This document shows, piece after piece, positions 1-64,000 of a stretch of DNA of 64,000 nucleotides. Both the position numbers and the translations under genes were made by a program. Under the pieces are notes generated by a model. That model had not been told where the DNA came from, ran no database searches, and saw only the letters and a list, made by a program, of their open reading frames with translations. Source of the stretch: Thermodesulfobacteriota bacterium (lineage in GTDB: Bacteria > Desulfobacterota > UBA8473); contig JBFLWQ010000005.1 of NCBI GenBank assembly GCA_040757775.1, forward strand, positions 8,295 to 72,294, written 5' to 3'. Positions within the stretch are counted from its first letter, which is position 1. Every line of letters starts with the position of its first letter.

Positions 1-61
1 ATCTTTAACTTCAATGAGTTGTATAAATTCCGAGACGATTACCGACTTGAGAGGAGTTAAT

Positions 62-3000
62 ATGGGTCGTTCAGTATCATTGAATAACCGTATGATACGA
101 AAAAATTTTGCAAGGATCCAAAAGATTATTGATATCCCTGACCTTATAGATATCCAAAAGAGGTCTTATGAAAGATTTTTACAAAAGGATAACGACCCTG
201 ATAAGCGTGAGGATATCGGGCTGCAAGGGGTATTTAAGAGTGTTTTTCCAATAAGAGATTTCAACGGGATTTCCTCCCTGGATTTCGTGAGTTATAATAT
301 GGGAGAACCGAAGTATGGGGTGGATGAATGCCGTCAAAGGGGAATGACTTATGCCCTTCCCCTTAAAGTTACTGTACGGCTTGTTGTTTGGGATGTTGAT
401 GATGAAACAGGCCCCCGAAACATTAGAGACGTTAAAGAACAGGAGGTCTATTTTGGAGAGATCCCATTGATGACTGATAATGGAACTTTTGTCATCAATG
501 GAACAGAAAGAGTAATAGTCAGCCAATTGCATCGATCCCCAGGAATATTCTTTGATCACGATAAAGGTAAAACCCATATTAGTGGTAAATTACTTTATTC
601 TGCAAGGATTATCCCTCAGCGGGGATCATGGATAGATTTAGAATTTGACCCCAAAGATATAATTTTTGTACGTATTGACAGACGACGAAAATTTCCGGCA
701 ACTATTTTGATTAAAGCATTAGGGTATTCTACTGAAGATCTGTTAAATTATTATTATAAATCCGAAAGGATCATTCTTAAAGGCAATATGATATATAGAA
801 GTATGGAACCTGACCTTTTAGTAGGGGTTAAAACTTCAAACGATATCATGTACCCAGAAACTGGTGAAATAATTATTAAGAAGGGTAGGAAAATAACCCA
901 GACTGTTGTTCGCAAGCTGATAGATGCCGGAATAAAGCATATTTCTGTTGGAGTTGAAGATATATTGGGATGTATCAGTTCTCATGATGTAATTGACCCT
1001 AATTCAGAAGAAGTTGTCCTTAAATGTAACGATGAACTTACACTTGAGAAATTTAAGGAGATAAAATCCAGGGGAATAAAGGAATTTGACTTGCTTCATA
1101 TCACTGATGGGAACATTGACTTGTCATTGCGGAATACATTGGCTATTGACAAAATATCTAGTGCCGAAGAAGCAATAATTGAGATTTACCGAAGGTTACG
1201 TCCTAGTGATCCACCTACTGTGGAAACTGCCAGCATCTTTTTTAGTAATCTTTTTTTTAATCCTGAGCGTTATGATCTATCGGAGGTCGGGAGGTTAAAA
1301 CTAAATTATAAGTTGGGTTTGAATATCCCTCTAAAGCATAGGACACTTAGAAGGGAAGACATTCTAGAAGCTGTTAGGGTGCTTGTGGAGTTGAAGAACG
1401 GAAAAGGATCAATAGATGATATTGATAACCTAGGAAATAGAAGAGTTAAGTCAGTTGGAGAACTCGTTGAAAACCAGTACCGACTTGGCTTAGTGCGAAT
1501 GGAGAGAGCCATTAAGGAAAGAATGAGTTTGCAAGAGATTGAAACGCTGATGCCTCATGATCTGATTAATGCTAAACCTGTTTTAGCCGTGGTTAAAGAA
1601 TTCTTTGGCAGTAGTCAGCTTTCTCAATTTATGGATCAAACGAATCCTTTGTCAGAGGTTACTCATAAACGGCGTCTCAGTGCATTGGGTCCGGGTGGTT
1701 TGACCAGAGAACGGGCAGGATTTGAAGTCAGAGATGTACATCCCACCCATTATGGAAGAATCTGTCCTGTTGAAACCCCTGAGGGGCCAAATATCGGTCT
1801 AATTGTCTCTTTAAGCACCTTTGCCAGGGTTAATGAATATGGCTTTATCGAAACCCCTTATAGAGAAGTGATTAATGGAGTTGTAACGAGGAATATCAAA
1901 TATCTCTCTGCAATAGATGAGGAGGATCATATTATCGCTCAGGCTAATGCTCTACTGGATGAAAACGGAAGATTTGTTAGGGAGGTAATTTCTGCTCGTA
2001 AGGGTGGGGAGTTCATTATGATTTCACCAGAGGAAGTTGATTTTATGGATGTCTCTCCTAACCAACTGGTTAGTGTAGCAGCTTCATTGATTCCCTTTTT
2101 GGAGAATGATGATGCAAACAGAGCGCTTATGGGTTCTAATATGCAACGACAAGCAGTGCCTCTAATGCGTACGGATGCTCCTTTGATAGGAACAGGGATC
2201 GAGAGTGTTATTGCTAAAGATTCAGGGGTAACTGTGATAGCGAAGAGAAATGGTGTAGTTGAAAATGTAGATTCCTCTCGCATTGTAGTAAGAATTAAAG
2301 AAGAAGAAAAATGGTTAGATAGTAGTATTGATATCTATAATCTTGTCAAATATCAGCGTTCTAATCAAAACACCTGTATTAATCAAAAGCCCTTGGTGAA
2401 TATTGGAGATGAAATAAAAAAAGGGGAAATTATTGCAGATGGCACAGCAACATATATGGGGGAGCTTGCTTTGGGGCATAATGTTTTGGCAGCCTTTATG
2501 CCATGGGGTGGTTATAACTTTGAAGATTCTATCCTGATAAGTGAGAAAGTCCTGAAGGATGATAGCTTTACTTCAATTCACATAGAGGAATTTGAGGTAG
2601 TTGCTAGAGACACAAAATTGGGAAAAGAGGAGATTACCAGAGATATACCTAATCTCGGTGAGGAGTCTTTAAAGGATCTTGATGAGAGTGGAATTATTCG
2701 TATTGGTGCTGAAGTAGGCCCCGGAGACATTTTGGTTGGGAAGATTACACCAAAAGGAGAGACTCAACTCTCACCTGAAGAAAAATTACTCAGGGCAATT
2801 TTTGGTGAGAAGGCTAGAGATGTACAAGATACTTCTTTAAGGGTTCCGCCAGGGGTTCAAGGGACAATAATTAATGCAAAAGTATTTTCAAGACGAGGGG
2901 TAGAAAAGGATGAAAGGACAAAATATATTGAGAATTCTGAGGTATCAAGACTATTAACTGATCAGGAAGATGAGATTAATATCCTAAAGGATTGTGCTGT

Positions 3001-4216
3001 TCAAAAGATCAAGAAGCTCTTGATTGGAAAAACCTCTGCTACGAAATTAACAGTTGATAAAGAAGGCACTGTTTTATTAAAGAAAGGGCAGGTTATTACA
3101 GAAGAGGATATTCCTAATATCCCTTTTGCTAAATTGAGGGATATCTCAATTGTTGACGGTAAAGATATTGAGTCTGAAATTGATAGAATCATTGAAGTTC
3201 TTAATGAACAGGTTGATTTAGTAAGATTGGTATTTGAACAGAAGATCAACCGGATAACGAAGGGTGATGAGTTACCACCTGGAGTCATAAAGATGGTAAA
3301 GGTTAATGTTGCTGCCAAAAGGAAGCTGTCTGTTGGTGACAAGATGGCAGGTAGACATGGGAATAAAGGAGTGCTTTCTAGGGTTTTGCCAGAAGAAGAC
3401 ATGCCCTATTTAGAAGATGGGACTCCAGTTGATATAGTACTTAATCCCCTGGGGGTTCCTTCAAGGATGAATGTTGGACAGATTTTAGAGACTCATCTGG
3501 GCTGGGCTTCCAAAGGATTGGGTAACTGTATAAATGAATATCTTGAGAAAAACTACGGTGTTGAGGTAATAAAATCAAAAATCAAGGAGATATATTCATC
3601 CAAAGAATTCGATCAGATCATTGATGAAAGCTCTGATGAAGAGATAATTGAATTGGCAAAGAAGCTTAGAAATGGAGTATATATGTCCTCTCCTGTTTTT
3701 GATGGAGCCTCGGAAGATGAGGTTAAAAAATCCCTTGCATTAGCCGGGTTACCTGTCTCCGGCAAGACCATACTTTTTGATGGAAGGACAGGAGAAGCCT
3801 TCGATCAGAAGGTGACTGTGGGAATGATCTATATGATGAAACTACACCACTTAGTAGATGATAAGATTCATGCCCGATCTATTGGGCCATACTCTCTAGT
3901 CACTCAACAACCGCTTGGAGGAAAGGCTCAATTCGGTGGACAGAGGTTGGGAGAGATGGAGGTTTGGGCTCTTGAGGCTTATGGAGCCGCGTACTGCTTA
4001 CAGGAGTTTCTTACAGTAAAATCTGATGATGTGTGGGGAAGGACTAAGACCTATGAAACCATAGTCAAAGGCGGGAATGTTCTGGAGTCAGGATTGCCTG
4101 AATCGTTCAATGTCTTGGTCAAAGAGCTTCAGAGTTTAGCGCTGGATGTGGAGTTAATTGAGGAGGAAGGGTTGTATAAGGATTTCCAGAGTTCTGAAGA
4201 GGAAAAGATTAATTAA
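62..4216 (+). CDS. rpoB: DNA-directed RNA polymerase subunit beta
   Basis: ORF 14..4216 carries RpoB hallmarks ([38 protein letters not shown]; [51 protein letters not shown]). Start placed at ATG 62, preceded by GAGAGGAG. rpoC follows. Confidence 0.97.
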
Positions 4217-4296
4217 AATTGTTAGTCAGTCCTTCATAGGCGGATAAAAGACATACATTGTATATCCAAAACTTCTAAAATGTAGGAGGGTTGAGT

Positions 4297-7200
4297 GTGA
4301 AAGACTCCTTTGGAATTTTTGAAAACCCCCAGAGCCCATTGAGTTTTAGCTCTCTAAAGATATCCCTGGCTTCGCCAGAAACTATTAGGAGTTGGTCACA
4401 TGGAGAGGTTAAGAAACCTGAGACCATTAATTATAGAACTTTTAAGCCAGAAAGAGATGGTTTATTCTGTGCCAAGATTTTTGGCCCTACTAAAGACTAT
4501 GAATGTAATTGTGGAAAGTACAAGAGGTTAAAACATCGGGGTGTTGTCTGTGAAAAGTGCGGAGTTGAAGTTATTCAGTCGAAGGTTCGTCGAGAAAGAT
4601 TGGGACATATAGAACTAGCATCACCAGTTGCCCATATTTGGTTTTTAAAGAGTCTTCCCAGTAGAATGGGTGCTTTGTTAGACATGACCCTGAGAGAGAT
4701 AGAGAAAATCCTATATTTTGAATGCTATGTGGTTATAAATCCTAATGATGCCCCGTTGAAAATAGGGGAATTATTAACGGAAGAGGGATATCGAAAAGCT
4801 AAAAGGGAATATGGGGATAATTTTTCTGCTGGTATGGGTGCAGAAGCTGTCAGAGAACTATTGAAAAATATAGAGGTAGACAAGCTTTCTGAAGAGTTAC
4901 GCTTGGAAATGAAAAGTACTACTTCGGAGGCAAAGAGAAAGAAGATTGCGAAGAGATTGAGGGTAGTAGAATCTTTCAAAAATTCTGGGAATAAACCTGA
5001 ATGGATGATATTAAAGGTTGTACCTGTTATCCCACCTGATTTGAGGCCATTGGTTCCATTAGACGGTGGGCGATTTGCTACCTCCGATCTTAATGATCTC
5101 TATCGTAGAGTTATTAACAGAAATAACAGGTTGAAAAGGCTTTTGGAACTGGATGCTCCTGAGATTATTATTAGTAATGAGAAGAGAATGCTTCAGGAAG
5201 CCGTAGATGTTTTGTTCGATAATGGAAGAAGAGGAAGGGCCATTACCGGAAGGAACAAAAGGCCATTAAAATCTCTGAGTGACATGCTTAAAGGTAAACA
5301 AGGAAGGTTTAGACAAAATCTCTTGGGTAAACGCGTTGATTACTCTGGCCGTTCAGTTATTGTTATTGGCCCAGAACTAAGGTTACACCAATGTGGACTT
5401 CCCAAAAAGATGGCGTTAGAGCTTTTTAAACCGTTTGTTTATAACAAATTAGAGGAAAAAGGATATGTTAATACTATTAAAAGTGCAAAGAAGATGGTTG
5501 AAAAAGAAACGCCGGAGGTATGGGACATTCTAGAAGAGGTAGTTAAGGAGTACCCTATTCTTCTAAACCGGGCACCAACTTTACATAGGCTGGGAATTCA
5601 GGCATTTGAGCCGGTTTTAATTGAAGGTAAAGCCATTCAATTGCATCCATTGGTATGCGCTGCTTTTAATGCTGATTTTGATGGGGATCAGATGGCTGTT
5701 CATGTCCCGCTATCCATCGAGGGACGGATTGAAGCAAGGGCTTTGATGATGTCCACAAACAATATCCTATCCCCTGCCAACGGAAGACCTATAATTGTTC
5801 CTACACAGGATATTGTTTTGGGTATCTATTATATGACTCGAGACAAAGACTTTGTTAAAGGTTCAGGTAAGGTGTTTTCTAATCCAGAGGAAGTAAGAAT
5901 AGCCTATGATTCTTCGGAAATAGACCTCCATGCAAAAATTGTGGTGAGAATGGATGGAGAACTGGTAGAAACAACAGTAGGAAGAATTCTTTTAAAGGAA
6001 ATAGTCCCTGATGAGATTTCTTTTAGCTCCATTAATAGGGTAATGAACAAGAAGGAACTGGCCAATTTAATCGACCAATGCTATAGATTATGTGGTAACA
6101 AGAAGACTGTTATTTTGGCTGATAGATTGAAGGATTTGGGATATCAATTTGCTACAAAAGCTGGAATTTCTATTTCAATCGATGATATGCTTATTCCTCC
6201 GAATAAATTAGAATTTCTGGAGAAATCCCATAGCGAGGTCCGTGAAATTGAAACCCAGTATACCGAAGGACTTATAACTGATGGTGAGAGGTACAATAAG
6301 GTAATCGATATCTGGGCACAGGCTACGGAGAAGATTGCTGATGATATGTTACATGAGCTGGGTACGGAAGAGATAATTGGAACTGATGGTAAAAAGAAGG
6401 AAATACCTAGTTTTAATCCTATATTTATGATGGCGGATTCTGGTGCTAGAGGAAGTGCGCAACAAATTAGACAGTTAGCAGGTATGAGGGGATTGATGGC
6501 AAAACCATCTGGAGAAATCATCGAAACACCGATTACGGCAAATTTTAGGGAAGGGTTAACTGTTCTACAATACTTTATATCCACTCATGGGGCTCGTAAA
6601 GGTCTTGCCGATACAGCTTTAAAAACTGCCAATTCAGGGTATCTTACCCGCAGGTTGGTAGATGTGGCGCAGGATGCTATTATAACTGAGGCTGATTGTG
6701 GGACTCTGGATGGGATATATGTCTCTTCCTTGGTGGAAGGTGGAGAGATTATTGAGCGAATGGGTGATCGAATATTAGGTAGGGTTGCTTTAGACAACAT
6801 AAAAGATCCTTTTACTGGGAAAATAATAGTAGATGCCAATCAAGAGATTGATGAAAATCTTGCTAAAAAGATTGAAGAAGCTGGTATTGAAAGGGTAAAG
6901 ATTCGTTCCGTTTTAACCTGTCGGTTAAATAATGGAATCTGTGTGGAGTGCTATGGTAGGGATCTTGGCCGTGGGAAAAAAGTCAATCTGGGTGAGGCTG
7001 TGGGGGTAATTGCCGCCCAATCCATAGGAGAACCTGGAACCCAATTGACTATGAGGACATTCCATATTGGCGGAACAGCCAGTAGGCGTGCCGAGCAAAG
7101 TACCCTTGAGTCGAGGACTGAAGGAAAGGTTAAGTTTATAAATTTGAGTGCTGTTAGAAATAAAGAAAACAACTTAGTAGTAATGAATCGTAACGGTATG

Positions 7201-8397
7201 ATTGCGATACTCGACAGCGATGAAAGAGAAAGAGAGCGATACTCTCTTATTTATGGTGCAAAGCTTAGGATTGAAGAAAAAGAGGCTGTCAAGCCAGGAC
7301 AACTACTTGCAGAATGGGATCCATATACCACTCCTATCTTAACAGAGGTTTCTGGGACTGTTAAATTTGGGGATATAATAGAAGGTGTTACTATGCAGGA
7401 GCAAGTAGATGAGGTTACTGGTCTTTCGAGAAAGGTGATTATTGAATCAAAGGACCCTGATACCCGTCCAAGGATTTCTATCAAGAATGAAAGTGGCCGT
7501 ACTGCTAAGTTGCCTGGATCCGAATCCCCTGCGAGATACCTTCTCCCCGTCAAAGCAAATATTATAGTAAATGAAGGGGATAGAGTAAATGCTGGAGATG
7601 TTATTGTCAAGATTCCTCGAGAGACTACCAAGACGAAGGATATAACTGGAGGATTACCCAGGGTTGCTGAGTTGTTTGAGGCGAGGAAACCTAAGGAATA
7701 TGCTGTAATATCCGAAATCGATGGTATTGTTTCCTTTGGTAAAGATATCAAAGGGAGGAGAAGGGTTATAATTACTCCAGAAGTTGGTGAACCTAAAGAA
7801 TACCTGATCTCTAAAGGAAAACATATAAGTGTTCATGAAGGGGATAGAGTGAGGGCAGGGGAGCCTCTTATGGATGGTCCAGCGAATCCTCACGATATTC
7901 TGTATATCCTTGGAGAGAAAGAGCTGGCAAGGTATCTGGTTGACGAAGTACAAGAAGTTTATCGTCTCCAAGGCGTGAAGATAAATGATAAGCATATTGA
8001 GGTAATCGTTAGACAGATGCTTCGTCGAGTTAGGATAAAAGAAGTCGGAGATACAGATTTTCTAATCGGGGAACAGGTGGAGAGGTATGTGTTTGAAGAG
8101 GAAAATGAAAAAATAAGGGCAAAAGGAGGTAAACCAGCTATTGCTGAGCCTCTGCTTCTTGGAATCACCAAGGCTTCGTTGAGTACTGATAGCTTTATTT
8201 CAGCAGCTTCTTTCCAAGAGACAACTAAAGTGTTAACTCAAGCCAGCATTGATGGGAAATGTGACTGTTTGAAGGGTTTAAAAGAGAATGTAATTATGGG
8301 TAGATTAATTCCAGCTGGCACGGGTTTTCCAGGATACAGGAATTTGAAGACAGAAGTTGTGAATTCTAAAGAGGGAATTTGTGTGGAAGAAAAATAG
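4297..8397 (+). CDS. rpoC: DNA-directed RNA polymerase subunit beta prime
   Basis: ORF 4291..8397 has the N-terminal Zn motif [20 protein letters not shown] and the catalytic [15 protein letters not shown] 4297 lies 7 nt after AGGAGG (4284-4289), so it is preferred over the TTG at 4291. Confidence 0.96.
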
Positions 8398-8415
8398 TGT
8401 TGGCAAATAAAAAGC

Positions 8416-8445
8416 TTGACAAATAAAGCGATTATTGAGAATATA
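8416..8445 (+). promoter_or_regulatory. candidate sigma70-type promoter for the str operon (TTGACA -35, weak GAATAT/AATATA -10)
   Basis: Perfect TTGACA at 8416-8421, followed 17-18 nt later by GAATAT/AATATA, about 40 nt upstream of the rpsL start. The -10 element is weak. Confidence 0.35.
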
Positions 8446-8483
8446 CCTAATTTTATGGTTAACAATTTTAGAAGGGAGTTAAT

Positions 8484-8855
8484 GTGCCTACTATAAACCA
8501 ATTGGTCAGAAAGGGGCGTAAGAAGGTCAAAAAGAAAACGGATGCTCCTGCTTTAGGGAACTCGCCACAGAAAAGGGGTGTTTGTACTCGAGTTTATACC
8601 TCGACGCCTAAAAAACCCAATTCAGCATTGAGAAAAGTAGCTAGAGTTAGACTGACTAATGGTATAGAGGTTACTTCTTATATACCGGGAGTAGGGCATA
8701 ACCTTCAAGAGCACTCTGTGATTTTAATTAGAGGGGGAAGGGTTAAAGATTTGCCAGGCGTTAGATATCATGTTATTAGGGGGACTCTGGATTCTGGAGG
8801 AGTTATAGACAGGAAGAGGGGCCGTTCTAAATACGGGGCAAAGAAACCGAAGTAA
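8484..8855 (+). CDS. rpsL: 30S ribosomal protein S12
   Basis: 123 aa, [14 protein letters not shown]... and ...[14 protein letters not shown] start after GGGAG. Canonical position after rpoC. Confidence 0.97.
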
Positions 8856-8902
8856 GTTTTAGCAATAAATGTTTAGTTATTCAAAACCTGTGGGGTAGAA
8901 AG

Positions 8903-9373
8903 ATGCCTAGAAGAAGGGAAGTACCTAAAAGAAATATCTTGCCGGATCCTAAGTATAAGGATATAAACGTAGCAAAGTTTATCAATATAATTATGCTGAA
9001 AGGGAAAAAGAGTTTAGCCGAATCCATAACTTACGGCTTTTTTGATATAATTAGGGAGAAAACGAAGTCTGATCCTATCAAGATTTTTCAAAAGGCTTTG
9101 GATAATGTTAAGCCAGTTATTGAAGTTAAATCTCGCCGTGTTGGTGGGTCAACATACCAAGTACCTATGGAAGTTAGATCTGAGCGACGAGTTGCTTTGG
9201 GGATACGCTGGTTAATTACTTTTGCTAAGAAAAGACAAGAAAAGACAATGGCAGAAAAATTAGCTGCGGAAATTCTTGATGCCGCAAATAACAGGGGTGC
9301 AGCTTTCAAAAAGAAGGAAGATACTCATAAGATGGCTGAAGCCAATAAGGCTTTTGCCCATTACCGTTGGTAG
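8903..9373 (+). CDS. rpsG: 30S ribosomal protein S7
   Basis: 156 aa, [18 protein letters not shown]..., ends ...AFAHYRW. Follows rpsL. Confidence 0.97.
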
Positions 9374-9551
9374 AAAGATGCCATAGGTCTTCCCATCAAA
9401 GACACTACCCAGCTTCACAAATTGGTGTGGTTAAAGGGTCTTTAATCTTAGGATTAGGCTTAGACTTATTGATAGAAGGAGTGTTATTTGTTTTTGGCAT
9501 ATTCAATCTTTAGTTTGAGTCTTTTTTTATGTTTTCGAGGTTGGCATAAAT

Positions 9552-11615
9552 TTGGCAATACTAGTTCCGTTACAAAAGACAAGAAATATAGGGATTATGG
9601 CACATATAGACGCAGGTAAAACTACAACTACGGAAAGAATACTATATTATACGGGTGTTTCTTATAAGATGGGTGAAGTCAACGATGGATCAGCCATAAT
9701 GGACTGGATGGAGCAAGAACAAGAGAGAGGTATTACCATAACCTCTGCGGCTACAACTTGTTTCTGGAATAGTAATAGGATTAACATCATCGACACCCCT
9801 GGCCATGTTGATTTTACTATAGAGGTTGAAAGATCTTTGCGTATTTTAGATGGAGCTGTGGTTATATTTTGCTCGGTAGGAGGTGTTGAACCCCAATCAG
9901 AGACTGTTTGGAGGCAAGCGGATAAGTATCATATTCCAAGGATTGCCTTTATCAATAAGATGGATAGAGTAGGAGCTGATTTTTCCCATGTGATCGATAT
10001 GATGAAAAACAAACTGCAGGCTAATCCCATAGTTCTGCAGTTGCCTGTTGGCAAGGAGGAAAACTTCAGGGGTGTTATTGATCTGATTAAAATGAAGGCT
10101 ATGGTTTATGATGAGAGCACTCTAGGGGCAAAATTTAAAGAAGAGGGTATCCCCCCAGATTTAACTGATTTAGCTTTGGAATATCGAGATAAGCTTATTG
10201 AGTCTGTGGCTGAGCAAGATGAGATATTAATGGGTAGATACCTGGAGGGAAAAACTATCACCAATGAAGAACTTAAACAAGTAATTAGAAGTGAGACTAT
10301 AGCTAACAGGCTTATTCCCGTGTTCTGCGGTGCAGCATTTAAGAACAAAGGAATTCAACCTTTATTAGATGGTATTGTTGACTATCTTCCTTCTCCTAAA
10401 GATGTTCCGTCAGTTAAAGGAGTTAACCCTGATGGTGAAGAAGTGACAAGAGAGGCAGACTATGATGCCCCTTTTTCAGCTTTGGTCTTTAAAATTATGA
10501 ATGATCCATTTGTAGGCCAGCAGTACTTCCTTAGAGTTTATTCTGGGTTTCTTGAGAAGGGTTTGTATGTATACAATTCTACTAAGGATAAGAAGGAGAG
10601 AATTGGTAGGCTTTTAAAGGTGCATTCGAACAAAAGGGAGGAAGTTAGAGAGGTCTATGCAGGTGATATTGCCGTTGCCGTTGGTTTAAAAAATACTATT
10701 ACAGGTGATACCCTTTGTGATAAAAGCCATCCAGTAATTTTAGAATCCATGGAGTTTCCTGATCCGGTTATCTCTGTTGCAATTGAGCCTAAGACGCGCG
10801 CTGATCAAGAAAAACTGGCAGAGTCACTTAACAGATTGACTATAGAGGATCCGTCTTTCAATGTCCGTATAGATGAAGAGACAAATCAGACTATTATTTC
10901 TGGGATGGGGGAGTTGCACTTAGAGATAATTGTGGACAGGTTACTTAGGGAATTTAAGGTGGCTGCTAATGTTGGCAAACCACAGGTGGCTTTTAAAGAA
11001 ACTATTACTAAATCGGTTAAATCAGAGGGTAGATTTGTTCGTCAGTCAGGAGGGCGTGGTCAATACGGAGATGTATGGCTTGAATTAGAACCTCAAGAAC
11101 GGGGGGCAGGTTTCGAATTTGTTAATAGAATTATAGGGGGGAGTATCCCTAAAGAATATATTCCCGCGATAGAAAAAGGTGTGATGGAAGCTATGGGGAG
11201 GGGGGTTTTAGCTGGATATCCTGTAGTAGATGTGAGGGTTACGCTATACGATGGTTCTTACCATGAGGTTGATTCATCAGAATTGGCATTTAAGATTGCC
11301 GGCTCTATAGGTTTTAGAGAAGGGGCAAAGAAAGCCCAGCCGATTTTATTGGAACCTATTATGGCCGTTCAAGTGATGGTTCCAGAGGAATTTATTGGTG
11401 AGGTAGTCAGCAATCTTATTTCTAGAAGAGGGAAAGTTTTAGATATGAATGTTAGGACAAGCTGGAAGATTATAGAAAGTAGGGTACCACTGGCTAATAT
11501 GTTTGGTTATTCAACCGACTTGCGATCGGCTACACAGGGTAGAGCTACTTATACTATGCAGTTTTCCCATTATGAACCGGTTCCAGCTTCCATTGCTGAG
11601 AATATCTTGGGATAG
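9552..11615 (+). CDS. fusA: elongation factor G
   Basis: 687 aa with GTPase motifs [17 protein letters not shown] and NKMDR. TTG start with GAGG about 12 nt upstream; the exact start is uncertain. Confidence 0.95.
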
Positions 11616-11655
11616 GTATGATAGGGAAAAATTCCTGGGAAGGGGGGATACAGGC

Positions 11656-12855
11656 ATGTCAAAGAAGAGGTTTGAGAGGACTAAGCCGCATGTTAACATA
11701 GGTACGATAGGTCATGTTGATCATGGTAAGACGACATTGACTTCAGCGATAACCAGGGTATTGAGTAATCAGGGTTTTGCGGAGTTTAGGTCTTATGATA
11801 GTATAGACAATGCGCCGGAGGAGAAGGAGCGTGGGTTAACGATAGCGATAGCGCATGTGGAGTATGAGACGGGGAAGAGGCATTATGCGCATATAGATTG
11901 TCCTGGGCATGCGGATTACATAAAGAACATGATTACAGGTGCGGCGCAGATGGATGGTACGGTTTTAGTGGTTAGTGCTGCGGATGGTCCGATGCCTCAG
12001 ACGAGAGAGCACATATTATTAGCCAGGCAGGTTAGAGTGCCTTACATAGTTGTATATTTGAACAAGGCGGACATGGTAGATGATCAGGAGTTAATGGAGT
12101 TAGTGGAGTTAGAGGTTAGAGAGCTTTTGACTGATTATGATTTTCCTGGGGATGAGATACCTGTTATATCTGGGTCAGCGCTTAAGGCGTTGGAGTGTGG
12201 TTGTGGCAAGAGAGAGTGTAATAATTGTAGGAGTATATTGGAGTTAATGGATGCGGTAGATGCGTATATTCCTGAGCCTGTTCGGGACATAGACAAGCCG
12301 TTTTTATTACCTGTGGAGGATGTTTTCAGCATATCTGGCAGGGGTACAGTAGTGACAGGCAGGGCTGAGCGTGGGGTAATCAAGGTAGGGGATGAGGTTG
12401 AGATAGTGGGGATAAGGCCGACATTGAAGACAGTATGTACAGGGGTTGAGATGTTCAGGAAGATATTGGATCAGGGTCAGGCTGGGGACAACATAGGGGT
12501 ATTACTTCGGGGGACGAAGCGGGACGAGGTAGAGCGTGGGCAGGTTGTATCGAAGCCTGGCAGTATAACTCCACACAAGAGGTTTAAGGCGGAGGTTTAC
12601 ATATTGGCGAAGGAGGAGGGGGGTAGGCACACTCCGTTTTTCAATGGTTATAGGCCGCAGTTTTATTTTAGGACTACAGATGTTACTGGGGTAGTGGCGT
12701 TACCGGAGGGGGTAGAGATGGTAATGCCTGGAGACAATGTATCGTTGAGTGTAGATTTGGTAACTCCGATAGCGATGGAGAAGGAGTTGAGGTTTGCTAT
12801 TCGTGAAGGTGGTAGAACTGTAGGCGCTGGTGTGATAAGTGATATTATTGAATAA
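11656..12855 (+). CDS. tuf: elongation factor Tu
   Basis: [18 protein letters not shown] and NKAD motifs. The ORF-track start at 11503 is a spurious 5' extension overlapping fusA. ATG 11656 ([17 protein letters not shown]) follows GGAAGGGGGGA. Confidence 0.96.
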
Positions 12856-12898
12856 AATAAAACAATTAATATGTAGGAAAGAGATGGGGTTTTAAGCA

Positions 12899-13213
12899 AT
12901 GAATGAACAAAGTAAAAAGATAAGAATTCGTTTAAAGGCCTACGATTACAGACTTTTAGATCAGTCTGCCGAAGAGATCGTTGAGACTGCTAAAAGGACT
13001 GGGGCAAAGGTTGCTGGACCTATACCTCTTCCTACAGTGATTAATAAGTATTGTGTTTTACGTTCCCCTCATGTTGACAAGAAATCCAGGGAACAATTTG
13101 AAATAAGAACCCATAAGAGACTTTTAGATATAATGGAGTCAACTCAGCAGACAATTGATGCCCTTATGAAGTTAGACCTCTCAGCAGGGGTTGATGTAGA
13201 AATTAAACTGTAG
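12899..13213 (+). CDS. rpsJ: 30S ribosomal protein S10
   Basis: 104 aa, [17 protein letters not shown]... First gene of the S10 operon order. Confidence 0.96.
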
Positions 13214-13231
13214 CAGCTGGAGAATATTGAC

Positions 13232-13870
13232 ATGACCAGAGGGATAATTGGACGAAAGTTAGGGATGACCCAGGTTTATTCCCAAGAAGGAGATGTATTG
13301 CCGGTAACAGTGATAGAAGCAGGTCCTTGTGCTGTAGTACAAAAGAAGACTTTAGAAAATGATGGATATGATGCTTTACAATTGGGTTTTTCTCAGAAAA
13401 AGAATAACAAGATTAACAAACCCCTTGGGGGTCATTTAAAGAAACATAAGGTAAGTCCATATGCTTATCTGAAGGAATTTAAGATTGAAAAAATTGATGA
13501 CTATCAAGAAGGAGAGAAGATTACTGTTGACGTATTTAATGCTGGAGATTTTGTTGATGTAACCGGGATTAGTAAAGGTAAAGGTTTTACAGGAGTTGTT
13601 AAGAGATGGGGCTTCAGGGGAGGGCCTGGTGCTCATGGTTCAATGTTTCATAGGGCCCCTGGTTCTATTGGCGCGAGTGCTTACCCTTCAAGAGTTTTTA
13701 AAGGAAGGAAGATGCCTGGTCGTCTAGGTGGAGATACGGTAACTGTCCAGAATATCCAGGTTGTTGAAGTAATGCCCGAAGAAAATCTGATTCTAGTAAA
13801 AGGTGCTGTTCCCGGCTCTCGAAATGGAATAGTTATCATCAGGAGTAGTATAAAAAAGAGAAGTGATTAA
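13232..13870 (+). CDS. rplC: 50S ribosomal protein L3
   Basis: 212 aa, GIIGRKLGMTQVY..., ...GKGFTGVVKRWGFRGGPGAHGS. Confidence 0.96.
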   Translation: MTRGIIGRKLGMTQVYSQEGDVLPVTVIEAGPCAVVQKKTLENDGYDALQLGFSQKKNNKINKPLGGHLKKHKVSPYAYLKEFKIEKIDDYQEGEKITVDVFNAGDFVDVTGISKGKGFTGVVKRWGFRGGPGAHGSMFHRAPGSIGASAYPSRVFKGRKMPGRLGGDTVTVQNIQVVEVMPEENLILVKGAVPGSRNGIVIIRSSIKKRSD

Positions 13871-13902
13871 TGGTAGACCCAAGGGTACTTAGGAGTTAGT
13901 AA

Positions 13903-14523
13903 ATGCCGGTTCTAGATGTTTATGATATTGAAAAGAGAAAGATTTCAGAGATAAATCTCAATGACGAAATTTTTAATGTTGAGATAAAGCCACACTTAAT
14001 TTCTGATGTTGTGATTATGCAGCAGACAAATAGGAGAAGAGGGACTGCCTCAACCAAAAATCGGGCTATGGTTCAAGGGGGTGGTGTCAAACCCTGGCGT
14101 CAGAAAGGTACAGGCAGGGCTAGGGTTGGCTCACGAAGGTCTCCTCTTTGGGTAGGAGGTGGTACTGTATTTGGCCCAGCTCCCAAGGATTATTCCTATT
14201 CCCTTCCTAAGAAGATTAGAAGGGAGGCATTAAAATCTGTCTTAACTTTGAAGTTAAAGGAAGACAAGATAACTATTTTAAATAGTTTTGAGTTAAAAGA
14301 AATTAAAACCAAGTCCCTTATACAGACACTTCAGAACATGGGAGTAGAAAATGTTCTGATAATTGATGAGGATAATTTCAACCTGGAAAGGTCAGTAAGA
14401 AATATCCAAAATGTCAAACTCTTGCCCCCCGAGGGTCTAAATGTCTATGATATACTAAAATATGAAAATCTAATCCTGGTTATGCCTTCTGTTGAGAAGA
14501 TAGAGGCAAGGTTGTCACTATGA
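13903..14523 (+). CDS. rplD: 50S ribosomal protein L4
   Basis: 206 aa, ...[25 protein letters not shown]... Conserved order. Confidence 0.95.
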
Positions 14524-14810
14524 AAGATTTATATAAGATTATAAAAAGCCCTATGATTACTGAAAAGGGTGATGTTCAAAAAGAGAAGTACAATCAGCTT
14601 ACCTTTGAGGTAAGTAAAAATGCCAACAAGATTGAAATAAAGAAGGCTGTGGAGAGGTTATTCAAGGTAAAGGTTTTAAATGTGAATACTTCAAATATTC
14701 GAGGTAAACCTAAACGGGTGGGTAAAAATGTTGGCAGGATGAAGGATTGGAAAAAGGCTGTTGTTACTTTGAAACCAGGAGATCATATAGACTTTTTTGA
14801 GGGTGTTTAA
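14520..14810 (+). CDS. rplW: 50S ribosomal protein L23
   Basis: 96 aa, 4-nt ATGA overlap with rplD, ...[25 protein letters not shown]... Confidence 0.94.
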
Positions 14811-14859
14811 ATCCTCTTGTCTTAGTAGTCTCTGACTTTGCATTCAAAGGGAGTTTTGA

Positions 14860-15684
14860 GTGAGCATAAAGATTTATAAACCAACATCACCTGGAAGGAG
14901 ATTCCAAAGCGTATTAACCTTTGAGGAGTTGACCAGTGTCAAACCTGAGAAGTCTCTTATAAGACCACTCAACAAGACCGGTGGCAGAAATGCTTATGGT
15001 AGGGTTACTTCCCGTCATATTGGTGGAAGGCATAAGAGGAGATATCGGGTTATTGATTTTAAAAGGGACAAAATCAATGTGCCGGCCAAAGTAGCCGCCA
15101 TTGAATATGATCCTAATAGATCAGCTTATATCGCTCTTTTGAACTATGCTGATGGTGAAAAAAGATATATAATTGCTCCTTTAAAAATTAAAGTCGGTGA
15201 CACTGTGATTTCAGGTGAGAATGCTGATATTAAACCAGGTAACGCTTTGCCTTTAAAAAGTATACCTTTTGGGACATTTATACATAATGTGGAATTAAGA
15301 CCCGGGAAGGGTGCCCAGTTAATAAGAGGTGCAGGAACTTTTGGTCAGTTGATAGCTAAAGAAGGAAAATATGTTCATATAAGACTGCCGTCCAATGAAG
15401 TTCGCCTGGTATTAAATACGTGTGTTGCTACAATTGGTCAGACTGGCAATATAGATCATGAAAATATATCCATAGGGAAAGCTGGAAGAAAACGATGGCT
15501 GGGTAGAAGGCCCAGAGTTCGAGGTGTTGCAATGAATCCAGTTGACCATCCTCTGGGTGGAGGTGAGGGTAAATCCTCAGGAGGCAGACACCCAGTAACC
15601 CCGTGGGGAGTTCCGACTAAAGGGTACAAAACCAGGAAAAACAAAAGTACGGATAAGTATATACTTTCAAAGAGGAAAAAATAG
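14860..15684 (+). CDS. rplB: 50S ribosomal protein L2
   Basis: 274 aa, GTG start, ...[30 protein letters not shown]... Confidence 0.97.
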
Positions 15685-15742
15685 ATGATCAGGCACAAGG
15701 CTGCAAAGGCACATAGGCACAAAACAGAGGATAACATACCTT

Positions 15743-15770
15743 GTACGGGCGGGGTTATTCCCGCCCCTAC
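15743..15770 (+). promoter_or_regulatory. GC-rich stem-loop inside the rplB-rpsS spacer
   Basis: GTAcGGGCGGG-gttatt-CCCGCCCcTAC. There is a 7-bp GC core (15747-15753 / 15760-15766) plus 3 flanking pairs, and no U-tract follows. It is preceded by three AGGCACA heptamers at 15691, 15707 and 15715. Confidence 0.5.
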
Positions 15771-15798
15771 TCTGTTAGAATTATAGAGGAGACTGAAT

Positions 15799-16095
15799 AT
15801 GGCACGATCAATAAAGAAAGGGCCATTTATTGATGAAAGTCTATTGAAAAAAATTAAAATAGCCAATGAAACGGTAAGCAAAAAGATAATCAAAACCTGG
15901 TCTCGCAGATCAACTATTGTGCCCGAACTGATTGGTTACACCGTTGCTGTTCACAATGGTAAAAAATTTATTCCAGTCTTTATTACTGAGAATATGGTAG
16001 GACATAAGCTTGGTGAATTTGCACCTACTAGAACATTCCACAGCCATTCAGGGGACAGGAAGAGTAAAATAGAAGGCAGGAAACAAAAAAGATAA
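15799..16095 (+). CDS. rpsS: 30S ribosomal protein S19
   Basis: 98 aa, [12 protein letters not shown]..., ...[13 protein letters not shown]... Confidence 0.96.
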
Positions 16096-16122
16096 AAGGG
16101 TGTAAAAGGTGAAAAATTAGTT

Positions 16123-16455
16123 ATGGAAGCGAAAGCATCTGTTAATTATATCAGGGTGTCACCCAGAAAAGCCAGATTAGTGGTTGACCTAGTTCGTGGT
16201 AAAAGGGTAGAAGATGCTTTGACCATCCTCTCTGTTACTCCAAAAGCATCGGCTAGGATAGTTAAAAATCTTCTGAAATCTGCTGTTGCAAATGCTTCTC
16301 ATGGTAGAAACATTGATGTGGATACTCTGTTCGTTGATACTATTTATGTCAACGAAGGGCCTACACTTAAGAGATTTAGGGCTAAGGCTATGGGAAGGGC
16401 AGGTAGAATTCTGAAAAGAACCAGTCATATAACCGTAGTCTTAAAAGAAAGATAA
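16123..16455 (+). CDS. rplV: 50S ribosomal protein L22
   Basis: 110 aa, ...[24 protein letters not shown]... Conserved order. Confidence 0.95.
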
Positions 16456-16477
16456 AATTTTTAGAAGGGAGGGGGTT

Positions 16478-17128
16478 TTGGGACAAAAGGTCCATCCAAT
16501 AGGATTCAGACTGGGAGTAACCAGAACGTGGAATTCAAAATGGTTTGCTGAAAAAGATTTTTCTAACTTACTTCAGGAAGACGTAAGGATTCGGAGGTTT
16601 ATTAAAAGCAAACTTTACCATGCTGGTGTCTCAAGGATTGAAATTGAAAGGGCTACAAATAAAGCCAAGATCAATATATATACCGTTCGCCCAGGAATTG
16701 TAATTGGTAGAAAAGGTATAGAGATTGAGGCGTTGAAGAATGAACTTAATAAGTTAACTTCAAAAGAGATTTATATAAATATTCAAGAAGTTCGCAAACC
16801 AGAGATTGATGCTCAGTTAGTTGCCGAAAATACAGCATTACAGCTGGAAAGAAGAGTTGCTTTTCGAAGGGCTATGAAGAGGAGTGTGACAACGGCATTA
16901 AGATTGGGTGCTCAAGGGATAAAAATCTCCTGTGCCGGAAGACTGGGTGGCGCAGAAATGGCAAGGAGGGAGTGGTATCGGGAAGGCAGGGTTCCTTTAC
17001 ATACCTTAAGGGCTGACATTGACTATGGATTTGCGGAGGCTCATACCACTTATGGAATTATTGGTGTAAAGGTCTGGATATTTAAAGGTGAGATCCTTTC
17101 AAAAAAGAGAGAGGCAGAGAAATCGTGA
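16478..17128 (+). CDS. rpsC: 30S ribosomal protein S3
   Basis: 216 aa, TTG start, [13 protein letters not shown]..., ...[31 protein letters not shown]... Confidence 0.96.
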
Positions 17129-17198
17129 GTCGTAAGTAGAATAAAACCGATTCACGATTTACAATTCACGAATTTGATCAGATAGGGAAGTATTTACT

Positions 17199-17624
17199 AT
17201 GTTGCAACCCAAAAAGGTTAAATACCGGAAACAACAGAGAGGTAGAAGGAGGGGAATATCGTCCAGAGGTTCTACCATCGATTTTGGTGATTTTGCTCTT
17301 CAAGCCGAAGAATGTGGTTGGTTAACAGCGCGCCAAATTGAAGCGGCTCGAATAGCAATGACACGGCATGTAAAGAGAGGTGGAAAGATTTGGATCAGAA
17401 TATTCCCTGATAAACCAATCACTGCTAAACCTGCTGAAACAAGAATGGGAAAAGGCAAAGGGCCTCCTGCGGATTGGGTAGCTGTAATAAAACCAGGCAG
17501 AATACTATATGAAATGGAAGGTGTAGAAGAAGATACTGCCCGTGAAGCTTTTAGGTTAGCCAGTTATAAATTGCCAATACGCACGAGGGTTACTTCGCGG
17601 GGGAGGGGCCATGAAGGCAAGTGA
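17199..17624 (+). CDS. rplP: 50S ribosomal protein L16
   Basis: 141 aa, [16 protein letters not shown]..., ...RMGKGKG... Confidence 0.96.
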
Positions 17625-17808
17625 AATTCGAGAGTTAAGTGATATAGAGCTTAGGCAAAAGGAGAAGCATCTATCAGAAGAATTGTTTAACTTGAAATTC
17701 CAGCTTGCAACAGGGCAGCTTGAAAATACCATGAGGGTCCCTCAGGTAAAAAAGGATTTAGCAAGGATCAAAACCATCCTTAAGGAAAAGGTAACTATTC
17801 AGCCATGA
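17611..17808 (+). CDS. rpmC: 50S ribosomal protein L29
   Basis: 65 aa, overlaps the rplP end by 14 nt, ...[14 protein letters not shown]... Confidence 0.93.
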
Positions 17809-17951
17809 AAGGCGAGAAGCCTGTCCTACTGTGTTGTATAACCACCTGCGAGGTAGTCCGCCAAAGCGGATCGGCTGTCTATAAATACAGGGTTTTAGAT
17901 AAATGCTGAATAGTTACTGGAAAAGAAACTATAGAATAAGGGGAGACAAAA

Positions 17952-18209
17952 GTGGGAGAGAGGGGGCGTAGAAAGACCCAGGTTGGAGTAGTTGTAAGTA
18001 ACAAAATGGATAAAACCGTGGTTGTTCAAGTAGACAAGGTTTTGAAACATCCAATATACAAAAAGTATATTAGTAGAAGGAATAAATATAAGGCACATAA
18101 TGAAAGAAATGATTGTAATGTGGGAGATAGGGTTTTAATAATAGAAAGCAGACCTTTGAGCAAAGAAAAGATGTGGCGAGTTTATAAGATATTAGAAAAA
18201 GCGGTTTAA
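17952..18209 (+). CDS. rpsQ: 30S ribosomal protein S17
   Basis: 85 aa, GTG start after GGGGAG, ...[17 protein letters not shown]...HPIYKKY... Confidence 0.94.
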
Positions 18210-18251
18210 AGTAATAAGTGGGGTTAAATACTGTGTTTTGAGGGGCAAGCA

Positions 18252-18620
18252 ATGATTCAGATGCAGACAGTGCTCAATGTGGCAGATAATTCTGGGGCAA
18301 AAAAGTTATTCTGTATTAAAGTGTTGGGTGGAACCAGAAGGAGATATGCCAGTCTTGGTGATATTATTGTGGTTTCAGTGAAGGAGGCTATTCCGAACTC
18401 AAAGGTTAAAAAAGGTAATGTATCCAGGGCTGTAGTTGTTCGCACTGTTAAAGAGGTAAGGAGAAAAGACGGCTCCTATATAAAATTTGATGATAATTCA
18501 GCAGTGCTTATTAATCCCCAAAATGAACCAATTGGAACTAGGATTTTCGGTCCTGTTGCTAGAGAACTCAGGGCTAAAAAATTTATGAAGATTGTATCAT
18601 TAGCTCCAGAGGTGCTGTGA
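18252..18620 (+). CDS. rplN: 50S ribosomal protein L14
   Basis: 122 aa, [18 protein letters not shown]... Confidence 0.97.
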
Positions 18621-18638
18621 TTTAATAGAGAGGTTTTG

Positions 18639-18965
18639 ATGTCTCAGACAAAATTCCATGTTAAAAAGGACGATCCAGTAGAGGTAATTGCCGGTAAGGA
18701 AAAGGGGAGAAAAGGCAAGATTTTAAAGGTTATACCTGAAAAAAATCGCGTAATAGTTGAAAAGGTTAATCTGATCAAGAGACATGCTCGAGCATCCCAA
18801 ACCAGTAAGGGTGGGATTGTTGAGAAAGAGGGTAGTATTCATATTTCTAATGTCATGATAGTTTGCAAAAAATGTAATTCTCCAGTTAGGACCAGGAAAA
18901 AAGTTCTAGATGACGGGGAAAAAGTACGGGTCTGTGTCAAGTGTGAGGAGATCCTTGGTAAATAA
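18639..18965 (+). CDS. rplX: 50S ribosomal protein L24 (with CxxC...CxxC C-terminal motif)
   Basis: KOW region [27 protein letters not shown] 18639 is preferred over the adjacent TTG at 18636. Conserved order. Confidence 0.94.
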
Positions 18966-18995
18966 AATAAAAAAGGATAGGGTTAAGGAATTTCG

Positions 18996-19535
18996 ATGGC
19001 AAGGTTAAAAGACTTTTACATGAAAGAGATAATGCCAGCTTTAATGAAAGAGTTTAACTACAGGAACCCGATGGAGGTCCCTAAACTTGAAAAGATAGTA
19101 ATAAATATGGGGCTGGGGGAGGCTATTCAGAATATCAAATTGCTGGATTCTGCGACTTCTGAGCTGTCTTTAATAATCGGTCAAAAGCCTATTATTACCA
19201 GGGCTAAAAAGTCTATTGCTTCATTTAAGCTGAGGGAAGGTGTTCCTATCGGTTGTATGGTAACTTTAAGAAGGGAAAGGATGTATGAATTCTTCGATAG
19301 ATTAGTCAATATAGCCCTTCCTAGAGTTAGGGATTTTAAAGGTGTAAGTGGAAAATCTTTTGACGGAAGAGGCAATTATTCTTTAGGAATAAAAGAACAT
19401 ATTATATTTCCTGAGATTGATTATGATAAAATTGACAAAATAAAAGGTATGAATGTGGTTATTGTTACTACAGCCAAGACCGATGAAGAAGCTAAATCTC
19501 TGCTGAGTTTATTAGGGGTACCTTTTAGGGATTAG
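18996..19535 (+). CDS. rplE: 50S ribosomal protein L5
   Basis: 179 aa, MARLKDFY..., ...[25 protein letters not shown]... Confidence 0.96.
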
Positions 19536-19600
19536 GTGCATTAATTAAGGTAAGGATGTTTGACTTTAATTGGGGTAAGCTTTTTTGATGGAGGAATTTT

Positions 19601-19786
19601 GTGGCCAAAAAATCTTTGGTTATAAAGGCTAAAAAACCTAAGAAGTTCAAAGTTAGAGGATACAATCGTTGTCCCATTTGTGGGAGGGCTAGAGGGTACT
19701 ATAGGAAGTTTAATATGTGTCGCATATGTCTTCGTAATTATGCATTGAAAGGTGACATACCAGGAACCGTCAAATCTAGCTGGTAA
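19601..19786 (+). CDS. rpsN: 30S ribosomal protein S14, zinc-ribbon (type Z) form
   Basis: 61 aa, GTG start, CPICGRARG...CRICLR, ends ...PGTVKSSW. Confidence 0.95.
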
Positions 19787-19817
19787 AGAAAATTTTGTAG
19801 AAAGGGGTTGAAAAGCT

Positions 19818-20213
19818 GTGATGACTGATCCTTTTGCAGATATGCTTACCCGTATTAGAAATGCCAACAAGGCAAAATTCAAGAAAGTCGATATGCCTTC
19901 CTCTAATTTAAAGGTTAGTGTAGCAAAGATATTAAAGGATGAAGGTTATATTAAAAACTATAAGGTAATAAAAGATAGTAAACAGGGAGTCTTGACTATA
20001 TATCTCAAATATGATGATGAAAACAACACGGTTATTACCGGGCTAAAAAGGATTAGTAAACCAGGGCGCAGGGTTTATGTTAAAAAAGACAAGATTCCAA
20101 GGGTGTTAACTGGCTTGGGCATAAATATTTTGTCAACCCCGAAAGGGATTTTAACAGATAAAAAGGCCAGAGAATCTAACGTTGGTGGAGAGCTACTCTG
20201 TTCTGTATGGTAG
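19818..20213 (+). CDS. rpsH: 30S ribosomal protein S8
   Basis: 131 aa, (M)[15 protein letters not shown]... Either GTG 19818 or ATG 19821 could be the start. Confidence 0.96.
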
Positions 20214-20247
20214 GTTTTTAGTTTCGAACTTTTTCTTAAGGAGAATA

Positions 20248-20790
20248 ATGATGTCACGAATTGGTAAACTGCCAATTCCAGTTCCAAAAGGCGTGGAGGT
20301 AATCTTTGAGGATGCTACTTTAAGAGTAAAGGGCACAAAAGGAGAACTGACTCAAGAGATAGACGGGAGAATTGGTCTGACATTTGATAGTGAGAAAATA
20401 GTAGTTAATAGAAAAGATGATGATAAGAAGACCAGGGCACTCCAGGGATTAACCAGAAGTTTAATTGCCAATATGGTGGAGGGAGTGACAAAGGGTTTTG
20501 CAAAAACCCTTAATATTGTTGGAGTAGGCTATCGTGCTGAGTTAAAAGGAGATATACTGGGTTTGAATTTAGGATACTCACATCCAATAGAGTTTGTGCT
20601 TCCCAAAGGTGTCAATGCTCAGGTGGATAAGCAAGTTAAGATTACAGTTGAGGGGATTGATAAGCAATTGGTTGGAGAGATTGCCGCAAAGATTAGGTCA
20701 TTTAGAATGCCGGAACCATATAAAGGCAAGGGTATTCTGTACTCCGATGAGAGGATTCGTCGAAAGATCGGGAAATCTGGAATTAAATAA
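20248..20790 (+). CDS. rplF: 50S ribosomal protein L6
   Basis: [18 protein letters not shown]... The ORF-track start at 20182 is an upstream extension overlapping rpsH. AAGGAG at 20238-20243 precedes ATG 20248 and ATG 20251. Confidence 0.95.
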
Positions 20791-20804
20791 AGGTAGGAAT
20801 AGAG

Positions 20805-21173
20805 ATGGCTTTGAGAAAATTGAAAGAGTTGTCCAGAATAAAACGTAAAAAACGGATCAGAAAAAAGATAAGAGGAACCAGTGAGAGACCCAGACTCTGT
20901 GTATTTCGATCCTCTAAACATATCTATGCCCAGGTAATCGATGATACTACTGGGAGAACTATAACGTCAGCTTCTACTTTGAGTAAAGAGATTAGGGATG
21001 GGTTGAAAGACTCTGGGAATATAGAAGCGGCTAAAAAGGTTGGGGAATTAATAGCTAAAAATTCCCTGGATAGGGATATAAAAAAAGTGGTGTTTGATAG
21101 AAATGGCTATTTGTATCATGGCAAGGTTAAAGCTTTGGCTCTTTTGGCTAGAGAAAAGGGGCTAGAATTTTAG
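20805..21173 (+). CDS. rplR: 50S ribosomal protein L18
   Basis: 122 aa, ...[26 protein letters not shown]... Confidence 0.95.
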
Positions 21174-21221
21174 TTTTTGAAAGTTAACCTGATTGTGAAG
21201 GAATTGCAAAGGAGGAGGTAA

Positions 21222-21719
21222 TTGCCCACTATTAATCCCAATGAGTTGGATTTGATGGATAAGGTTGTTAGCATTAACAGAGTTGCAAAGGTAGTTAAAG
21301 GTGGAAGAAGGTTTAGTTTCAGTGCCCTTGTTGTAGTTGGTAATGGAAATGGTGTGGTTGGAAGTGGGTTAGGGAAGGCGAATGAAGTGCCAGAGGCTAT
21401 TAGAAAAGGGATAGGGCGAGCAAAGAAGGAACTTATTCGAGTCCCAATTATAAATGATACAATCCCTTATGAAGTAATAGGCCGATATGGTGCAGGCAGT
21501 GTTATTTTAAAGCCTGCGTCTAAAGGGACAGGCATTATCGCAGGAGGGTCTGTTAGAGCAGTTGTTGAAGCAACAGGGATTGCAAATATTCTGACGAAGT
21601 GTTTGGGGTCACATAACCCTCATAATGCTGTTAAAGCCACGATTAATGCCTTAAGCCAGCTTATGAGTCCTGAAGAGATGGCAAAAAAACGTGGTAAAGA
21701 TTTGAGCGAGATTGTTTGA
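21222..21719 (+). CDS. rpsE: 30S ribosomal protein S5
   Basis: 165 aa, TTG start after GGAGGAGG, ...[39 protein letters not shown]... Confidence 0.96.
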
Positions 21720-21733
21720 AGGGAAACTATTTT

Positions 21734-21925
21734 ATGGGCACAAAGGAGTTTAAGGTAAGGCTGAAGAAGAGTGGTATTGGTAGACCTTGGAGACAGAAAG
21801 AGACATTAACTGGACTGGGCTTAACTAAGCTTAATAAAACAGTTACTTTAAAGGATACTCCTGAAAGTCGAGGAATGGTTAAGAAAGTATCACATTTGGT
21901 TGAGGTTATTGAACATGAGACTTAA
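21734..21925 (+). CDS. rpmD: 50S ribosomal protein L30
   Basis: Internal ATG 21734 gives MGTKEFKVRLKKSGIGRPWRQKETLTGLGL, the typical L30 length. The ORF-track start at 21716 overlaps the rpsE stop. Confidence 0.9.
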   Translation: MGTKEFKVRLKKSGIGRPWRQKETLTGLGLTKLNKTVTLKDTPESRGMVKKVSHLVEVIEHET

Positions 21926-22355
21926 TGAATTGAAGCCTTCTACCAGGTTTAAAAAGAGAAAAAAGAGGGTTGGGCGGGGACAGGGTTCTGGGCATGGGCA
22001 GACTGCCTGCAAAGGATCTAAGGGGCAGAGGTCCCGCTCAGGAAGGAGTACTCCCCCTGGCTTTGAAGGGGGGCAAATGCCCCTTAAGCGTCGTCTTCCC
22101 AAGAGGGGGTTTACTAATATATTTAAAAAGAGATATGTCTTGATAAATGTAAGAGACTTAAATATATTTGAAGAAGGGGCTGTGGTAGATGATAAGGCAT
22201 TGATCGAATATGGACTGATAAAAGGTTCTTATGATGGCATAAAGGTATTAGGAAATGGAGAAATTAGTTATCCTCTTACAGTTAAAGTTCACAGGTATAG
22301 TAAACCGGCCAAAGATAAGATTGAGGCTGTTGGCGGGAAGATAGAGGTGGTTTAA
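21915..22355 (+). CDS. rplO: 50S ribosomal protein L15
   Basis: MRLNELKPSTRFKKRKKRVGRGQGSGHG... from ATG 21915. Overlaps the rpmD end by 11 nt. Confidence 0.94.
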   Translation: MRLNELKPSTRFKKRKKRVGRGQGSGHGQTACKGSKGQRSRSGRSTPPGFEGGQMPLKRRLPKRGFTNIFKKRYVLINVRDLNIFEEGAVVDDKALIEYGLIKGSYDGIKVLGNGEISYPLTVKVHRYSKPAKDKIEAVGGKIEVV

Positions 22356-23681
22356 TTGCTAGTCGGGTTTCAGAATATACCAAAGATTCCTGAGTTAAAA
22401 AAGCGTATTCTCATGACGCTCCTCTTATTAACTGTCTACCGAATTGGTGTCCATGTGCCGACCCCTGGAATTAATAGGGAAGCATTAGCTTCGTTCTTTG
22501 CTCAGGCTAAAAGTACTCTACTTGGTTTATTTGATATGTTTTCAGGTGGGGCATTGGAGAATCTGTCAGTGTTTGCTCTTGGTATAATGCCTTACATCAG
22601 TGCCTCTATTATTCTGCAACTGCTTACCGTAGTTAGCCCCCATTTGGAGAGATTGTCCAAAGAGGGTGAAGCGGGAAGGAGAAAAATAACTCAGTATACC
22701 AGATATGGTACGATCGTTTTGAGTATTATTCAAGGCTTTGGTATAAGTGTCGGTCTGGAGAGGATGACAGGCCCCGCAGGAGAGATGATAGCCCTCAACC
22801 CTGGTTTATCCTTTAAGATAATGACAGTTATAACTTTGACATCTGGAACGGCATTTATCATGTGGCTTGGCGAGCAGATTACTGAGCGGGGGATTGGAAA
22901 CGGTATTTCTCTTATAATATTTGCTGGTATTGTTGCTCGAATGCCATCTGCAATCATTAATACGATACGCCTTTTAAAAACAGGAGAAATGGCAATATTT
23001 TTAATTTTGGTAATTGTGGCTATGATGATCGTTGTAGTTGGGGTTATAGTTTTTGTGGAGCGTGGACAGAGGCGACTTCCTGTCCAGTATCCGAAGAGGG
23101 TGATGGGCAGAAAGATGTACGGTGGGCAGAGTACTCATCTGCCTCTTAGAGTAAACACAGCAGGGGTTATTCCCCCGATATTCGCTTCTTCAATATTGAT
23201 GTTTCCTTTAACCATTGCCAATTTTTTACCTAAATCCTGGATAGAACTCTATCCATGGCTTCAGAATATAACTGCCAGTTTAGGCCCTGGTAAACTTATT
23301 TACAGTATTCTATATGTAGGTTTTATTGTATTCTTTTGTTACTTTTATACGGCAGTTACCTTTAACCCCGTTGATGTCGCCGATAATATGAAGAAATATG
23401 GCGGCTATATACCAGGGATAAGGCCTGGTAAAAAAACTGCCGAATATATAGATAAAGTTCTTACAAGAATCACTTTGGGGGGAGCTGTTTATGTTTCAGC
23501 TGTATGCGTGTTGCCTACAATCCTTACCAGTAAATTCAACGTGCCTTTTTACTTTGGAGGTACGGCATTACTGATTGTGGTTGGAGTTGCCATGGATACA
23601 GCTTCACAGATTGAATCCCACTTACTTACAAGACAGTATGAAGGTTTTTTGAAAAAAGCGAGGATAAAAGGACGTCGTTAA
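22356..23681 (+). CDS. secY: preprotein translocase subunit SecY
   Basis: 441 aa, multi-TM, N-terminus ...[22 protein letters not shown] start directly after the rplO stop. Canonical spc-operon position. Confidence 0.95.
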
Positions 23682-23701
23682 TAAGGCAGTCCACTGTTCA
23701 T

Positions 23702-23723
23702 CGTTTACATTTCAACGTAAACG
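23702..23723 (+). promoter_or_regulatory. small stem-loop in the secY-adk spacer
   Basis: CGTTTAC-atttcaac-GTAAACG (7 bp) followed by GTTTG. This is a weak terminator or attenuator candidate. Confidence 0.25.
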
Positions 23724-23787
23724 GTTTGCCAATAACTACCCTCTCCTTAGTCCGGAAAGGGTTAAGATAGAAGAAGGAGTTTAGATT

Positions 23788-24435
23788 ATGAATCTGATAC
23801 TGTTAGGTCCACCTGGTTCCGGAAAGGGCACTCAAGCAAAGATGTTAATTGACAAGTACAATATTCCTCAAATTTCAACCGGGGACATACTCAGGGAAGC
23901 GGTTAAGGAGGGTTCTCCCTTGGGGAAGCAGGCAAGGAGTTTCATGGATAAAGGTGCCCTGGTTCCAGATGAGGTTGTTATAGGGATAATTGAAGAAAGG
24001 TTAAAAAAACCTGACTGTAAAGGGGGGTTTATTTTGGACGGTTTTCCCCGAACAGTAGCTCAGGCTGAGGCTTTAGGCGCTATTTTAGAGAAGATGGGTT
24101 TAAAGATCGAACACTTAATCAATATTGAGATAGACGATAAAGAGCTGTTAAAGAGACTCACGGGCAGGAGAACCTGTAAAAAATGTGGGCAAGGATATCA
24201 TATAATCTTTGATCCGCCTATAAATAAAGATGTCTGCAATAAGTGTAAAGGGGAACTCTACCAGAGAGATGACGATAAAGAGGATACTATAAAGAGCAGG
24301 CTAAAGGTTTATCACGAACAAACTGCCCCTGTAGTTGAATTTTATCAGAAAAAGAATATAGCTAAGGCTATTAATGGTATTGGTAAAATAGACGAAATTT
24401 TTAAAAGGATTACAGATATTATTGAACGTGAATAA
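23788..24435 (+). CDS. adk: adenylate kinase (zinc-lid type)
   Basis: 215 aa, P-loop GPPGSGKGTQ, lid cysteines CKKCGQGYH...CNKCKGEL. Confidence 0.96.
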   Translation: MNLILLGPPGSGKGTQAKMLIDKYNIPQISTGDILREAVKEGSPLGKQARSFMDKGALVPDEVVIGIIEERLKKPDCKGGFILDGFPRTVAQAEALGAILEKMGLKIEHLINIEIDDKELLKRLTGRRTCKKCGQGYHIIFDPPINKDVCNKCKGELYQRDDDKEDTIKSRLKVYHEQTAPVVEFYQKKNIAKAINGIGKIDEIFKRITDIIERE

Positions 24436-24454
24436 ATCACCAAGTTGAGGTTTT

Positions 24455-24673
24455 ATGCCAAAAGAGGAAGCGATTGAGGTAGAAGGGACAGTATTAGAAA
24501 CTCTGCCCAACGCTATGTTTAGGGTAGAATTGGAAAACGGTCATAAGGTTTTGGCTCATATCTCTGGTAAGATGAGGATGCACTATATTAAGATCCTTCC
24601 AGGGGATAGGGTTACAGTTGAATTATCACCTTATGATCTTAATAGGGGAAGGATTACTTACCGTTCCAAATAA
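24455..24673 (+). CDS. infA: translation initiation factor IF-1
   Basis: 72 aa, ...[34 protein letters not shown]... Confidence 0.96.
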
Positions 24674-24756
24674 ACTGTAAAGGTTCAACGGTCAGAAATA
24701 TGATGAAGGCTGATAGGTGAGCGCTTATCTTTTTTACAAAGGATGGTGTGGTTAAG

Positions 24757-24870
24757 ATGAAGGTAAAGGCCTCGGTAAAGAAAAGATGCGATAAATGTAA
24801 GATAGTGAGACGTAAGGGTGTGATTAGAATAATCTGTGAAAATCCAAGGCATAAACAGAAGCAAGGATAG
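24757..24870 (+). CDS. rpmJ: 50S ribosomal protein L36
   Basis: Not in the ORF track because it is under 60 aa. Hand translation gives [37 protein letters not shown], 37 aa. GGATGG lies upstream. Canonical position between infA and rpsM. Confidence 0.93.
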
Positions 24871-24887
24871 TTAGGGAGGTACATATA

Positions 24888-25256
24888 TTGGCAAGAATTG
24901 CTGGAATTGATTTACCTAGAGGCAAGAGGATGGAAGTGGCATTAACTTATATTTATGGTATTGGCAGATCTACTTCAAAAAAGATTCTTGAAAATGCCGG
25001 GATTGGTTCCGATATAAAATCCGATCAAATTACAGAGTCCGAGGTAGCCAAGATAAGAGAGATAATTGATCGTGAGTATAAAGTAGAAGGTGACTTACGG
25101 ATGGAACTCACCATGAATATAAAGAGGTTGATGGATCTAGGTAGTTATCGGGGGCTGCGTCATAGGCGTTCTTTGCCTGTTCGGGGTCAAAGAACCAGCA
25201 CCAATGCTAGAACGAGGAAAGGACCCCGCAGAGCAATTGGAGGCAGGAGAAAGTAG
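24888..25256 (+). CDS. rpsM: 30S ribosomal protein S13
   Basis: 122 aa, TTG start after [16 protein letters not shown]... Confidence 0.96.
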
Positions 25257-25264
25257 GAGGTTCG

Positions 25265-25657
25265 ATGGCAAAACAGGGGAAGGGTGTCAAAAAGAAAAAG
25301 GAAAAGAAAAATATACAAAATGGTATAGCACATATTCAAGCTACGTTTAATAATACCATAATAACTATTACCGATTTGACCGGAAACGTGTTAGCCTGGT
25401 CTAGCGCTGGAACTCAGGGGTATAAGGGTTCAAGAAAGAGTACTCCATTTGCTGCCCAGTTAGCCGCGGAAGATGTTGCAAGAAAAGCTATGGAACATGG
25501 AGTTAAAAATATAGAGGTTTATATTAAAGGACCGGGAGCTGGTCGGGAATCTGCTTTGAGAACTCTCCAGGCTAAGGGATTTAATGTCAGTTTAATCAGG
25601 GATGTTACTCCTATTCCTCATAACGGGTGTCGTCCACCCAAGAGAAGAAGGGTATAA
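25265..25657 (+). CDS. rpsK: 30S ribosomal protein S11
   Basis: 130 aa, ...[20 protein letters not shown]...W.SAG... Confidence 0.96.
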
Positions 25658-25669
25658 AGGAGGCACGGT

Positions 25670-26296
25670 TTGGCTCGGTACACAGGATCGGTTTGCAGGT
25701 TGTGCAGAAGAGAAAATTTGAAGTTGTACTTAAAAGGTGATAGGTGTTATTCAGATAAGTGTGCTTTTGAAAGGAAAAGTTATCCTCCGGGTCAGCATGG
25801 ACAGAGCCGTAGCAAATATTCGGATTATGGTATTCAGCTTCGTGAGAAGCAGAAGGTAAAAAGAATTTACGGTATTCTAGAAAGTCAGTTCCAAAGGTAT
25901 TTTGAGAAGGCTGATAAGATGAAGGGTATAACCGGTGAGAACCTGTTGCTCTTTCTTGAAAGAAGAATGGATAACATGGTCTTTCGTTTGGGATTTGCCA
26001 GTTCCCGTAGTGAGGCAAGGCAACTGATAAGACACAATCACTTTTTGGTTAATGGAAGAAAAGTAAATATCCCTTCTTACCTGGTTAGTCCGGGGGAAAT
26101 TCTAGAAGTGAGGGAAAAGAGTAAAAAAATCCCCAGGATTGTTGAATCTCTGGAGGCTGTAGCGCGCCGTGGTGTACCCCATTGGCTAGAATTGGATAAA
26201 CAAAGTGTCAAGGGGAAGATAGTTTCTTTGCCTTCCAGAGAGGATATAACGATGCCAATTCAAGAACAGCTAATTGTAGAACTATATTCAAAATAA
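25670..26296 (+). CDS. rpsD: 30S ribosomal protein S4
   Basis: 208 aa, TTG start, [23 protein letters not shown]... Confidence 0.96.
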
Positions 26297-26345
26297 ATAG
26301 TTAGAAAATTCTTAAACGATTAAGTTAACTTAACGCGGGGTAAAG

Positions 26346-27368
26346 ATGTACAATAACTGGCAGAGATTAATAAGTCCTAAAGGGTTAGAGATTGATACCG
26401 AAACAGCTACAAAGTGTTACAGCAAGTTTGTTGGGGAACCTTTTGAACGAGGTTTTGGCATTACTCTTGGTAATTCTCTGCGGCGAGTTCTGTTATCATC
26501 TATTTTAGGTGCGGCCATTGTCTCTGTCAAAATCGATGGAGTACTACATGAGTTTTCGACTATCCCCGGTGTTAGAGAGGATGTAACTGATATTATCCTC
26601 AATTTAAAAGAAGTTCTTATTAAGCTTCATTCAAACGGCCCGGAAACAATCTGGATTGATACTGCTAAAGAGGGTGAGGTCAGGGCCGGAGATATTATTA
26701 CAAACAACAATGTGGATATTGTAAATCCTGATTTGCATATTGCTACATTATTAAAAGATGCCAGACTCAGAATGGAAATGGTTGTTAGGAAAGGGAGGGG
26801 ATACGTTCCTGCAGAAAAGAACAAGGAAGAAAACCAACCTGTAGGTACCATTCCTATCGATGCGATCTTTTCTCCTATTAAAAAGGTTAACTATTCAGTA
26901 AGTCATGCAAGGGTAGGGCAGAGGGCTGATTATGATAAACTTACAATGGAAGTCTGGACCGATGGCAGTGTATTGCCAGAGGATGCAATTGCATATGCTG
27001 CGAAGATATTGAAAGAGCAACTGAATGTCTTTATCAACTTTGACGAATCTGAAGAACCTAGAGAGAAAGAGCAAGCAACAGACGATAAAGATAAAGTGAA
27101 ATTCAACGAGAACTTATACAGGGGTGTTGATGAATTAGAACTTTCGGTGCGTTCAGCCAACTGTTTGAAAAATGCCAATATAAGATATATTGGTGAGTTG
27201 GTTCAAAAAACCGAGGCTGAAATGCTAAAGACCAGAAACTTTGGGAGAAAATCCTTAAATGAAATAAAAGATATTTTAGGAGAAATGGGATTGTTTTTAG
27301 GGATGAAATTGCCGGATTTTCACGCACCAGATGAAAAGACTGAAAACGAGAAGGAATCGATAGAATGA
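26346..27368 (+). CDS. rpoA: DNA-directed RNA polymerase subunit alpha
   Basis: 340 aa, ...[20 protein letters not shown]...VKIDGV.HEFS... and C-terminal domain ...[23 protein letters not shown]... Confidence 0.96.
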
Positions 27369-27796
27369 GACATCAAAAAGCTGGGAGAAAATTGGGGCGT
27401 ACCTCCAGTCATCGTAAAGCTATGTTTAGGAATATGCTTACTTCCCTGTTTGAACATGAGAAGATAGAAACTACTGATGCCAAAGCAAAAGAATTAAGAA
27501 AGATTGCTGAAAAAATAGTCACCCTAGGAAAAAAAGGGGATTTACATTCAAGGAGGCAGGTTTTAAGAGTTATTAGTGATAAGAAGATAACAAAGAATTT
27601 GTTTGATCAAATTGCTCCTAGATATCAGGGTAGAAATGGCGGATATACGAGAATTTTTAAGGTAGGTAGAAGACATGGAGATAACGCTCCCCTTTCCATC
27701 ATAGAATTAATTCCTGAAGAAAATGTTCAAAGACCCAGGAAGAAAGCTTCTGGGCAACAAAAAAAGAAAGAAGCTGTTAGTACAGCCCCCAAATAA
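27365..27796 (+). CDS. rplQ: 50S ribosomal protein L17
   Basis: 143 aa, [23 protein letters not shown]..., 4-nt overlap with rpoA. Confidence 0.96.
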
Positions 27797-27925
27797 ACGT
27801 GAAATTTTACTTTTTTTATTCCGTCCAAGGCGTCTAGTGCCGACCCTAGAAACTGGTAAATCACTAACAATAACCTGTTTCCCTGCCTACGGGTCTTATG
27901 CTCCATGTTTAAAGGGGTGGGAAAG

Positions 27926-28732
27926 ATGAAAAATCGAGCACTACTCATCCTATACATGGCACTCCTCTTAATTTCCTGCCAGGCAAAAGATAAAACAGAG
28001 AAGGAAAAGATACTGGTCAAAGTCAATGATGTAACTATCACACTATCTGACTTCAACCGTTGTCTACACGATGAATCCCAACATAATAAGTCATTTCGAG
28101 TCTCGGAAGAGAGCAAGAGAAATTATCTTGATATACTCATTGAAAGGGAGTTATTGATCCAAGAGGCAGTTAAGAGAGAGCTAAGTAAAGAGGAAGATTT
28201 TGTTCGTACTGTGGAAAAATTTTGGGAACAAACTCTTATTCGAAATCTAATAAGAGCCCAGAGTCAGGAGATTGCCAACACGACTATTATTTCAGAAGAA
28301 GAGATCCAAAATTACTATAAAATGAAAGGAGAAGAGGTTAAGTTTAAGATGTTGCATTGTCCTAACCTTCCAGTGGCCAAAGAGTTTCTGAATCACTTAC
28401 TTCAAGGTAAAGCATTAAACTGGGATGAGGAGAGTGGGTATGTTGGTTTAAACATGCTAGATCCTTTACTGGCAAAGGAATTACATTTCCTTATGCTAGG
28501 CGAATCTAAGATAATCCAGTTAAAGAAGGGTTATGTCCTTATAAAACTGATGGGCAAAAGGCCAAAGAGAACGCCGCCGATAAATGTATTAAGAGAAGAT
28601 ATTAAAGGGGAACTTCTCCAAAAAAAACAGGCACAGGAATTGGACGACTGGATTGGAAAGCTCAAGAAAACGGCAGATATATCTGTGAATAATGAACTAT
28701 TAAAAACCGTGGGGGGAATCCCACATGAATAA
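27926..28732 (+). CDS. SurA/PpiC-like (EpsD-type?) periplasmic PPIase-family lipoprotein
   Basis: Lipobox LLLISC after MKNRALLILYMA. There is a SurA-N-like chaperone segment (VKVNDVTITLSDF...YLDILIERELLIQEA) and a degenerate parvulin-like C-terminus (GESKIIQLKKGYVLIKL). ATG 27926 follows GGGGTGGGA. Confidence 0.6.
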   Translation: MKNRALLILYMALLLISCQAKDKTEKEKILVKVNDVTITLSDFNRCLHDESQHNKSFRVSEESKRNYLDILIERELLIQEAVKRELSKEEDFVRTVEKFWEQTLIRNLIRAQSQEIANTTIISEEEIQNYYKMKGEEVKFKMLHCPNLPVAKEFLNHLLQGKALNWDEESGYVGLNMLDPLLAKELHFLMLGESKIIQLKKGYVLIKLMGKRPKRTPPINVLREDIKGELLQKKQAQELDDWIGKLKKTADISVNNELLKTVGGIPHE

Positions 28733-29330
28733 AAAGCCAAAGCTGGGAAGAAAGCATTACCTGATAAAGCGGAACTTTCAACTCAGATTTATTTTAACCT
28801 TTATTACCCTGGTGCTTATTGGAGCGATTATATCAGTAGGACTTTTGTATTATCTATCGCAGGATACAATTACCGCAACTTTTGAAAAATCACATCTATC
28901 GTTGGCCAATACTTCAAAGATACTGCTCCCTGCTATCATATATACAAATGTTACAGTGTTTATACTGATTGGCGTAGTAAGTGCGATAGTGGTTCTCCTT
29001 ATCTCCCATAAGATAGCAGGCCCTTTATATCGTTTTGAAAAAAGCTTGGGGGAGATGGGAGAAGGGGATTTCACCATTCATTTCAATATACGCAAAAAAG
29101 ATCAGCTAAAGGATATGGTTGAAAGTATAAATAAGATGTCTGCTAATATTCGGCAGAGGATAGAGGTGATATGCGATTATGGAACTCAGATTCAAGAAAA
29201 GGAGATCCAACTAAAGAATGTGTTAGAAGAAACCGATATTAAGAATGAAAGGTTGCATCAAGTAATCCTTGATATTGAGACTAAGACAAAGGATCTGAAT
29301 GATGCAATAGCCTATTTCAAGATCAAGTAA
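28725..29330 (+). CDS. small two-TM HAMP-domain membrane protein
   Basis: 201 aa with two hydrophobic segments. The HAMP-like stretch ISHKIAGPLYRFEKSLGEMGEGDFT...KDQLKDMVESINKMSANI is followed by a coiled-coil tail. No kinase or MCP output domain. 8-nt overlap with the upstream gene. Confidence 0.6.
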   Translation: MNKKPKLGRKHYLIKRNFQLRFILTFITLVLIGAIISVGLLYYLSQDTITATFEKSHLSLANTSKILLPAIIYTNVTVFILIGVVSAIVVLLISHKIAGPLYRFEKSLGEMGEGDFTIHFNIRKKDQLKDMVESINKMSANIRQRIEVICDYGTQIQEKEIQLKNVLEETDIKNERLHQVILDIETKTKDLNDAIAYFKIK

Positions 29331-29385
29331 TAGTGTATGTGCGGTTTTTCTAACAGTTGAAGTTAAGGCTTTAGCAGGTGGATAA

Positions 29386-29946
29386 GTGTGTTTCAGGGTA
29401 ATTTCCTCCTTTTTAATCCTTTTCTTGTTTTTGAATGCATTGATTTTTGCTGAAGAATGGAAGACATACAAAACCAGTTATAGTACCATCTTTTACCGAA
29501 CTGAAGAGGATCTTTTTAAGTTGGACTATAAGTTGGACGTAAACTTTATTGACAGCAAGTATCAGGGTTTTTTTAGTCACTTTTTATATAGAAAGAGGCG
29601 GGAATTCCTCTACCCTCGGCTTAAGGTAAAGGTGGATGCAATCCTAACCAGGGTTCAGCTTTTACTGGATATTTATATCAGTGACCCACATATAGATGTC
29701 TATGCCTACCCTGACAGAAAAGAATTGGATAATGCGTACTACTATCTTTATGGAAAGAGAGCCCCTTCCATAGCATATTATGAACATGAGACCAAAAGTA
29801 TATATCTATCCGTTAAAGATGTTTCGGAAGGAGTGTTAGCCCACGAAATGGCCCATTACGTGATATCTAACTACTTTGTAATTGTTCTTCCTTTGAAGAC
29901 ACAAGATGTCCTAGCCCAGTATGTCGACCAGCACCTTATTGATTGA
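29386..29946 (+). CDS. secreted hypothetical protein with HExxH zinc-metalloprotease-like motif
   Basis: 186 aa, GTG start, N-terminal signal-like segment VISSFLILFLFLNALIFA, and the single motif LAHEMAHYV near the C-terminus. Confidence 0.45.
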   Translation: MCFRVISSFLILFLFLNALIFAEEWKTYKTSYSTIFYRTEEDLFKLDYKLDVNFIDSKYQGFFSHFLYRKRREFLYPRLKVKVDAILTRVQLLLDIYISDPHIDVYAYPDRKELDNAYYYLYGKRAPSIAYYEHETKSIYLSVKDVSEGVLAHEMAHYVISNYFVIVLPLKTQDVLAQYVDQHLID

Positions 29947-29993
29947 TTTTTTCTATACCTAACACCTTTGAGTAAGTTAGAAAGTGAAAAAAA

Positions 29994-32249
29994 GTGATTA
30001 AGGCTTCCGGAGTTAAAATAGGTCTGCTTATCGTTGTTCTTGTCTCAATTCTAATGTTCTTCGAGTCGAAATTGACTCTGTTGAATAATATTGAGTTAAA
30101 GACATTGGACATTAGATTCAGACTTAGGGGGCAGATTGAACCTGGTCCGGAAGTAGTGGTTATTGCTATAGATGACAAGAGCATTGGAAGATTGGGAAGA
30201 TGGCCATGGCCTCGTGAAAGATTAGCGCAACTGGTGAATATTCTTTCAAAAGGAGGAGCAAAGGTAATTGGATTTGACCTGATCTTCAGTGAACCAGAAA
30301 TACCCTCTGAATTGAGAAAGATAAAAAACCTCAAAAGGGTTTTCACAGATTTAAGGTTAAAAGACGTAAATAATAACAGCTCCTTATTCTACCAGGAGAT
30401 GGTAAAGGCCGAAAAAGATGTAGATAATGATAGGGTTTTTGCTGAATCGATTAAAAGGGCAAACAATGTTATTCTCCCAATGTTTTTTACCCTGGAAGAC
30501 GGTAAGGTCAACAAAGAAGGAGAGAGCCGGGAAAAGATTATAGAAGCAAAACCTTTCTTAAGTAAATCCCACTATACATTCCTTATGGGCATGGATAATA
30601 TTGAGTCTTTCCCACCCCTTAATGCAAAGGATGTGAGTCTTCCTATCTCTCTGTTATCTTCCTCCTGCAAAAGATTAGGACATGTCAATTTCCGTTTGGA
30701 TGCGGATGGTTCTCTAAGATGGGAACCATTGGTAATAGGGTATAACGGAGATTACTACCCTGTATTGAACATACAAATGGTTAGGGAGTATCTGGGGTTA
30801 GAACCGGAAGGGTTAAAATTACACTTTGGAGAAGGAATTGAGCTTGGGTCAATTTATATCCCAACTGATGAACAGGGAAGGATGCTGATTAATTACTATG
30901 GGCCAAATGGAACTTTTCCTTTCTATTCTTTTTCGGATGTATTAGACGGTACCATCCCTGATTCTGTATTCCATGATAAAATAGTACTGATAGGATATGC
31001 TGCCGTTGGATTGGGGGATCTATGGGTCACACCATTTTCTGTCGGTTTATATGGTGTTGAAAAACATGCCAATATAATTGCCAACATCCTGCATCAGGAT
31101 ATCCTTACAAGAGCGAACTGGATGATTTTCCTTGATCTGTTTTTCATAGTCCTGTTCGGTCTGGTACTTGGGATTTTTATACACAGAAATTCAGCTTTAC
31201 GGGGGGCCATCTTTGCTCTGTTTGTGTCTGTCTCATATTTAGCCATTGTTCAGTATCTGTTTGTGGTACATAAGATGTGGCTGAACATAATCTATCCAAT
31301 ACTTACTATCATTTTAACCTATACAGGTGTAACTATATTTAGATTTTTGACAGAGGAAAGGGAAAAGAAAAAGATAAGAGGTGCCTTCCAGCAGTATTTA
31401 AACCCGTCGGTAGTTAATGAGGTATTAAAGGATCCAAAGATGCTGAAACTGGGAGGGGAGAAGAGGGATTTAACGGTGTTATTTTCAGATATCAGGGGCT
31501 TTACATCCATCTCAGAAAATATGAGCCCGGAGGCTTTAGTTCACTTACTGAACGAATATCTTACGGTCATGACAGATATTGTGTTGACACATGATGGGCT
31601 TTTGGATAAATATATGGGTGATGCTATAATGGCAGTTTATGGAGCACCGGTCCCGCAGACAGATCATCACCTGCGAGCATGCATTACTGCTCTCGATATG
31701 ATTGAGAGTCTAAAAAAGTTGCAAGAAAAATGGGAGAGTGAGGGAGTACCAAGGATCGATATAGGAATAGGGATTAATTCCGGCCCTATGGTTGTTGGAA
31801 ACATGGGGTCAGAAAAGAGATTTGATTATACCGTTATGGGTGACAATGTCAATCTGGCATCACGGTTAGAGGGGATAAACAAGGAATACGGCACAACTAT
31901 AATCCTCAGTGAGTATACCCTTGAGCATGTTAAGGATCTATTCTTAGTAAGGGAGCTGGATCTGGTAAGGGTGAAGGGAAAAAAAGAGCCCATAAGGATA
32001 TATGAACTGATGGGAAAGAAGGATGCATATTTGGAAGAGTCTGTAGTAATGGCAGTAACATTATTTGAGAAAGGTCTGGATGCTTATAAGAACAGACAAT
32101 GGGATACTGGAATTGAGGAGTTTCAGAAGGTATTAGAGGTTATTCCTGCCGATTTACCGTCAAGGCTATATATTAGACGCTGTATGGAATTAAGGGATAC
32201 CCCACCCCAGGAAGATTGGGATGGGGTTTGTACCATGCTTACAAAGTAA
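29994..32249 (+). CDS. CHASE2 sensor-domain class III adenylate cyclase
   Basis: 751 aa. CHASE2 hallmarks (VVVIAIDDKSIGRLGRWPWPRERLAQLV...GAKVIGFDLIFSEPE) are followed by 3-4 TM helices. The cyclase core is LTVLFSDIRGFTSISE, KYMGDAIMAVYGAP and FDYTVMGDNVNLASRLEG. The Lys/Thr specificity positions suggest ATP. Confidence 0.85.
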   Translation: MIKASGVKIGLLIVVLVSILMFFESKLTLLNNIELKTLDIRFRLRGQIEPGPEVVVIAIDDKSIGRLGRWPWPRERLAQLVNILSKGGAKVIGFDLIFSEPEIPSELRKIKNLKRVFTDLRLKDVNNNSSLFYQEMVKAEKDVDNDRVFAESIKRANNVILPMFFTLEDGKVNKEGESREKIIEAKPFLSKSHYTFLMGMDNIESFPPLNAKDVSLPISLLSSSCKRLGHVNFRLDADGSLRWEPLVIGYNGDYYPVLNIQMVREYLGLEPEGLKLHFGEGIELGSIYIPTDEQGRMLINYYGPNGTFPFYSFSDVLDGTIPDSVFHDKIVLIGYAAVGLGDLWVTPFSVGLYGVEKHANIIANILHQDILTRANWMIFLDLFFIVLFGLVLGIFIHRNSALRGAIFALFVSVSYLAIVQYLFVVHKMWLNIIYPILTIILTYTGVTIFRFLTEEREKKKIRGAFQQYLNPSVVNEVLKDPKMLKLGGEKRDLTVLFSDIRGFTSISENMSPEALVHLLNEYLTVMTDIVLTHDGLLDKYMGDAIMAVYGAPVPQTDHHLRACITALDMIESLKKLQEKWESEGVPRIDIGIGINSGPMVVGNMGSEKRFDYTVMGDNVNLASRLEGINKEYGTTIILSEYTLEHVKDLFLVRELDLVRVKGKKEPIRIYELMGKKDAYLEESVVMAVTLFEKGLDAYKNRQWDTGIEEFQKVLEVIPADLPSRLYIRRCMELRDTPPQEDWDGVCTMLTK

Positions 32250-32329
32250 TTATTGTCCCACTCGGGGAATGGGAGAAAAACCCTTCCACCTGAGGCGGAA
32301 AGACTTCAGTTCGATCTTTTGCGCCGCAA

Positions 32330-32401
32330 GGGTTCGAGGGGTCAAGGATTCGAGAATAATAAAGAAAAGATTCTCTCTTGATCGCTTGACCCCTTGAACC
32401 C
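32330..32401 (+). repeat. 72-nt long imperfect hairpin built from GGNTTCRAGG-type repeat units
   Basis: GGGTTCGAGGGGTCAAG (32330-32346) pairs with CTTGACCCCTTGAACCC (32385-32401): 17 bp with one G-U. There is an inner GAGAAT/ATTCTC stem. It shares AAGGGTTCGAGGGG and GTCAAGGATTCGAG with the elements at 35.5 and 38.3 kb. Confidence 0.8.
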
Positions 32402-32466
32402 TCAAGCCAGCGGCTTTAGCCGATGGTAGTTGACTTTATTAGCCTTCTTAAGAAAGGAGGAGAGGA

Positions 32467-34125
32467 ATGTTTAAAAAAATTTTTATTATATTAGTTATTC
32501 TGTTTGTTGCTGCATTTCTGACCCATCCTTTTCTGGTTCAAAAATCAGAAGCTGCAATAGAAAAGATAGCCGAGGTTTCGAAATATACAGGAGAAGTTAT
32601 GGTACGAACCGGAATGGAATGGAATACCCTCAAAAAAGTTCCATACCCTTTGTTTCCGGGAGATAAAGTAGTCACAAAACAGGGTAGAGCCGAGATTAAA
32701 TTTCTTGACGGAAGCCTCTTAAGGTTGGATCTGGACTCTAATATAAGGATATCTGAAAAAAAAGAAAAGAGGGGGCTCATCTTTAAGAAGCTTGTCTTTG
32801 TTCGAAATATAAAGATTGTCCTTGGCAAGGTGTGGTTCGATGTTAGACCAGCCAAGGATTCTGAGACCACATTTATTGCGCCTACTATGACTGCTGCCAT
32901 AAGGGGAACCAGGGGAGTAAACGAGGTAGCACCAGACGGCAGGGCTGCATGGGGGTTGACGGAGGGGTCTGCTGAAACCAGGGGAAGTTTTTCAAGACCC
33001 AGTACCTTTGTGCCCCCCAACGTTGCTGTTCCAGCAAGGCAGCTGCCACCCAGAAATCCTGTTGCAGCCAACTCACTGCCCCAAAAAGCTGTTGCTGAAT
33101 CTATTGTGAAGCAGGTTGCTGCCAGGGCTGCTGCGGAGAAAGCTGATGCTGCCATGGCTGTTGCGGCTAAGATTGTTGACAAGAAAGCCGCTGCTATAGC
33201 AGAGGCTCAGGCTTCGGCTGCTAAGGCAGAGGCCGCCAGATTTGAAGCTGAGGCCCGGGTAGTATCAGCCTCAGAGACTGTCGTGGAAGCGAGAACTCTC
33301 AGAGATACAGCTGCTGCTAATGCGGCACAGGAAGCCGTAAATAAGGCTGTTGCTGCCGTAAAAACTGTAGCTGAATTAGCCAATAATGCCAGAAAGGCTG
33401 CAGACCAGGCAAGAGCTGCTGCAGATGTTAATTCTGCTGTAGTTGCTGCTACTGTTGCTAAGAGCGCTGCTACTGCGAGTGATTCTGCCGGGGCAGTTGT
33501 TGCTACGAATGCATTTGTGGCTGCTGCCCAGTCTGCAGGGGAAAAGGATGAAGCTGTCAGGGCAATAAAGGCAGTTGCTTCAGCCGAGGATGCAGCAAAG
33601 AAGGCACAAGAAGCAGCCGTTAGTATTGCTGTTATAGCTGAAAAGGCTGTTAAGGAAAAGGCCGCTAATATGGTTAATGCCGCTTTAGAACTTGGCAAGG
33701 CTGCTGCTGAAGTTTTAAAGGCTACTACGGAGTTAGCCCTGTCTGTTAAAGACATGGCAAGAGTGGCTGCTCTCGGTGATGTTGAAGGGTCAGATAAAGC
33801 TGCTGAGGCTATAGTTAAAGCAGAGGCAAGTACAGCGTCTTCTTTTGAAGCCTTAAAAGAGGGAACAAATGCATTGGAAAAAGGGGACGTGAAGGGACTG
33901 CAGCAAGCGGTCATCACCGTAAACAAAACAGCTAAAGAAACAAGTAATATAATGACCGAAGCAGCAACACGGACCAGAGGGGCACTGGCTGTAGTAGAGA
34001 AAATTGTGACCCAGGAAACGGCTCCAATGCCATATATTCCTCCTCCTACGCCACCGGTTGCTCCAGAAGAGTATGTTCCGCCGCCACCACCACCGGAAGA
34101 AGAGGTGGCTAGCCCCGCAACTTAG
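32467..34125 (+). CDS. FecR-domain protein with long Ala-rich helical region and polyproline C-terminus
   Basis: 552 aa. It has an N-terminal TM/signal segment (IFIILVILFVAAFL) and a FecR-like beta domain (GEVMVRTG...LFPGDKVVTKQGRAEIKFLDGSLLRLDLDSNIRI). About 300 aa of A/K/E/V-rich low complexity follows, and the protein ends PPPTPPVAPEEYVPPPPPPEEE. Confidence 0.8.
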   Translation: MFKKIFIILVILFVAAFLTHPFLVQKSEAAIEKIAEVSKYTGEVMVRTGMEWNTLKKVPYPLFPGDKVVTKQGRAEIKFLDGSLLRLDLDSNIRISEKKEKRGLIFKKLVFVRNIKIVLGKVWFDVRPAKDSETTFIAPTMTAAIRGTRGVNEVAPDGRAAWGLTEGSAETRGSFSRPSTFVPPNVAVPARQLPPRNPVAANSLPQKAVAESIVKQVAARAAAEKADAAMAVAAKIVDKKAAAIAEAQASAAKAEAARFEAEARVVSASETVVEARTLRDTAAANAAQEAVNKAVAAVKTVAELANNARKAADQARAAADVNSAVVAATVAKSAATASDSAGAVVATNAFVAAAQSAGEKDEAVRAIKAVASAEDAAKKAQEAAVSIAVIAEKAVKEKAANMVNAALELGKAAAEVLKATTELALSVKDMARVAALGDVEGSDKAAEAIVKAEASTASSFEALKEGTNALEKGDVKGLQQAVITVNKTAKETSNIMTEAATRTRGALAVVEKIVTQETAPMPYIPPPTPPVAPEEYVPPPPPPEEEVASPAT

Positions 34126-34149
34126 ATACTGGTAAAGTGAAAATCATCC

Positions 34150-34179
34150 GGGACCATCGAAGGATTCTTCGATGGTCCC
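34150..34179 (+). terminator. perfect 13-bp stem-loop downstream of the FecR-domain gene
   Basis: GGGACCATCGAAG-gatt-CTTCGATGGTCCC, 25 nt after the stop. The following tract (TCTGGCTTATTC) is only moderately T-rich. Confidence 0.6.
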
Positions 34180-34213
34180 TCTGGCTTATTCATATACATA
34201 AAGGAGATAAAGG

Positions 34214-35464
34214 ATGAACAATCAGACAAGAAGGGTTTGCAAAATCGGCTGTTATCTTTTTATCCCTCTTATCTTAATACTTTTGATAATATTTTATCCT
34301 GTTAATATAATAGCTCAGGAAGAAAAGGCTCAAGAAGGTGCTCGGGAGGGACTGCGGTTGGGACCTTTAAAGCTTAAACCTGCCCTGAGTGTCAAAAAAG
34401 AACATACCGACAATTTCTTTCAGGAAGACTCCGATGAAAAAGATGATTATATCACCACTGTGACCCCGGGATTAATGCTCCAGCTGCCTATGGGGAAACA
34501 CCTCTTTCAAGTTGACTACCATGCGGATATTATTTATCTTTCTGAATACGATAACTATGATACCAATGAGCATTTTGCCGATACTATGCTGGATCTGAAC
34601 TTTCCGGGCGGATTATCTGTAAAATTTGCAAATAACTATTCTTCTACATCCAATCCCCCTACCTCCGATGGCGATAGAAGAAAAAAGTATTATCAAAATG
34701 ACTCTTCTGCTGAGGTATCCTATAAATCTGCTGATCGTTATAAGATTGATGTAAAATACGGGCATACAGTAAAGCGTATGGAGGACGAAGCGGATGAGAC
34801 TGATACCTTCGATGAAGATAAAGCGGATATAACCTTTTCCTATCGAATCCTCCCTAAGACATCAATCTTACTGGAATATGGCTTTTCTCACGTGGACAAC
34901 GAAGACAAGGGTGGAACTTCTACCGATAACAACAATCAGAAGGTCTGGCTGGGTGTTTCATGGGATCCTACTGCCAAGCTTAATGGAACGATAAAGGGTG
35001 GATACACAACTAAGGACTATGAAGAGGCTGCATTTGAGAACAGGTATGATTATGGTATGTTAATTGACCTGTCTTTCAATAAATCTGAGTATACCTCTAT
35101 AAAGTTAGCAGGCTTCCGCCGTATTGTTGAGACTGCAGTTACTCTTGCACAATCAGATTATGGCCCCGAATATGTCTCTACCGGAGGCTCTCTATCTTTC
35201 AACCATAAGTTCACCAGAAAGATAGGGACAGTCATTAATGTGTCTTATACTTATGATGACTACCTGGAGGAAGGCACTTTAGGAACCCCTGAGGGTAAAA
35301 AGAGAAAGGACGAACTCTTTAGCAGTGGGATAGCCCTGAATTTTAAGATTCAAAAATGGTTAGGTTTTGACCTGGAATACAAGTATAACAAAAAAGACTC
35401 GAATTTTGATACAAATGACTACAAAGAAAATAAGGCTATGGCAAAAATATCTATAGTCTTTTGA
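34214..35464 (+). CDS. outer-membrane beta-barrel protein (EPS-locus associated)
   Basis: 416 aa, signal/TM N-terminus, alternating beta-strand-like pattern rich in Y/D/N/G/T, and a C-terminal OMP signature ...AMAKISIVF ending in Phe. Confidence 0.6.
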   Translation: MNNQTRRVCKIGCYLFIPLILILLIIFYPVNIIAQEEKAQEGAREGLRLGPLKLKPALSVKKEHTDNFFQEDSDEKDDYITTVTPGLMLQLPMGKHLFQVDYHADIIYLSEYDNYDTNEHFADTMLDLNFPGGLSVKFANNYSSTSNPPTSDGDRRKKYYQNDSSAEVSYKSADRYKIDVKYGHTVKRMEDEADETDTFDEDKADITFSYRILPKTSILLEYGFSHVDNEDKGGTSTDNNNQKVWLGVSWDPTAKLNGTIKGGYTTKDYEEAAFENRYDYGMLIDLSFNKSEYTSIKLAGFRRIVETAVTLAQSDYGPEYVSTGGSLSFNHKFTRKIGTVINVSYTYDDYLEEGTLGTPEGKKRKDELFSSGIALNFKIQKWLGFDLEYKYNKKDSNFDTNDYKENKAMAKISIVF

Positions 35465-35476
35465 CATTAAAATATG

Positions 35477-35562
35477 GATCATCTCCAAAAAAGTTGGTGA
35501 AATCATGAGGATTCAAGGGTTCGAGGGGAATCCGAGAATCTTTTCCACCAACTAAATGGGAG
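35477..35562 (+). repeat. structured intergenic repeat element, copy 1
   Basis: The 42-nt block GATCATCTCCAAAAAAGTTGGTGAAATCATGAGGATTCAAGG (35477-35518) is identical to 38236-38277. It contains nested stems AGTTGGTG (35492-99) / CACCAACT (35546-53) and GGATTC (35509-14) / GAATCC (35528-33). Confidence 0.85.
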
Positions 35563-35756
35563 GAGAACCAAAAATATAAAGTCAGTTTAAACTGGCATGA
35601 ATTAGAGAAGGAATAGAAGGGTCAAAAATAGCAATATTAGTTGTTAAAAAGAGTGTATCTTAAGGGGCGGAAGCTTATCCAAAATAAATGATTACCTTGT
35701 TCGGCAGGGAAACTTATGAAATATAACATGGGACATAAAGGAACCTAAGAAACCCA

Positions 35757-36776
35757 ATGAACTCAGAGAATCCAAAAAGTCTGGCAGGAAAGACCTTCCG
35801 TCATTTATTTTTCCTCTTCTGTTTTCTGTTTTCCATCTTTACAATCACATCCTGTGTAAGTTATCCTGATATCCCTGAAGTAAACAGAATGAAGGAAGTC
35901 GAGGAAGCCAAGCCCTCAAAAGGCAAGGAGGAGGAATCCATAGCTAAAGTGTTTGAGAAAAAAGTCAAGATTATAGCCTCCTCCTTTAAATCTCATGAAC
36001 CCAAAGACTACAGGATTGGTCCTGAGGATGTTCTTCAAGTGCAGGTTTGGGATCATGATGACTTAACGAGGACAGTAAAGGTGTCGAGGGAAGGCGAGTT
36101 TTCCTATCCCCTGATTGGCAGGGTTCATGCAGATGGGGTAACTGTTTCCGAATTGGAGAAGGACATCCGGACCAAGCTTTCGGGAAGATTCATCATTAAT
36201 CCGCAGGTTACTATTTCAGTCAATAGCTACGAAAGTAAACGGATATATATCCTCGGAGAGGTAGGGGGGCCCCAGAGTAAGGGACAGGGTCCAGGGGTCT
36301 ATCCCCTGACCGGTGAGACTACGCTTGTTGAGATTCTTTCTAAGGCAGGCGGTCCTACCCAGGATGCCGGTGACGATGTAATTGTAGTAAGACCTAGAAA
36401 CGTAGGAAGTAAAGGGAGCCCGATTCCTCTGGAGAAGGCAGGGGAGGGCGAGGTAATTACACTGAACCTGAGGAAGCTTCTTGAGGGAGATGAAAGGCAA
36501 AATATTCTTCTTAAGCATGGCGATACTATCTATCTTTCTAAGGCCGAATATTTCTTTGTAGTTGGCGAGGTAAAAAGAGAAGGCAGATACAAGTTGGAAA
36601 AGGGGACCACTGTGCTTAAGGGAATCACCACAGCCGGAGGGTTTACCGACAAAGCGGCGAAGGGTAAGGTAATGGTGCTGCGGGAAGGGGACGGCAAGAA
36701 GATAAAGATTCCGGTGAAAATGACTGACCTTATAACAGCCCAGGATGTTATTATGGTCCCAGAGAGTTTCTTTTAG
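35757..36776 (+). CDS. polysaccharide export protein (Wza/EpsE-like outer-membrane lipoprotein)
   Basis: 339 aa, lipobox FTITSC. Poly_export-type segment YRIGPEDVLQVQVWDHDDLTR...VSREGEFSYPLIGRVHADGVTVSELE, followed by SLBB-like repeats. Confidence 0.85.
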   Translation: MNSENPKSLAGKTFRHLFFLFCFLFSIFTITSCVSYPDIPEVNRMKEVEEAKPSKGKEEESIAKVFEKKVKIIASSFKSHEPKDYRIGPEDVLQVQVWDHDDLTRTVKVSREGEFSYPLIGRVHADGVTVSELEKDIRTKLSGRFIINPQVTISVNSYESKRIYILGEVGGPQSKGQGPGVYPLTGETTLVEILSKAGGPTQDAGDDVIVVRPRNVGSKGSPIPLEKAGEGEVITLNLRKLLEGDERQNILLKHGDTIYLSKAEYFFVVGEVKREGRYKLEKGTTVLKGITTAGGFTDKAAKGKVMVLREGDGKKIKIPVKMTDLITAQDVIMVPESFF

Positions 36777-36792
36777 AGAGGTTTGTTAATCA

Positions 36793-38226
36793 ATGAAACC
36801 AAAAGAAGATATTCATCTTCGAGACTACATAAGGGTTATCCTTAAGCGAAAGGCGACTGTACTTACTGTTTTTGTTGTTCTGATTGGTACTGTTACTATT
36901 GGCTCTTTCAAGATGAAACCGGTTTTTAGGGCCACCGCTCAGATACTGATAGAGACAGAGACTCCTAATATAGTGAATATTAAAGAGGTTCTGGCGGTTA
37001 ATACCTCTAATACCGATTATTACCAAACCCAGTATGAGATTTTAAAGAGCAAGTCATTGGCATTGCGGGTAATAGAGACCCTGAATCTCAAGGATTCTAT
37101 AGAATTCAACCCTGAAAAGAAAAAGTCTCTGTCTGCCTCTTCTCAAAAGCCTTCTGAAAACAGTATGCCCACAAACAAGGAAGTGAATGATTTGATAAAT
37201 AGCTATTTGGGAAAACTAGAGATAGCGCCTATAAGAAACAGCCGTCTGGTAAATATAAGTTTCGAGGGACATGACCCTGAGCTTATCACCAGAATCGTCA
37301 ATACCCATAGCAAACTCTATATCGAGGAGAATCTGGAGAGAAAGCTCAATGCCTCCAGAGAGGCTTTGGGCTGGATTAATAACCGTATAAAAGAGACGAA
37401 GACCAATCTGGAAGGATCCGAAGGGGCTCTCCAAAGGTACAGGGAGGGGAACAACCTTGTGTCCATAAACTTTGAGGAGAGAAATAACATTATTATCCAG
37501 AAACTCAATGATCTCAACAGCGCTCTCACTGCGGCTAAAACCAAGAGGATAGAGATAGAAAACCTGTATAATGAGCTAAGGAGATTGTCCGGAGATTCCC
37601 GAAAGATTGAATCCCTCCCTGCTGTAGTTAACAATAATCTCATCCAACAGTTGAAGACACGATACGTACAATTAACGGGAGAGTACTCTGATCTCTCTCA
37701 AAAATTTGGTTCTGAGCATCCCAGGATAGTCAGATTGAAATCTGAGATATCTGAGGTGAAGGACAAGATCGCTCAGGAGATAAAAAATATTGCCGGAAGT
37801 ATCGAGGTAGAATATAAGGTGTCAAAGGCAAAGGAAGAATCTATTGCAAGAGCGCTTGAGGATCAAAAACAGACAGCATTAAGGCTTAATCAAAAAGAGA
37901 TACAATACAATGTATTGAACAGGGATGTAGAGACCAACCGTACCCTGTATCAGAGTCTGCTTACAAGGGCTAAAGAGACGAGTGTAACCGAAGAATTGAA
38001 GGTCTCTAATATTATGATTGTGGATCAAGCCAGAGTCCCGGATAGACCTGTTAAACCCAGAAAGACTTTAAACATTTTACTTGCAGTCATTACCGGGCTT
38101 ACATTGGGAATAGGGTTAGCGTTCTTTTTCGAATATCTGGATAATACTATTAAAACCCCGGAGGAGGTAGAGAAGTATCTTAACCTTCCAACATTGGGCG
38201 TTATCCCTCATTATAAGAAAAAGTAA
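36793..38226 (+). CDS. polysaccharide chain-length determinant (Wzz/GumC family, no kinase domain)
   Basis: 477 aa. Wzz N-terminal TM (DYIRVILKRKATVLTVFVVLIG), a long coiled-coil periplasmic region, and a C-terminal GNVR-like P.RPVKPRK + TM (LNILLAVITGLTLGIGLAFFFEYLD). Confidence 0.85.
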   Translation: MKPKEDIHLRDYIRVILKRKATVLTVFVVLIGTVTIGSFKMKPVFRATAQILIETETPNIVNIKEVLAVNTSNTDYYQTQYEILKSKSLALRVIETLNLKDSIEFNPEKKKSLSASSQKPSENSMPTNKEVNDLINSYLGKLEIAPIRNSRLVNISFEGHDPELITRIVNTHSKLYIEENLERKLNASREALGWINNRIKETKTNLEGSEGALQRYREGNNLVSINFEERNNIIIQKLNDLNSALTAAKTKRIEIENLYNELRRLSGDSRKIESLPAVVNNNLIQQLKTRYVQLTGEYSDLSQKFGSEHPRIVRLKSEISEVKDKIAQEIKNIAGSIEVEYKVSKAKEESIARALEDQKQTALRLNQKEIQYNVLNRDVETNRTLYQSLLTRAKETSVTEELKVSNIMIVDQARVPDRPVKPRKTLNILLAVITGLTLGIGLAFFFEYLDNTIKTPEEVEKYLNLPTLGVIPHYKKK

Positions 38227-38235
38227 AAAAAGTAT

Positions 38236-38300
38236 GATCATCTCCAAAAAAGTTGGTGAAATCATGAGGATTCAAGGAGTCAAGGATTCGAGGGGAATAA
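38236..38300 (+). repeat. structured intergenic repeat element, copy 2 (truncated)
   Basis: The same 42-nt block as 35477-35518 sits at 38236-38277, followed by AGTCAAGGATTCGAGGGGAAT. It lacks the distal CACCAACT arm present in copy 1. Confidence 0.85.
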
Positions 38301-38429
38301 GTAAAACTACAGGTAATCATGTTCAGTATGTTTTTGTCAGATGATTTATTCTGGGAAGCGGAAAAGGAAATTTTTCAGGACGGACTGATTTAACAGTATC
38401 AAGGTAGAAACCAAGGGAGAAACAACGTA

Positions 38430-39647
38430 ATGGCTAACCCAACATCCCTGATAACCCGGGAAGATACTAGCTCCCCGGTCACAGAGGCATATCGCACTCT
38501 TAATACAAATATAAAGTTTTCAAATATAGAGAGACCTGTAAAGACAGTCCTGGTTACCAGCAGTGTTACTGGAGAAGGTAAATCGACGACTGTAGCCAAT
38601 CTTGGAATAGTAATGGCACAGGCAGGGAACAAGGTGCTTTTAGTGGACACCGATCTCAGAAAGCCGGTTTTGCACAAATTGTTTAATTTGAATAACTCTA
38701 CAGGGCTGACCAGATGTTTGGTAGATACTTATGATGTTGAGTTGGGAGAAGGGAAATTAGAAGAATATGGCTTAAAGGATCTCTTTAAGCTTATAGAGGT
38801 TCAGGGTAAAACAGGTGTATTAACGGTAAATGCAGATGACGATACCATCAGTGTATCTTTTGATTCCGGCAGGATAGTCAATGCTGATTGGGGAACCAGA
38901 CCCGAGGATAAAAAGCTTGGGATTCTATTGATTAAGAGTGGAAAAGTTACCGAGGGACAGCTCAAAGAAGGTCTGCTCAGACAGAAACAGGCATCCCAAC
39001 CACTGGGATATATCCTGCTTAATATGGGTTTTATTAATATTGAAGACCTGAAAGGCCTATTGAAGCTTCAGATTGACGAGACTTTAAGACATCTGCTGAA
39101 CTGGAAAAAGGGACAATTTAACTTTCAGAATCGAGAATCTATAGAATTCTCCAATGAATTCAGGGATTTGTCTCTTTCTGATCAGCATCTCATTCAGGAA
39201 GTTGATGAAACAACCAGAAATACATTTATATATAAACAGATTTCCTCGTTTATCCAAGAGACGGAAGTAGAAAATTTAAAGGTTATCACAAGCGGTTCCT
39301 TACCTCCAAACCCTTCGGGGTTACTGGGTTCTGAAACGATGCAGCAGTTTTTAAAACACCTTGCCCTAAGATTTGATACAATTATTTTAGATTCTCCTCC
39401 AGTATTAGTGGTATCCGATGCCTCTGTATTGGCATCCATGGTTGACGGGGTGATTCTGATTTTGCAATCAGGACGACTTACAAGAGAATTGGGCAAGCGA
39501 TGTAAAGAGCAACTGGAAGGGGTCAAAGCAAGAATTCTGGGTGTGACCATAAACGATGTGAATATCAAAAAAGACACTTACTATAACTACAACTATTACA
39601 GCTACTATTACCAAAAGGAAAAGGGAGAAAAAAGCGGAGGCAATTAG
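38430..39647 (+). CDS. bacterial tyrosine (BY) kinase, CpsD/CapB/EpsG type, with a large internal DUF4388/PATAN-like insertion
   Basis: Walker A SSVTGEGKST, Walker A' VLLVDTDLRKP, Walker B DTIILDSPP, and a C-terminal Tyr cluster TYYNYNYYSYYYQ. About 180 aa (residues 101-280) are inserted between A' and the SGSLPPNP segment. Confidence 0.85.
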   Translation: MANPTSLITREDTSSPVTEAYRTLNTNIKFSNIERPVKTVLVTSSVTGEGKSTTVANLGIVMAQAGNKVLLVDTDLRKPVLHKLFNLNNSTGLTRCLVDTYDVELGEGKLEEYGLKDLFKLIEVQGKTGVLTVNADDDTISVSFDSGRIVNADWGTRPEDKKLGILLIKSGKVTEGQLKEGLLRQKQASQPLGYILLNMGFINIEDLKGLLKLQIDETLRHLLNWKKGQFNFQNRESIEFSNEFRDLSLSDQHLIQEVDETTRNTFIYKQISSFIQETEVENLKVITSGSLPPNPSGLLGSETMQQFLKHLALRFDTIILDSPPVLVVSDASVLASMVDGVILILQSGRLTRELGKRCKEQLEGVKARILGVTINDVNIKKDTYYNYNYYSYYYQKEKGEKSGGN

Positions 39648-39926
39648 ATGGACGGTGGGCAACTGGATGAAATTAAAAGGTATTTTGATATAGTAGCAGA
39701 AAACCTGAGAGATGAAATAAAAGTTATAGCCGAAGGAGTCATTAATCTTGATGGAAAATTTGAAAGAGAAATAGCTGAGTTTAGAAAAGAAAATAAGGAG
39801 GCACATAGTGATATAATGGCAGCTATAAAATTTTCCTATACAGACCTTGACCGCCGAATAGCTTTTTTAGAAAACAGATATGAAAGCGTTGAAAAACGAT
39901 TAAAACGATTAGAGGATTCTTGTTAA
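39648..39926 (+). CDS. small coiled-coil hypothetical protein (paralogue of the next gene)
   Basis: 92 aa, starts 1 nt after the kinase stop. YFDIVAENLRDEIKVIAEGV resembles [19 protein letters not shown] in the next ORF. No TM and no catalytic motif. Confidence 0.55.
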   Translation: MDGGQLDEIKRYFDIVAENLRDEIKVIAEGVINLDGKFEREIAEFRKENKEAHSDIMAAIKFSYTDLDRRIAFLENRYESVEKRLKRLEDSC

Positions 39927-39959
39927 CTTATTCTTTTTTTAAATGTTTGAAGGTAAAAC

Positions 39960-40310
39960 ATGGATAAGGACCATATGGAAGTACTGCTGGAAGACATTCG
40001 GGGGAAATTTGATCTGGTTCTGGAGGGCCACGATGCCCTTCGTAAAGAAATACGCGATACCCGTGAGGAATTATGCGAGAAAATCAATTTAGTAGATTTC
40101 AAGGTAGAAACCCTGAATCAGAAGATCGATCACGTACATAATAAGCTGGACAAAAAGATTGATAGTGTTCGTGATGAACTAAACCAGAAGATTGATGGCG
40201 TTAGTGACACACTTGGCAAGAAAATCGACGCCGTTGCCTCCGACCTTGCTGCCCACCGCCAGGATACAGAAGCGCATCCCTCCGTTTATAAAGTGAAAGA
40301 AGGAAAATAA
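39960..40310 (+). CDS. small coiled-coil hypothetical protein with 4 tandem 11-residue KIDxVxxxLxx repeats
   Basis: 116 aa. The four repeats [33 protein letters not shown] and [11 protein letters not shown] span residues 55-98 (nt 40122-40253). The tail is [17 protein letters not shown]. Confidence 0.55.
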
Positions 40311-40396
40311 GAGCAGTTGTTCGTTACGGTGAATGCCAGCTACCCCTTTTTCTATTTTCTTATCAGCTTGGTTTTAATTTAAAAGGAGCGAAGAAT

Positions 40397-41449
40397 ATGA
40401 AACGTGCTCTTATTACAGGCATTACCGGTCAGGATGGTTCGTATCTGGCAGAGTTCCTGTTGTCAAAAGGCTATGAAGTCCATGGACTAATACGTCGTGC
40501 CAGCACTTTTAATACCGGCCGAATTGACCATCTCTATGTGGACCCTCATACCCCACGCTCTCGATTCTTTCTCTATTATGGAGATCTTTCTGATTCCGGA
40601 CAGCTAACCAACTTAATCTACAATATTCAGCCAGAGGAGATATATCACCTTGGCGCGCAAAGTCATGTCCGGGTTAGTTTCGATATGCCCGAATACACTG
40701 GAGATGTGACTGGCATGGGAACAACCAGGCTGCTTGAGGCGATAAGGAGAAGCGGCACCAAAGCCAAATTTTATCAGGCAAGCAGCAGTGAGATGTTTGG
40801 GGATGCCCCTGCCCCACAAAATGAGGAGACACCTTTCAGACCGAAAAGCCCTTATGCAGCGGCTAAAGTCTACGCCTACTGGATGGTAGTAAATTACCGG
40901 GAGGGCTACAGTATGCCCGCCTGCAATGGGATTCTTTTTAACCATGAATCCCCAAGACGAGGAGAGACATTTGTTACCAGAAAAATCACCAGAGGTCTTG
41001 CCCATATTCTGGCAGGTAAGGAAAAGAAGATATATCTTGGCAACTTGGAGGCTAAGAGGGACTGGGGATTTGCCCCTGAGTATATAGAGACCATGTGGAC
41101 TATCCTTCAGCAGGAAGAGCCGGATGATTACGTCATCGGCACAGGAGAAGCTCATTCTATTAAGGAGTTTTTAGAAGAGGCATTTGGCTATGTAAACTTA
41201 GATTGGCACGAGTTTGTGGAGATAGATCCAAGATACCTTAGACCAACAGAGGTTGAATTCTTGCTTGCAGACCCGTCAAAAGCAAGAAAAAAGCTTTGCT
41301 GGAATCCAAAAATAAATTTCAAAGACCTTGTTAAAATAATGGTAGATTATGATATGGAATTTGCAGGATTAAGCCCTAGAGGAGAAGGGATTAAAATCTT
41401 AAATAATAAAAACATCCACTGGACAGATAATAAGCTGACGGAAAGATAA
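40397..41449 (+). CDS. gmd: GDP-mannose 4,6-dehydratase
   Basis: 350 aa, [41 protein letters not shown], and the YAAAK catalytic motif ([12 protein letters not shown]). Confidence 0.93.
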
Positions 41450-41534
41450 TTGGATAGGGTAGTGTGCAACGGTAAGGAAGCCCGTATCGGTTACGTAAGA
41501 CGGTAACGGAAGGAGATAAATACGAACGACGTAA

Positions 41535-42554
<1,020 letters not shown>

Positions 42555-42564
42555 ATAGGTCAAA

Positions 42565-43398
42565 ATGAACGCTAAGGACATACCAGTAATTCGAATCGCA
42601 CCATCAAAAGGCTGGGTTTCTCTCAAGTTACTTGATTTGTGGGAATACCGCGAATTGCTCTATTTTCTCACCTGGCGGGATATAAAGGTACGCTACAAAC
42701 AGACTGTACTTGGCGCAGCATGGGCAATCATACAACCTTTCTTTACAATGATTGTTTTCAGCCTTTTCTTTGGCAAGCTTGCGAGAATTCCTTCTGATGG
42801 GGTCCCTTATCCGATTTTCAGCTTTTCGGCATTAGTTCCATGGACTTTCTTTGCCTACGGATTGAGCCAATCCTCAAACAGCCTTGTAGATAGTGCAAAC
42901 CTTATCACCAAAGTATATTTCCCTCGCCTTATTGTGCCGTTATCAAGCGTTATTTCGGGTGTTATAGATTTTTTAATCGCCTTTGGTGTGCTCATTATAA
43001 TGATGCTATTTTATAACATACTTCCCACAATAAATATGTTATGGTTACCAGCTCTGCTCCTGCTTGCCCTTGTCACAGCGCTGGGGGTAGGCATGTGGCT
43101 TTCTGCATTGAATGTCAAATATCGTGACGTCCGATATGTAATTCCGTTCATAACGCAGTTCTGGATGTTTGCAACGCCGATTGCCTATCCAAGCAGCCTT
43201 CTCTCCGAGCCATGGCGCACAATTTACGGGATCAACCCTATGGCTGGTGTAGTGGAAGGTTTCAGATGGGCATTACTTGGAACGCAAACAGCCCCTGGCC
43301 CTATTATTGTGGTATCTTCATTTGCAGCTCTTGTTATACTTATCAGCGGGGTATATTACTTCAAAAGAATGGAAAAAACGTTTGCGGATGTTGTTTAG
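42565..43398 (+). CDS. wzm: ABC-2 type polysaccharide/O-antigen export permease
   Basis: 277 aa, 6 TM, N-terminal LWEYRELLYFLTWRDIKVRYKQTVLGAAWAIIQP, typical of Wzm/TagG/KpsM permeases. Confidence 0.88.
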   Translation: MNAKDIPVIRIAPSKGWVSLKLLDLWEYRELLYFLTWRDIKVRYKQTVLGAAWAIIQPFFTMIVFSLFFGKLARIPSDGVPYPIFSFSALVPWTFFAYGLSQSSNSLVDSANLITKVYFPRLIVPLSSVISGVIDFLIAFGVLIIMMLFYNILPTINMLWLPALLLLALVTALGVGMWLSALNVKYRDVRYVIPFITQFWMFATPIAYPSSLLSEPWRTIYGINPMAGVVEGFRWALLGTQTAPGPIIVVSSFAALVILISGVYYFKRMEKTFADVV

Positions 43399-43469
43399 CA
43401 TCTTGTTGCCGGTAACTTGCAGCTGGTTTTACTTGTAAAAATAATAAAAACTACCGAATGGAAAATTGA

Positions 43470-43886
43470 ATGGATAAGACAATAATTGGGGAAAACAGAG
43501 GATATAGAAATTTAGAAATTTACAGGTTGGCTCATGAATTGGGAATACATATACATGATTTTTCTCTTAAACTGCCGCAGTATGAACTTTATGAAACTGG
43601 CAGCCAACTCAGGCGGGCTTCTAAGTCTGTTTCTGCCAATATAGTCGAAGGATATGGAAGGCGCAAATATAAGGCAGAATTCATCAGATTTATAGTTTAT
43701 TCAATTGCATCATGCGATGAGGCAACCGAATGGCTAACCTATGTAAAAGATTGTCATCCAAACCTTACAAACGATGCTGTTAAATTGCTTGATAACATTG
43801 ATAAATTAGGTAAGAAAATCAACAAATTCCTCCAATCTCTAACAAGCAACCAGCAACCAGTAACCAGTAGCGATCAACATGACTGA
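43470..43886 (+). CDS. four-helix-bundle protein (23S rRNA intervening-sequence protein / Avd-like family)
   Basis: 138 aa. YRNLEIYRLAHEL...QLRRASKSVSANIVEGYGRRKYKAEFIRFIVYSIASCDEATEWL matches the family pattern as I recall it. The stop overlaps the wzt start by 8 nt. Confidence 0.75.
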   Translation: MDKTIIGENRGYRNLEIYRLAHELGIHIHDFSLKLPQYELYETGSQLRRASKSVSANIVEGYGRRKYKAEFIRFIVYSIASCDEATEWLTYVKDCHPNLTNDAVKLLDNIDKLGKKINKFLQSLTSNQQPVTSSDQHD

Positions 43887-45216
43887 CCTTGCCCTCAAAG
43901 TAGAGAATCTTTCAAAGCTATACAGGATTGGTTCGCGTCAACAAAGCTACAAAACACTGCGCGACACCCTGACCCACGTCATGTATGCGCCCATTCGTCG
44001 CATCCGCTCAACGCTCGGTTATTCCTCCTCAGTCGTCCGTCCTCGGTCATCTGGCGTCTGTAACGACACCATTTGGGCATTGAAAGACGTCTCCTTTGAA
44101 ATAAAGCCCGGAGAGGTTGTCGGTATTATCGGCCGCAATGGTGCAGGGAAAACCACACTTCTGAAGATTCTTTCAAGAATTACAGAGCCAACGGAGGGAT
44201 ATGCTCAAATATATGGCAGGGTTGGATCGTTATTAGAGGTCGGTACAGGCTTTCATCCCGAACTGACCGGACGTGAAAACATCTACCTTAACGGCGCAAT
44301 TTTAGGGATGAAAAGGGTAGAGATTGAACGTAAGTTTGATGAGATTGTTGATTTTTCAGGCATGGAAAGATTTATTGATACACCCACAAAGTATTTCTCC
44401 AGTGGAATGCAGGTACGCCTGGCGTTTTCAATAGCAGCCCATCTGGAACCAGAAATTCTTTTAGTAGATGAGGTATTGGCTGTCGGGGATGCAGAGTTTC
44501 AAAAAAAGTGTATTGGGAAAATGCATAGCGTTACTGAAGAAGGGCGGACAGTGTTGTTTGTAAGCCATAATATGACAGCAATTCATAACCTGTGCAGCCG
44601 CACTATATTAATTGATAATGGCAAATTAATTCTGGACGGACACACGGAATATGTTATTAATAAATATCTGGATCAAAATCTGGCGGAGGGCGCTATTGTC
44701 ACCTGTAAAGAACTCGACGGAAAAGTAGAGGGGGTAATACGGAAATATGACCCTTCAATTCAGTTCAAGGAAATTGCTATAACGGATCAGAAGGCTATAC
44801 CCTGTAATGCATTTCATTCAGATGAGGGGCTCAGAGTTTCCGTTACTTATGAATGTCTGACTGTAGTCAACGACTTACGAGTTATCGTACAGATTGTGGA
44901 TGATGAAAATAGAGCCATCTTGACTACGCAGAACATTGATGACTCCGATGAAGAAAGTCTCTACTGGAAAAATCCTGGTATCTACAGGTCGTTCTGTACT
45001 ATTCCTCCGAACACCTTTGGGGAAAAGCGATTCTATATTTCTGTGCAGTTAGAGAATCCAAAAGTCGAGCATTTAATTATCAATAAAATTTTGGGTTTTG
45101 ACATTCAATTTGTAGGCTATCAAAATATACATGGCGCTCATTGGAATTCGTTCTTACGGCCTCGGCTTAGTTGGGAAACACAAGTCCTGGAGGTTAAAGA
45201 AGAAACTATTGCATAG
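43879..45216 (+). CDS. wzt: polysaccharide/O-antigen ABC transporter ATP-binding protein with C-terminal extension
   Basis: 445 aa, Walker A GRNGAGKTTLLK, signature FSSGMQVRLAFS, Walker B ILLVDEVLAVGD. A roughly 190-aa C-terminal beta-rich domain resembles a Wzt glycan-binding domain. Confidence 0.88.
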   Translation: MTDLALKVENLSKLYRIGSRQQSYKTLRDTLTHVMYAPIRRIRSTLGYSSSVVRPRSSGVCNDTIWALKDVSFEIKPGEVVGIIGRNGAGKTTLLKILSRITEPTEGYAQIYGRVGSLLEVGTGFHPELTGRENIYLNGAILGMKRVEIERKFDEIVDFSGMERFIDTPTKYFSSGMQVRLAFSIAAHLEPEILLVDEVLAVGDAEFQKKCIGKMHSVTEEGRTVLFVSHNMTAIHNLCSRTILIDNGKLILDGHTEYVINKYLDQNLAEGAIVTCKELDGKVEGVIRKYDPSIQFKEIAITDQKAIPCNAFHSDEGLRVSVTYECLTVVNDLRVIVQIVDDENRAILTTQNIDDSDEESLYWKNPGIYRSFCTIPPNTFGEKRFYISVQLENPKVEHLIINKILGFDIQFVGYQNIHGAHWNSFLRPRLSWETQVLEVKEETIA

Positions 45217-45326
45217 CTGACAGAATGACATTGGTTAATCACATGTGGCACAGGCTTGTGGTCCTTGGAGTCTACCCAAATCAGCCTGCATAAATATCAC
45301 ACAAAGAGATAATTAGGAGTACCAAT

Positions 45327-46325
45327 TTGGGACGTGGTCCAACGAAAAAATATTATAAAGTATTAAATGAAAATTATGTTGAAGGAAGTTTGACATGCCT
45401 GAAACCAGAAGTAATCAAAGAGAAAATCACGGCTGATTTCCCGTTGGTTTTAAACATAGAACCTACCAATGCTTGTAATGCTAAATGTTATTATTGTCCT
45501 CATGATAAAGTCGTTGACACCCAAGGGATTAATTATTTAAGTTTGGATGATTACATAAGAGTGATTGACCAAATTAAGGACAATAAGCTTATTATGTTGA
45601 ATCTTCATAAAGATGGAGAACCTTTGTTACATAATGATCTTCCGAAGATGGTTGAGTATGTTAAACAAAAGGATGCTGCTCAAGTAATACATCTTAATAC
45701 TAATGGCATATTGCTCAATTCAAAGACCGGGCGCGGAATTATTGAGATGGAAATTGATGATATTACAGTCAGTTTTGATGCAGTTCGGGAAGAAACCTAT
45801 TGCCGGTTTAAGGGGATAAAAGGTCTGGATAAGCTGGAAGATAATATCAAAAGAGCTATTGAATATAGGGAAAATATTGGTAGTAAAACTAAAATACGAG
45901 TTAAAATTATGGAATTTGATGATATAGAAAAAGAGGAAATTGAACTTTTTGTCGAGAAGTGGTCTGTTATTGCTGACGAAGTACAGGTGACAGGTATTCA
46001 CAGTTGGAGTGGAGCTGTTGATATTAAAGTAACAGATGAGCAGACTGATAATAGATTTCCGTGTGCATTGCTTTGGTATATGCTTGCCGTAAACAGCAAT
46101 GGGAAAGTAAGCATGTGTAATGTAGATTGGAATTATTCTGGTGTTGTTGGGAATATCCATAACCAAAGCATTCACGAAATCTGGAATGGGGAACCTCTAA
46201 TTAATATCCGTAGAGCACATCTAAACGGAATTTGGGATTGCCCTCCGGTGTGTGAGGAATGTGTTGTTTGGGTAAGCGTTGGAAATTTATGGGATTATTT
46301 AAAATCAAAAGAAGAGTTTGTTTGA
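45327..46325 (+). CDS. radical SAM protein with SPASM/twitch-like C-terminal Cys cluster
   Basis: 332 aa, TTG start 6 nt after AGGAG. CxxxCxxC appears in EPTNACNAKCYYCPH. The C-terminus has C-x12-G-x4-C (CALLWYMLAVNSNGKVSMC) and CPPVCEEC. Confidence 0.8.
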   Translation: MGRGPTKKYYKVLNENYVEGSLTCLKPEVIKEKITADFPLVLNIEPTNACNAKCYYCPHDKVVDTQGINYLSLDDYIRVIDQIKDNKLIMLNLHKDGEPLLHNDLPKMVEYVKQKDAAQVIHLNTNGILLNSKTGRGIIEMEIDDITVSFDAVREETYCRFKGIKGLDKLEDNIKRAIEYRENIGSKTKIRVKIMEFDDIEKEEIELFVEKWSVIADEVQVTGIHSWSGAVDIKVTDEQTDNRFPCALLWYMLAVNSNGKVSMCNVDWNYSGVVGNIHNQSIHEIWNGEPLINIRRAHLNGIWDCPPVCEECVVWVSVGNLWDYLKSKEEFV

Positions 46326-46344
46326 TATTTCCTGAGGTTTCTTT

Positions 46345-46986
46345 ATGGAGATCAGCATTGTAATTACATGTCATAATTATGCACGCTACTTAGGAAGAGC
46401 CATTAGAAGTGCAATGAACCAATCTTACCCAAAGAATAATTACGAAATTTTGGTAATAAATGATGCCTCTACTGATGAAACAAAAGAAGTTATGGACTCC
46501 TTTATGGGATATATAAGGCCGATACACCTTATAGAAAATGCTGGACTCTCCGCGGCTAGAAATATTGGGATAAAGAGAGCAGTCGGTAGATATGTTGTAC
46601 ATGTAGATGCTGACGATTATATAGGAGAACATCTCATACTAATCGAATCCCTGTTTTTGAAGCAATATAAGGATTGGGATGCAGTAAGCTGTGATTATGA
46701 CTTGATTGATGATGAAGGTAATGTTCTGGAAACAAAAAGCAGCAGAGAAGAACCAATAGCCTGCGGAATTATGTTCAAAAAAGACAAATTATTTGACATT
46801 GGACTTTACGACCCAAAATTTAAAGCAATGGAAGATGTGGAACTAAGACGAAGATTTGAAGAAAGATATACAATAGGCAATGTAAATCTTTCTCTTTATA
46901 GGTACAGGAGACACGATAAAAACCTGACCAATAACAAACAAAAAATGGATTACTATTCTAAACTATTGAATGGAGAAACGAGATAA
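46345..46986 (+). CDS. family 2 glycosyltransferase
   Basis: 213 aa, ISIVITCHNYARYL...ILVINDASTDET...HVDADD (DxD). Confidence 0.85.
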   Translation: MEISIVITCHNYARYLGRAIRSAMNQSYPKNNYEILVINDASTDETKEVMDSFMGYIRPIHLIENAGLSAARNIGIKRAVGRYVVHVDADDYIGEHLILIESLFLKQYKDWDAVSCDYDLIDDEGNVLETKSSREEPIACGIMFKKDKLFDIGLYDPKFKAMEDVELRRRFEERYTIGNVNLSLYRYRRHDKNLTNNKQKMDYYSKLLNGETR

Positions 46987-47054
46987 TTGGAAGGATCATC
47001 AATTATCATTATAATTGGTTATTTCTTAAATCTTATTTCGTAGAGAATTATATC

Positions 47055-49142
47055 TTGCGTATGAATGACAGTAAACAACATATTGCTGCTCTGATCCAAG
47101 CTCGAATGAGATCTACTCGTCTGCCTGGCAAAGTCATGGCTGAGGTTGTTGATCGTCCTGTGATCTGGCATGTTGTACGCCGTGCCAAGGATATAGAGTC
47201 AGTGAATGACGTTATCGTTGTTACTTCAAAGAAGCCGGATGATGATATAATAGAAAAATTCTGTATGGAGCATAGAATAAAATGTTTCAGGGGAAGCGAG
47301 GAAGATGTTCTCGACCGATATTATCAAGCGGCAAAACATTTCGGCATAAAAACTATAGTGAGAATTACGGCTGATTGTCCTATGTTAGATCCGGTAATAG
47401 TAAACCAGGCTATAAAGGAATATTTGGTTGGGGGTTACGACTACGTGAGTACGGCTTACCCTGAAGCCTCATATCCTGACGGACTAGACACAGAAGTCTT
47501 TTCCTTTCAGACTCTTGAATCAGCCTGGCGAGATGCCCGTCTGCCCTCTGAGAGAGAGCATGTTACACCTTTTATATGGAAAAACGAGAAGGGAAGGTTC
47601 AGAATAGGCAACATAAACCATTCTCCGAATCTTTCTGACAAACGGTGGACATTAGATGACGAGACTGACCTGCAATTCATCCGAGAAATATATACTAAAC
47701 TTTACAAAGAGGATAGCATCTTCTACATGGGGGACGTTCTTAAACTACTGGAAAAACATCCAGAGTTGGAGTCTATTAATTCAGGTACTAAGAGGAACGA
47801 GGGCTATCTAAAGTCTCTTGAAGAGGATATTATTAAAATGTCAGATGGAGAGGAAACGTCACTTAATGTGTCGGAGTCATTGCGTCTCTTTGAGCAGGCC
47901 AAAAAAATTATTCCATCTTGTACCCAGACGTTTAGCAAAGGATGGACTCAATATCCATTTGGAGTCTCTCCCATATTTGTCAGCAGGGCAGATAAAGGTC
48001 ATGTATGGGACGTAGATGGAAATGAATACATCGACTGGCCAATGGCCCTGGGCCCCATAATATTAGGGCATAATTATCCAACAGTTATTGAAGCAGTGAA
48101 AGAACAGCTAAATAACGGAGTAGCTTTTTCACTTCCTCACATGAAAGAGTTGAATCTCGCTGAAAAATTATGTCAATGGTTCCCATATGCCGAGATGGTA
48201 CGTTTTGGTAAAAACGGCTCCGATGCAACAGCAGGGGCTATACGGGCAGCCAGAGCATATACTGGAAAGGATGTAATCCTTTGCTGCGGTTACCATGGCT
48301 GGCAGGATTGGTATATTGGAACCACCACTCGCTCTGCAGGGGTTCCCAAAACGGTTCGCGATTTAACTGTCCCATTTCCATATAATGACATTAATACTTT
48401 AGAGAGGTTTTTGAAGCAATACAAGGGAAAGGTGGCTGCTGTGATTATGGAGCCTGTAGGAGTCATTTTCCCTGATAAAGAATACCTTTATAAGGTAAGA
48501 GAATTAGTTCATGCTCATGCTGCGTTATTGATATTTGACGAATGCTGGACAGGTTTTCGCTTACATAAACAAGGGGCATACGGTTATTTTGGTGTGTCAC
48601 CGGATATGGCCTGTTTTGGAAAGGCAATGGGTAATGGATTTCCGATATCTGCAATAGTAGGAAGAGCAGATATTATGACTATCTTTGATGAGATATTTTT
48701 TTCATTCACCTTTGGAGGAGATGTTGTTGGTTTAACTGCCGCTTTAGATGTCTTAAAGACAATAGAAGAAAGACCTGTTTTAGAGACAATAGAAAAGCGC
48801 GGCAAGATATTGATAGATGGGATTATTCAGCTTATTACTGAATATGAATTACAGAGCCATATTGGTCTACAGGGTTATCCTGCAAGAAACATTATGACAT
48901 TTGTCAATGATGGTTATGACGGCTTGCTCCTGAAAAGCGTAGTGCAACAAGAAGCTATTAAGCAGGGTATTCTATGTGGTGGATATCATGTGGTAACCTA
49001 TAGTCATACGGAAAAAGATATAAACGATACTATCTCTGCCTATAAGAAAATATTCGCAATATTAAAGGGGGCGATAGATTCGAAGAATCTGAGGTCACTT
49101 CTTAAAGGGAAAATGGTGAAACCAGTTTTCCGCAAGTTTTGA
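47055..49142 (+). CDS. fusion protein: SpsF/NeuA-like cytidylyltransferase + class III (GSA-aminomutase-like) PLP aminotransferase
   Basis: 695 aa. The N-terminal ~245 aa read AALIQARMRSTRLPGKV...VVTS...ITADCPMLDP. The C-terminal ~430 aa read ...FGKNGSDATAGAIRAARAYTG...IFDEC.TGFR...CFGKAMGNGFPISA (PLP Lys). The start could be TTG 47055 or ATG 47061. Confidence 0.8.
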   Translation: MRMNDSKQHIAALIQARMRSTRLPGKVMAEVVDRPVIWHVVRRAKDIESVNDVIVVTSKKPDDDIIEKFCMEHRIKCFRGSEEDVLDRYYQAAKHFGIKTIVRITADCPMLDPVIVNQAIKEYLVGGYDYVSTAYPEASYPDGLDTEVFSFQTLESAWRDARLPSEREHVTPFIWKNEKGRFRIGNINHSPNLSDKRWTLDDETDLQFIREIYTKLYKEDSIFYMGDVLKLLEKHPELESINSGTKRNEGYLKSLEEDIIKMSDGEETSLNVSESLRLFEQAKKIIPSCTQTFSKGWTQYPFGVSPIFVSRADKGHVWDVDGNEYIDWPMALGPIILGHNYPTVIEAVKEQLNNGVAFSLPHMKELNLAEKLCQWFPYAEMVRFGKNGSDATAGAIRAARAYTGKDVILCCGYHGWQDWYIGTTTRSAGVPKTVRDLTVPFPYNDINTLERFLKQYKGKVAAVIMEPVGVIFPDKEYLYKVRELVHAHAALLIFDECWTGFRLHKQGAYGYFGVSPDMACFGKAMGNGFPISAIVGRADIMTIFDEIFFSFTFGGDVVGLTAALDVLKTIEERPVLETIEKRGKILIDGIIQLITEYELQSHIGLQGYPARNIMTFVNDGYDGLLLKSVVQQEAIKQGILCGGYHVVTYSHTEKDINDTISAYKKIFAILKGAIDSKNLRSLLKGKMVKPVFRKF

Positions 49143-49152
49143 AAAACAATAG

Positions 49153-50904
49153 TTGAAAGCACATATGCCCCGTAATAACGAATTTAAGTTGATTTCAGGT
49201 GTGTTGCCAATTGTACTGGCATTGATTGGCATTGTGATGATTGCTACTTCTCTAGTCGCTGATTGGCTTGGCATTGGCAGCCAGCCAGGATTTGGGGAAA
49301 AACAAGTCCTGCTGATATTTGTTGGAAGCCTTATCTTGCTCGTTTCCTTGCGTTTTTGCACAGGCAAAGAGATCTTTTTATTTCTGTTGCCCCTTCTTCC
49401 CTTTCTTTTTTTTGCCTATCTTTTTTATAATGTTACTGTTGAAGATACTTTCATAACTTTCAGGTATGCTTCACATCTGGCGAACGGCCACGGACTAGTG
49501 TGGAATATAGGGGAAACCCCCTTAGAGGGATATACGAGTTTTCTGTGGATTACAATATTATCGATTTTTAGTAAGTTAGGTCTAGATTTGTTCCACGTAT
49601 CTAAAATCATAGGAATAGCCTTTGGCCTAGCAACAATTATCGCCGTATATTTTGCAGCTTACAATTTATCTGGTTCTATAAAGGCAGCTCAGGTAGCCAG
49701 CATCATATGTGCAGTTTCACCATCTGTGGCTTTTCATAGTGTAACGGGCATGGATACAATAGCCTTCACTTTTTTTGTCACCCTTCAAATAGCACTCGCC
49801 TTTAGTCTTATTAACGATTTTTCTATAAAAAAGGAGGCGTTGCTATATGTTTTATTCTTGTTAACCGGATTAGCACGCCCTGAAGGTGTGCTTATAGCAA
49901 TTGTAGTTTTGTCGTTCCTTTGGGCAGGGCACCGCCCTTCTACCATTGTTCTTTTGCTTTTCTTTGTTTTACCCGGACTAGTGTATATGATTTGGCGTTA
50001 TAGTTATTTTGGTCCTTATCTTTTCCCTAATTCCTTTTATTATAAAGCGAGCAGCCAGCTTCTTGTACAATCATCAGTGGATTCAATAAAGAGATTTCTG
50101 TTCTTTTCCTGCAGCCCGTTTCTCATATTGGGTGTGGAGCATCTAATAGCAGCGAACAAGCTTTCAAGGAAATATATACTCATACCAATTATAATAGCCT
50201 TATTTCTGATTCCTTACATTAGAGTGAATCTGTGGATGGGCTATTTAGACAGATTCTTCATCCCAATATATCCTTTGGTAATAGTATTTGCTGCCCCCAG
50301 AATAAGTGAGTTGTTGGCCAAAGTAACCTTTGATCGTGTAAGACTTATCCACTCGTTGTTTAGCCTTTGTGTTATTATCGCTTTCATTGGTTACCCTCTA
50401 ATTGTCCCCGAGCGAACGGTTGGCTATTCTAAGGTGCTTGCCGATCAAAGTAGAATTGGTTATGAAAATGCCCACATTAAAATAGGGAATATACTGAAGA
50501 GATTTTCCAACAATAATGACTATACCCTGGCTGTGACTGAAGCAGGGGCAATACCTTTTTACTCGGGATGGAGAACTATTGATACAGGTGGGCTCAATGA
50601 TAAATATCAGACAGAATACTTAGCACAACATGGAGGGAGATTAAATCTTAACTATATTTATGATCAACGTCCTGAGATAATTATTGTAGTTACTAAAGAC
50701 CCTGAGCGTATTACCTACCCACTGGATAGACAAATAGTGGAAGACCCTAGAATAAAGAATTATGAGTTCTTAGGACGATACATTTCTTGGTTCGGAGCTT
50801 GGGAAATATGGGAATGGACGGTTGTTTACATGAGAAGGGATGCAAAGGATCTCAACCAGTTGAAGATGGAACTGAAAAAGCATGCGGATGTAAAGGCGCC
50901 TTAG
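49153..50904 (+). CDS. large polytopic membrane protein, GT-C-like (ArnT/PMT-type) glycosyltransferase candidate
   Basis: 583 aa with at least 10 predicted TM segments. Conserved-looking loop EDTFITFRYASHLANGHGLVWNIGETPLEGYTSFLW after TM2, plus a soluble C-terminal domain. Confidence 0.5.
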   Translation: MKAHMPRNNEFKLISGVLPIVLALIGIVMIATSLVADWLGIGSQPGFGEKQVLLIFVGSLILLVSLRFCTGKEIFLFLLPLLPFLFFAYLFYNVTVEDTFITFRYASHLANGHGLVWNIGETPLEGYTSFLWITILSIFSKLGLDLFHVSKIIGIAFGLATIIAVYFAAYNLSGSIKAAQVASIICAVSPSVAFHSVTGMDTIAFTFFVTLQIALAFSLINDFSIKKEALLYVLFLLTGLARPEGVLIAIVVLSFLWAGHRPSTIVLLLFFVLPGLVYMIWRYSYFGPYLFPNSFYYKASSQLLVQSSVDSIKRFLFFSCSPFLILGVEHLIAANKLSRKYILIPIIIALFLIPYIRVNLWMGYLDRFFIPIYPLVIVFAAPRISELLAKVTFDRVRLIHSLFSLCVIIAFIGYPLIVPERTVGYSKVLADQSRIGYENAHIKIGNILKRFSNNNDYTLAVTEAGAIPFYSGWRTIDTGGLNDKYQTEYLAQHGGRLNLNYIYDQRPEIIIVVTKDPERITYPLDRQIVEDPRIKNYEFLGRYISWFGAWEIWEWTVVYMRRDAKDLNQLKMELKKHADVKAP

Positions 50905-51092
50905 TAGTAGGGCAAGTCACATGCGCACAGGCGGTTTGAATTATGCACAGTAGCTTACCTTCTGAGAAATGGAGGCATGGCGGTGGTTGACAACATGGAC
51001 TTGTCAGGAGGGGCATTTGAGGAATTGTTGCTGCAAGCTGGATTAAACGGTTATGCATACGGAGATTTAACCGGGAGAAGGATGAATATGCC

Positions 51093-52124
51093 ATGAAAGC
51101 TCTCATAACAGGTGGAGCCGGGTTTATCGGATGCAATTTGACTGACCGGTTGTTCACCCAGAAACAGTCGGTTACCATCTTTGACAATCTCTCACGCCCG
51201 GGCACACCACAGAATATAGCCTGGCTACGTGAACGCCATCCAAACCAAGTACATCTGATCGAGGGAGACGTTCGGGACGTCCAGTTGGTTGCTCGTGCAT
51301 GTCAGGGAGTAGACATTATCTATCACCTGGCGGCTCAGACTGCTGTGACAACATCCGTCAAGGATCCGAGGACCGACTTTGAGATCAATGCCCTTGGAAC
51401 TCTGAACGTCCTTGAAGCTGCACGAACTTGTGGTTCAAATCCAATCGTTATCTTTGCTTCTACAAACAAGGTGTACGGCCAACTGGAAAATATAACAACT
51501 GAGAAGCAAGCAACACGCTACGTTTACAAGGATAGACTCTACGGCGTAGATGAGACGCAAATGCTCGATTTTCATTCACCTTACGGGTGCTCCAAAGGAG
51601 CAGCAGACCAATACGTTCGCGATTATGCGCGCATCTATGGATTGCGCACGGTTGTTTTCCGCCAATCTTGCATCTACGGTCCTAGGCAGTTTGGTATAGA
51701 GGACCAGGGTTGGGTGGCATGGTTTATTATTTCTTCTGTGTTGGGTAATCGGATTACAATCTACGGCGACGGCAGGCAGGTGCGAGATTTACTACATATC
51801 AACGACTTGCTTGATGCCTTTGAAGTAGCTAGAGCCAAGATTGAGATATCAGCGGGTCAGGTGTATAACATTGGCGGGGGTTATGACAATTCCTTGTCCA
51901 TTTGGCTGGAGTTTGGCCCACTTCTCGAAGAACTTCTGGGACAAACCATTGAGATTTACTACGCGGATTGGCGACTAGGTGATCAGCGGGTTTATATTAG
52001 CAACTGTCAAAAGGCAATCAACGACCTTAGATGGCAACCGCGCATTGGTATACGAGAAGGCATCAAGGATCTGATAGCCTGGGTCAAGTGTAATCGTTCG
52101 CTCTTTGAGGAGGTATTTTGCTGA
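51093..52124 (+). CDS. NAD-dependent sugar epimerase (CDP-paratose 2-epimerase-like SDR)
   Basis: 343 aa, MKALITGGAGFIGCNL, SPYGCSKGAADQY (YxxxK), SCIYGPRQFGIEDQGWVAWF. Noticeably higher GC than its neighbours. Confidence 0.75.
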   Translation: MKALITGGAGFIGCNLTDRLFTQKQSVTIFDNLSRPGTPQNIAWLRERHPNQVHLIEGDVRDVQLVARACQGVDIIYHLAAQTAVTTSVKDPRTDFEINALGTLNVLEAARTCGSNPIVIFASTNKVYGQLENITTEKQATRYVYKDRLYGVDETQMLDFHSPYGCSKGAADQYVRDYARIYGLRTVVFRQSCIYGPRQFGIEDQGWVAWFIISSVLGNRITIYGDGRQVRDLLHINDLLDAFEVARAKIEISAGQVYNIGGGYDNSLSIWLEFGPLLEELLGQTIEIYYADWRLGDQRVYISNCQKAINDLRWQPRIGIREGIKDLIAWVKCNRSLFEEVFC

Positions 52125-52999
52125 TGGGCTATGTTGATAATATCACCGCAACAGTTTGTACACTAAACGAGGAGGATAACATTGCCGAATGTTTAGAGAC
52201 CATAGCTCGCAATAACCCGCGTGAGATTATCGTGGTTGATGGGGGATCGGAAGATGCAACGGTACATGTTGCTAAGCGCTTTACTGACAAAGTCTATGTC
52301 GTGGGGCGCAAGGGATTGGCTTTTCAACGCCAGTATGCGGTTGATCATGCCACTGGCAAGTATGTAGGAATTTTTGACTCAGATCACCGACTATCAGAAG
52401 GTTGCCTTGAGAAATTGGCAGAAGAACTTGAAGCCAACGGATATGACGGCATCGAAGCCCAAGTTCTCAGTGTGCAGAACACGAACTATTGGGATTGGGC
52501 GATGGACCAAAACGTTAAGCTGACTCACAATATCCCCGGTCCGCGGATCATGATCGGCACTCCTTGCCTATATTGTACGGAAGTACTGCGGAAGGTACGC
52601 TTTGATCCGTTCTTTACAGCAGCAAGTGATGACACTGATCTCTGCTATCGCCTAGTGAAAGCCGGTTACAAACTTGGAGTAGGAACTCCCATAGTCTATC
52701 ACAAGCATCGCAGTTCGTTCAGCCAGTTCATTCGAAAGTGGCAATGGTATGGGAAGGGTGATGCTCAGTTCTTCTGGAAACACTCCGAGAGGCGATGGAG
52801 CATCTTCAGCCATCCTATTCGCAACTATGTCATTGGTCGTAGCATAAAGAGTTTGAAAGCAGGGAAACCACAGCTTGTCCTTTTCTTCGTCATCTGTGGT
52901 CTCAGTCGGCACTATGGCTTCTGGAGGCAGTTTCTCTCGATGCTTGTTAGTAGAGTGACTACCGGGGAGGTCGAAGATCGAAGCATATACAAGACCTAA
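52118..52999 (+). CDS. family 2 glycosyltransferase with C-terminal membrane-associated region
   Basis: 293 aa, ATVCTLNEEDNIAECL...IIVVDGGSEDAT...FDSDH. 7-nt overlap with the epimerase gene. Confidence 0.75.
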   Translation: MLMGYVDNITATVCTLNEEDNIAECLETIARNNPREIIVVDGGSEDATVHVAKRFTDKVYVVGRKGLAFQRQYAVDHATGKYVGIFDSDHRLSEGCLEKLAEELEANGYDGIEAQVLSVQNTNYWDWAMDQNVKLTHNIPGPRIMIGTPCLYCTEVLRKVRFDPFFTAASDDTDLCYRLVKAGYKLGVGTPIVYHKHRSSFSQFIRKWQWYGKGDAQFFWKHSERRWSIFSHPIRNYVIGRSIKSLKAGKPQLVLFFVICGLSRHYGFWRQFLSMLVSRVTTGEVEDRSIYKT

Positions 53000-53100
53000 C
53001 TGGACTTTTGCAAAAGGGCTACCCTATAATACGATTGAGCGGAAAAAGTCTATGGACGTTGAAGCCTTGAGCAGCACAAACTGCCTGCTAACCGGAGACT

Positions 53101-54528
53101 GTGAGCGGCGATCATCAGCTGTGGTCGATAATCGCTGGTGGATATGATTATAGGATTAATTCAAATATGTTGCCTGAGTTATCAGAAAACAGATTCAAAA
53201 TACTTGTAACTGAAGCAGAATATCTTCTCAAGAAGTTATTTCCCATTTGCCGTAGTATTACAGGTAATGGTGTCAGGGAGTCTTTAAAAATCTTATTGAA
53301 TATTTGCGACTTTGACGTAAAAGAGATTCCTTCTTCAACGAAGGTATATGATTGGACTATACCTGATGAATGGAATGTGAGGGATGCTTATGTTGCTGAT
53401 TCTAGAGGAAAGCGAATAATCGATTTTCGGAAGAATAATCTTCACTTGGTCAGTTACAGTATTCCAGTTGAAAAGAGACTATCCTTTGAAGAACTCGATC
53501 AGCATCTTCATACTCTGCCTAATCTACCTAACGCAATTCCTTATCGGACAAGTTACTACAACCATAATTGGGGTTTTTGTTTGACTCATGATGACTATGT
53601 AAAACTTGACAGAAGTGATGAATATCATGTCGTAATTGACTCGACACTTGAGCCAGGTTATTTGACATACGGCGAAGAAATAATCAAAGGAAAATCTGAT
53701 AAAGAGTATCTAATATCTTCTTATTGCTGCCACCCATCTCTAGCTAATGACAATCTTTCCGGTGTGGTATTGTGGGCACTTCTTCTTAGAGAAATGCGAG
53801 GAATTGAACTGGAACATAATTATAGGTTTATTTTAGTACCTGAAACAATCGGTGCTATAGCCTACATGGCAATACATGAGGATGAAATGACGAATATTGA
53901 TGGAGCGTATGTTATTACTACTGTAGCAGGGCCTGGTGATTTTGGTTATAAAAAATCATTTAAAGGACATGACACCATTGACAGAGTTGTAAAGAGAACC
54001 CTTGAAGAAGAGAATATAAACTTTAAAGAATACGAATTTAATGCCGCCGAGAGTGATGAGAGGCAATACTCATCACCGTTTTTCAGGATACCTACCGGAA
54101 CTATCTGCAAAGATAAATATTACGAATATAGATATTACCACACATCTCTGGACAATCTTGATTTCATAAGTTCGGAAGATTTAATTAAGTCTTTGGATCT
54201 ATATATGAAAACAATACAAAAGTTGGAAATGAATTTCACATTTGTATCCAAGAATCCTAAGTGTGAGCCGATGCTAAGCAAACGGGGATTATACCCAAAG
54301 ACTGGTGGAGGAGTTTTTCAGAGTGTTAATGAAGGAATCGAACCACAAAAAAGAAAGAATCTTTCAGAACAAGACATTCAAGCAATATCTTGGTTGTTGT
54401 TCCTATCAGATGGAAATTACTCCCTTTTGGATATTTCAGAAAAAACAAAAATTCCATGTAATAGACTTTATGAGAAAGCTAGGATCCTTGAAGAACACGA
54501 CTTACTGACACAAATAGACCGTCTATGA
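53101..54528 (+). CDS. aminopeptidase-like domain protein (DUF4910/COG4310 type) with C-terminal winged-helix
   Basis: 475 aa. LFPICRSITGNGVRESL, YDWTIPDEWNV, CCHPSLANDNLSGV, RQYSSP. The C-terminal LLDISEKTKIPCNRLYEKARILEEHDLL is HTH-like. GTG start uncertain. Confidence 0.6.
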   Translation: MSGDHQLWSIIAGGYDYRINSNMLPELSENRFKILVTEAEYLLKKLFPICRSITGNGVRESLKILLNICDFDVKEIPSSTKVYDWTIPDEWNVRDAYVADSRGKRIIDFRKNNLHLVSYSIPVEKRLSFEELDQHLHTLPNLPNAIPYRTSYYNHNWGFCLTHDDYVKLDRSDEYHVVIDSTLEPGYLTYGEEIIKGKSDKEYLISSYCCHPSLANDNLSGVVLWALLLREMRGIELEHNYRFILVPETIGAIAYMAIHEDEMTNIDGAYVITTVAGPGDFGYKKSFKGHDTIDRVVKRTLEEENINFKEYEFNAAESDERQYSSPFFRIPTGTICKDKYYEYRYYHTSLDNLDFISSEDLIKSLDLYMKTIQKLEMNFTFVSKNPKCEPMLSKRGLYPKTGGGVFQSVNEGIEPQKRKNLSEQDIQAISWLLFLSDGNYSLLDISEKTKIPCNRLYEKARILEEHDLLTQIDRL

Positions 54529-54577
54529 ACCATCTATTTCATTGTGCGACATGATTAATTCAACCATTTGAATAGAA

Positions 54578-55399
54578 ATGGGGGCTAATAAAATGACGTA
54601 TTCTATCGAAGCCAAGGAATTGAGGATTGGTAAGGGTGTTAGAATTGGTGAAGGTGTTAATATTTCATGTAGTGGAGGGACTGCGGAAAAAATAGTAATC
54701 GGAGATGGAGTTTATTTAGGACATCATATTGAAGTTGATTGCCCTATAGTGGAGATAGGTGATTATACAATGATTCGCGAATACACACAGATATTAGGCA
54801 ATAAAAAGTGTGAGATTGGAAGCTGCTGTTGGATTGGTCAATATTGTATAATAAACTCTACAGCCAACTTGAGGATTGGTAATGGTGTTGGTATCGGTGC
54901 CCATAGTCAGCTTTGGACTCATATACGTTTTGGCGACACGCTACAGGGATGCAAATGGGATGATGATAAGGAAATGCTGATTGAAGATGATGTATGGTTT
55001 GTAGGGCACTGTTTAGTTTCGCCAATACACGCTAAACGAAAAAGCATGGCTATGCTAGGTTCTGTAATAACAAAAGATATGGAGGAGAATCATATATATG
55101 CTGGTGTTCCAGCCATAGATGTTACTGAGAAACTTGGCACACAGTATGAGGATGTATCAGTTGACCAAAAATACACCATTATGAACAAAAAGCTTGAAGA
55201 ATTCTACAAGATTAATCCACAATACTCTCGTTCAATAACAGTAGTGAAAAAGTGGACTAAAAAGCAGGATCCAAATGTAACATACTTTAATGTATCCGAC
55301 AGAACTTATGTTAAAAGACTAACTGAAGAGGAAATAGAATTCATGAAATTCTTGCTTATGAAAATCAAATTCTATCCCAAATCTTTTATAATCACCTAG
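54578..55399 (+). CDS. left-handed beta-helix (hexapeptide-repeat) acyl/acetyltransferase
   Basis: 273 aa with repeated [LIV]G-x4 hexads (IGKGVRIGEGVNIS..., IGNGVGIGAHSQLW). The C-terminal ~100 aa are non-repeat. The last 8 nt overlap the convergent transposase ORF. Confidence 0.7.
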   Translation: MGANKMTYSIEAKELRIGKGVRIGEGVNISCSGGTAEKIVIGDGVYLGHHIEVDCPIVEIGDYTMIREYTQILGNKKCEIGSCCWIGQYCIINSTANLRIGNGVGIGAHSQLWTHIRFGDTLQGCKWDDDKEMLIEDDVWFVGHCLVSPIHAKRKSMAMLGSVITKDMEENHIYAGVPAIDVTEKLGTQYEDVSVDQKYTIMNKKLEEFYKINPQYSRSITVVKKWTKKQDPNVTYFNVSDRTYVKRLTEEEIEFMKFLLMKIKFYPKSFIIT

Positions 55400-56183
55400 T
55401 TTTTTGCTCTTTTAAATTCAGATAGCGGTGGTTATAACGCCAGACATATTCTCCAAGGTAAAGATGTAAACGGGAATGCCTTATACCGCCTTTAGCAGTC
55501 AACTTGCGTTTGAGGTAACCCCAAAAACCTTCTAGTCCATTAATATGATTGCCATCAGTTACAAAGCTGTCTTTGCTGTGTTTCACAAGGCGATGGACAT
55601 AACCTTTGGAAGCAATGCCGGTATATCCGCTCCAGGTATCGGAAAATACAACTGAGCCTCTTTTTACCTGTTTTAGGATTCTTGGCTGCAACTCTATGGC
55701 GTCTGCGCTGTCTATCAGTTCGGCCCAGACTTTACCGTTGCGGCACAGTATCCCAAAGACAGCCTGTTTGCTAGTGCCACGGCCACGTTTGGGTTTTTGG
55801 CTACTTCGCTTAACTGATAAGCGTTTGTTTTTCCATTGACCACCAAGATAGGTTTCATCAACCTCAACTGTTCCCTCAAATATATCGGGAACATCTTTGG
55901 TCATTGCAACTCGCAGCAGAGTAAGAATCTTCAGTAACATGTACTTAGAAACATCGACTCTGCTGATTATAATGTTAGTAGAATGCTCAAGTAGAAATTC
56001 CTCTATGATCTGTCGTAATTTGGCCCTTGATATCTTTACAGAGCACCTTGGATCGCTGAATGTTTTCCTGCATTGGGCACATCTATTACGACCATCATTA
56101 AGTAACCATATTTTTGTACTTGAACATTCAAGGCAAATTAGCTTCATACCTGCATAATATAACATTACAGGTACGGATTTTCA
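55359..56183 (-). mobile_element. IS1595-type insertion sequence (boundaries tentative)
   Basis: The only terminal inverted repeat I could find is 8 bp: TGAAAATC at 55359-55366 and GATTTTCA at 56176-56183. The true ends are therefore not established. Confidence 0.3.
55392..56165 (-). CDS. IS1595-family (ISXO2-like) transposase
   Basis: 257 aa. N-terminal Zn ribbon CLECSS...CAQCRK and a DDE-type core (VEVDETYLGG, VVFSDTWSGY, HINGLEGFWGYLKRKL). This is the only convincing minus-strand gene in the window. Confidence 0.85.
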   Translation of the reverse strand: MLYYAGMKLICLECSSTKIWLLNDGRNRCAQCRKTFSDPRCSVKISRAKLRQIIEEFLLEHSTNIIISRVDVSKYMLLKILTLLRVAMTKDVPDIFEGTVEVDETYLGGQWKNKRLSVKRSSQKPKRGRGTSKQAVFGILCRNGKVWAELIDSADAIELQPRILKQVKRGSVVFSDTWSGYTGIASKGYVHRLVKHSKDSFVTDGNHINGLEGFWGYLKRKLTAKGGIRHSRLHLYLGEYVWRYNHRYLNLKEQKTR

Positions 56184-56313
56184 AACTTTACCCTTTATTT
56201 TGTGTGGAATTTTTCGTCATTACGGGTTTCAAAAGGAGGCGATTAGAATGCTTATGGGTAAGAGATTGGATAAAGACATATATAGAACATGAAATAGTAA
56301 AAAAGGGATAAAT

Positions 56314-57966
56314 ATGAAAAATCAACTGAAAATATTATTGATAAATCCATTCTTCTTTTTCTTTTCACAAGATCGATACGATTTAGAAAAAGTGAAAAAT
56401 AAGACGGAGTTTGTTGAAGCTCCACTTGGACTTGGGTACCTTTCGGCTTATATTAAGAAGTATTTTAAAAATATAGACATAGAAGTGTATGATGCAAATG
56501 CTATGGCAATTAGTGAAATAATAAAATCAAACGATGTCAATATGAAACATTTATTTGGATTAGTTGAGACCAAGATAAAAACGTACCGGCCTGATATTAT
56601 TGGAATTTCAGCGCTATTTGAATTTAATGGATATATAGCTTTGAAATTCATACATTTAGTAAAAAAAGCAGAAAAAAACATTATTACAATTATGGGTGGC
56701 GCTTATGCTTCACACAGTTTCAATAAAGCATTTAAGAATAAAAATTTGGATTTTATCATAAAGGGGGAAGGCGAGGAAGGATTCAGACAGTTCATTGAAT
56801 ATATTTTAAACGAAAGGAATGTTAAAGACGTTGGAAGCCTAATATATCGTAGTAACGGAGGAATAAAAGCAAATTCCACTGTATTAGTTAACAACATTGA
56901 TACAATTCCGCGGGTCGATAGATCAAATTTTTTGATGGATTTATATGCGAGTTATTCTGTCAGGTTAGCTAATCGTCATTCGAAGATTAGTTATATACCC
57001 AGACTAGCTTCCATATTAACATCCCGGGGATGTCCCTATAAATGTGCCTTTTGTTCAACAAGACTGCAGTGGGGACCAAAGATAAGATATCGTAAAATAA
57101 GCGATGTCATGTCTGAAATTAAGTGGTTAAAAGACACATACAATATTAACACATTCTTTTTCCCTGATGATAATATCTGTACCAACTCAAAACATTTTAT
57201 TGAGTTCTTAAAACAACTTAAAAAGGAGAAGATTAAATGGCTCAGTGGCGGATTTCAAGTTTCAGCTATGACAGATGAAGCTATTAATCTTTGCATTGAA
57301 TCAGGTTTGTTATATTTCCCGATGTCTTTCGAATCAGGAGCTAATGAAACTCTAAAAAAATTGAAAAAACCACTAAATATTAAACAATCTGAAGACTTTG
57401 TAAAAAGAGCCCGTTTAATAGATAATAATATATATATTTTTGGTTCTTGGATTACCGCCTTGCCATTTGAAACCTTAGAAGATATTGATAAAACGCATGC
57501 TTTTGCAAAATATTTGGATTTAGATTGGTCTTCTTTTTATTGTTACCAACCATATCCAGGGACAGAAATATATCAATATTGTATCGATAAAGGTTACATT
57601 CAAGAAAATGAAGAAAATGTGAAAAGCCCTGTTGCTTTGTTAAATGCAATCAGTACTGAGAATTTTTCTGCAAGTGAAGTTGTCTTTAAGAATTATTGCG
57701 CTAATATTGATATTAATTTTTTAAATAATAGAAACCTGAATGGTAGGGGTAATTTCACCCAAGCATACCGTGATTTTGTCGATATAATAAATAACTATCC
57801 AACACACGTTTTTGCTCATTATGCCTTATCAAACTACTTTAATAATCTGGGTAATAAAAAAAAATCAAGATATTTTCTGATGAAAGCAAGAGAAAGTTCT
57901 GAAGTAGAAAAATTTTATGAACCATTCATAAAACACTTTAATTTAACAAAAGAACTATTAGAATAG
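56314..57966 (+). CDS. B12-binding-domain radical SAM protein
   Basis: 550 aa. N-terminal Rossmann-like cobalamin-binding region (ILLINPFF...LGLGYLSAYIKK...DIIGISALF), then SRGCPYKCAFCS (CxxxCxxC), and a helical-repeat C-terminal tail. Extremely AT-rich. Confidence 0.75.
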   Translation: MKNQLKILLINPFFFFFSQDRYDLEKVKNKTEFVEAPLGLGYLSAYIKKYFKNIDIEVYDANAMAISEIIKSNDVNMKHLFGLVETKIKTYRPDIIGISALFEFNGYIALKFIHLVKKAEKNIITIMGGAYASHSFNKAFKNKNLDFIIKGEGEEGFRQFIEYILNERNVKDVGSLIYRSNGGIKANSTVLVNNIDTIPRVDRSNFLMDLYASYSVRLANRHSKISYIPRLASILTSRGCPYKCAFCSTRLQWGPKIRYRKISDVMSEIKWLKDTYNINTFFFPDDNICTNSKHFIEFLKQLKKEKIKWLSGGFQVSAMTDEAINLCIESGLLYFPMSFESGANETLKKLKKPLNIKQSEDFVKRARLIDNNIYIFGSWITALPFETLEDIDKTHAFAKYLDLDWSSFYCYQPYPGTEIYQYCIDKGYIQENEENVKSPVALLNAISTENFSASEVVFKNYCANIDINFLNNRNLNGRGNFTQAYRDFVDIINNYPTHVFAHYALSNYFNNLGNKKKSRYFLMKARESSEVEKFYEPFIKHFNLTKELLE

Positions 57967-58235
57967 CTTACGCATGGGCTCAATAGAAAGCCTAGTATAA
58001 ACACTAGATGTTTGATTCAATGTATTCAAAATAAGGCTCCCTTGAGGTTCATTCCGGAATTCCATAAGACCACAGGCGTAATAACGCGTTAGGACAGGCT
58101 GTACCCAAGAATTTCAAAAGGTTCATCATAGCAAGTATTCGGACGTCGTGATTCGAGAATTTTACTTTCTCACGATTATCATTTCTTTTTATAAGGGCGC
58201 ATAAGTAGGGATTTAGTTTTCACACGAATAATATT

Positions 58236-59933
58236 ATGGGAAAATTAAAACAGTATTATCAAATTGTTAGGTTGGTAGTGAGCATTATCCGTCATAGCAT
58301 TTTCTATATTGTTAGAAACCTGAAAGGTATTTTTTCAAGTCCCAAAACTCATCTAAAAAAAGTGGATCAATCTGTGGATTCTACATACCAAAATTTTTTA
58401 AAAATAAACTATTCAGTTTGGGAAAATTTTCTTGAAGATATTAAGGATATAAAAAAGGGATATATTCTCATTGATGGGCGTGTCAATCACCCAGGATATT
58501 TAATGACAAATATAATTGTCGCAAATTACATCCGTAAAAATACCCAACTATACCCCTTAGCTTTTTTGACCGGTCGAAAAGAAAAAAAAATCAGTAATTT
58601 TTTTATGTCTTACGGGGTAAAAGATTTTTTTCATCTTAACGCTAACAAAAGTAATCTTATCTGTATTCTAAAAAGCTTCCTCACACTTGTCAAATTGGCA
58701 TCTACTTTGAAAAGAACAGATGATATACTTAAATTAAAGATTGATGGTATATCGATTGGTTATCTGCTTTATGACGAATATCTTAAACAGACGGGCAATG
58801 GAACAATTAAGACAATAACATTTAATTTTTACTGGGTTACATTTTGGGCGTTGCGCTGTTACTACCATTTCGACAGACTATTCAAGAAGAAAAACATATC
58901 GATAGTTGTACAGCCTGAGATAAACTATGTCGTTGGAGGGTTACTGAGTAGAGTTGCCTTGAAACATGGCGCCGTTATTTACTCTCCGTGGTATTGGAGA
59001 TATGGAATCGCGGTCAGAAAGTATGATGATCCAAAATCTATTCACACTTATCAGGCAAGACCTTCCAAAAAACTTTATGATTATTTCTATAAAAATCACA
59101 AAAATGAAGCTATTAAAGCTGCCGAAGAATTTTTACAGCAACGGTTTTCAGGAGAGGACGAAGACAAGGATGCTGTATTAGCTTTTTCTAAGACAAAAAG
59201 AGTATTATCAAAATTAGAAATCTGTAAGATGTTTGGATGGTCTATCAATGTCCCAATCGTATGCATAATGTCACATGTTTTTGTGGATGCACCCCATTGC
59301 AATAATTGGATGCTTTTTAGAGATTTTCTAACATGGTATCAGCTAACACTTAAGGCTATCCATTCGATAGACCATGTAAATTGGTTAATTAAGGCCCACC
59401 CTTCTGAGAAGTATTATTTTTGCAGGGAAACCACTGAAAGTGAATACCAAATCTTAGCTGGAGATTGTTCCCATGTAAAAATTTTGCCTGATGATGTGAA
59501 CTCAAAATCTTTACTTAGTACCGTTCAAGCTATAGTGACAGTATCTGGAACTGCGGGATTGGAGTTTTCATGTTTTGGTATTCCTTGCATTTTATCTGGT
59601 GAGAGTTCATATTCTGGTTTCGGGTTTACGACTGAGCCGCAGTCGCAAAAAGATTATTTTGAGTTACTAAAAAACATTCACAAAGTTAGACCGTTAGATA
59701 ACCACCAAATTGAGAAAGCAAAATTATTTGCGTATCTATATTTTATCTTATTCTGGGTACATTGCAATCTGATTCCAGCGATGAGTACCCATAATGATTT
59801 CGAAGAAGAATGTGTATGGAAAGAAGCGACAGATATGATAATAAACCACAAACCATCAGATGAGAAACTCTTTCATCTAGTTCAAGCACAGATGGCTGGA
59901 AATCATACACGTTTAGTAAATTGGGATTTTTAA
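58236..59933 (+). CDS. capsule-polysaccharide-biosynthesis (KpsC/KpsS-like) family protein candidate
   Basis: 565 aa. WLIKAHPSEKY...ILPDDVNSKSLLSTVQAIVTVSGTAGLEFSCFGIPCILSGESSYSGFGFT resembles the Capsule_synth family pattern. This is assigned from memory only. Confidence 0.4.
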   Translation: MGKLKQYYQIVRLVVSIIRHSIFYIVRNLKGIFSSPKTHLKKVDQSVDSTYQNFLKINYSVWENFLEDIKDIKKGYILIDGRVNHPGYLMTNIIVANYIRKNTQLYPLAFLTGRKEKKISNFFMSYGVKDFFHLNANKSNLICILKSFLTLVKLASTLKRTDDILKLKIDGISIGYLLYDEYLKQTGNGTIKTITFNFYWVTFWALRCYYHFDRLFKKKNISIVVQPEINYVVGGLLSRVALKHGAVIYSPWYWRYGIAVRKYDDPKSIHTYQARPSKKLYDYFYKNHKNEAIKAAEEFLQQRFSGEDEDKDAVLAFSKTKRVLSKLEICKMFGWSINVPIVCIMSHVFVDAPHCNNWMLFRDFLTWYQLTLKAIHSIDHVNWLIKAHPSEKYYFCRETTESEYQILAGDCSHVKILPDDVNSKSLLSTVQAIVTVSGTAGLEFSCFGIPCILSGESSYSGFGFTTEPQSQKDYFELLKNIHKVRPLDNHQIEKAKLFAYLYFILFWVHCNLIPAMSTHNDFEEECVWKEATDMIINHKPSDEKLFHLVQAQMAGNHTRLVNWDF

Positions 59934-60009
59934 CTTGATAATTCCCTGGAGCTTGCTACAGGGTTTCAATAGTCATTGCGAACCCCCTATCAAGTACGGG
60001 GCAGGCGCA

Positions 60010-60055
60010 GGAATCCAGAAAACTAAAAGACTGGATTCCGTGTCAAGCACGGAAT
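60010..60055 (+). repeat. REP-like element with two mutually exclusive hairpins
   Basis: GGAATCCAG (60010-18) / CTGGATTCC (60031-39) competes with ATTCCGTG (60035-42) / CACGGAAT (60048-55). The two stems share the ATTCC bases. Confidence 0.6.
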
Positions 60056-60089
60056 GGCAGAATAATATTATGTGAATCAGAAATAAAAT

Positions 60090-60920
60090 ATGAAATGTAA
60101 TGTATGTAATTCAAAGCTTATCTTTATCTTTACCAAAAAAGTTCTTTACAAGTATGATGTTGATTACTTTCAATGTTCAAATTGTCAATTTATTCAAACA
60201 CAATCTCCATATTGGCTGAAGGAGACTTACAAAAATAATACACTTGGAGTACTGGACGTTGGCGCTGTTAATAGAAATGTGTTAATGGTTGAAATTTCAG
60301 AAAGGATAATTAACGCGCTATTCCCATCAGCATCAAAATTTCTTGATTTTGGAGGTGGTACCGGGTTGTTTGTGAGAATGATGAGAGATAAGGGATACAA
60401 CTTTTATAGACAGGATAAATACAGTGAAAATATTTTTGCGAAATACTTTGATATTAACGATTTGAAAGATTTTACCAAATTTGATTTGTTAACTGCATTT
60501 GAGGTCTTTGAACACTTTGAAAACCCGATTGATGAGATTAACAATATGTTACTATTATCAGATTCTTTACTATTTAGTACTGAGTTGCAGCCAGAAAATA
60601 ATATCGAAGATTGGTGGTATTTTGTGGCAGAGGAAGGGGAACATATATCTTTCTATAGTATTGAAACATTAAGAGAAATTTCCAATAGATTAAATTGTTT
60701 CTTTTTCACAGATGGATCAAGTATACATTTTTTAACAAAGAGAAGATTCCCAATTGATAATAAAAAGTTTAAACGTATTTTATTCCCTCTAAGAATTGTT
60801 GTTTATAGGAAACTTATAGAAAAATTATTTTTATGTAAGCACAGAAGACAAAAAAGACAATCTCTAATAAAAAAAGATTTTAACTATATAAAATCAAAAT
60901 TAAATAGTTCAAATCAATGA
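60090..60920 (+). CDS. class I SAM-dependent methyltransferase with N-terminal Zn-ribbon
   Basis: 276 aa. CNVCNS...CSNCQF ribbon, SAM motif I LDFGGGTGLF, and acidic post-I residue (FYRQDKY). Confidence 0.7.
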   Translation: MKCNVCNSKLIFIFTKKVLYKYDVDYFQCSNCQFIQTQSPYWLKETYKNNTLGVLDVGAVNRNVLMVEISERIINALFPSASKFLDFGGGTGLFVRMMRDKGYNFYRQDKYSENIFAKYFDINDLKDFTKFDLLTAFEVFEHFENPIDEINNMLLLSDSLLFSTELQPENNIEDWWYFVAEEGEHISFYSIETLREISNRLNCFFFTDGSSIHFLTKRRFPIDNKKFKRILFPLRIVVYRKLIEKLFLCKHRRQKRQSLIKKDFNYIKSKLNSSNQ

Positions 60921-61027
60921 ACTATGACTGAATATTTTCAAGAAACCAAGATCATCTAGGCTATGAACGCTTTTTTGTTAGTATTTAAACTTTTGACTCA
61001 CCTTTGTTCAAAGAGTTGATTAAACAT

Positions 61028-62140
61028 ATGAACGTTGTTATCGATGGGATAATATATAAAATGCAGGCATGGGGAGGAATTGCCCGTATCTTTAATGAAA
61101 TTCTTCCACGTATATGTAATATCGACAGGTCACTCCACATTACCTTATTGAGTTATAAGAGCAACTGCCAAACTTTACCAGCCCATGATAATATCCATGA
61201 CCTATCTCTTCCTCAGGCACAAAGATTCTTGCGCCCTGGTTTTTTATGGAGACCATTTGTGCCAAAAATTCAACAGCAGATATATAACCTATTTCTTAAG
61301 GAGTTACAAAAACAGATATGGCATTCAAGTTATTATACCCTTCCTGATTTATGGAAGGGCCCTCTCGTAATAACAGTTCCTGATATGGCACATGAACGTT
61401 ACCCGGAGTTTTTTGGAAAAGAAATAAAAGAGTTTCGTAAGCTGAAGCAACGATGTATTCTTAATGCCGATGCAATCATCGCCATATCGCAGACAACGAA
61501 AAACGATCTGATTTCATTCTATGCCATAAATGCCGATAAAATATGGGTTGTTCCGCCGGCGTGCAGCGACGTTTTCAGGGAGAAAGGAGCTGATGAGCAC
61601 TGGGCTGCAATAATACCCGGAAAGCCATACCTGCTTTATGTGGGTATCCGGTCACATTATAAGAATGTCGATCGACTGATAGAGGCATATCGACAATGGC
61701 GGGGGCATGAGGAAGTTGATCTGGTAGTTGTTGGTAGGCCATGGACATTGAATCAGATTGATGAGTTGAAGAGGCTCGGGTTGGATAGGTACGTTCATCT
61801 TCTCGGACACATCGATGATCGCACTCTGGCGAAGCTCTATCGCAGGGCAGTGGCATTGGTATACCCATCGCTTTACGAAGGATTTGGAATCCCATTACTT
61901 GAGGCAATGGCTTGCGGATGTCCCATTGTTGCTTCAAAAATACCATCAACAATTGAGGTTGCGGGTAAATGCCCTGTGTACTTTGATCCTCAGGATTCAG
62001 ACAGTATGGTAAATGCATTTGAAATAGCGTTAACTGAGGGGCGAAATTCTGCCCGGGTTGAAAAAGGTTTTGAAAAAATCAAGCATTATTCATGGGATAA
62101 AACTGCACAGCAAACCCTTGAAGTATATAGGGGTCTTTAA
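61028..62140 (+). CDS. family 4 (GT-B, group 1) glycosyltransferase
   Basis: E-x7-E region PSLYEGFGIPLLEAMACGCPIVAS. ATG 61028 (MNVVIDG) is preferred over the ORF-track TTG at 61004. Confidence 0.85.
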   Translation: MNVVIDGIIYKMQAWGGIARIFNEILPRICNIDRSLHITLLSYKSNCQTLPAHDNIHDLSLPQAQRFLRPGFLWRPFVPKIQQQIYNLFLKELQKQIWHSSYYTLPDLWKGPLVITVPDMAHERYPEFFGKEIKEFRKLKQRCILNADAIIAISQTTKNDLISFYAINADKIWVVPPACSDVFREKGADEHWAAIIPGKPYLLYVGIRSHYKNVDRLIEAYRQWRGHEEVDLVVVGRPWTLNQIDELKRLGLDRYVHLLGHIDDRTLAKLYRRAVALVYPSLYEGFGIPLLEAMACGCPIVASKIPSTIEVAGKCPVYFDPQDSDSMVNAFEIALTEGRNSARVEKGFEKIKHYSWDKTAQQTLEVYRGL

Positions 62141-63099
62141 TGATTTGCCCAACATTAAAAGATCTTCCCCCTCCTCTGTCAGGAAAAACCGGTTGGCCAT
62201 GGACAGAAGAAACCCCGCCATTGCAGGATGCAATGTCAAAAAACCTTGAATTGCCGAAAATCAGTATAGTTACGCCTTCATATAATCAGGGGCAATTTCT
62301 TGAGGAAACAATCCGTTCTGTTTTGCTTCAAGGGTATCATGACCTTGAATACATTATTATAGATGGGGGAAGTACTGACAATAGCGTAGAAATAATTCGG
62401 AAATACGAGCCATGGTTAACTTATTGGGTAAGCGAGAAAGATAACGGGCAATCCCATGCCATCAACAAAGGGTGGAAAATGTCTACCGGTGAAATAATTG
62501 CTTATCTTAATTCTGATGATACTTATAAATCAGGATCTGTTTCCTATGTGGCAAAATATTTTCAGGAACATCCGGAAGTAGATATGGTTTATAGCGATAT
62601 ACATATAATTGATCAACAGGATAAAATTATAAAACCCTGGTCAAGAAAAGAATTTGATTTAGAAAAATATATAACTGACTATAATTATTACATACCCCAG
62701 CAAGGCGTCTTCTTTAGAAGTAGCATCCTTGAAAAGGTAGGTTTTCTGGATGAAAATCTCCATTTCAAGATGGATCGGGATTTTTTTATAAGGATTGGAA
62801 AAATCGGCGTTGTAAAAAGAATACCAGAGTATTTAGCAAATTTCAGAACCCATCCTAGTGCAAAATCAATTCCTAAAAATGAAGGGAGGGCATGGAGAGA
62901 GTTTATTCAAATTCGTCGTAGATATGGTGCTTCTTTCTCACCCAAACTTTATTTTAGCCATTATTCAGGGCTGATTAAACAGAAGTTCCTTGTAAATCCT
63001 CTAATGAAATTTACTTTAGGAGAAAGCTTAGTCAATATGATACGGGATAAAAACATAAAACGGGAATTAGGGCTATATGAAAAAAGGGATAATCGTTAA
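62140..63099 (+). CDS. family 2 glycosyltransferase
   Basis: 319 aa, KISIVTPSYNQGQFLEETIRSVL.Q.Y..LEYIIIDGGSTD...NSDD. ATGA overlap with the GT4 gene. Confidence 0.85.
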   Translation: MICPTLKDLPPPLSGKTGWPWTEETPPLQDAMSKNLELPKISIVTPSYNQGQFLEETIRSVLLQGYHDLEYIIIDGGSTDNSVEIIRKYEPWLTYWVSEKDNGQSHAINKGWKMSTGEIIAYLNSDDTYKSGSVSYVAKYFQEHPEVDMVYSDIHIIDQQDKIIKPWSRKEFDLEKYITDYNYYIPQQGVFFRSSILEKVGFLDENLHFKMDRDFFIRIGKIGVVKRIPEYLANFRTHPSAKSIPKNEGRAWREFIQIRRRYGASFSPKLYFSHYSGLIKQKFLVNPLMKFTLGESLVNMIRDKNIKRELGLYEKRDNR

Positions 63100-63123
63100 A
63101 GTTAAGAGGGCTAGAAGAAATTT

Positions 63124-64000
63124 ATGTTGAATTATAAAAATAGAGACATCAGCTTTATAGTCTATGCAATATTTATAATGACAGCATTTTTTAGTGCTCG
63201 CCTGATTCTTATGTTTACAAATTTATTTAAAACGGAATCAATGCTGTTAATAATACTTGCTGTTCTGATTATCATAACTGTTTTTGTCTTTTTAATTAAG
63301 TACCCTGAAGCAGGGATTGTTTTTTATGTTTCATGTTTGGGATTTTTAGACCCTCCGCTTGAGGCAATAAATGTCCCTGAGGGGATGCGTGCTTTACCAT
63401 TTGCAATTATACTTCTCTTTGCACTCATTATATATATAGGTAAAGAACGAAAAGCAATCTCCTTCGAGAAGGTTTATATCTTACCCGTCTCTATTCTGAT
63501 TTTATTGATTGCAGGTTTGCTATGGAGTCCTTCTCCAATATATGGTTTTCATAAAGTACAGGCTTATATCCTATATAACCTTTTTATTTTCCTGGGGGTG
63601 ACTTTATTTAGAGGCGATAAAGAACGATTAAATAATATGGTATTTGTTTCAGTATTATTGGGCATTATTGTTTTAATTTCAAGTTTAATCTCTTTTTTCA
63701 TACAGGAACCATTAGGGGTAGCCAAACGATTCCGGTTTATGGGTTTTTCATCTCTTTCACTTGCCAGGTCAGCAGGACTTTTTACTATTTCGTATCTTCT
63801 CATAGCCCGGCTAACCGATTCTTTTCGAATGAAGGCATTGCTTTATGGGATGATTCCCCTTTTTTTATTTCTTATATATACTACCGGCTCCCGTATGCCT
63901 GCTATCTCAATCTTTATTGTTTTTCTTGTATATTTAACATTGATTGAAAAAAGACCTCTCCTGCAAAAAATTGTTTTCATGATAGTTTTTGCTGTAATCA
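63124..64000 (+). CDS. polytopic membrane protein, O-antigen polymerase/ligase (Wzy/WaaL)-like, 3' end outside window
   Basis: Absent from the ORF track because it runs off the window. My hand translation from ATG 63124 stays open to 64000 and gives consecutive hydrophobic helices (MLNYKNRDISFIVYAIFIMTAFF...IYTTGSRMPAISIFIVFLV...). The family call is tentative. Confidence 0.5.
   Translation, partial: MLNYKNRDISFIVYAIFIMTAFFSARLILMFTNLFKTESMLLIILAVLIIITVFVFLIKYPEAGIVFYVSCLGFLDPPLEAINVPEGMRALPFAIILLFALIIYIGKERKAISFEKVYILPVSILILLIAGLLWSPSPIYGFHKVQAYILYNLFIFLGVTLFRGDKERLNNMVFVSVLLGIIVLISSLISFFIQEPLGVAKRFRFMGFSSLSLARSAGLFTISYLLIARLTDSFRMKALLYGMIPLFLFLIYTTGSRMPAISIFIVFLVYLTLIEKRPLLQKIVFMIVFAVI

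Follow-up and report, generated by a model that had tools for sequence, protein, structure and literature searches.

A private, G-rich codon set in the twin tuf genes of a Thermodesulfobacteriota bacterium, its fading over the last 19 codons, and a possible origin in gene conversion between the copies

The window, by which we mean the whole stretch of 64,000 nucleotides that was analysed, carries the rplKAJL-rpoBC, str, S10, and spc operons. The gene at issue is the str-operon copy of tuf, which lies between fusA and rpsJ and was assigned by its translation, by tblastn, and from the list of open reading frames (ORFs). Its codon usage, which we call the dialect, divides it into a body and a tail, and the features needed for what follows are these:

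Positions 9552 to 11615, forward strand: fusA (EF-G), in the same operon on the 5' side of tuf, without the dialect (third-position G 0.23, third-position C 0.11); start codon as predicted.
Positions 11639 to 12860, forward strand: a perfect repeat of 1222 bp, which takes in tuf, the 17-nt leader that holds its ribosome-binding site, and 5 nt beyond the stop codon (ungapped comparison and self-megablast).
Positions 11656 to 12855, forward strand: tuf (EF-Tu, 399 amino acids plus stop).
Positions 11656 to 12795, forward strand: the dialect body of tuf, codons 1 to 380, with a third-position GC skew of +0.71.
Positions 12796 to 12852, forward strand: the tuf tail, codons 381 to 399, in the local codon style, with a third-position GC skew of 0.0; it holds both GAA codons of the gene.
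Positions 12899 to 13213, forward strand: rpsJ, which begins 44 nt past the tuf stop and is without the dialect (ORF list and codon counts).

The encoded protein is a normal 399-residue EF-Tu. Its domain-1 loop holds a four-cysteine motif (C-G-C-G-K-x-x-C-x-x-C, residues 181–191, positions 12196–12228) which resembles a small zinc-knuckle-type insert; the corresponding loop of E. coli EF-Tu is without it, and at least four cysteines are found at this place in 43 of the 86 sequences surveyed from the phylum. The four operons named above carry known leader RNAs in model bacteria; despite their presence, no Rfam family reached its gathering score in the window (1–64000). Local peaks of GC content with low GC skew lie at 33001–34000 (0.50) and 51001–53000 (0.48), against about 0.40.

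The codons of tuf are strikingly one-sided. Lysine is encoded by 20 AAG and no AAA, glutamate by 32 GAG and 2 GAA, and glutamine by 9 CAG and no CAA, so that in the body all 61 Lys/Glu/Gln codons end in G and none in A, with the dialect at full strength already at codon 2. GCG accounts for 19 of 25 alanine codons (GCA for none), ATA for 23 of 29 isoleucine codons, and AGG for 16 of 28 arginine codons. A preliminary description of this DNA had counted these codons by hand, and our counts reproduced every figure. It had also held that the neighbouring genes behave differently, which 13 of them (rpoC, rpsL, rpsG, fusA, rpsJ, rplC, and others), when pooled, bear out: they mix AAA and AAG (192 and 154) as well as GAA and GAG (174 and 115), and use GCG for only 20 of 237 alanines and ATA for 110 of 323 isoleucines. 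At third positions, tuf has 0.41 G and 0.07 C, where the neighbours have 0.16–0.27 and 0.08–0.15. The GC content of tuf is 0.47 against 0.40, but the pattern is not simply one of high GC, as was likewise noticed at the outset, since two-fold pyrimidine codons still favour T (GAT 19 to GAC 7, and, with the T-ending codon first, CAT 7 to 3, TAT 8 to 3, and TTT 10 to 3).

We scored 2480 crude ORFs of the 3.1-Mb assembly by their log-likelihood per codon under tuf versus genome codon usage. The assembly has two tuf copies, and these scored +0.30 and +0.39, while the next-best ORF scored −0.14 and the genome mean was −0.51 (SD 0.10); tuf thus lies about 9 SDs above the mean and the runner-up 3.6. 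Among the same ORFs, the G fraction of Lys/Glu/Gln codons was 0.93–0.97 in the tuf copies compared with a genome 99th percentile of 0.70, and the GCG share of alanine was 0.76 compared with a 99th percentile of 0.36. No other ORF among the 2480 shared the dialect with the tuf pair, including the co-operonic fusA, rpsL, and rpsG and the genes of the S10 operon, and the Lys/Glu/Gln G fraction of ribosomal-protein genes, fusA, and rpoC was 0.43, next to a genome value of 0.46. The suggestion that this is not the ordinary translational selection common to other highly expressed genes therefore held up. Some genes that are likely to be highly expressed do lean mildly toward the dialect, for example a GroEL-like ORF, identified by eye, with a Lys/Glu/Gln G fraction of 0.67, and principal component 2 of the genome, a keto-versus-amino axis at third positions, has the dialect of tuf at its far end (z = 3–4).

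The dialect stops before the gene does. Among codons for six diagnostic amino acids, 118 in the body follow the dialect and 17 do not, whereas in the tail 1 does and 9 do not (Fisher P = 4.6e-7), and the tail scores lowest of 380 sliding windows of 19 codons along tuf. In synonymous-shuffle permutations, a tail this low had P < 2e-4 and a window this low anywhere in the gene had P = 0.002. The reversion that the preliminary description had placed at codon 381 is thus real. A consensus scan of the tail found no embedded promoter or terminator, and tails vary between lineages with local GC; the lack of any Rfam match in the window also sets aside a known RNA element as the cause of the tail.

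The second tuf copy, found by tblastn, lies outside the window on the same contig, 16.5 kb upstream (G000:C5:3413-4634, where G000 is the source genome). It follows tRNA genes for Thr, Tyr, Gly, and Thr and is itself followed by rpmG, tRNA-Trp, secE, and nusG, which is the classical tufB context; the copy in the window is the str-operon copy, and both genes are native and occupy the classical tufA and tufB positions. The two copies match at 100% of bases, tail included, over a block that begins 17 nt before the start codon and ends 5 nt past the stop; their flanks are unrelated. By self-megablast this block is the only long perfect repeat of the assembly. The paralogues are 100% identical over 1222 bp whereas the same-genus orthologue is 93.1% identical at the nucleotide level, and on these comparisons the pair appears to be kept identical by gene conversion. 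Since identity runs through the tail, the tail is part of the homogenised block, and the proposal of a recombination junction at position 12796, with tuf from a different source on either side, fails. The related proposal of gene conversion from a divergent second copy survives in part: a second copy exists and conversion is central to our reading, but that copy is identical over 1222 bp and not divergent. Only one other repeat in the source genome deserves mention, a direct one of 779 bp and 97% identity (G000:C2:77695-78473 and 80914-81692) that holds two copies of a gene of about 187 codons in an apparent defence or mobile region and looks like a recent duplication. Taken as a second test case within this genome, this repeat on contig C2 showed no nucleotide skew.

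We compared tuf of the source genome with that of its relatives. EF-Tu identity falls with taxonomic rank, from 95–96% within the genus to 90–92% within the family and at most 84% in the rest of the phylum, and in an EF-Tu tree the source genome groups with its family mate. The dialect is present in tuf of two genus mates (L002 and L003), three family mates (L004–L006), and a member of another family (L009), where Lys/Glu/Gln codons end in G or A in ratios of 57/7 to 68/3 and ATA makes up 21–30 of about 30 isoleucine codons. The fusA, rpsJ, and rplC genes of these relatives are without it (fusA Lys/Glu/Gln G/A, for example, 43/52, 46/52, and 38/47). The EF-Tu phylogeny, which had been named as a place where transfer should show, is free of conflict with taxonomy, and the idea that tuf had been replaced by a xenologous gene fails on these identities, on the tree, and on the dialect and flank contrast kept across genus, family, and a further family. 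In a comparison of L001 with L009, the two tuf genes use the same codon at 0.62 of conserved residues, where shared preferences alone would give 0.56. Silent sites are therefore near saturation, and as the dialect persists all the same, it is actively maintained and not the relic of a transfer. Taken with the survey below, these data identify the dialect as an ancient trait, still actively maintained, of those lineages of the phylum that have two tuf copies.

We surveyed 86 tuf loci with their flanks from the phylum. Copy number was classed by full-length matches, by C-terminal fragments where contigs end, and by the surroundings on the contig, and a tuf gene was scored as having the dialect when its third-position (G−C)/(G+C) exceeded that of flanking ORFs by more than 0.3. 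Of the 63 two-copy genomes, which span 38 families, 34 genomes in 20 families carried the G-rich, C-poor dialect; none of the 18 genomes confidently classed as single-copy, from 14 families, did so (P = 3e-4 in a Fisher test at the family level). When phylogeny was controlled for, 5 independent contrasts between single and twin lineages were available, of which about 2.4 went the predicted way, 0 the opposite way, and the rest showed no difference, which is not significant. Six genomes at first looked like single-copy genomes with the dialect; we checked these by the position of nusG, together with G228, which lay just below the cut-off (+0.25) and showed the tail drop. Five of the 7 could be resolved, and in each of them a contig ends 390–880 nt upstream of nusG, at the site expected for a tufB-type copy, so these five apparent singles are hidden twins. 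Truly single-copy tuf genes, in the complete genomes G373 and G088 and in G014, are without the dialect. Metagenome-assembled genomes (MAGs) built from short reads break at the tuf repeat (for example G139:C11, G345:C28, G228:C26, G080:C12, and G290:C285), and at such a break one copy may appear internal and “single” while the other is lost.

Two copies, and even identical ones, are not enough. At least 10 families have near-identical twins (0–2 mismatches) without the dialect, which means that conversion is not sufficient for it. Distance and orientation of the copies were considered as a determinant and discarded, as the dialect can be present or absent both when the copies form a close direct pair and when they are distant or inverted. 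Loss of mismatch repair was likewise discarded: the source genome has MutS1 and MutL and is without NucS and Vsr, MutS1, found in 72 of the 75 genomes surveyed, does not separate dialect from nondialect lineages, and the only two twin lineages without MutS1 (G153 and G111; n = 2) lack the dialect.

The tail recurs wherever the dialect does. In all 20 dialect families the boundary falls at codons 381–386. It therefore belongs to the process as a lasting feature and does not record a single breakpoint event; this recurrence, with the identity of both copies through the tail, speaks against reading position 12796 as a recombination junction. When one genome from each of the 20 families was pooled in bins of 19 codons, A-ending codons made up 55% of Lys/Glu/Gln in the last 19 codons versus 0–16% in the other bins, and third-position C was 0.38 in the tail versus 0.07–0.24 elsewhere. 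Codon by codon, G dominates up to 379, usage is mixed over 381–389, and the local preference holds from about 390. There is no dip at the 5' end of dialect genes, which are at full strength from codon 2. Scored against their own flanks, dialect lineages have a tail z of −3.7 and a head z of about 0, whereas single-copy lineages with a strong classical bias toward C-ending codons have a tail z of +0.4 and a head z of −1.3, the latter being a 5' dip; these opposite profiles indicate two qualitatively different kinds of tuf bias in the phylum. Tails vary from lineage to lineage and follow the style of their own genome, which looks like the absence of a force and not like a conserved 3' element.

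Differences between twins cluster in the same place. In pairs with at most 10 differing bases, 12 of 36 differences fall within the last 57 nt (4.8% of the gene; P = 6e-8) and 2 within the first 15 nt, which marks the 3' edge as the least homogenised part of the gene. Weaker constraint there could account for part of the excess, but it is seen in weak-bias lineages too and is therefore not merely relaxed codon selection. In Salmonella, tuf conversion has been measured at 2e-5 per generation at nt 1126 of 1185 versus 2e-3 at nt 679 in mutS strains, and at 2e-8 versus 1e-5 at the same two sites in the wild type (PMC5485169). Together with the twin differences, these rates indicate that the dialect fades just where conversion fades. 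A published symmetric model of conversion predicts a drop at the 5' end as well, and none is seen in dialect tuf.

In aggregate over dialect tuf genes, two-fold purine-ending codons are 93–99% G, and in four-fold boxes G stands at 0.64 versus 0.31 in the flanks and C at 0.07 versus 0.30. Two-fold pyrimidine codons are nearly unchanged (C/(C+T) 0.40 versus 0.46 in the flanks), ATA rises to 48% from 20%, and TTG to 52% from 14%. The private set thus consists of G where allowed, ATA for isoleucine, TTR for leucine, and scarce third-position C where G is possible, and G acts as a sink at silent sites. Plain GC-biased conversion is ruled out as the source because third-position C falls, and deamination of cytosine or adenine because C is lost at third positions while two-fold pyrimidine codons stay unchanged.

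On balance, we lean slightly toward the view that the dialect is mainly a strand-asymmetric, G-favouring by-product of conversion between the twin tuf genes. The strand asymmetry would arise as heteroduplex between the copies is formed and repaired: coding-strand G would be favoured, and silent sites would be driven to G; conversion tracts would seldom reach the 3' edge of homology, so that the last 19 or so codons would escape the drive and evolve as local genes do. We can only speculate on the basis of such an asymmetry: the heteroduplex may always be formed by one strand, and general mismatch repair, which may correct the invading coding strand, may have to compete with base-specific enzymes that take T out of G.T and A out of G.A mismatches. 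A repair scheme of this kind would favour coding-strand G over A and T and leave C/T neutral, and, speculative as it is, it would fit most of the bias but not ATA or GTA. A simple G drive does not account for the preferences for ATA, GTA, and TTA, and we know of no repair bias that gives G but not C on one strand.

The strongest alternative is natural selection specific to tuf, acting on its codons or its mRNA, with conversion merely spreading the favoured alleles; we consider this a real though distinctly less probable explanation. In its codon version, the bacterium is a slow grower with one gene per tRNA, in which only tuf, encoding the most abundant protein, would pass the threshold for codon selection, G-ending codons being readable by both C34 and U34 tRNAs and ATA having a dedicated tRNA. 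In its mRNA version, a C-poor message that is unstructured or resistant to Rho would be favoured. The source genome has 48 tRNA genes, including tRNA-Sec, with one gene per anticodon except for two tRNA-Glu(CUC) genes and with three CAU tRNAs, as would be expected of a slowly growing organism in which classical codon selection has little scope. Set against the preferred codons, this supply, taken as gene counts only, provides a C34 tRNA for every box, and with all C34 tRNAs present and tRNA-Glu(CUC) duplicated, G-ending codons could plausibly be selected. Selection would also account for the long maintenance of the dialect, its strength on tuf codons has been measured in Salmonella (0.2–4.2e-4 per codon; PMC4786093), and the dialect-free identical twins, by showing that conversion alone is not enough, call for a lineage-specific factor. 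The box specificity moreover looks tRNA-like, as Val and Leu TTR codons have not moved to G and two-fold pyrimidine codons do not follow the four-fold boxes (P = 0.011). Selection sits poorly, however, with the lack of any trace of the dialect in ribosomal-protein genes, fusA, and rpoC, with the missing 5' dip, which classically biased single-copy tuf genes of the same phylum do have, and with the abrupt loss over the last 19 codons, for which those classical genes have no counterpart. Nor is the dialect found in any confident single-copy lineage, where selection per copy should be at least equal, and the reversion of each tail to the local style of its genome in place of a conserved sequence argues against a 3' RNA element. 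The twin copies and their identity, the upkeep of the dialect across the lineage, its positional profile, and its co-occurrence with two copies are observed; the role of conversion bias, in preference to selection, as the force behind it, and the molecular basis of that bias, we infer.

A mutational asymmetry associated with the extreme transcription of tuf seems improbable. C-to-T and A-to-G changes on the exposed nontemplate strand, together with repair of the template strand that lowers G-to-A, would make the coding strand G-rich and C-poor, in keeping with the depletion of C, the move of leucine from CTN to TTR, and the place of the dialect at the extreme of the keto-versus-amino axis. Such an asymmetry should not spare the last 19 codons or the neighbours on the same transcript, though, and cytosine deamination should deplete C in two-fold pyrimidine codons, which are almost unchanged; it also leaves ATA unexplained, and single-copy lineages do not show the dialect. 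That a xenologous gene replaced tuf and left a recombination junction at codon 381, as the atypical composition of the gene and its sharp internal boundary might suggest, we regard as practically untenable, because EF-Tu identity and tree track taxonomy, the dialect and boundary are common to relatives and 20 families, both copies carry the tail, and silent sites are near saturation when lineages with a common dialect are compared. With foreign origin rejected, a conversion-linked, strand-asymmetric G drive on the twin tuf genes stands as the likeliest cause, a judgment in which our confidence is a little above even.

Read broadly, conversion between duplicate genes in many bacteria would have a strong, strand-specific transmission bias toward G that is able to recode nearly all silent sites of a maximally expressed, essential gene; we put this forward tentatively, with doubt slightly outweighing belief. 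The gene is routinely included in the “highly expressed” reference sets from which optimal codons, codon-adaptation indices, and growth-rate predictions are derived, and if the silent sites of two-copy tuf are set by a recombination-linked drive, such inferences would be biased in many uncultured groups. The tuf footprint, full from codon 2 and fading over codons 381–399, would then be a natural read-out of the conversion rate per site. For annotation, an atypical composition of tuf is not evidence of horizontal transfer, and because a tuf that is called “single-copy” in a short-read MAG often reflects an assembly break, the contig ends near nusG need to be checked.

The dialect is a variant of known phenomena; full-text searches brought up no account of a private tuf codon set or of a 3' boundary. 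Concerted evolution of tufA and tufB by RecA-dependent gene conversion is established in Salmonella and E. coli (Paulsson et al. 2017, PMC5485169), and its breadth has been surveyed (Lathe & Bork 2001; Wang & Chen 2018, PMC6053082). The pair described here resembles that system in having one copy in the str operon and one in a tRNA-tuf-rpmG-secE-nusG context, in having paralogues closer than orthologues, and in having identity confined to the coding region, and inefficient conversion near the 3' end of the gene is a feature of the known system. It differs in that those papers describe homogenisation only, with no private codon set, no skew of G over C, and no 3' boundary in codon usage.

Classical major-codon bias makes tuf the most codon-biased gene, with synonymous changes of measurable fitness cost (Brandis & Hughes 2016, PMC4786093), and tuf is the most biased gene here as well. 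Unlike the classical bias, the dialect is not found in ribosomal proteins or EF-G, is not weaker at the 5' end, and stops before the stop codon, while single-copy tuf genes of the same phylum behave in the classical way. GC-biased gene conversion, reportedly documented in bacteria by Lassalle and colleagues in 2015, is a nonadaptive, recombination-linked drive at silent sites that favours AT-to-GC changes. It is strand-symmetric and raises both G and C, whereas in tuf third-position G is high, third-position C is low, and ATA is enriched.

The closest comparison is with GRINS, which are converting repeats of >500 bp and >80% identity in functional genes, found across phyla and gene families, whose mechanism is unknown (PMC8256042). 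Their skews are intense, concentrated at third codon positions, and abruptly changing, and they are defined by GC and TA skew both above 0.15, which are usually correlated; they have been described in polyketide synthases and transposases, and tuf is absent from the main text of that paper (PMC8256042). The tuf repeat, with 1222 bp at 100% identity, is well within the limits of length and identity, and its mean absolute GC skew of 0.44 in 150-nt windows, compared with 0.26 in fusA, exceeds 0.15. Its mean absolute TA skew is only 0.08, however, with a GC–TA correlation of r = 0.04; both skews exceed the threshold in only 3 of the 86 surveyed tuf loci, and while GRINS are skewed either way, every surveyed dialect tuf is G-rich on the coding strand. 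If the conversion-linked G drive is correct, the “codon optimisation” of tuf, extreme in these lineages, would be nonadaptive and due to the same process as GRINS, and twin tuf would offer a simple and widespread system for studying the GRINS mechanism, with one essential gene, two copies, and an internal control of 19 codons. We conclude that the tuf pair is a GC-skew-only relative of GRINS and not a member.

Follow-up and report, generated by a model that had tools for sequence, protein, structure and literature searches.

The closest described system, by both sequence and fold, is the Firmicutes-type split bacterial tyrosine (BY) kinase CapA/CapB of S. aureus (3bfv, 2ved, 4jmp), in which the C-terminal tail of the membrane co-polymerase CapA is the activator of the kinase (PMC2422856). 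The window (the whole 64,000-nucleotide stretch of Thermodesulfobacteriota DNA that was analysed) encodes a 405-aa kinase which, like CapB, shows the Walker motifs A, A' and B together with a C-terminal tyrosine cluster, and is a polypeptide separate from its membrane co-polymerase. The window protein differs in having 168 residues where CapB has ∼7. In addition, it has ExxRxxN where CapB has the full EX2RX2R, and its partner, unlike CapA, is a large protein of the Wzz/GNVR (EpsF-like) kind, encoded in an operon of Gram-negative type that also includes a Wza-like exporter. The fused PCP-2a kinases Wzc and Etk of E. coli (3la6, 7nhr, 3cio) share the kinase fold, the presumed octameric ring cycle and the partnership with Wza. 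Many members of the family described below are Wzc-like fusions of ∼900 aa that carry the insert, whereas Wzc and Etk themselves have no insertion at this site. Wzc is known to be regulated through its autophosphorylation and through the phosphatase Wzb; we know of no second-messenger input to it.

There are precedents for control of polysaccharide machinery by MshEN-type modules. In E. coli NfrB, which is activated by c-di-GMP, a C-terminal MshEN module controls the machine post-translationally, as the module described here would do; the enzyme in NfrB, however, is a GT2 synthase and the module is terminal, whereas here the enzyme is a tyrosine kinase and the module is internal. Direct HMM matches to the NfrB C-terminus were weak. 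The nearest precedent for the kinase architecture is an N-terminal MshEN_N fusion in EpsG of Methylobacillus sp. 12S (TIGR03029), catalogued as ‘MshEN_N - AAA_31’ by Wang et al. 2016 (PMC5013675). We confirmed this on an EpsG equivalog (locus L005), which scored 330 bits with TIGR03029 and matched the MshEN_N profile NF053729 at aa 6–57. Both EpsG and the window protein are BY-kinase-like P-loop proteins of an EpsE/F/G-type export operon with an MshEN_N c-di-GMP motif, and the first motifs are strikingly similar (IGDLLVKSGKITRAQ in EpsG, LGILLIKSGKVTEGQ in the window protein; 34% identity over 56 aa by BLASTP, E 7e-7). In EpsG, though, the module is simply fused to the N-terminus, without PATAN, whereas in the window protein it is nested in PATAN within the kinase; the tyrosine cluster, absent from the EpsG equivalog examined, is intact in the window protein.

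The two modules that make up the insert also have known relatives. V. cholerae MshE and the GSPII-B domain of Thermus thermophilus PilF (5htl, 8pdk) have the same tandem 24-residue motifs, 5-residue spacer and four-helix bundle, with 36–39% identity and, for the modelled structure, an rmsd of 1.3–1.4 Å over 53–54 residues. Their modules lie at the N-termini of T2SS/T4P ATPases and have a second subdomain (MshEN_C/N1), unlike the window protein, which has the 53-residue MshEN_N core only, embedded in PATAN. The PatA-type PATAN-REC regulators (Anabaena PatA; Synechocystis PixG, PixE and LsiR) likewise have PF14332 with an α-clip, but there PATAN is N-terminal in a response regulator targeting the type IV pilus motor, whereas the window protein is an enzyme with PATAN inserted internally and with no REC domain.

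The kinase ORF, whose translation is identical to the one on which the original prediction was based, encodes a CapB/CpsD-type BY autokinase. That prediction had named a BY-kinase with a full set of motifs, and all of them (GEGKST, VDTDLRKP, DTIILDSPP and TYYNYNYYSYYYQ) were found; the NCBIfam model for BY autokinases, TIGR01007, scored 203 bits (cut-off 108), with its match split into two stretches. The best PDB matches by sequence (phmmer) were CapB and Wzc. Residues 4–99 aligned with residues 47–142 of the CapB chimera and residues 275–394 with residues 150–265 and, because these are two separate aligned stretches, the kinase domain is truly split. When an AF2 model of the protein (pLDDT 81.5, pTM 0.79) was compared with solved BY-kinases by Foldseek, CapB and Wzc were again at the top, with TM values normalised to the target of at most 0.83, as obtained with 4jmp (E 1e-16). 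Only the kinase core was matched, leaving about half of the model unmatched (TM by query length 0.41–0.48). Two more specific identities were considered and rejected: EpsG (TIGR03029, 130.8 bits against a trusted cut-off of 313.8), for which the match begins at profile position 74 and the N-terminal MshEN_N module of EpsG is absent, and the XrtA/PEP-CTERM-associated tyrosine autokinase (TIGR03018, 128.1 bits against a trusted cut-off of 230.65).

The coordinates of the kinase, its motifs, the insert and the neighbouring genes are collected in the table. In a 28-member family alignment, E49, G50 and K51 of Walker A and D75 and R77 of Walker A' are invariant, and D321, S322, P323 and P324 of Walker B are near-invariant, as is Y385 in the tyrosine cluster, which presumably holds the autophosphorylation sites. 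The family consensus around the oligomerisation motif is EAYRTLRTNI. Most relatives keep the motif in full, and in that alignment the Asn at the third Arg position is confined to the window protein and the three sequences closest to it. The corresponding residues of CapB (E23, R26 and R29) have a role in ring contacts, and in CapAB mutation of these ring-interface residues did not abolish autokinase activity (PMC2422856).

Table. Features of the export operon and of the kinase with its insert; positions are those of the window and residue numbers those of the 405-aa protein.
Feature	Position	Strand	Evidence
BBP2_2 / EpsL-like outer-membrane β-barrel, first gene of export operon	34214..35464	+	Pfam BBP2_2 1e-23
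Wza-like outer-membrane polysaccharide export protein (Poly_export + SLBB)	35757..36776	+	Pfam; NCBIfam EpsE-like
Polysaccharide co-polymerase (Wzz + GNVR, EpsF-like, 477 aa), kinase partner	36793..38226	+	Pfam GNVR 2e-20, Wzz 1.8e-8
CapB/CpsD-type BY-kinase (405 aa) with internal PATAN/MshEN_N insertion	38430..39647	+	ORF, TIGR01007, PDB matches, AF2 model
α2 oligomerisation motif EX2RX2R, here E19-x-x-R22-x-x-N25	38484..38504	+	Sequence; Asn in place of third Arg
Walker A / P-loop SSVTGEGKST (K51)	38559..38588	+	Sequence; fits GxxGxGK[ST]
Walker A' VLLVDTDLRKP (D73, D75, R77)	38634..38666	+	Sequence; fits hhhhDxDxR
Insertion of 168 aa (aa 102–269), placed after helix α4 and before edge strand β3 in CapB fold	38733..39236	+	hmmalign; CapB alignment; CapAB topology
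PATAN (DUF4388, PF14332), aa 107–238	38748..39143	+	Pfam E 3.3e-23, 82.5 bits against cut-off 25
MshEN_N-type 53-residue module (‘α-clip’), predicted c-di-GMP site, aa 162–214	38913..39071	+	HMM, motif, phmmer, Foldseek
Linker returning chain to kinase core, ∼aa 240–265	39147..39224	+	Low pLDDT; low conservation
Walker B IILDSPP (D321)	39381..39401	+	Sequence; TIILDSPP fits extended Walker B hhhhDxPP
C-terminal tyrosine cluster YYNYNYYSYYY, 8 Tyr, Y384–Y394	39579..39611	+	Sequence; aligned with CapB tail

The site and length of the insertion were measured by alignment to an HMM built from 77 ordinary BY-kinases (244 match states). In all 72 insert-bearing sequences the insertion falls after match state 108, and its modal length is 168 aa, close to the ∼180 aa first proposed (38730..39269, aa 101–280). 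None of the ∼190 ordinary kinases sampled showed an insertion of 40 aa or more when aligned to the same HMM. The insert is also absent from the solved BY-kinases CapB, Etk, Wzc, BceF and VpsO, each of which aligns as two flanking stretches (phmmer against PDB); no characterised BY-kinase carries it.

Where the insert lies on the kinase fold can be judged from the CapB alignment. On CapB the insertion falls between residues ∼103 and ∼111, directly before the distal edge strand β3 of a sheet with the order 3425167. The activator in CapAB adds a strand beside β7 and packs on α10 (PMC2422856). By alignment to that structure, the insert and the docking site of the activator would sit at opposite edges of the β-sheet, which goes against the original placement of the insert on the Wzz-like activator surface. 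The insert domain is confidently folded in both the full and the insert-only models (pLDDT 85–92), whereas pLDDT falls below 50 at aa 250–261 of the full model, and likewise in the equivalent stretch of the insert-only model; the linker there is the least conserved part of the 28-member alignment. To judge from the pTM of 0.79 for the full model, the insert may pack on the kinase in a defined way.

Among the best 150 of an exhaustive profile search, at least 74 clusters (50% identity) share both the insert and its site. All of the members are from uncultured bacteria, and the few with an organism name are Thermodesulfobacteriota; a single-protein scan of GTDB genomes returned ordinary BY-kinases, none with the insert. 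The insert is in frame and is kept down to ∼30% identity, across independent metagenomes and in both split and fused kinases. This bears on whether it could be devoid of regulatory function, as a tolerated and largely neutral addition to a permissive surface loop or as an artefact of assembly or annotation. A surface loop at the sheet edge, remote from the activator, and a return linker of poor conservation and low model confidence are what such an origin might leave behind. However, the constant site, the near-constant length and the confident model of the insert itself argue strongly the other way, and an artefact could not recur across a family, so that we regard this explanation as very improbable. 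An artefactual, chimeric or intein-like origin in particular was rejected on the family-wide conservation. A neighbour-joining tree of the kinase core (244 columns, 231 sequences) placed the insert-bearing proteins in 18 pure clades and not in one; as its alignment is short and divergent and it carries no support measure, it was not taken as evidence of multiple insertion events. A single origin is favoured, because the insertion site is identical and the length uniform.

The original prediction that the stretch between Walker A' and Walker B is a DUF4388/PATAN domain held up, with a Pfam match far beyond chance, and DUF4388 was also matched in all 10 distant family members tested. In both models the predicted order is β-α-β-β-β, then a four-helix sub-insert, then β; the four helices (aa 163–223) lie between β4 and β5 of the modelled PATAN domain. 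The helical sub-insert of PATAN, the ‘α-clip’, is an optional element of two helical hairpin repeats, first described by Makarova et al. 2006. Neither a sequence-profile search of the PDB nor Foldseek found a match to the β core of PATAN.

The original prediction envisaged a module for sensing or protein interaction in general terms and missed the most informative feature, the tandem motif at aa 162–214, which names c-di-GMP as the candidate ligand. Judged by profile, motif and modelled fold, the helical sub-insert is an MshEN_N-type module, and the architecture is three domains deep, with MshEN_N inside PATAN inside the kinase. NF053729 (NCBIfam) matched the window protein with E 3.6e-10 and 39.5 bits, a margin of 1.5 bits over the curated cut-off of 38. 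A phmmer search with the window module gave PilF at 1e-8 and MshE-N at 2e-4, values which became 1.7e-24 and 1.9e-10 with the family profile. The insert-only model superposed by Foldseek on c-di-GMP-bound MshE (5htl) with an rmsd of 1.4 Å over 54 aa (39% identity) and on PilF (8pdk) with 1.3 Å over 53 aa; the probabilities were 0.99–1.00, the insert side of the comparison being a predicted model. With the whole model, Foldseek returned kinase cores alone, and the MshEN match emerged with the separate insert-only model.

The strict motif of Wang et al. 2016 is RLGxx(L/V/I)(L/V/I)xxG(L/V/I)(L/V/I)xxxxLxxxLxxQ. In the window protein, motif I is KLGILLIKSGKVTEGQLKEGLLRQ (aa 162–185) and motif II is PLGYILLNMGFINIEDLKGLLKLQ (aa 191–214), separated by KQASQ, in exact 24+5+24 register. 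Against the relaxed motif of the same authors, motif I fits at 10 of 11 positions and motif II at all 11; position 11 of motif I, normally hydrophobic, is Lys. If the 12 ligand-contact positions are taken as Leu/Gly/Leu/Leu/Gln with Arg or Lys at position 1, 11 of them fit, 10 being identical to the strict motif. The strict motif with its leading Arg is not matched, motif I starting with Lys and motif II with Pro, both of which the relaxed motif permits (Wang et al. 2016). Thermus PilF GSPII-B, which was solved with c-di-GMP, also has Lys at position 1 of motif I (its mutants are named K167R and K167L) and a residue other than Arg at position 1 of motif II.

The deviation from Arg at the first residue of each motif leaves some room for a different second messenger, 3'3'-cGAMP or another cyclic dinucleotide of Thermodesulfobacteriota, with c-di-GMP not being the physiological signal. 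cGAMP signalling is in use in Geobacter-type deltaproteobacteria, which lends this some plausibility. Although VcMshEN does bind cGAMP, it does so more weakly (Wang et al. 2016), c-di-GMP is preferred by all characterised MshEN domains, and the Gly-backbone and Gln contacts for guanine and ribose-phosphate are, on sequence, intact in both motifs of the window protein. A ligand other than c-di-GMP is therefore, in our view, improbable.

The motif is well kept in much of the family. NF053729 was found at E ≤ 0.01 in 27 of the 28 close members, and its cut-off was passed by all five distant members tested (38–59 bits). The relaxed motif is perfect (22/22) in eight family representatives and scores at least 20 in 38 of 75, which points to selection on the ligand-binding residues, beyond the fold alone. 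Many relatives have Ala for Gly3 of motif I and His for Gln24 of motif II, so that part of the family may bind c-di-GMP weakly or no longer at all. The helical module is missing altogether from some members (P0024, P0145 and others), which keep the PATAN core; that core must therefore have a role of its own.

These variants raise a further explanation, that the insert is a protein–protein interaction or localisation module which binds no nucleotide, the MshEN-like helices being purely a structural or interaction surface. PATAN and its α-clip would then dock the kinase, as in PatA-type regulators, on an envelope machine, a kinase substrate, the polymerase or the exporter. The PATAN domains of Synechocystis PixG/PixE-type regulators do bind PilB1 and PilC, with no ligand reported for them, and inserts without the α-clip retain PATAN in the absence of the putative ligand site; the substitutions at Gly3 or Gln24 are also in keeping with a module that no longer binds, as is the loss of c-di-GMP binding in some MshEN-like domains, for example XpsE (Wang et al. 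2016). What tells against it is that the best-conserved residues go beyond core hydrophobics and include the c-di-GMP contacts of MshE, that the 5-residue spacer is kept exactly and that the motif is perfect in the eight representatives. Docking and ligand-binding roles are, moreover, mutually compatible. We consider a ligand-free docking module unlikely, while giving it appreciable weight.

The insert-kinase gene lies beside Wza-like and Wzz/GNVR genes in almost all of the loci examined. In the window it follows the three export genes listed in the table; the EpsL-like gene is also found in loci L007, L009 and L012, and a Wza-like gene is upstream of the kinase or the PCP in L007, L009, L011, L012, L013 and L014. 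A Wzz/GNVR gene adjoins the kinase in all six related loci with a separate kinase, and in two fused loci the Wzz/GNVR part is in the same protein as the kinase. The window co-polymerase scored 255 bits with TIGR03017 (EpsF), below the cut-off. Its C-terminal tail, ending in LPTLGVIPHYKKK, is likely to be the kinase activator, by analogy with the C-terminus of CapA (PMC2422856). No GGDEF, EAL or PilZ gene was found among the window ORFs scanned, which included both small ORFs beside the kinase and little of the ribosomal-protein/RNA polymerase block at 1–22 kb; such a gene was nearby in only two related loci. Downstream of the kinase lie two small coiled-coil ORFs, which were considered as conserved partners and discarded, as they had no counterpart in L001–L012, five of which have an insert-bearing kinase.

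Taking these results together, we infer that the window protein is a c-di-GMP-gated polysaccharide autokinase of the CapB type with a nested MshEN_N-PATAN insert, a reading whose probability we put at roughly one in two. The kinase would act with the adjacent Wzz/GNVR co-polymerase and Wza-like exporter. The PATAN domain, placed by alignment in a loop on the surface of the P-loop kinase domain, would present the four-helix MshEN_N module nested within it, and this module would bind c-di-GMP. By the CapAB topology the insert should be attached to the C-terminus of helix α4, whose N-terminus is at the β2-α4 loop with the catalytic Walker A' aspartates and ring-interface residues. Because the insert would lie on α4, whose other end holds this loop, ligand binding would shift the balance between an assembled, autophosphorylating ring and a dissociated state, and the c-di-GMP level would thereby be coupled directly to polysaccharide polymerisation and export. 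This allosteric path is reasoned entirely from the published topology, and any effect on kinase activity or oligomerisation is a proposal in both its direction and its route. The architecture thus suggests a putative direct link from c-di-GMP to polysaccharide export.

The original prediction knew of no described example, and in the literature on DUF4388/PATAN, MshEN, BY-kinases, EpsG and c-di-GMP we found no description of this architecture. The window protein is not singular, as it belongs to the family described above, and a conceptually related link, in EpsG, was catalogued in 2016 (PMC5013675). A broader proposal, which we hold tentatively and at somewhat less than even odds, is that this would be the first cyclic-dinucleotide receptor inside the catalytic core of a Wzc/CapB-type kinase, with c-di-GMP gating ring assembly, autophosphorylation and PCP/OPX export. 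Where the MshEN motifs are perfect and the tail has few tyrosines or none, as in one subfamily, binding of c-di-GMP may have taken over part of the switching from the phosphorylation cycle.

c-di-GMP is the main bacterial signal for the switch to biofilm life, and several synthase-type machines are activated by it directly: BcsA and Alg44 through PilZ, PelD, PgaCD, and NfrB through MshEN. For the large class of Wzc/CapB kinase co-polymerase systems, the phosphorylation cycle is, to our knowledge, the only established switch. Everything past the architecture is prediction here, for a family so far seen in uncultured bacteria. The architecture is in itself a clean case of three-level nesting, and the poorly understood PATAN domain would gain a biochemical read-out. 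If the gating by c-di-GMP is true, a kinase with a receptor for it near Walker A' would provide a direct, testable input to the phosphorylation cycle, and a natural handle on how ring assembly controls polymerisation.

The 405-aa protein scores 203 bits (cut-off 108) against the NCBIfam model for polysaccharide biosynthesis tyrosine autokinases (TIGR01007), the match falling in two separate stretches, and every kinase motif string quoted in the original prediction is present in its ORF. All testable BY-kinase hallmarks were found except the third Arg of EX2RX2R. Identity as EpsG (131 bits, cut-off 314) or as a PEP-CTERM-associated kinase (128 bits, cut-off 231) was ruled out. In a phmmer search of PDB sequences, aa 4–99 aligned with residues 47–142 of the S. 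aureus CapA–CapB chimera and aa 275–394 with residues 150–265; because this alignment falls in two flanking pieces, the P-loop domain is truly interrupted. An HMM built from 77 ordinary kinases (225–260 aa, 244 match states) places an extra segment of 168 aa (aa 102–269) after match state 108, and the extent predicted earlier, 38730..39269 (aa 101–280), was essentially right. The segment carries the predicted DUF4388 (PATAN) domain, matched by Pfam at aa 107–238 (E 3.3e-23). The PATAN insertion in a BY-kinase is confirmed, far beyond chance.

A word-indexed search found the insert in 28 clusters at 90% identity (37–82% identical to the window protein), and the kinase motifs and insert are conserved throughout their alignment. 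When 1.84 billion representatives were searched exhaustively with a profile, 74 of the best 150 at 50% identity had the full insert and 6 the β part only. Among the retrieved proteins, redundant cluster members included, 43 insert-bearing ones are at least 700 aa long, mostly Wzc-type Wzz-GNVR–kinase fusions that share this insert. Insertions of at least 40 aa occur in 72 sequences, in every case after one particular HMM state (modal length 168 aa), and no second large insertion site was seen among 265 proteins aligned to the kinase HMM. DUF4388 lay between the two P-loop domain halves in all 10 distant members scanned with Pfam. That the insertion is neutral or artefactual is effectively excluded by this family conservation. 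The sources are all metagenomes or MAGs, those named being Thermodesulfobacteriota, Desulfobulbaceae and Syntrophobacteraceae, and relatives are annotated only as 'DUF4388 domain-containing protein' or 'polysaccharide biosynthesis tyrosine autokinase'. The window is likewise assigned to an uncultured Desulfobacteria bacterium, its SecY sharing 96% identity with that of a MAG bearing this name.

With K51 of the window protein equivalent to CapB K55 in the phmmer alignment, its residues 99 and 275 map to CapB residues ∼103 and ∼111. The CapAB sheet has the order 3425167, with β3 (residues 111–113) as the distal antiparallel edge strand, and the CapA activator places one strand next to β7 and packs a helix against α10 (PMC2422856). 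From the aligned flanks and this topology, the insert lies in the α4–β3 connection, at the sheet edge opposite the activator, which contradicts its proposed location on the surface contacting the Wzz-like activator. The β2–α4 loop, where helix α4 begins, holds the catalytic base D79, with R81 and K82 touching the neighbouring subunit and substrate tyrosine (PMC2422856). It is plausible that, via α4, the insert could act as a lever on both catalysis and ring assembly. The full-length model (pTM 0.79) suggests a defined packing of insert on kinase.

The original prediction overlooked a helical module in the insert that resembles a c-di-GMP site. NCBIfam NF053729 ('cyclic di-GMP-binding domain, MshE-related') matches aa 162–213 at 39.5 bits (cut-off 38), and there are weak matches to the C-terminal MshEN region of NfrB, a c-di-GMP-activated glycosyltransferase. 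The module reads KLGILLIKSGKVTEGQLKEGLLRQ-KQASQ-PLGYILLNMGFINIEDLKGLLKLQ, two 24-residue motifs with a 5-residue spacer; it is by this 24 + 5 + 24 layout that Wang et al. 2016 (PMC5013675) define the 53-residue c-di-GMP site of MshEN_N. Its motifs agree with the relaxed Wang et al. motif at 10/11 and 11/11 constrained positions. Of the residues at the 12 ligand-contact positions, 11 conform to Leu, Gly, Leu, Leu, Gln with Arg or Lys at position 1, and 10 match the strict motif exactly. The module departs from that motif in having Lys and Pro for the leading Arg, and Lys at a single hydrophobic site in motif I. Thermus PilF GSPII-B, solved with c-di-GMP bound and with mutants named K167R and K167L, also has a Lys-led motif I, whereas its motif II starts with Leu.

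Searched against the PDB with phmmer, the insert alone matched PilF (1e-8) and MshE-N (2e-4), and its family profile matched PilF (1.7e-24), PilB (4e-11) and MshE-N (1.9e-10), involving only profile positions 59–116. Superposition of the insert-only AF2 model (pLDDT 77.5) gives 1.4 Å over 54 residues (39% identity) with c-di-GMP-bound MshE (5htl), and 1.3 Å over 53 residues with PilF GSPII-B (8pdk). Sequence and structure searches thus concur on predicted MshEN-type helices; for the β-rich PATAN core, family profile and structure search found no solved relative in the PDB. The module corresponds to the sub-insert of PATAN domains called the 'α-clip', whose likeness to the N-termini of T2SS/T4P ATPases was noted in 2006. 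As the α-clip is an MshEN-type module, the architecture is MshEN_N in PATAN in BY-kinase.

We put the probability that the protein is a c-di-GMP-gated BY-kinase at about 0.5. Whilst the architecture is observed, ligand binding and regulation are predictions: c-di-GMP would bind the nested module, the bound ligand would bias the ring/autophosphorylation cycle, and this would in turn affect polysaccharide polymerisation and export. NF053729 matches 27 of the 28 close relatives at E ≤ 0.01 and scores 38–59 bits in five distant members. The relaxed tandem motif is perfect (22/22), with a 5-residue spacer, in 8 representatives, and scores at least 20 in 38 of 75. The insert could instead be a ligand-independent docking module, a somewhat unlikely reading that draws on the α-clip-less variants and on the replacement, in many relatives, of Gly by Ala and of Gln by His. 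In the 28-cluster alignment one member, P0024, cleanly lacks the helical module and nothing else, and NF053729 gives no score for the two α-clip-less members P0024 and P0145. Since members with only the β part exist, P0024 being cleanly without the 53-residue MshEN-like module, PATAN core and helical module are separable. Only the β part (the first ∼50–60 insert-profile positions) is matched in P0024, P0145, P0148, P0151, P0160, P0162 and P0171. Binding of another cyclic dinucleotide by the module is improbable.

Across 88 insert-bearing proteins, tandem-motif integrity and C-terminal tail tyrosine count are negatively correlated (Spearman rho −0.38, p 3e-4, without correction for phylogeny). 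Perfect-motif members (P0163, P0166, P0176, P0187, P0192, P0210, P0233, P0242) have 0–6 tail tyrosines, mostly 0–4. After Walker A' the two whose N-terminal half aligned have D-L-[HQ]-R-P, as against D-L-R-K-P in the window protein, which is unusual in joining a near-perfect motif to 8 tail tyrosines.

The co-polymerase encoded upstream of the kinase (table) ends ...LPTLGVIPHYKKK, resembling the junction segment before the kinase domain in fused proteins; this tail is likely a CapA-like activator. A Wzz/GNVR co-polymerase, separate or kinase-fused, occurs in all eight related loci examined and, L010 excepted, each has a Wza-like gene immediately upstream. Downstream of the window kinase are genes for GDP-mannose dehydratase, epimerase, a Wzm/Wzt ABC transporter, radical SAM enzymes and glycosyltransferases. 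No GGDEF, EAL or PilZ genes were seen among the window ORFs scanned. Of the related loci, one carries a REC-GGDEF-PilZ gene at a distance of 7 kb and a second has a PilZ gene upstream, which support the c-di-GMP reading weakly at most.

A CHASE2-domain adenylate/guanylate cyclase gene directly precedes the export operon, followed by a gene for a FecR-domain protein that is Ala-rich over a long stretch and Pro-rich at its C-terminus; a cyclic mononucleotide signalling pair therefore adjoins the putative c-di-GMP-sensing kinase. A nearby trio (SurA_N-like, HAMP-domain and a protein without Pfam match) recurs in the distantly related locus L009, and in both L009 and L012 there are small dCache proteins ahead of the operon. 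The ATG of the first of two small coiled-coil ORFs directly abuts the kinase stop codon; both have weak sub-threshold Pfam matches only, and no counterpart in L001–L012, a set that includes five loci with an insert-bearing kinase. Several unrelated loci have PqqD-like and/or radical SAM/SPASM genes in common, a few genes downstream of their insert-bearing kinase. A PF05635 gene sits between wzm and wzt, overlapping the wzt start by 8 bases. After the IS1595 transposase gene, GC falls to 32–36% (56000..64000) versus about 40% elsewhere, which together suggest that the distal glycan-cluster part was separately acquired.

Features of the window and of related loci (L numbers, other genomes)
Feature	Locus	Position	Strand	Remark
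SurA_N-like/HAMP/no-Pfam trio	window	27905..29946		near export operon
CHASE2-domain cyclase	window	29994..32249	+
FecR-domain protein	window	32467..34125
BBP2_2/EpsL-like outer-membrane barrel	window	34214..35464	+	export operon, upstream of kinase
Wza-like Poly_export/SLBB protein	window	35757..36776	+	export operon, upstream of kinase
Wzz/GNVR EpsF-like co-polymerase	window	36793..38226	+	export operon, upstream of kinase
Polysaccharide tyrosine autokinase	window	38430..39647	+	405 aa; TIGR01007 203 bits
Coiled-coil ORF	window	39648..39926		92 aa
Coiled-coil ORF	window	39960..40310		116 aa
Wzm	window	42565..43398
23S rRNA-intervening-sequence protein homologue	window	43470..43886		PF05635, E 3e-24
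Wzt	window	43879..45216
Radical SAM/SPASM gene	window	45327..46325		within cluster
IS1595-family transposase	window	55392..56165	-	only sizeable minus-strand gene
Trio as in window	L009	3065..4887		opposite strand
PqqD-like and/or radical SAM/SPASM	L010	11480..14271		downstream of kinase
PqqD-like and/or radical SAM/SPASM	L012	15580..17158		downstream of kinase
PqqD-like and/or radical SAM/SPASM	L014	13027..13320		downstream of kinase
EpsG equivalog, Methylococcales	L005	10013..10840		TIGR03029 330 bits

The closest conceptual precedent is the 'MshEN_N - AAA_31' architecture listed for Methylobacillus EpsG in a 2016 supplementary table (PMC5013675), for which we found no experimental test in the literature. 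The EpsG equivalog from a Methylococcales MAG bears this architecture out: it matches NF053729 at aa 6–57, and its motif I is closely like that of the window protein (BLASTP E 7e-7). In contrast to the window protein with its 8 tyrosines, it ends ...GAIISNF without a C-terminal tyrosine cluster, and may therefore not be an autokinase. A module of one kind and an ATPase of one kind are thus joined in two fusion geometries, N-terminal in EpsG and internal here. The original prediction knew of no described PATAN insertion in BY-kinases, and we likewise found none in literature coverage that excludes most subscription journals. The insert-bearing kinase belongs to a known enzyme class, of which it is a genuine variant, conserved and undescribed; it yields a specific, testable regulatory hypothesis.
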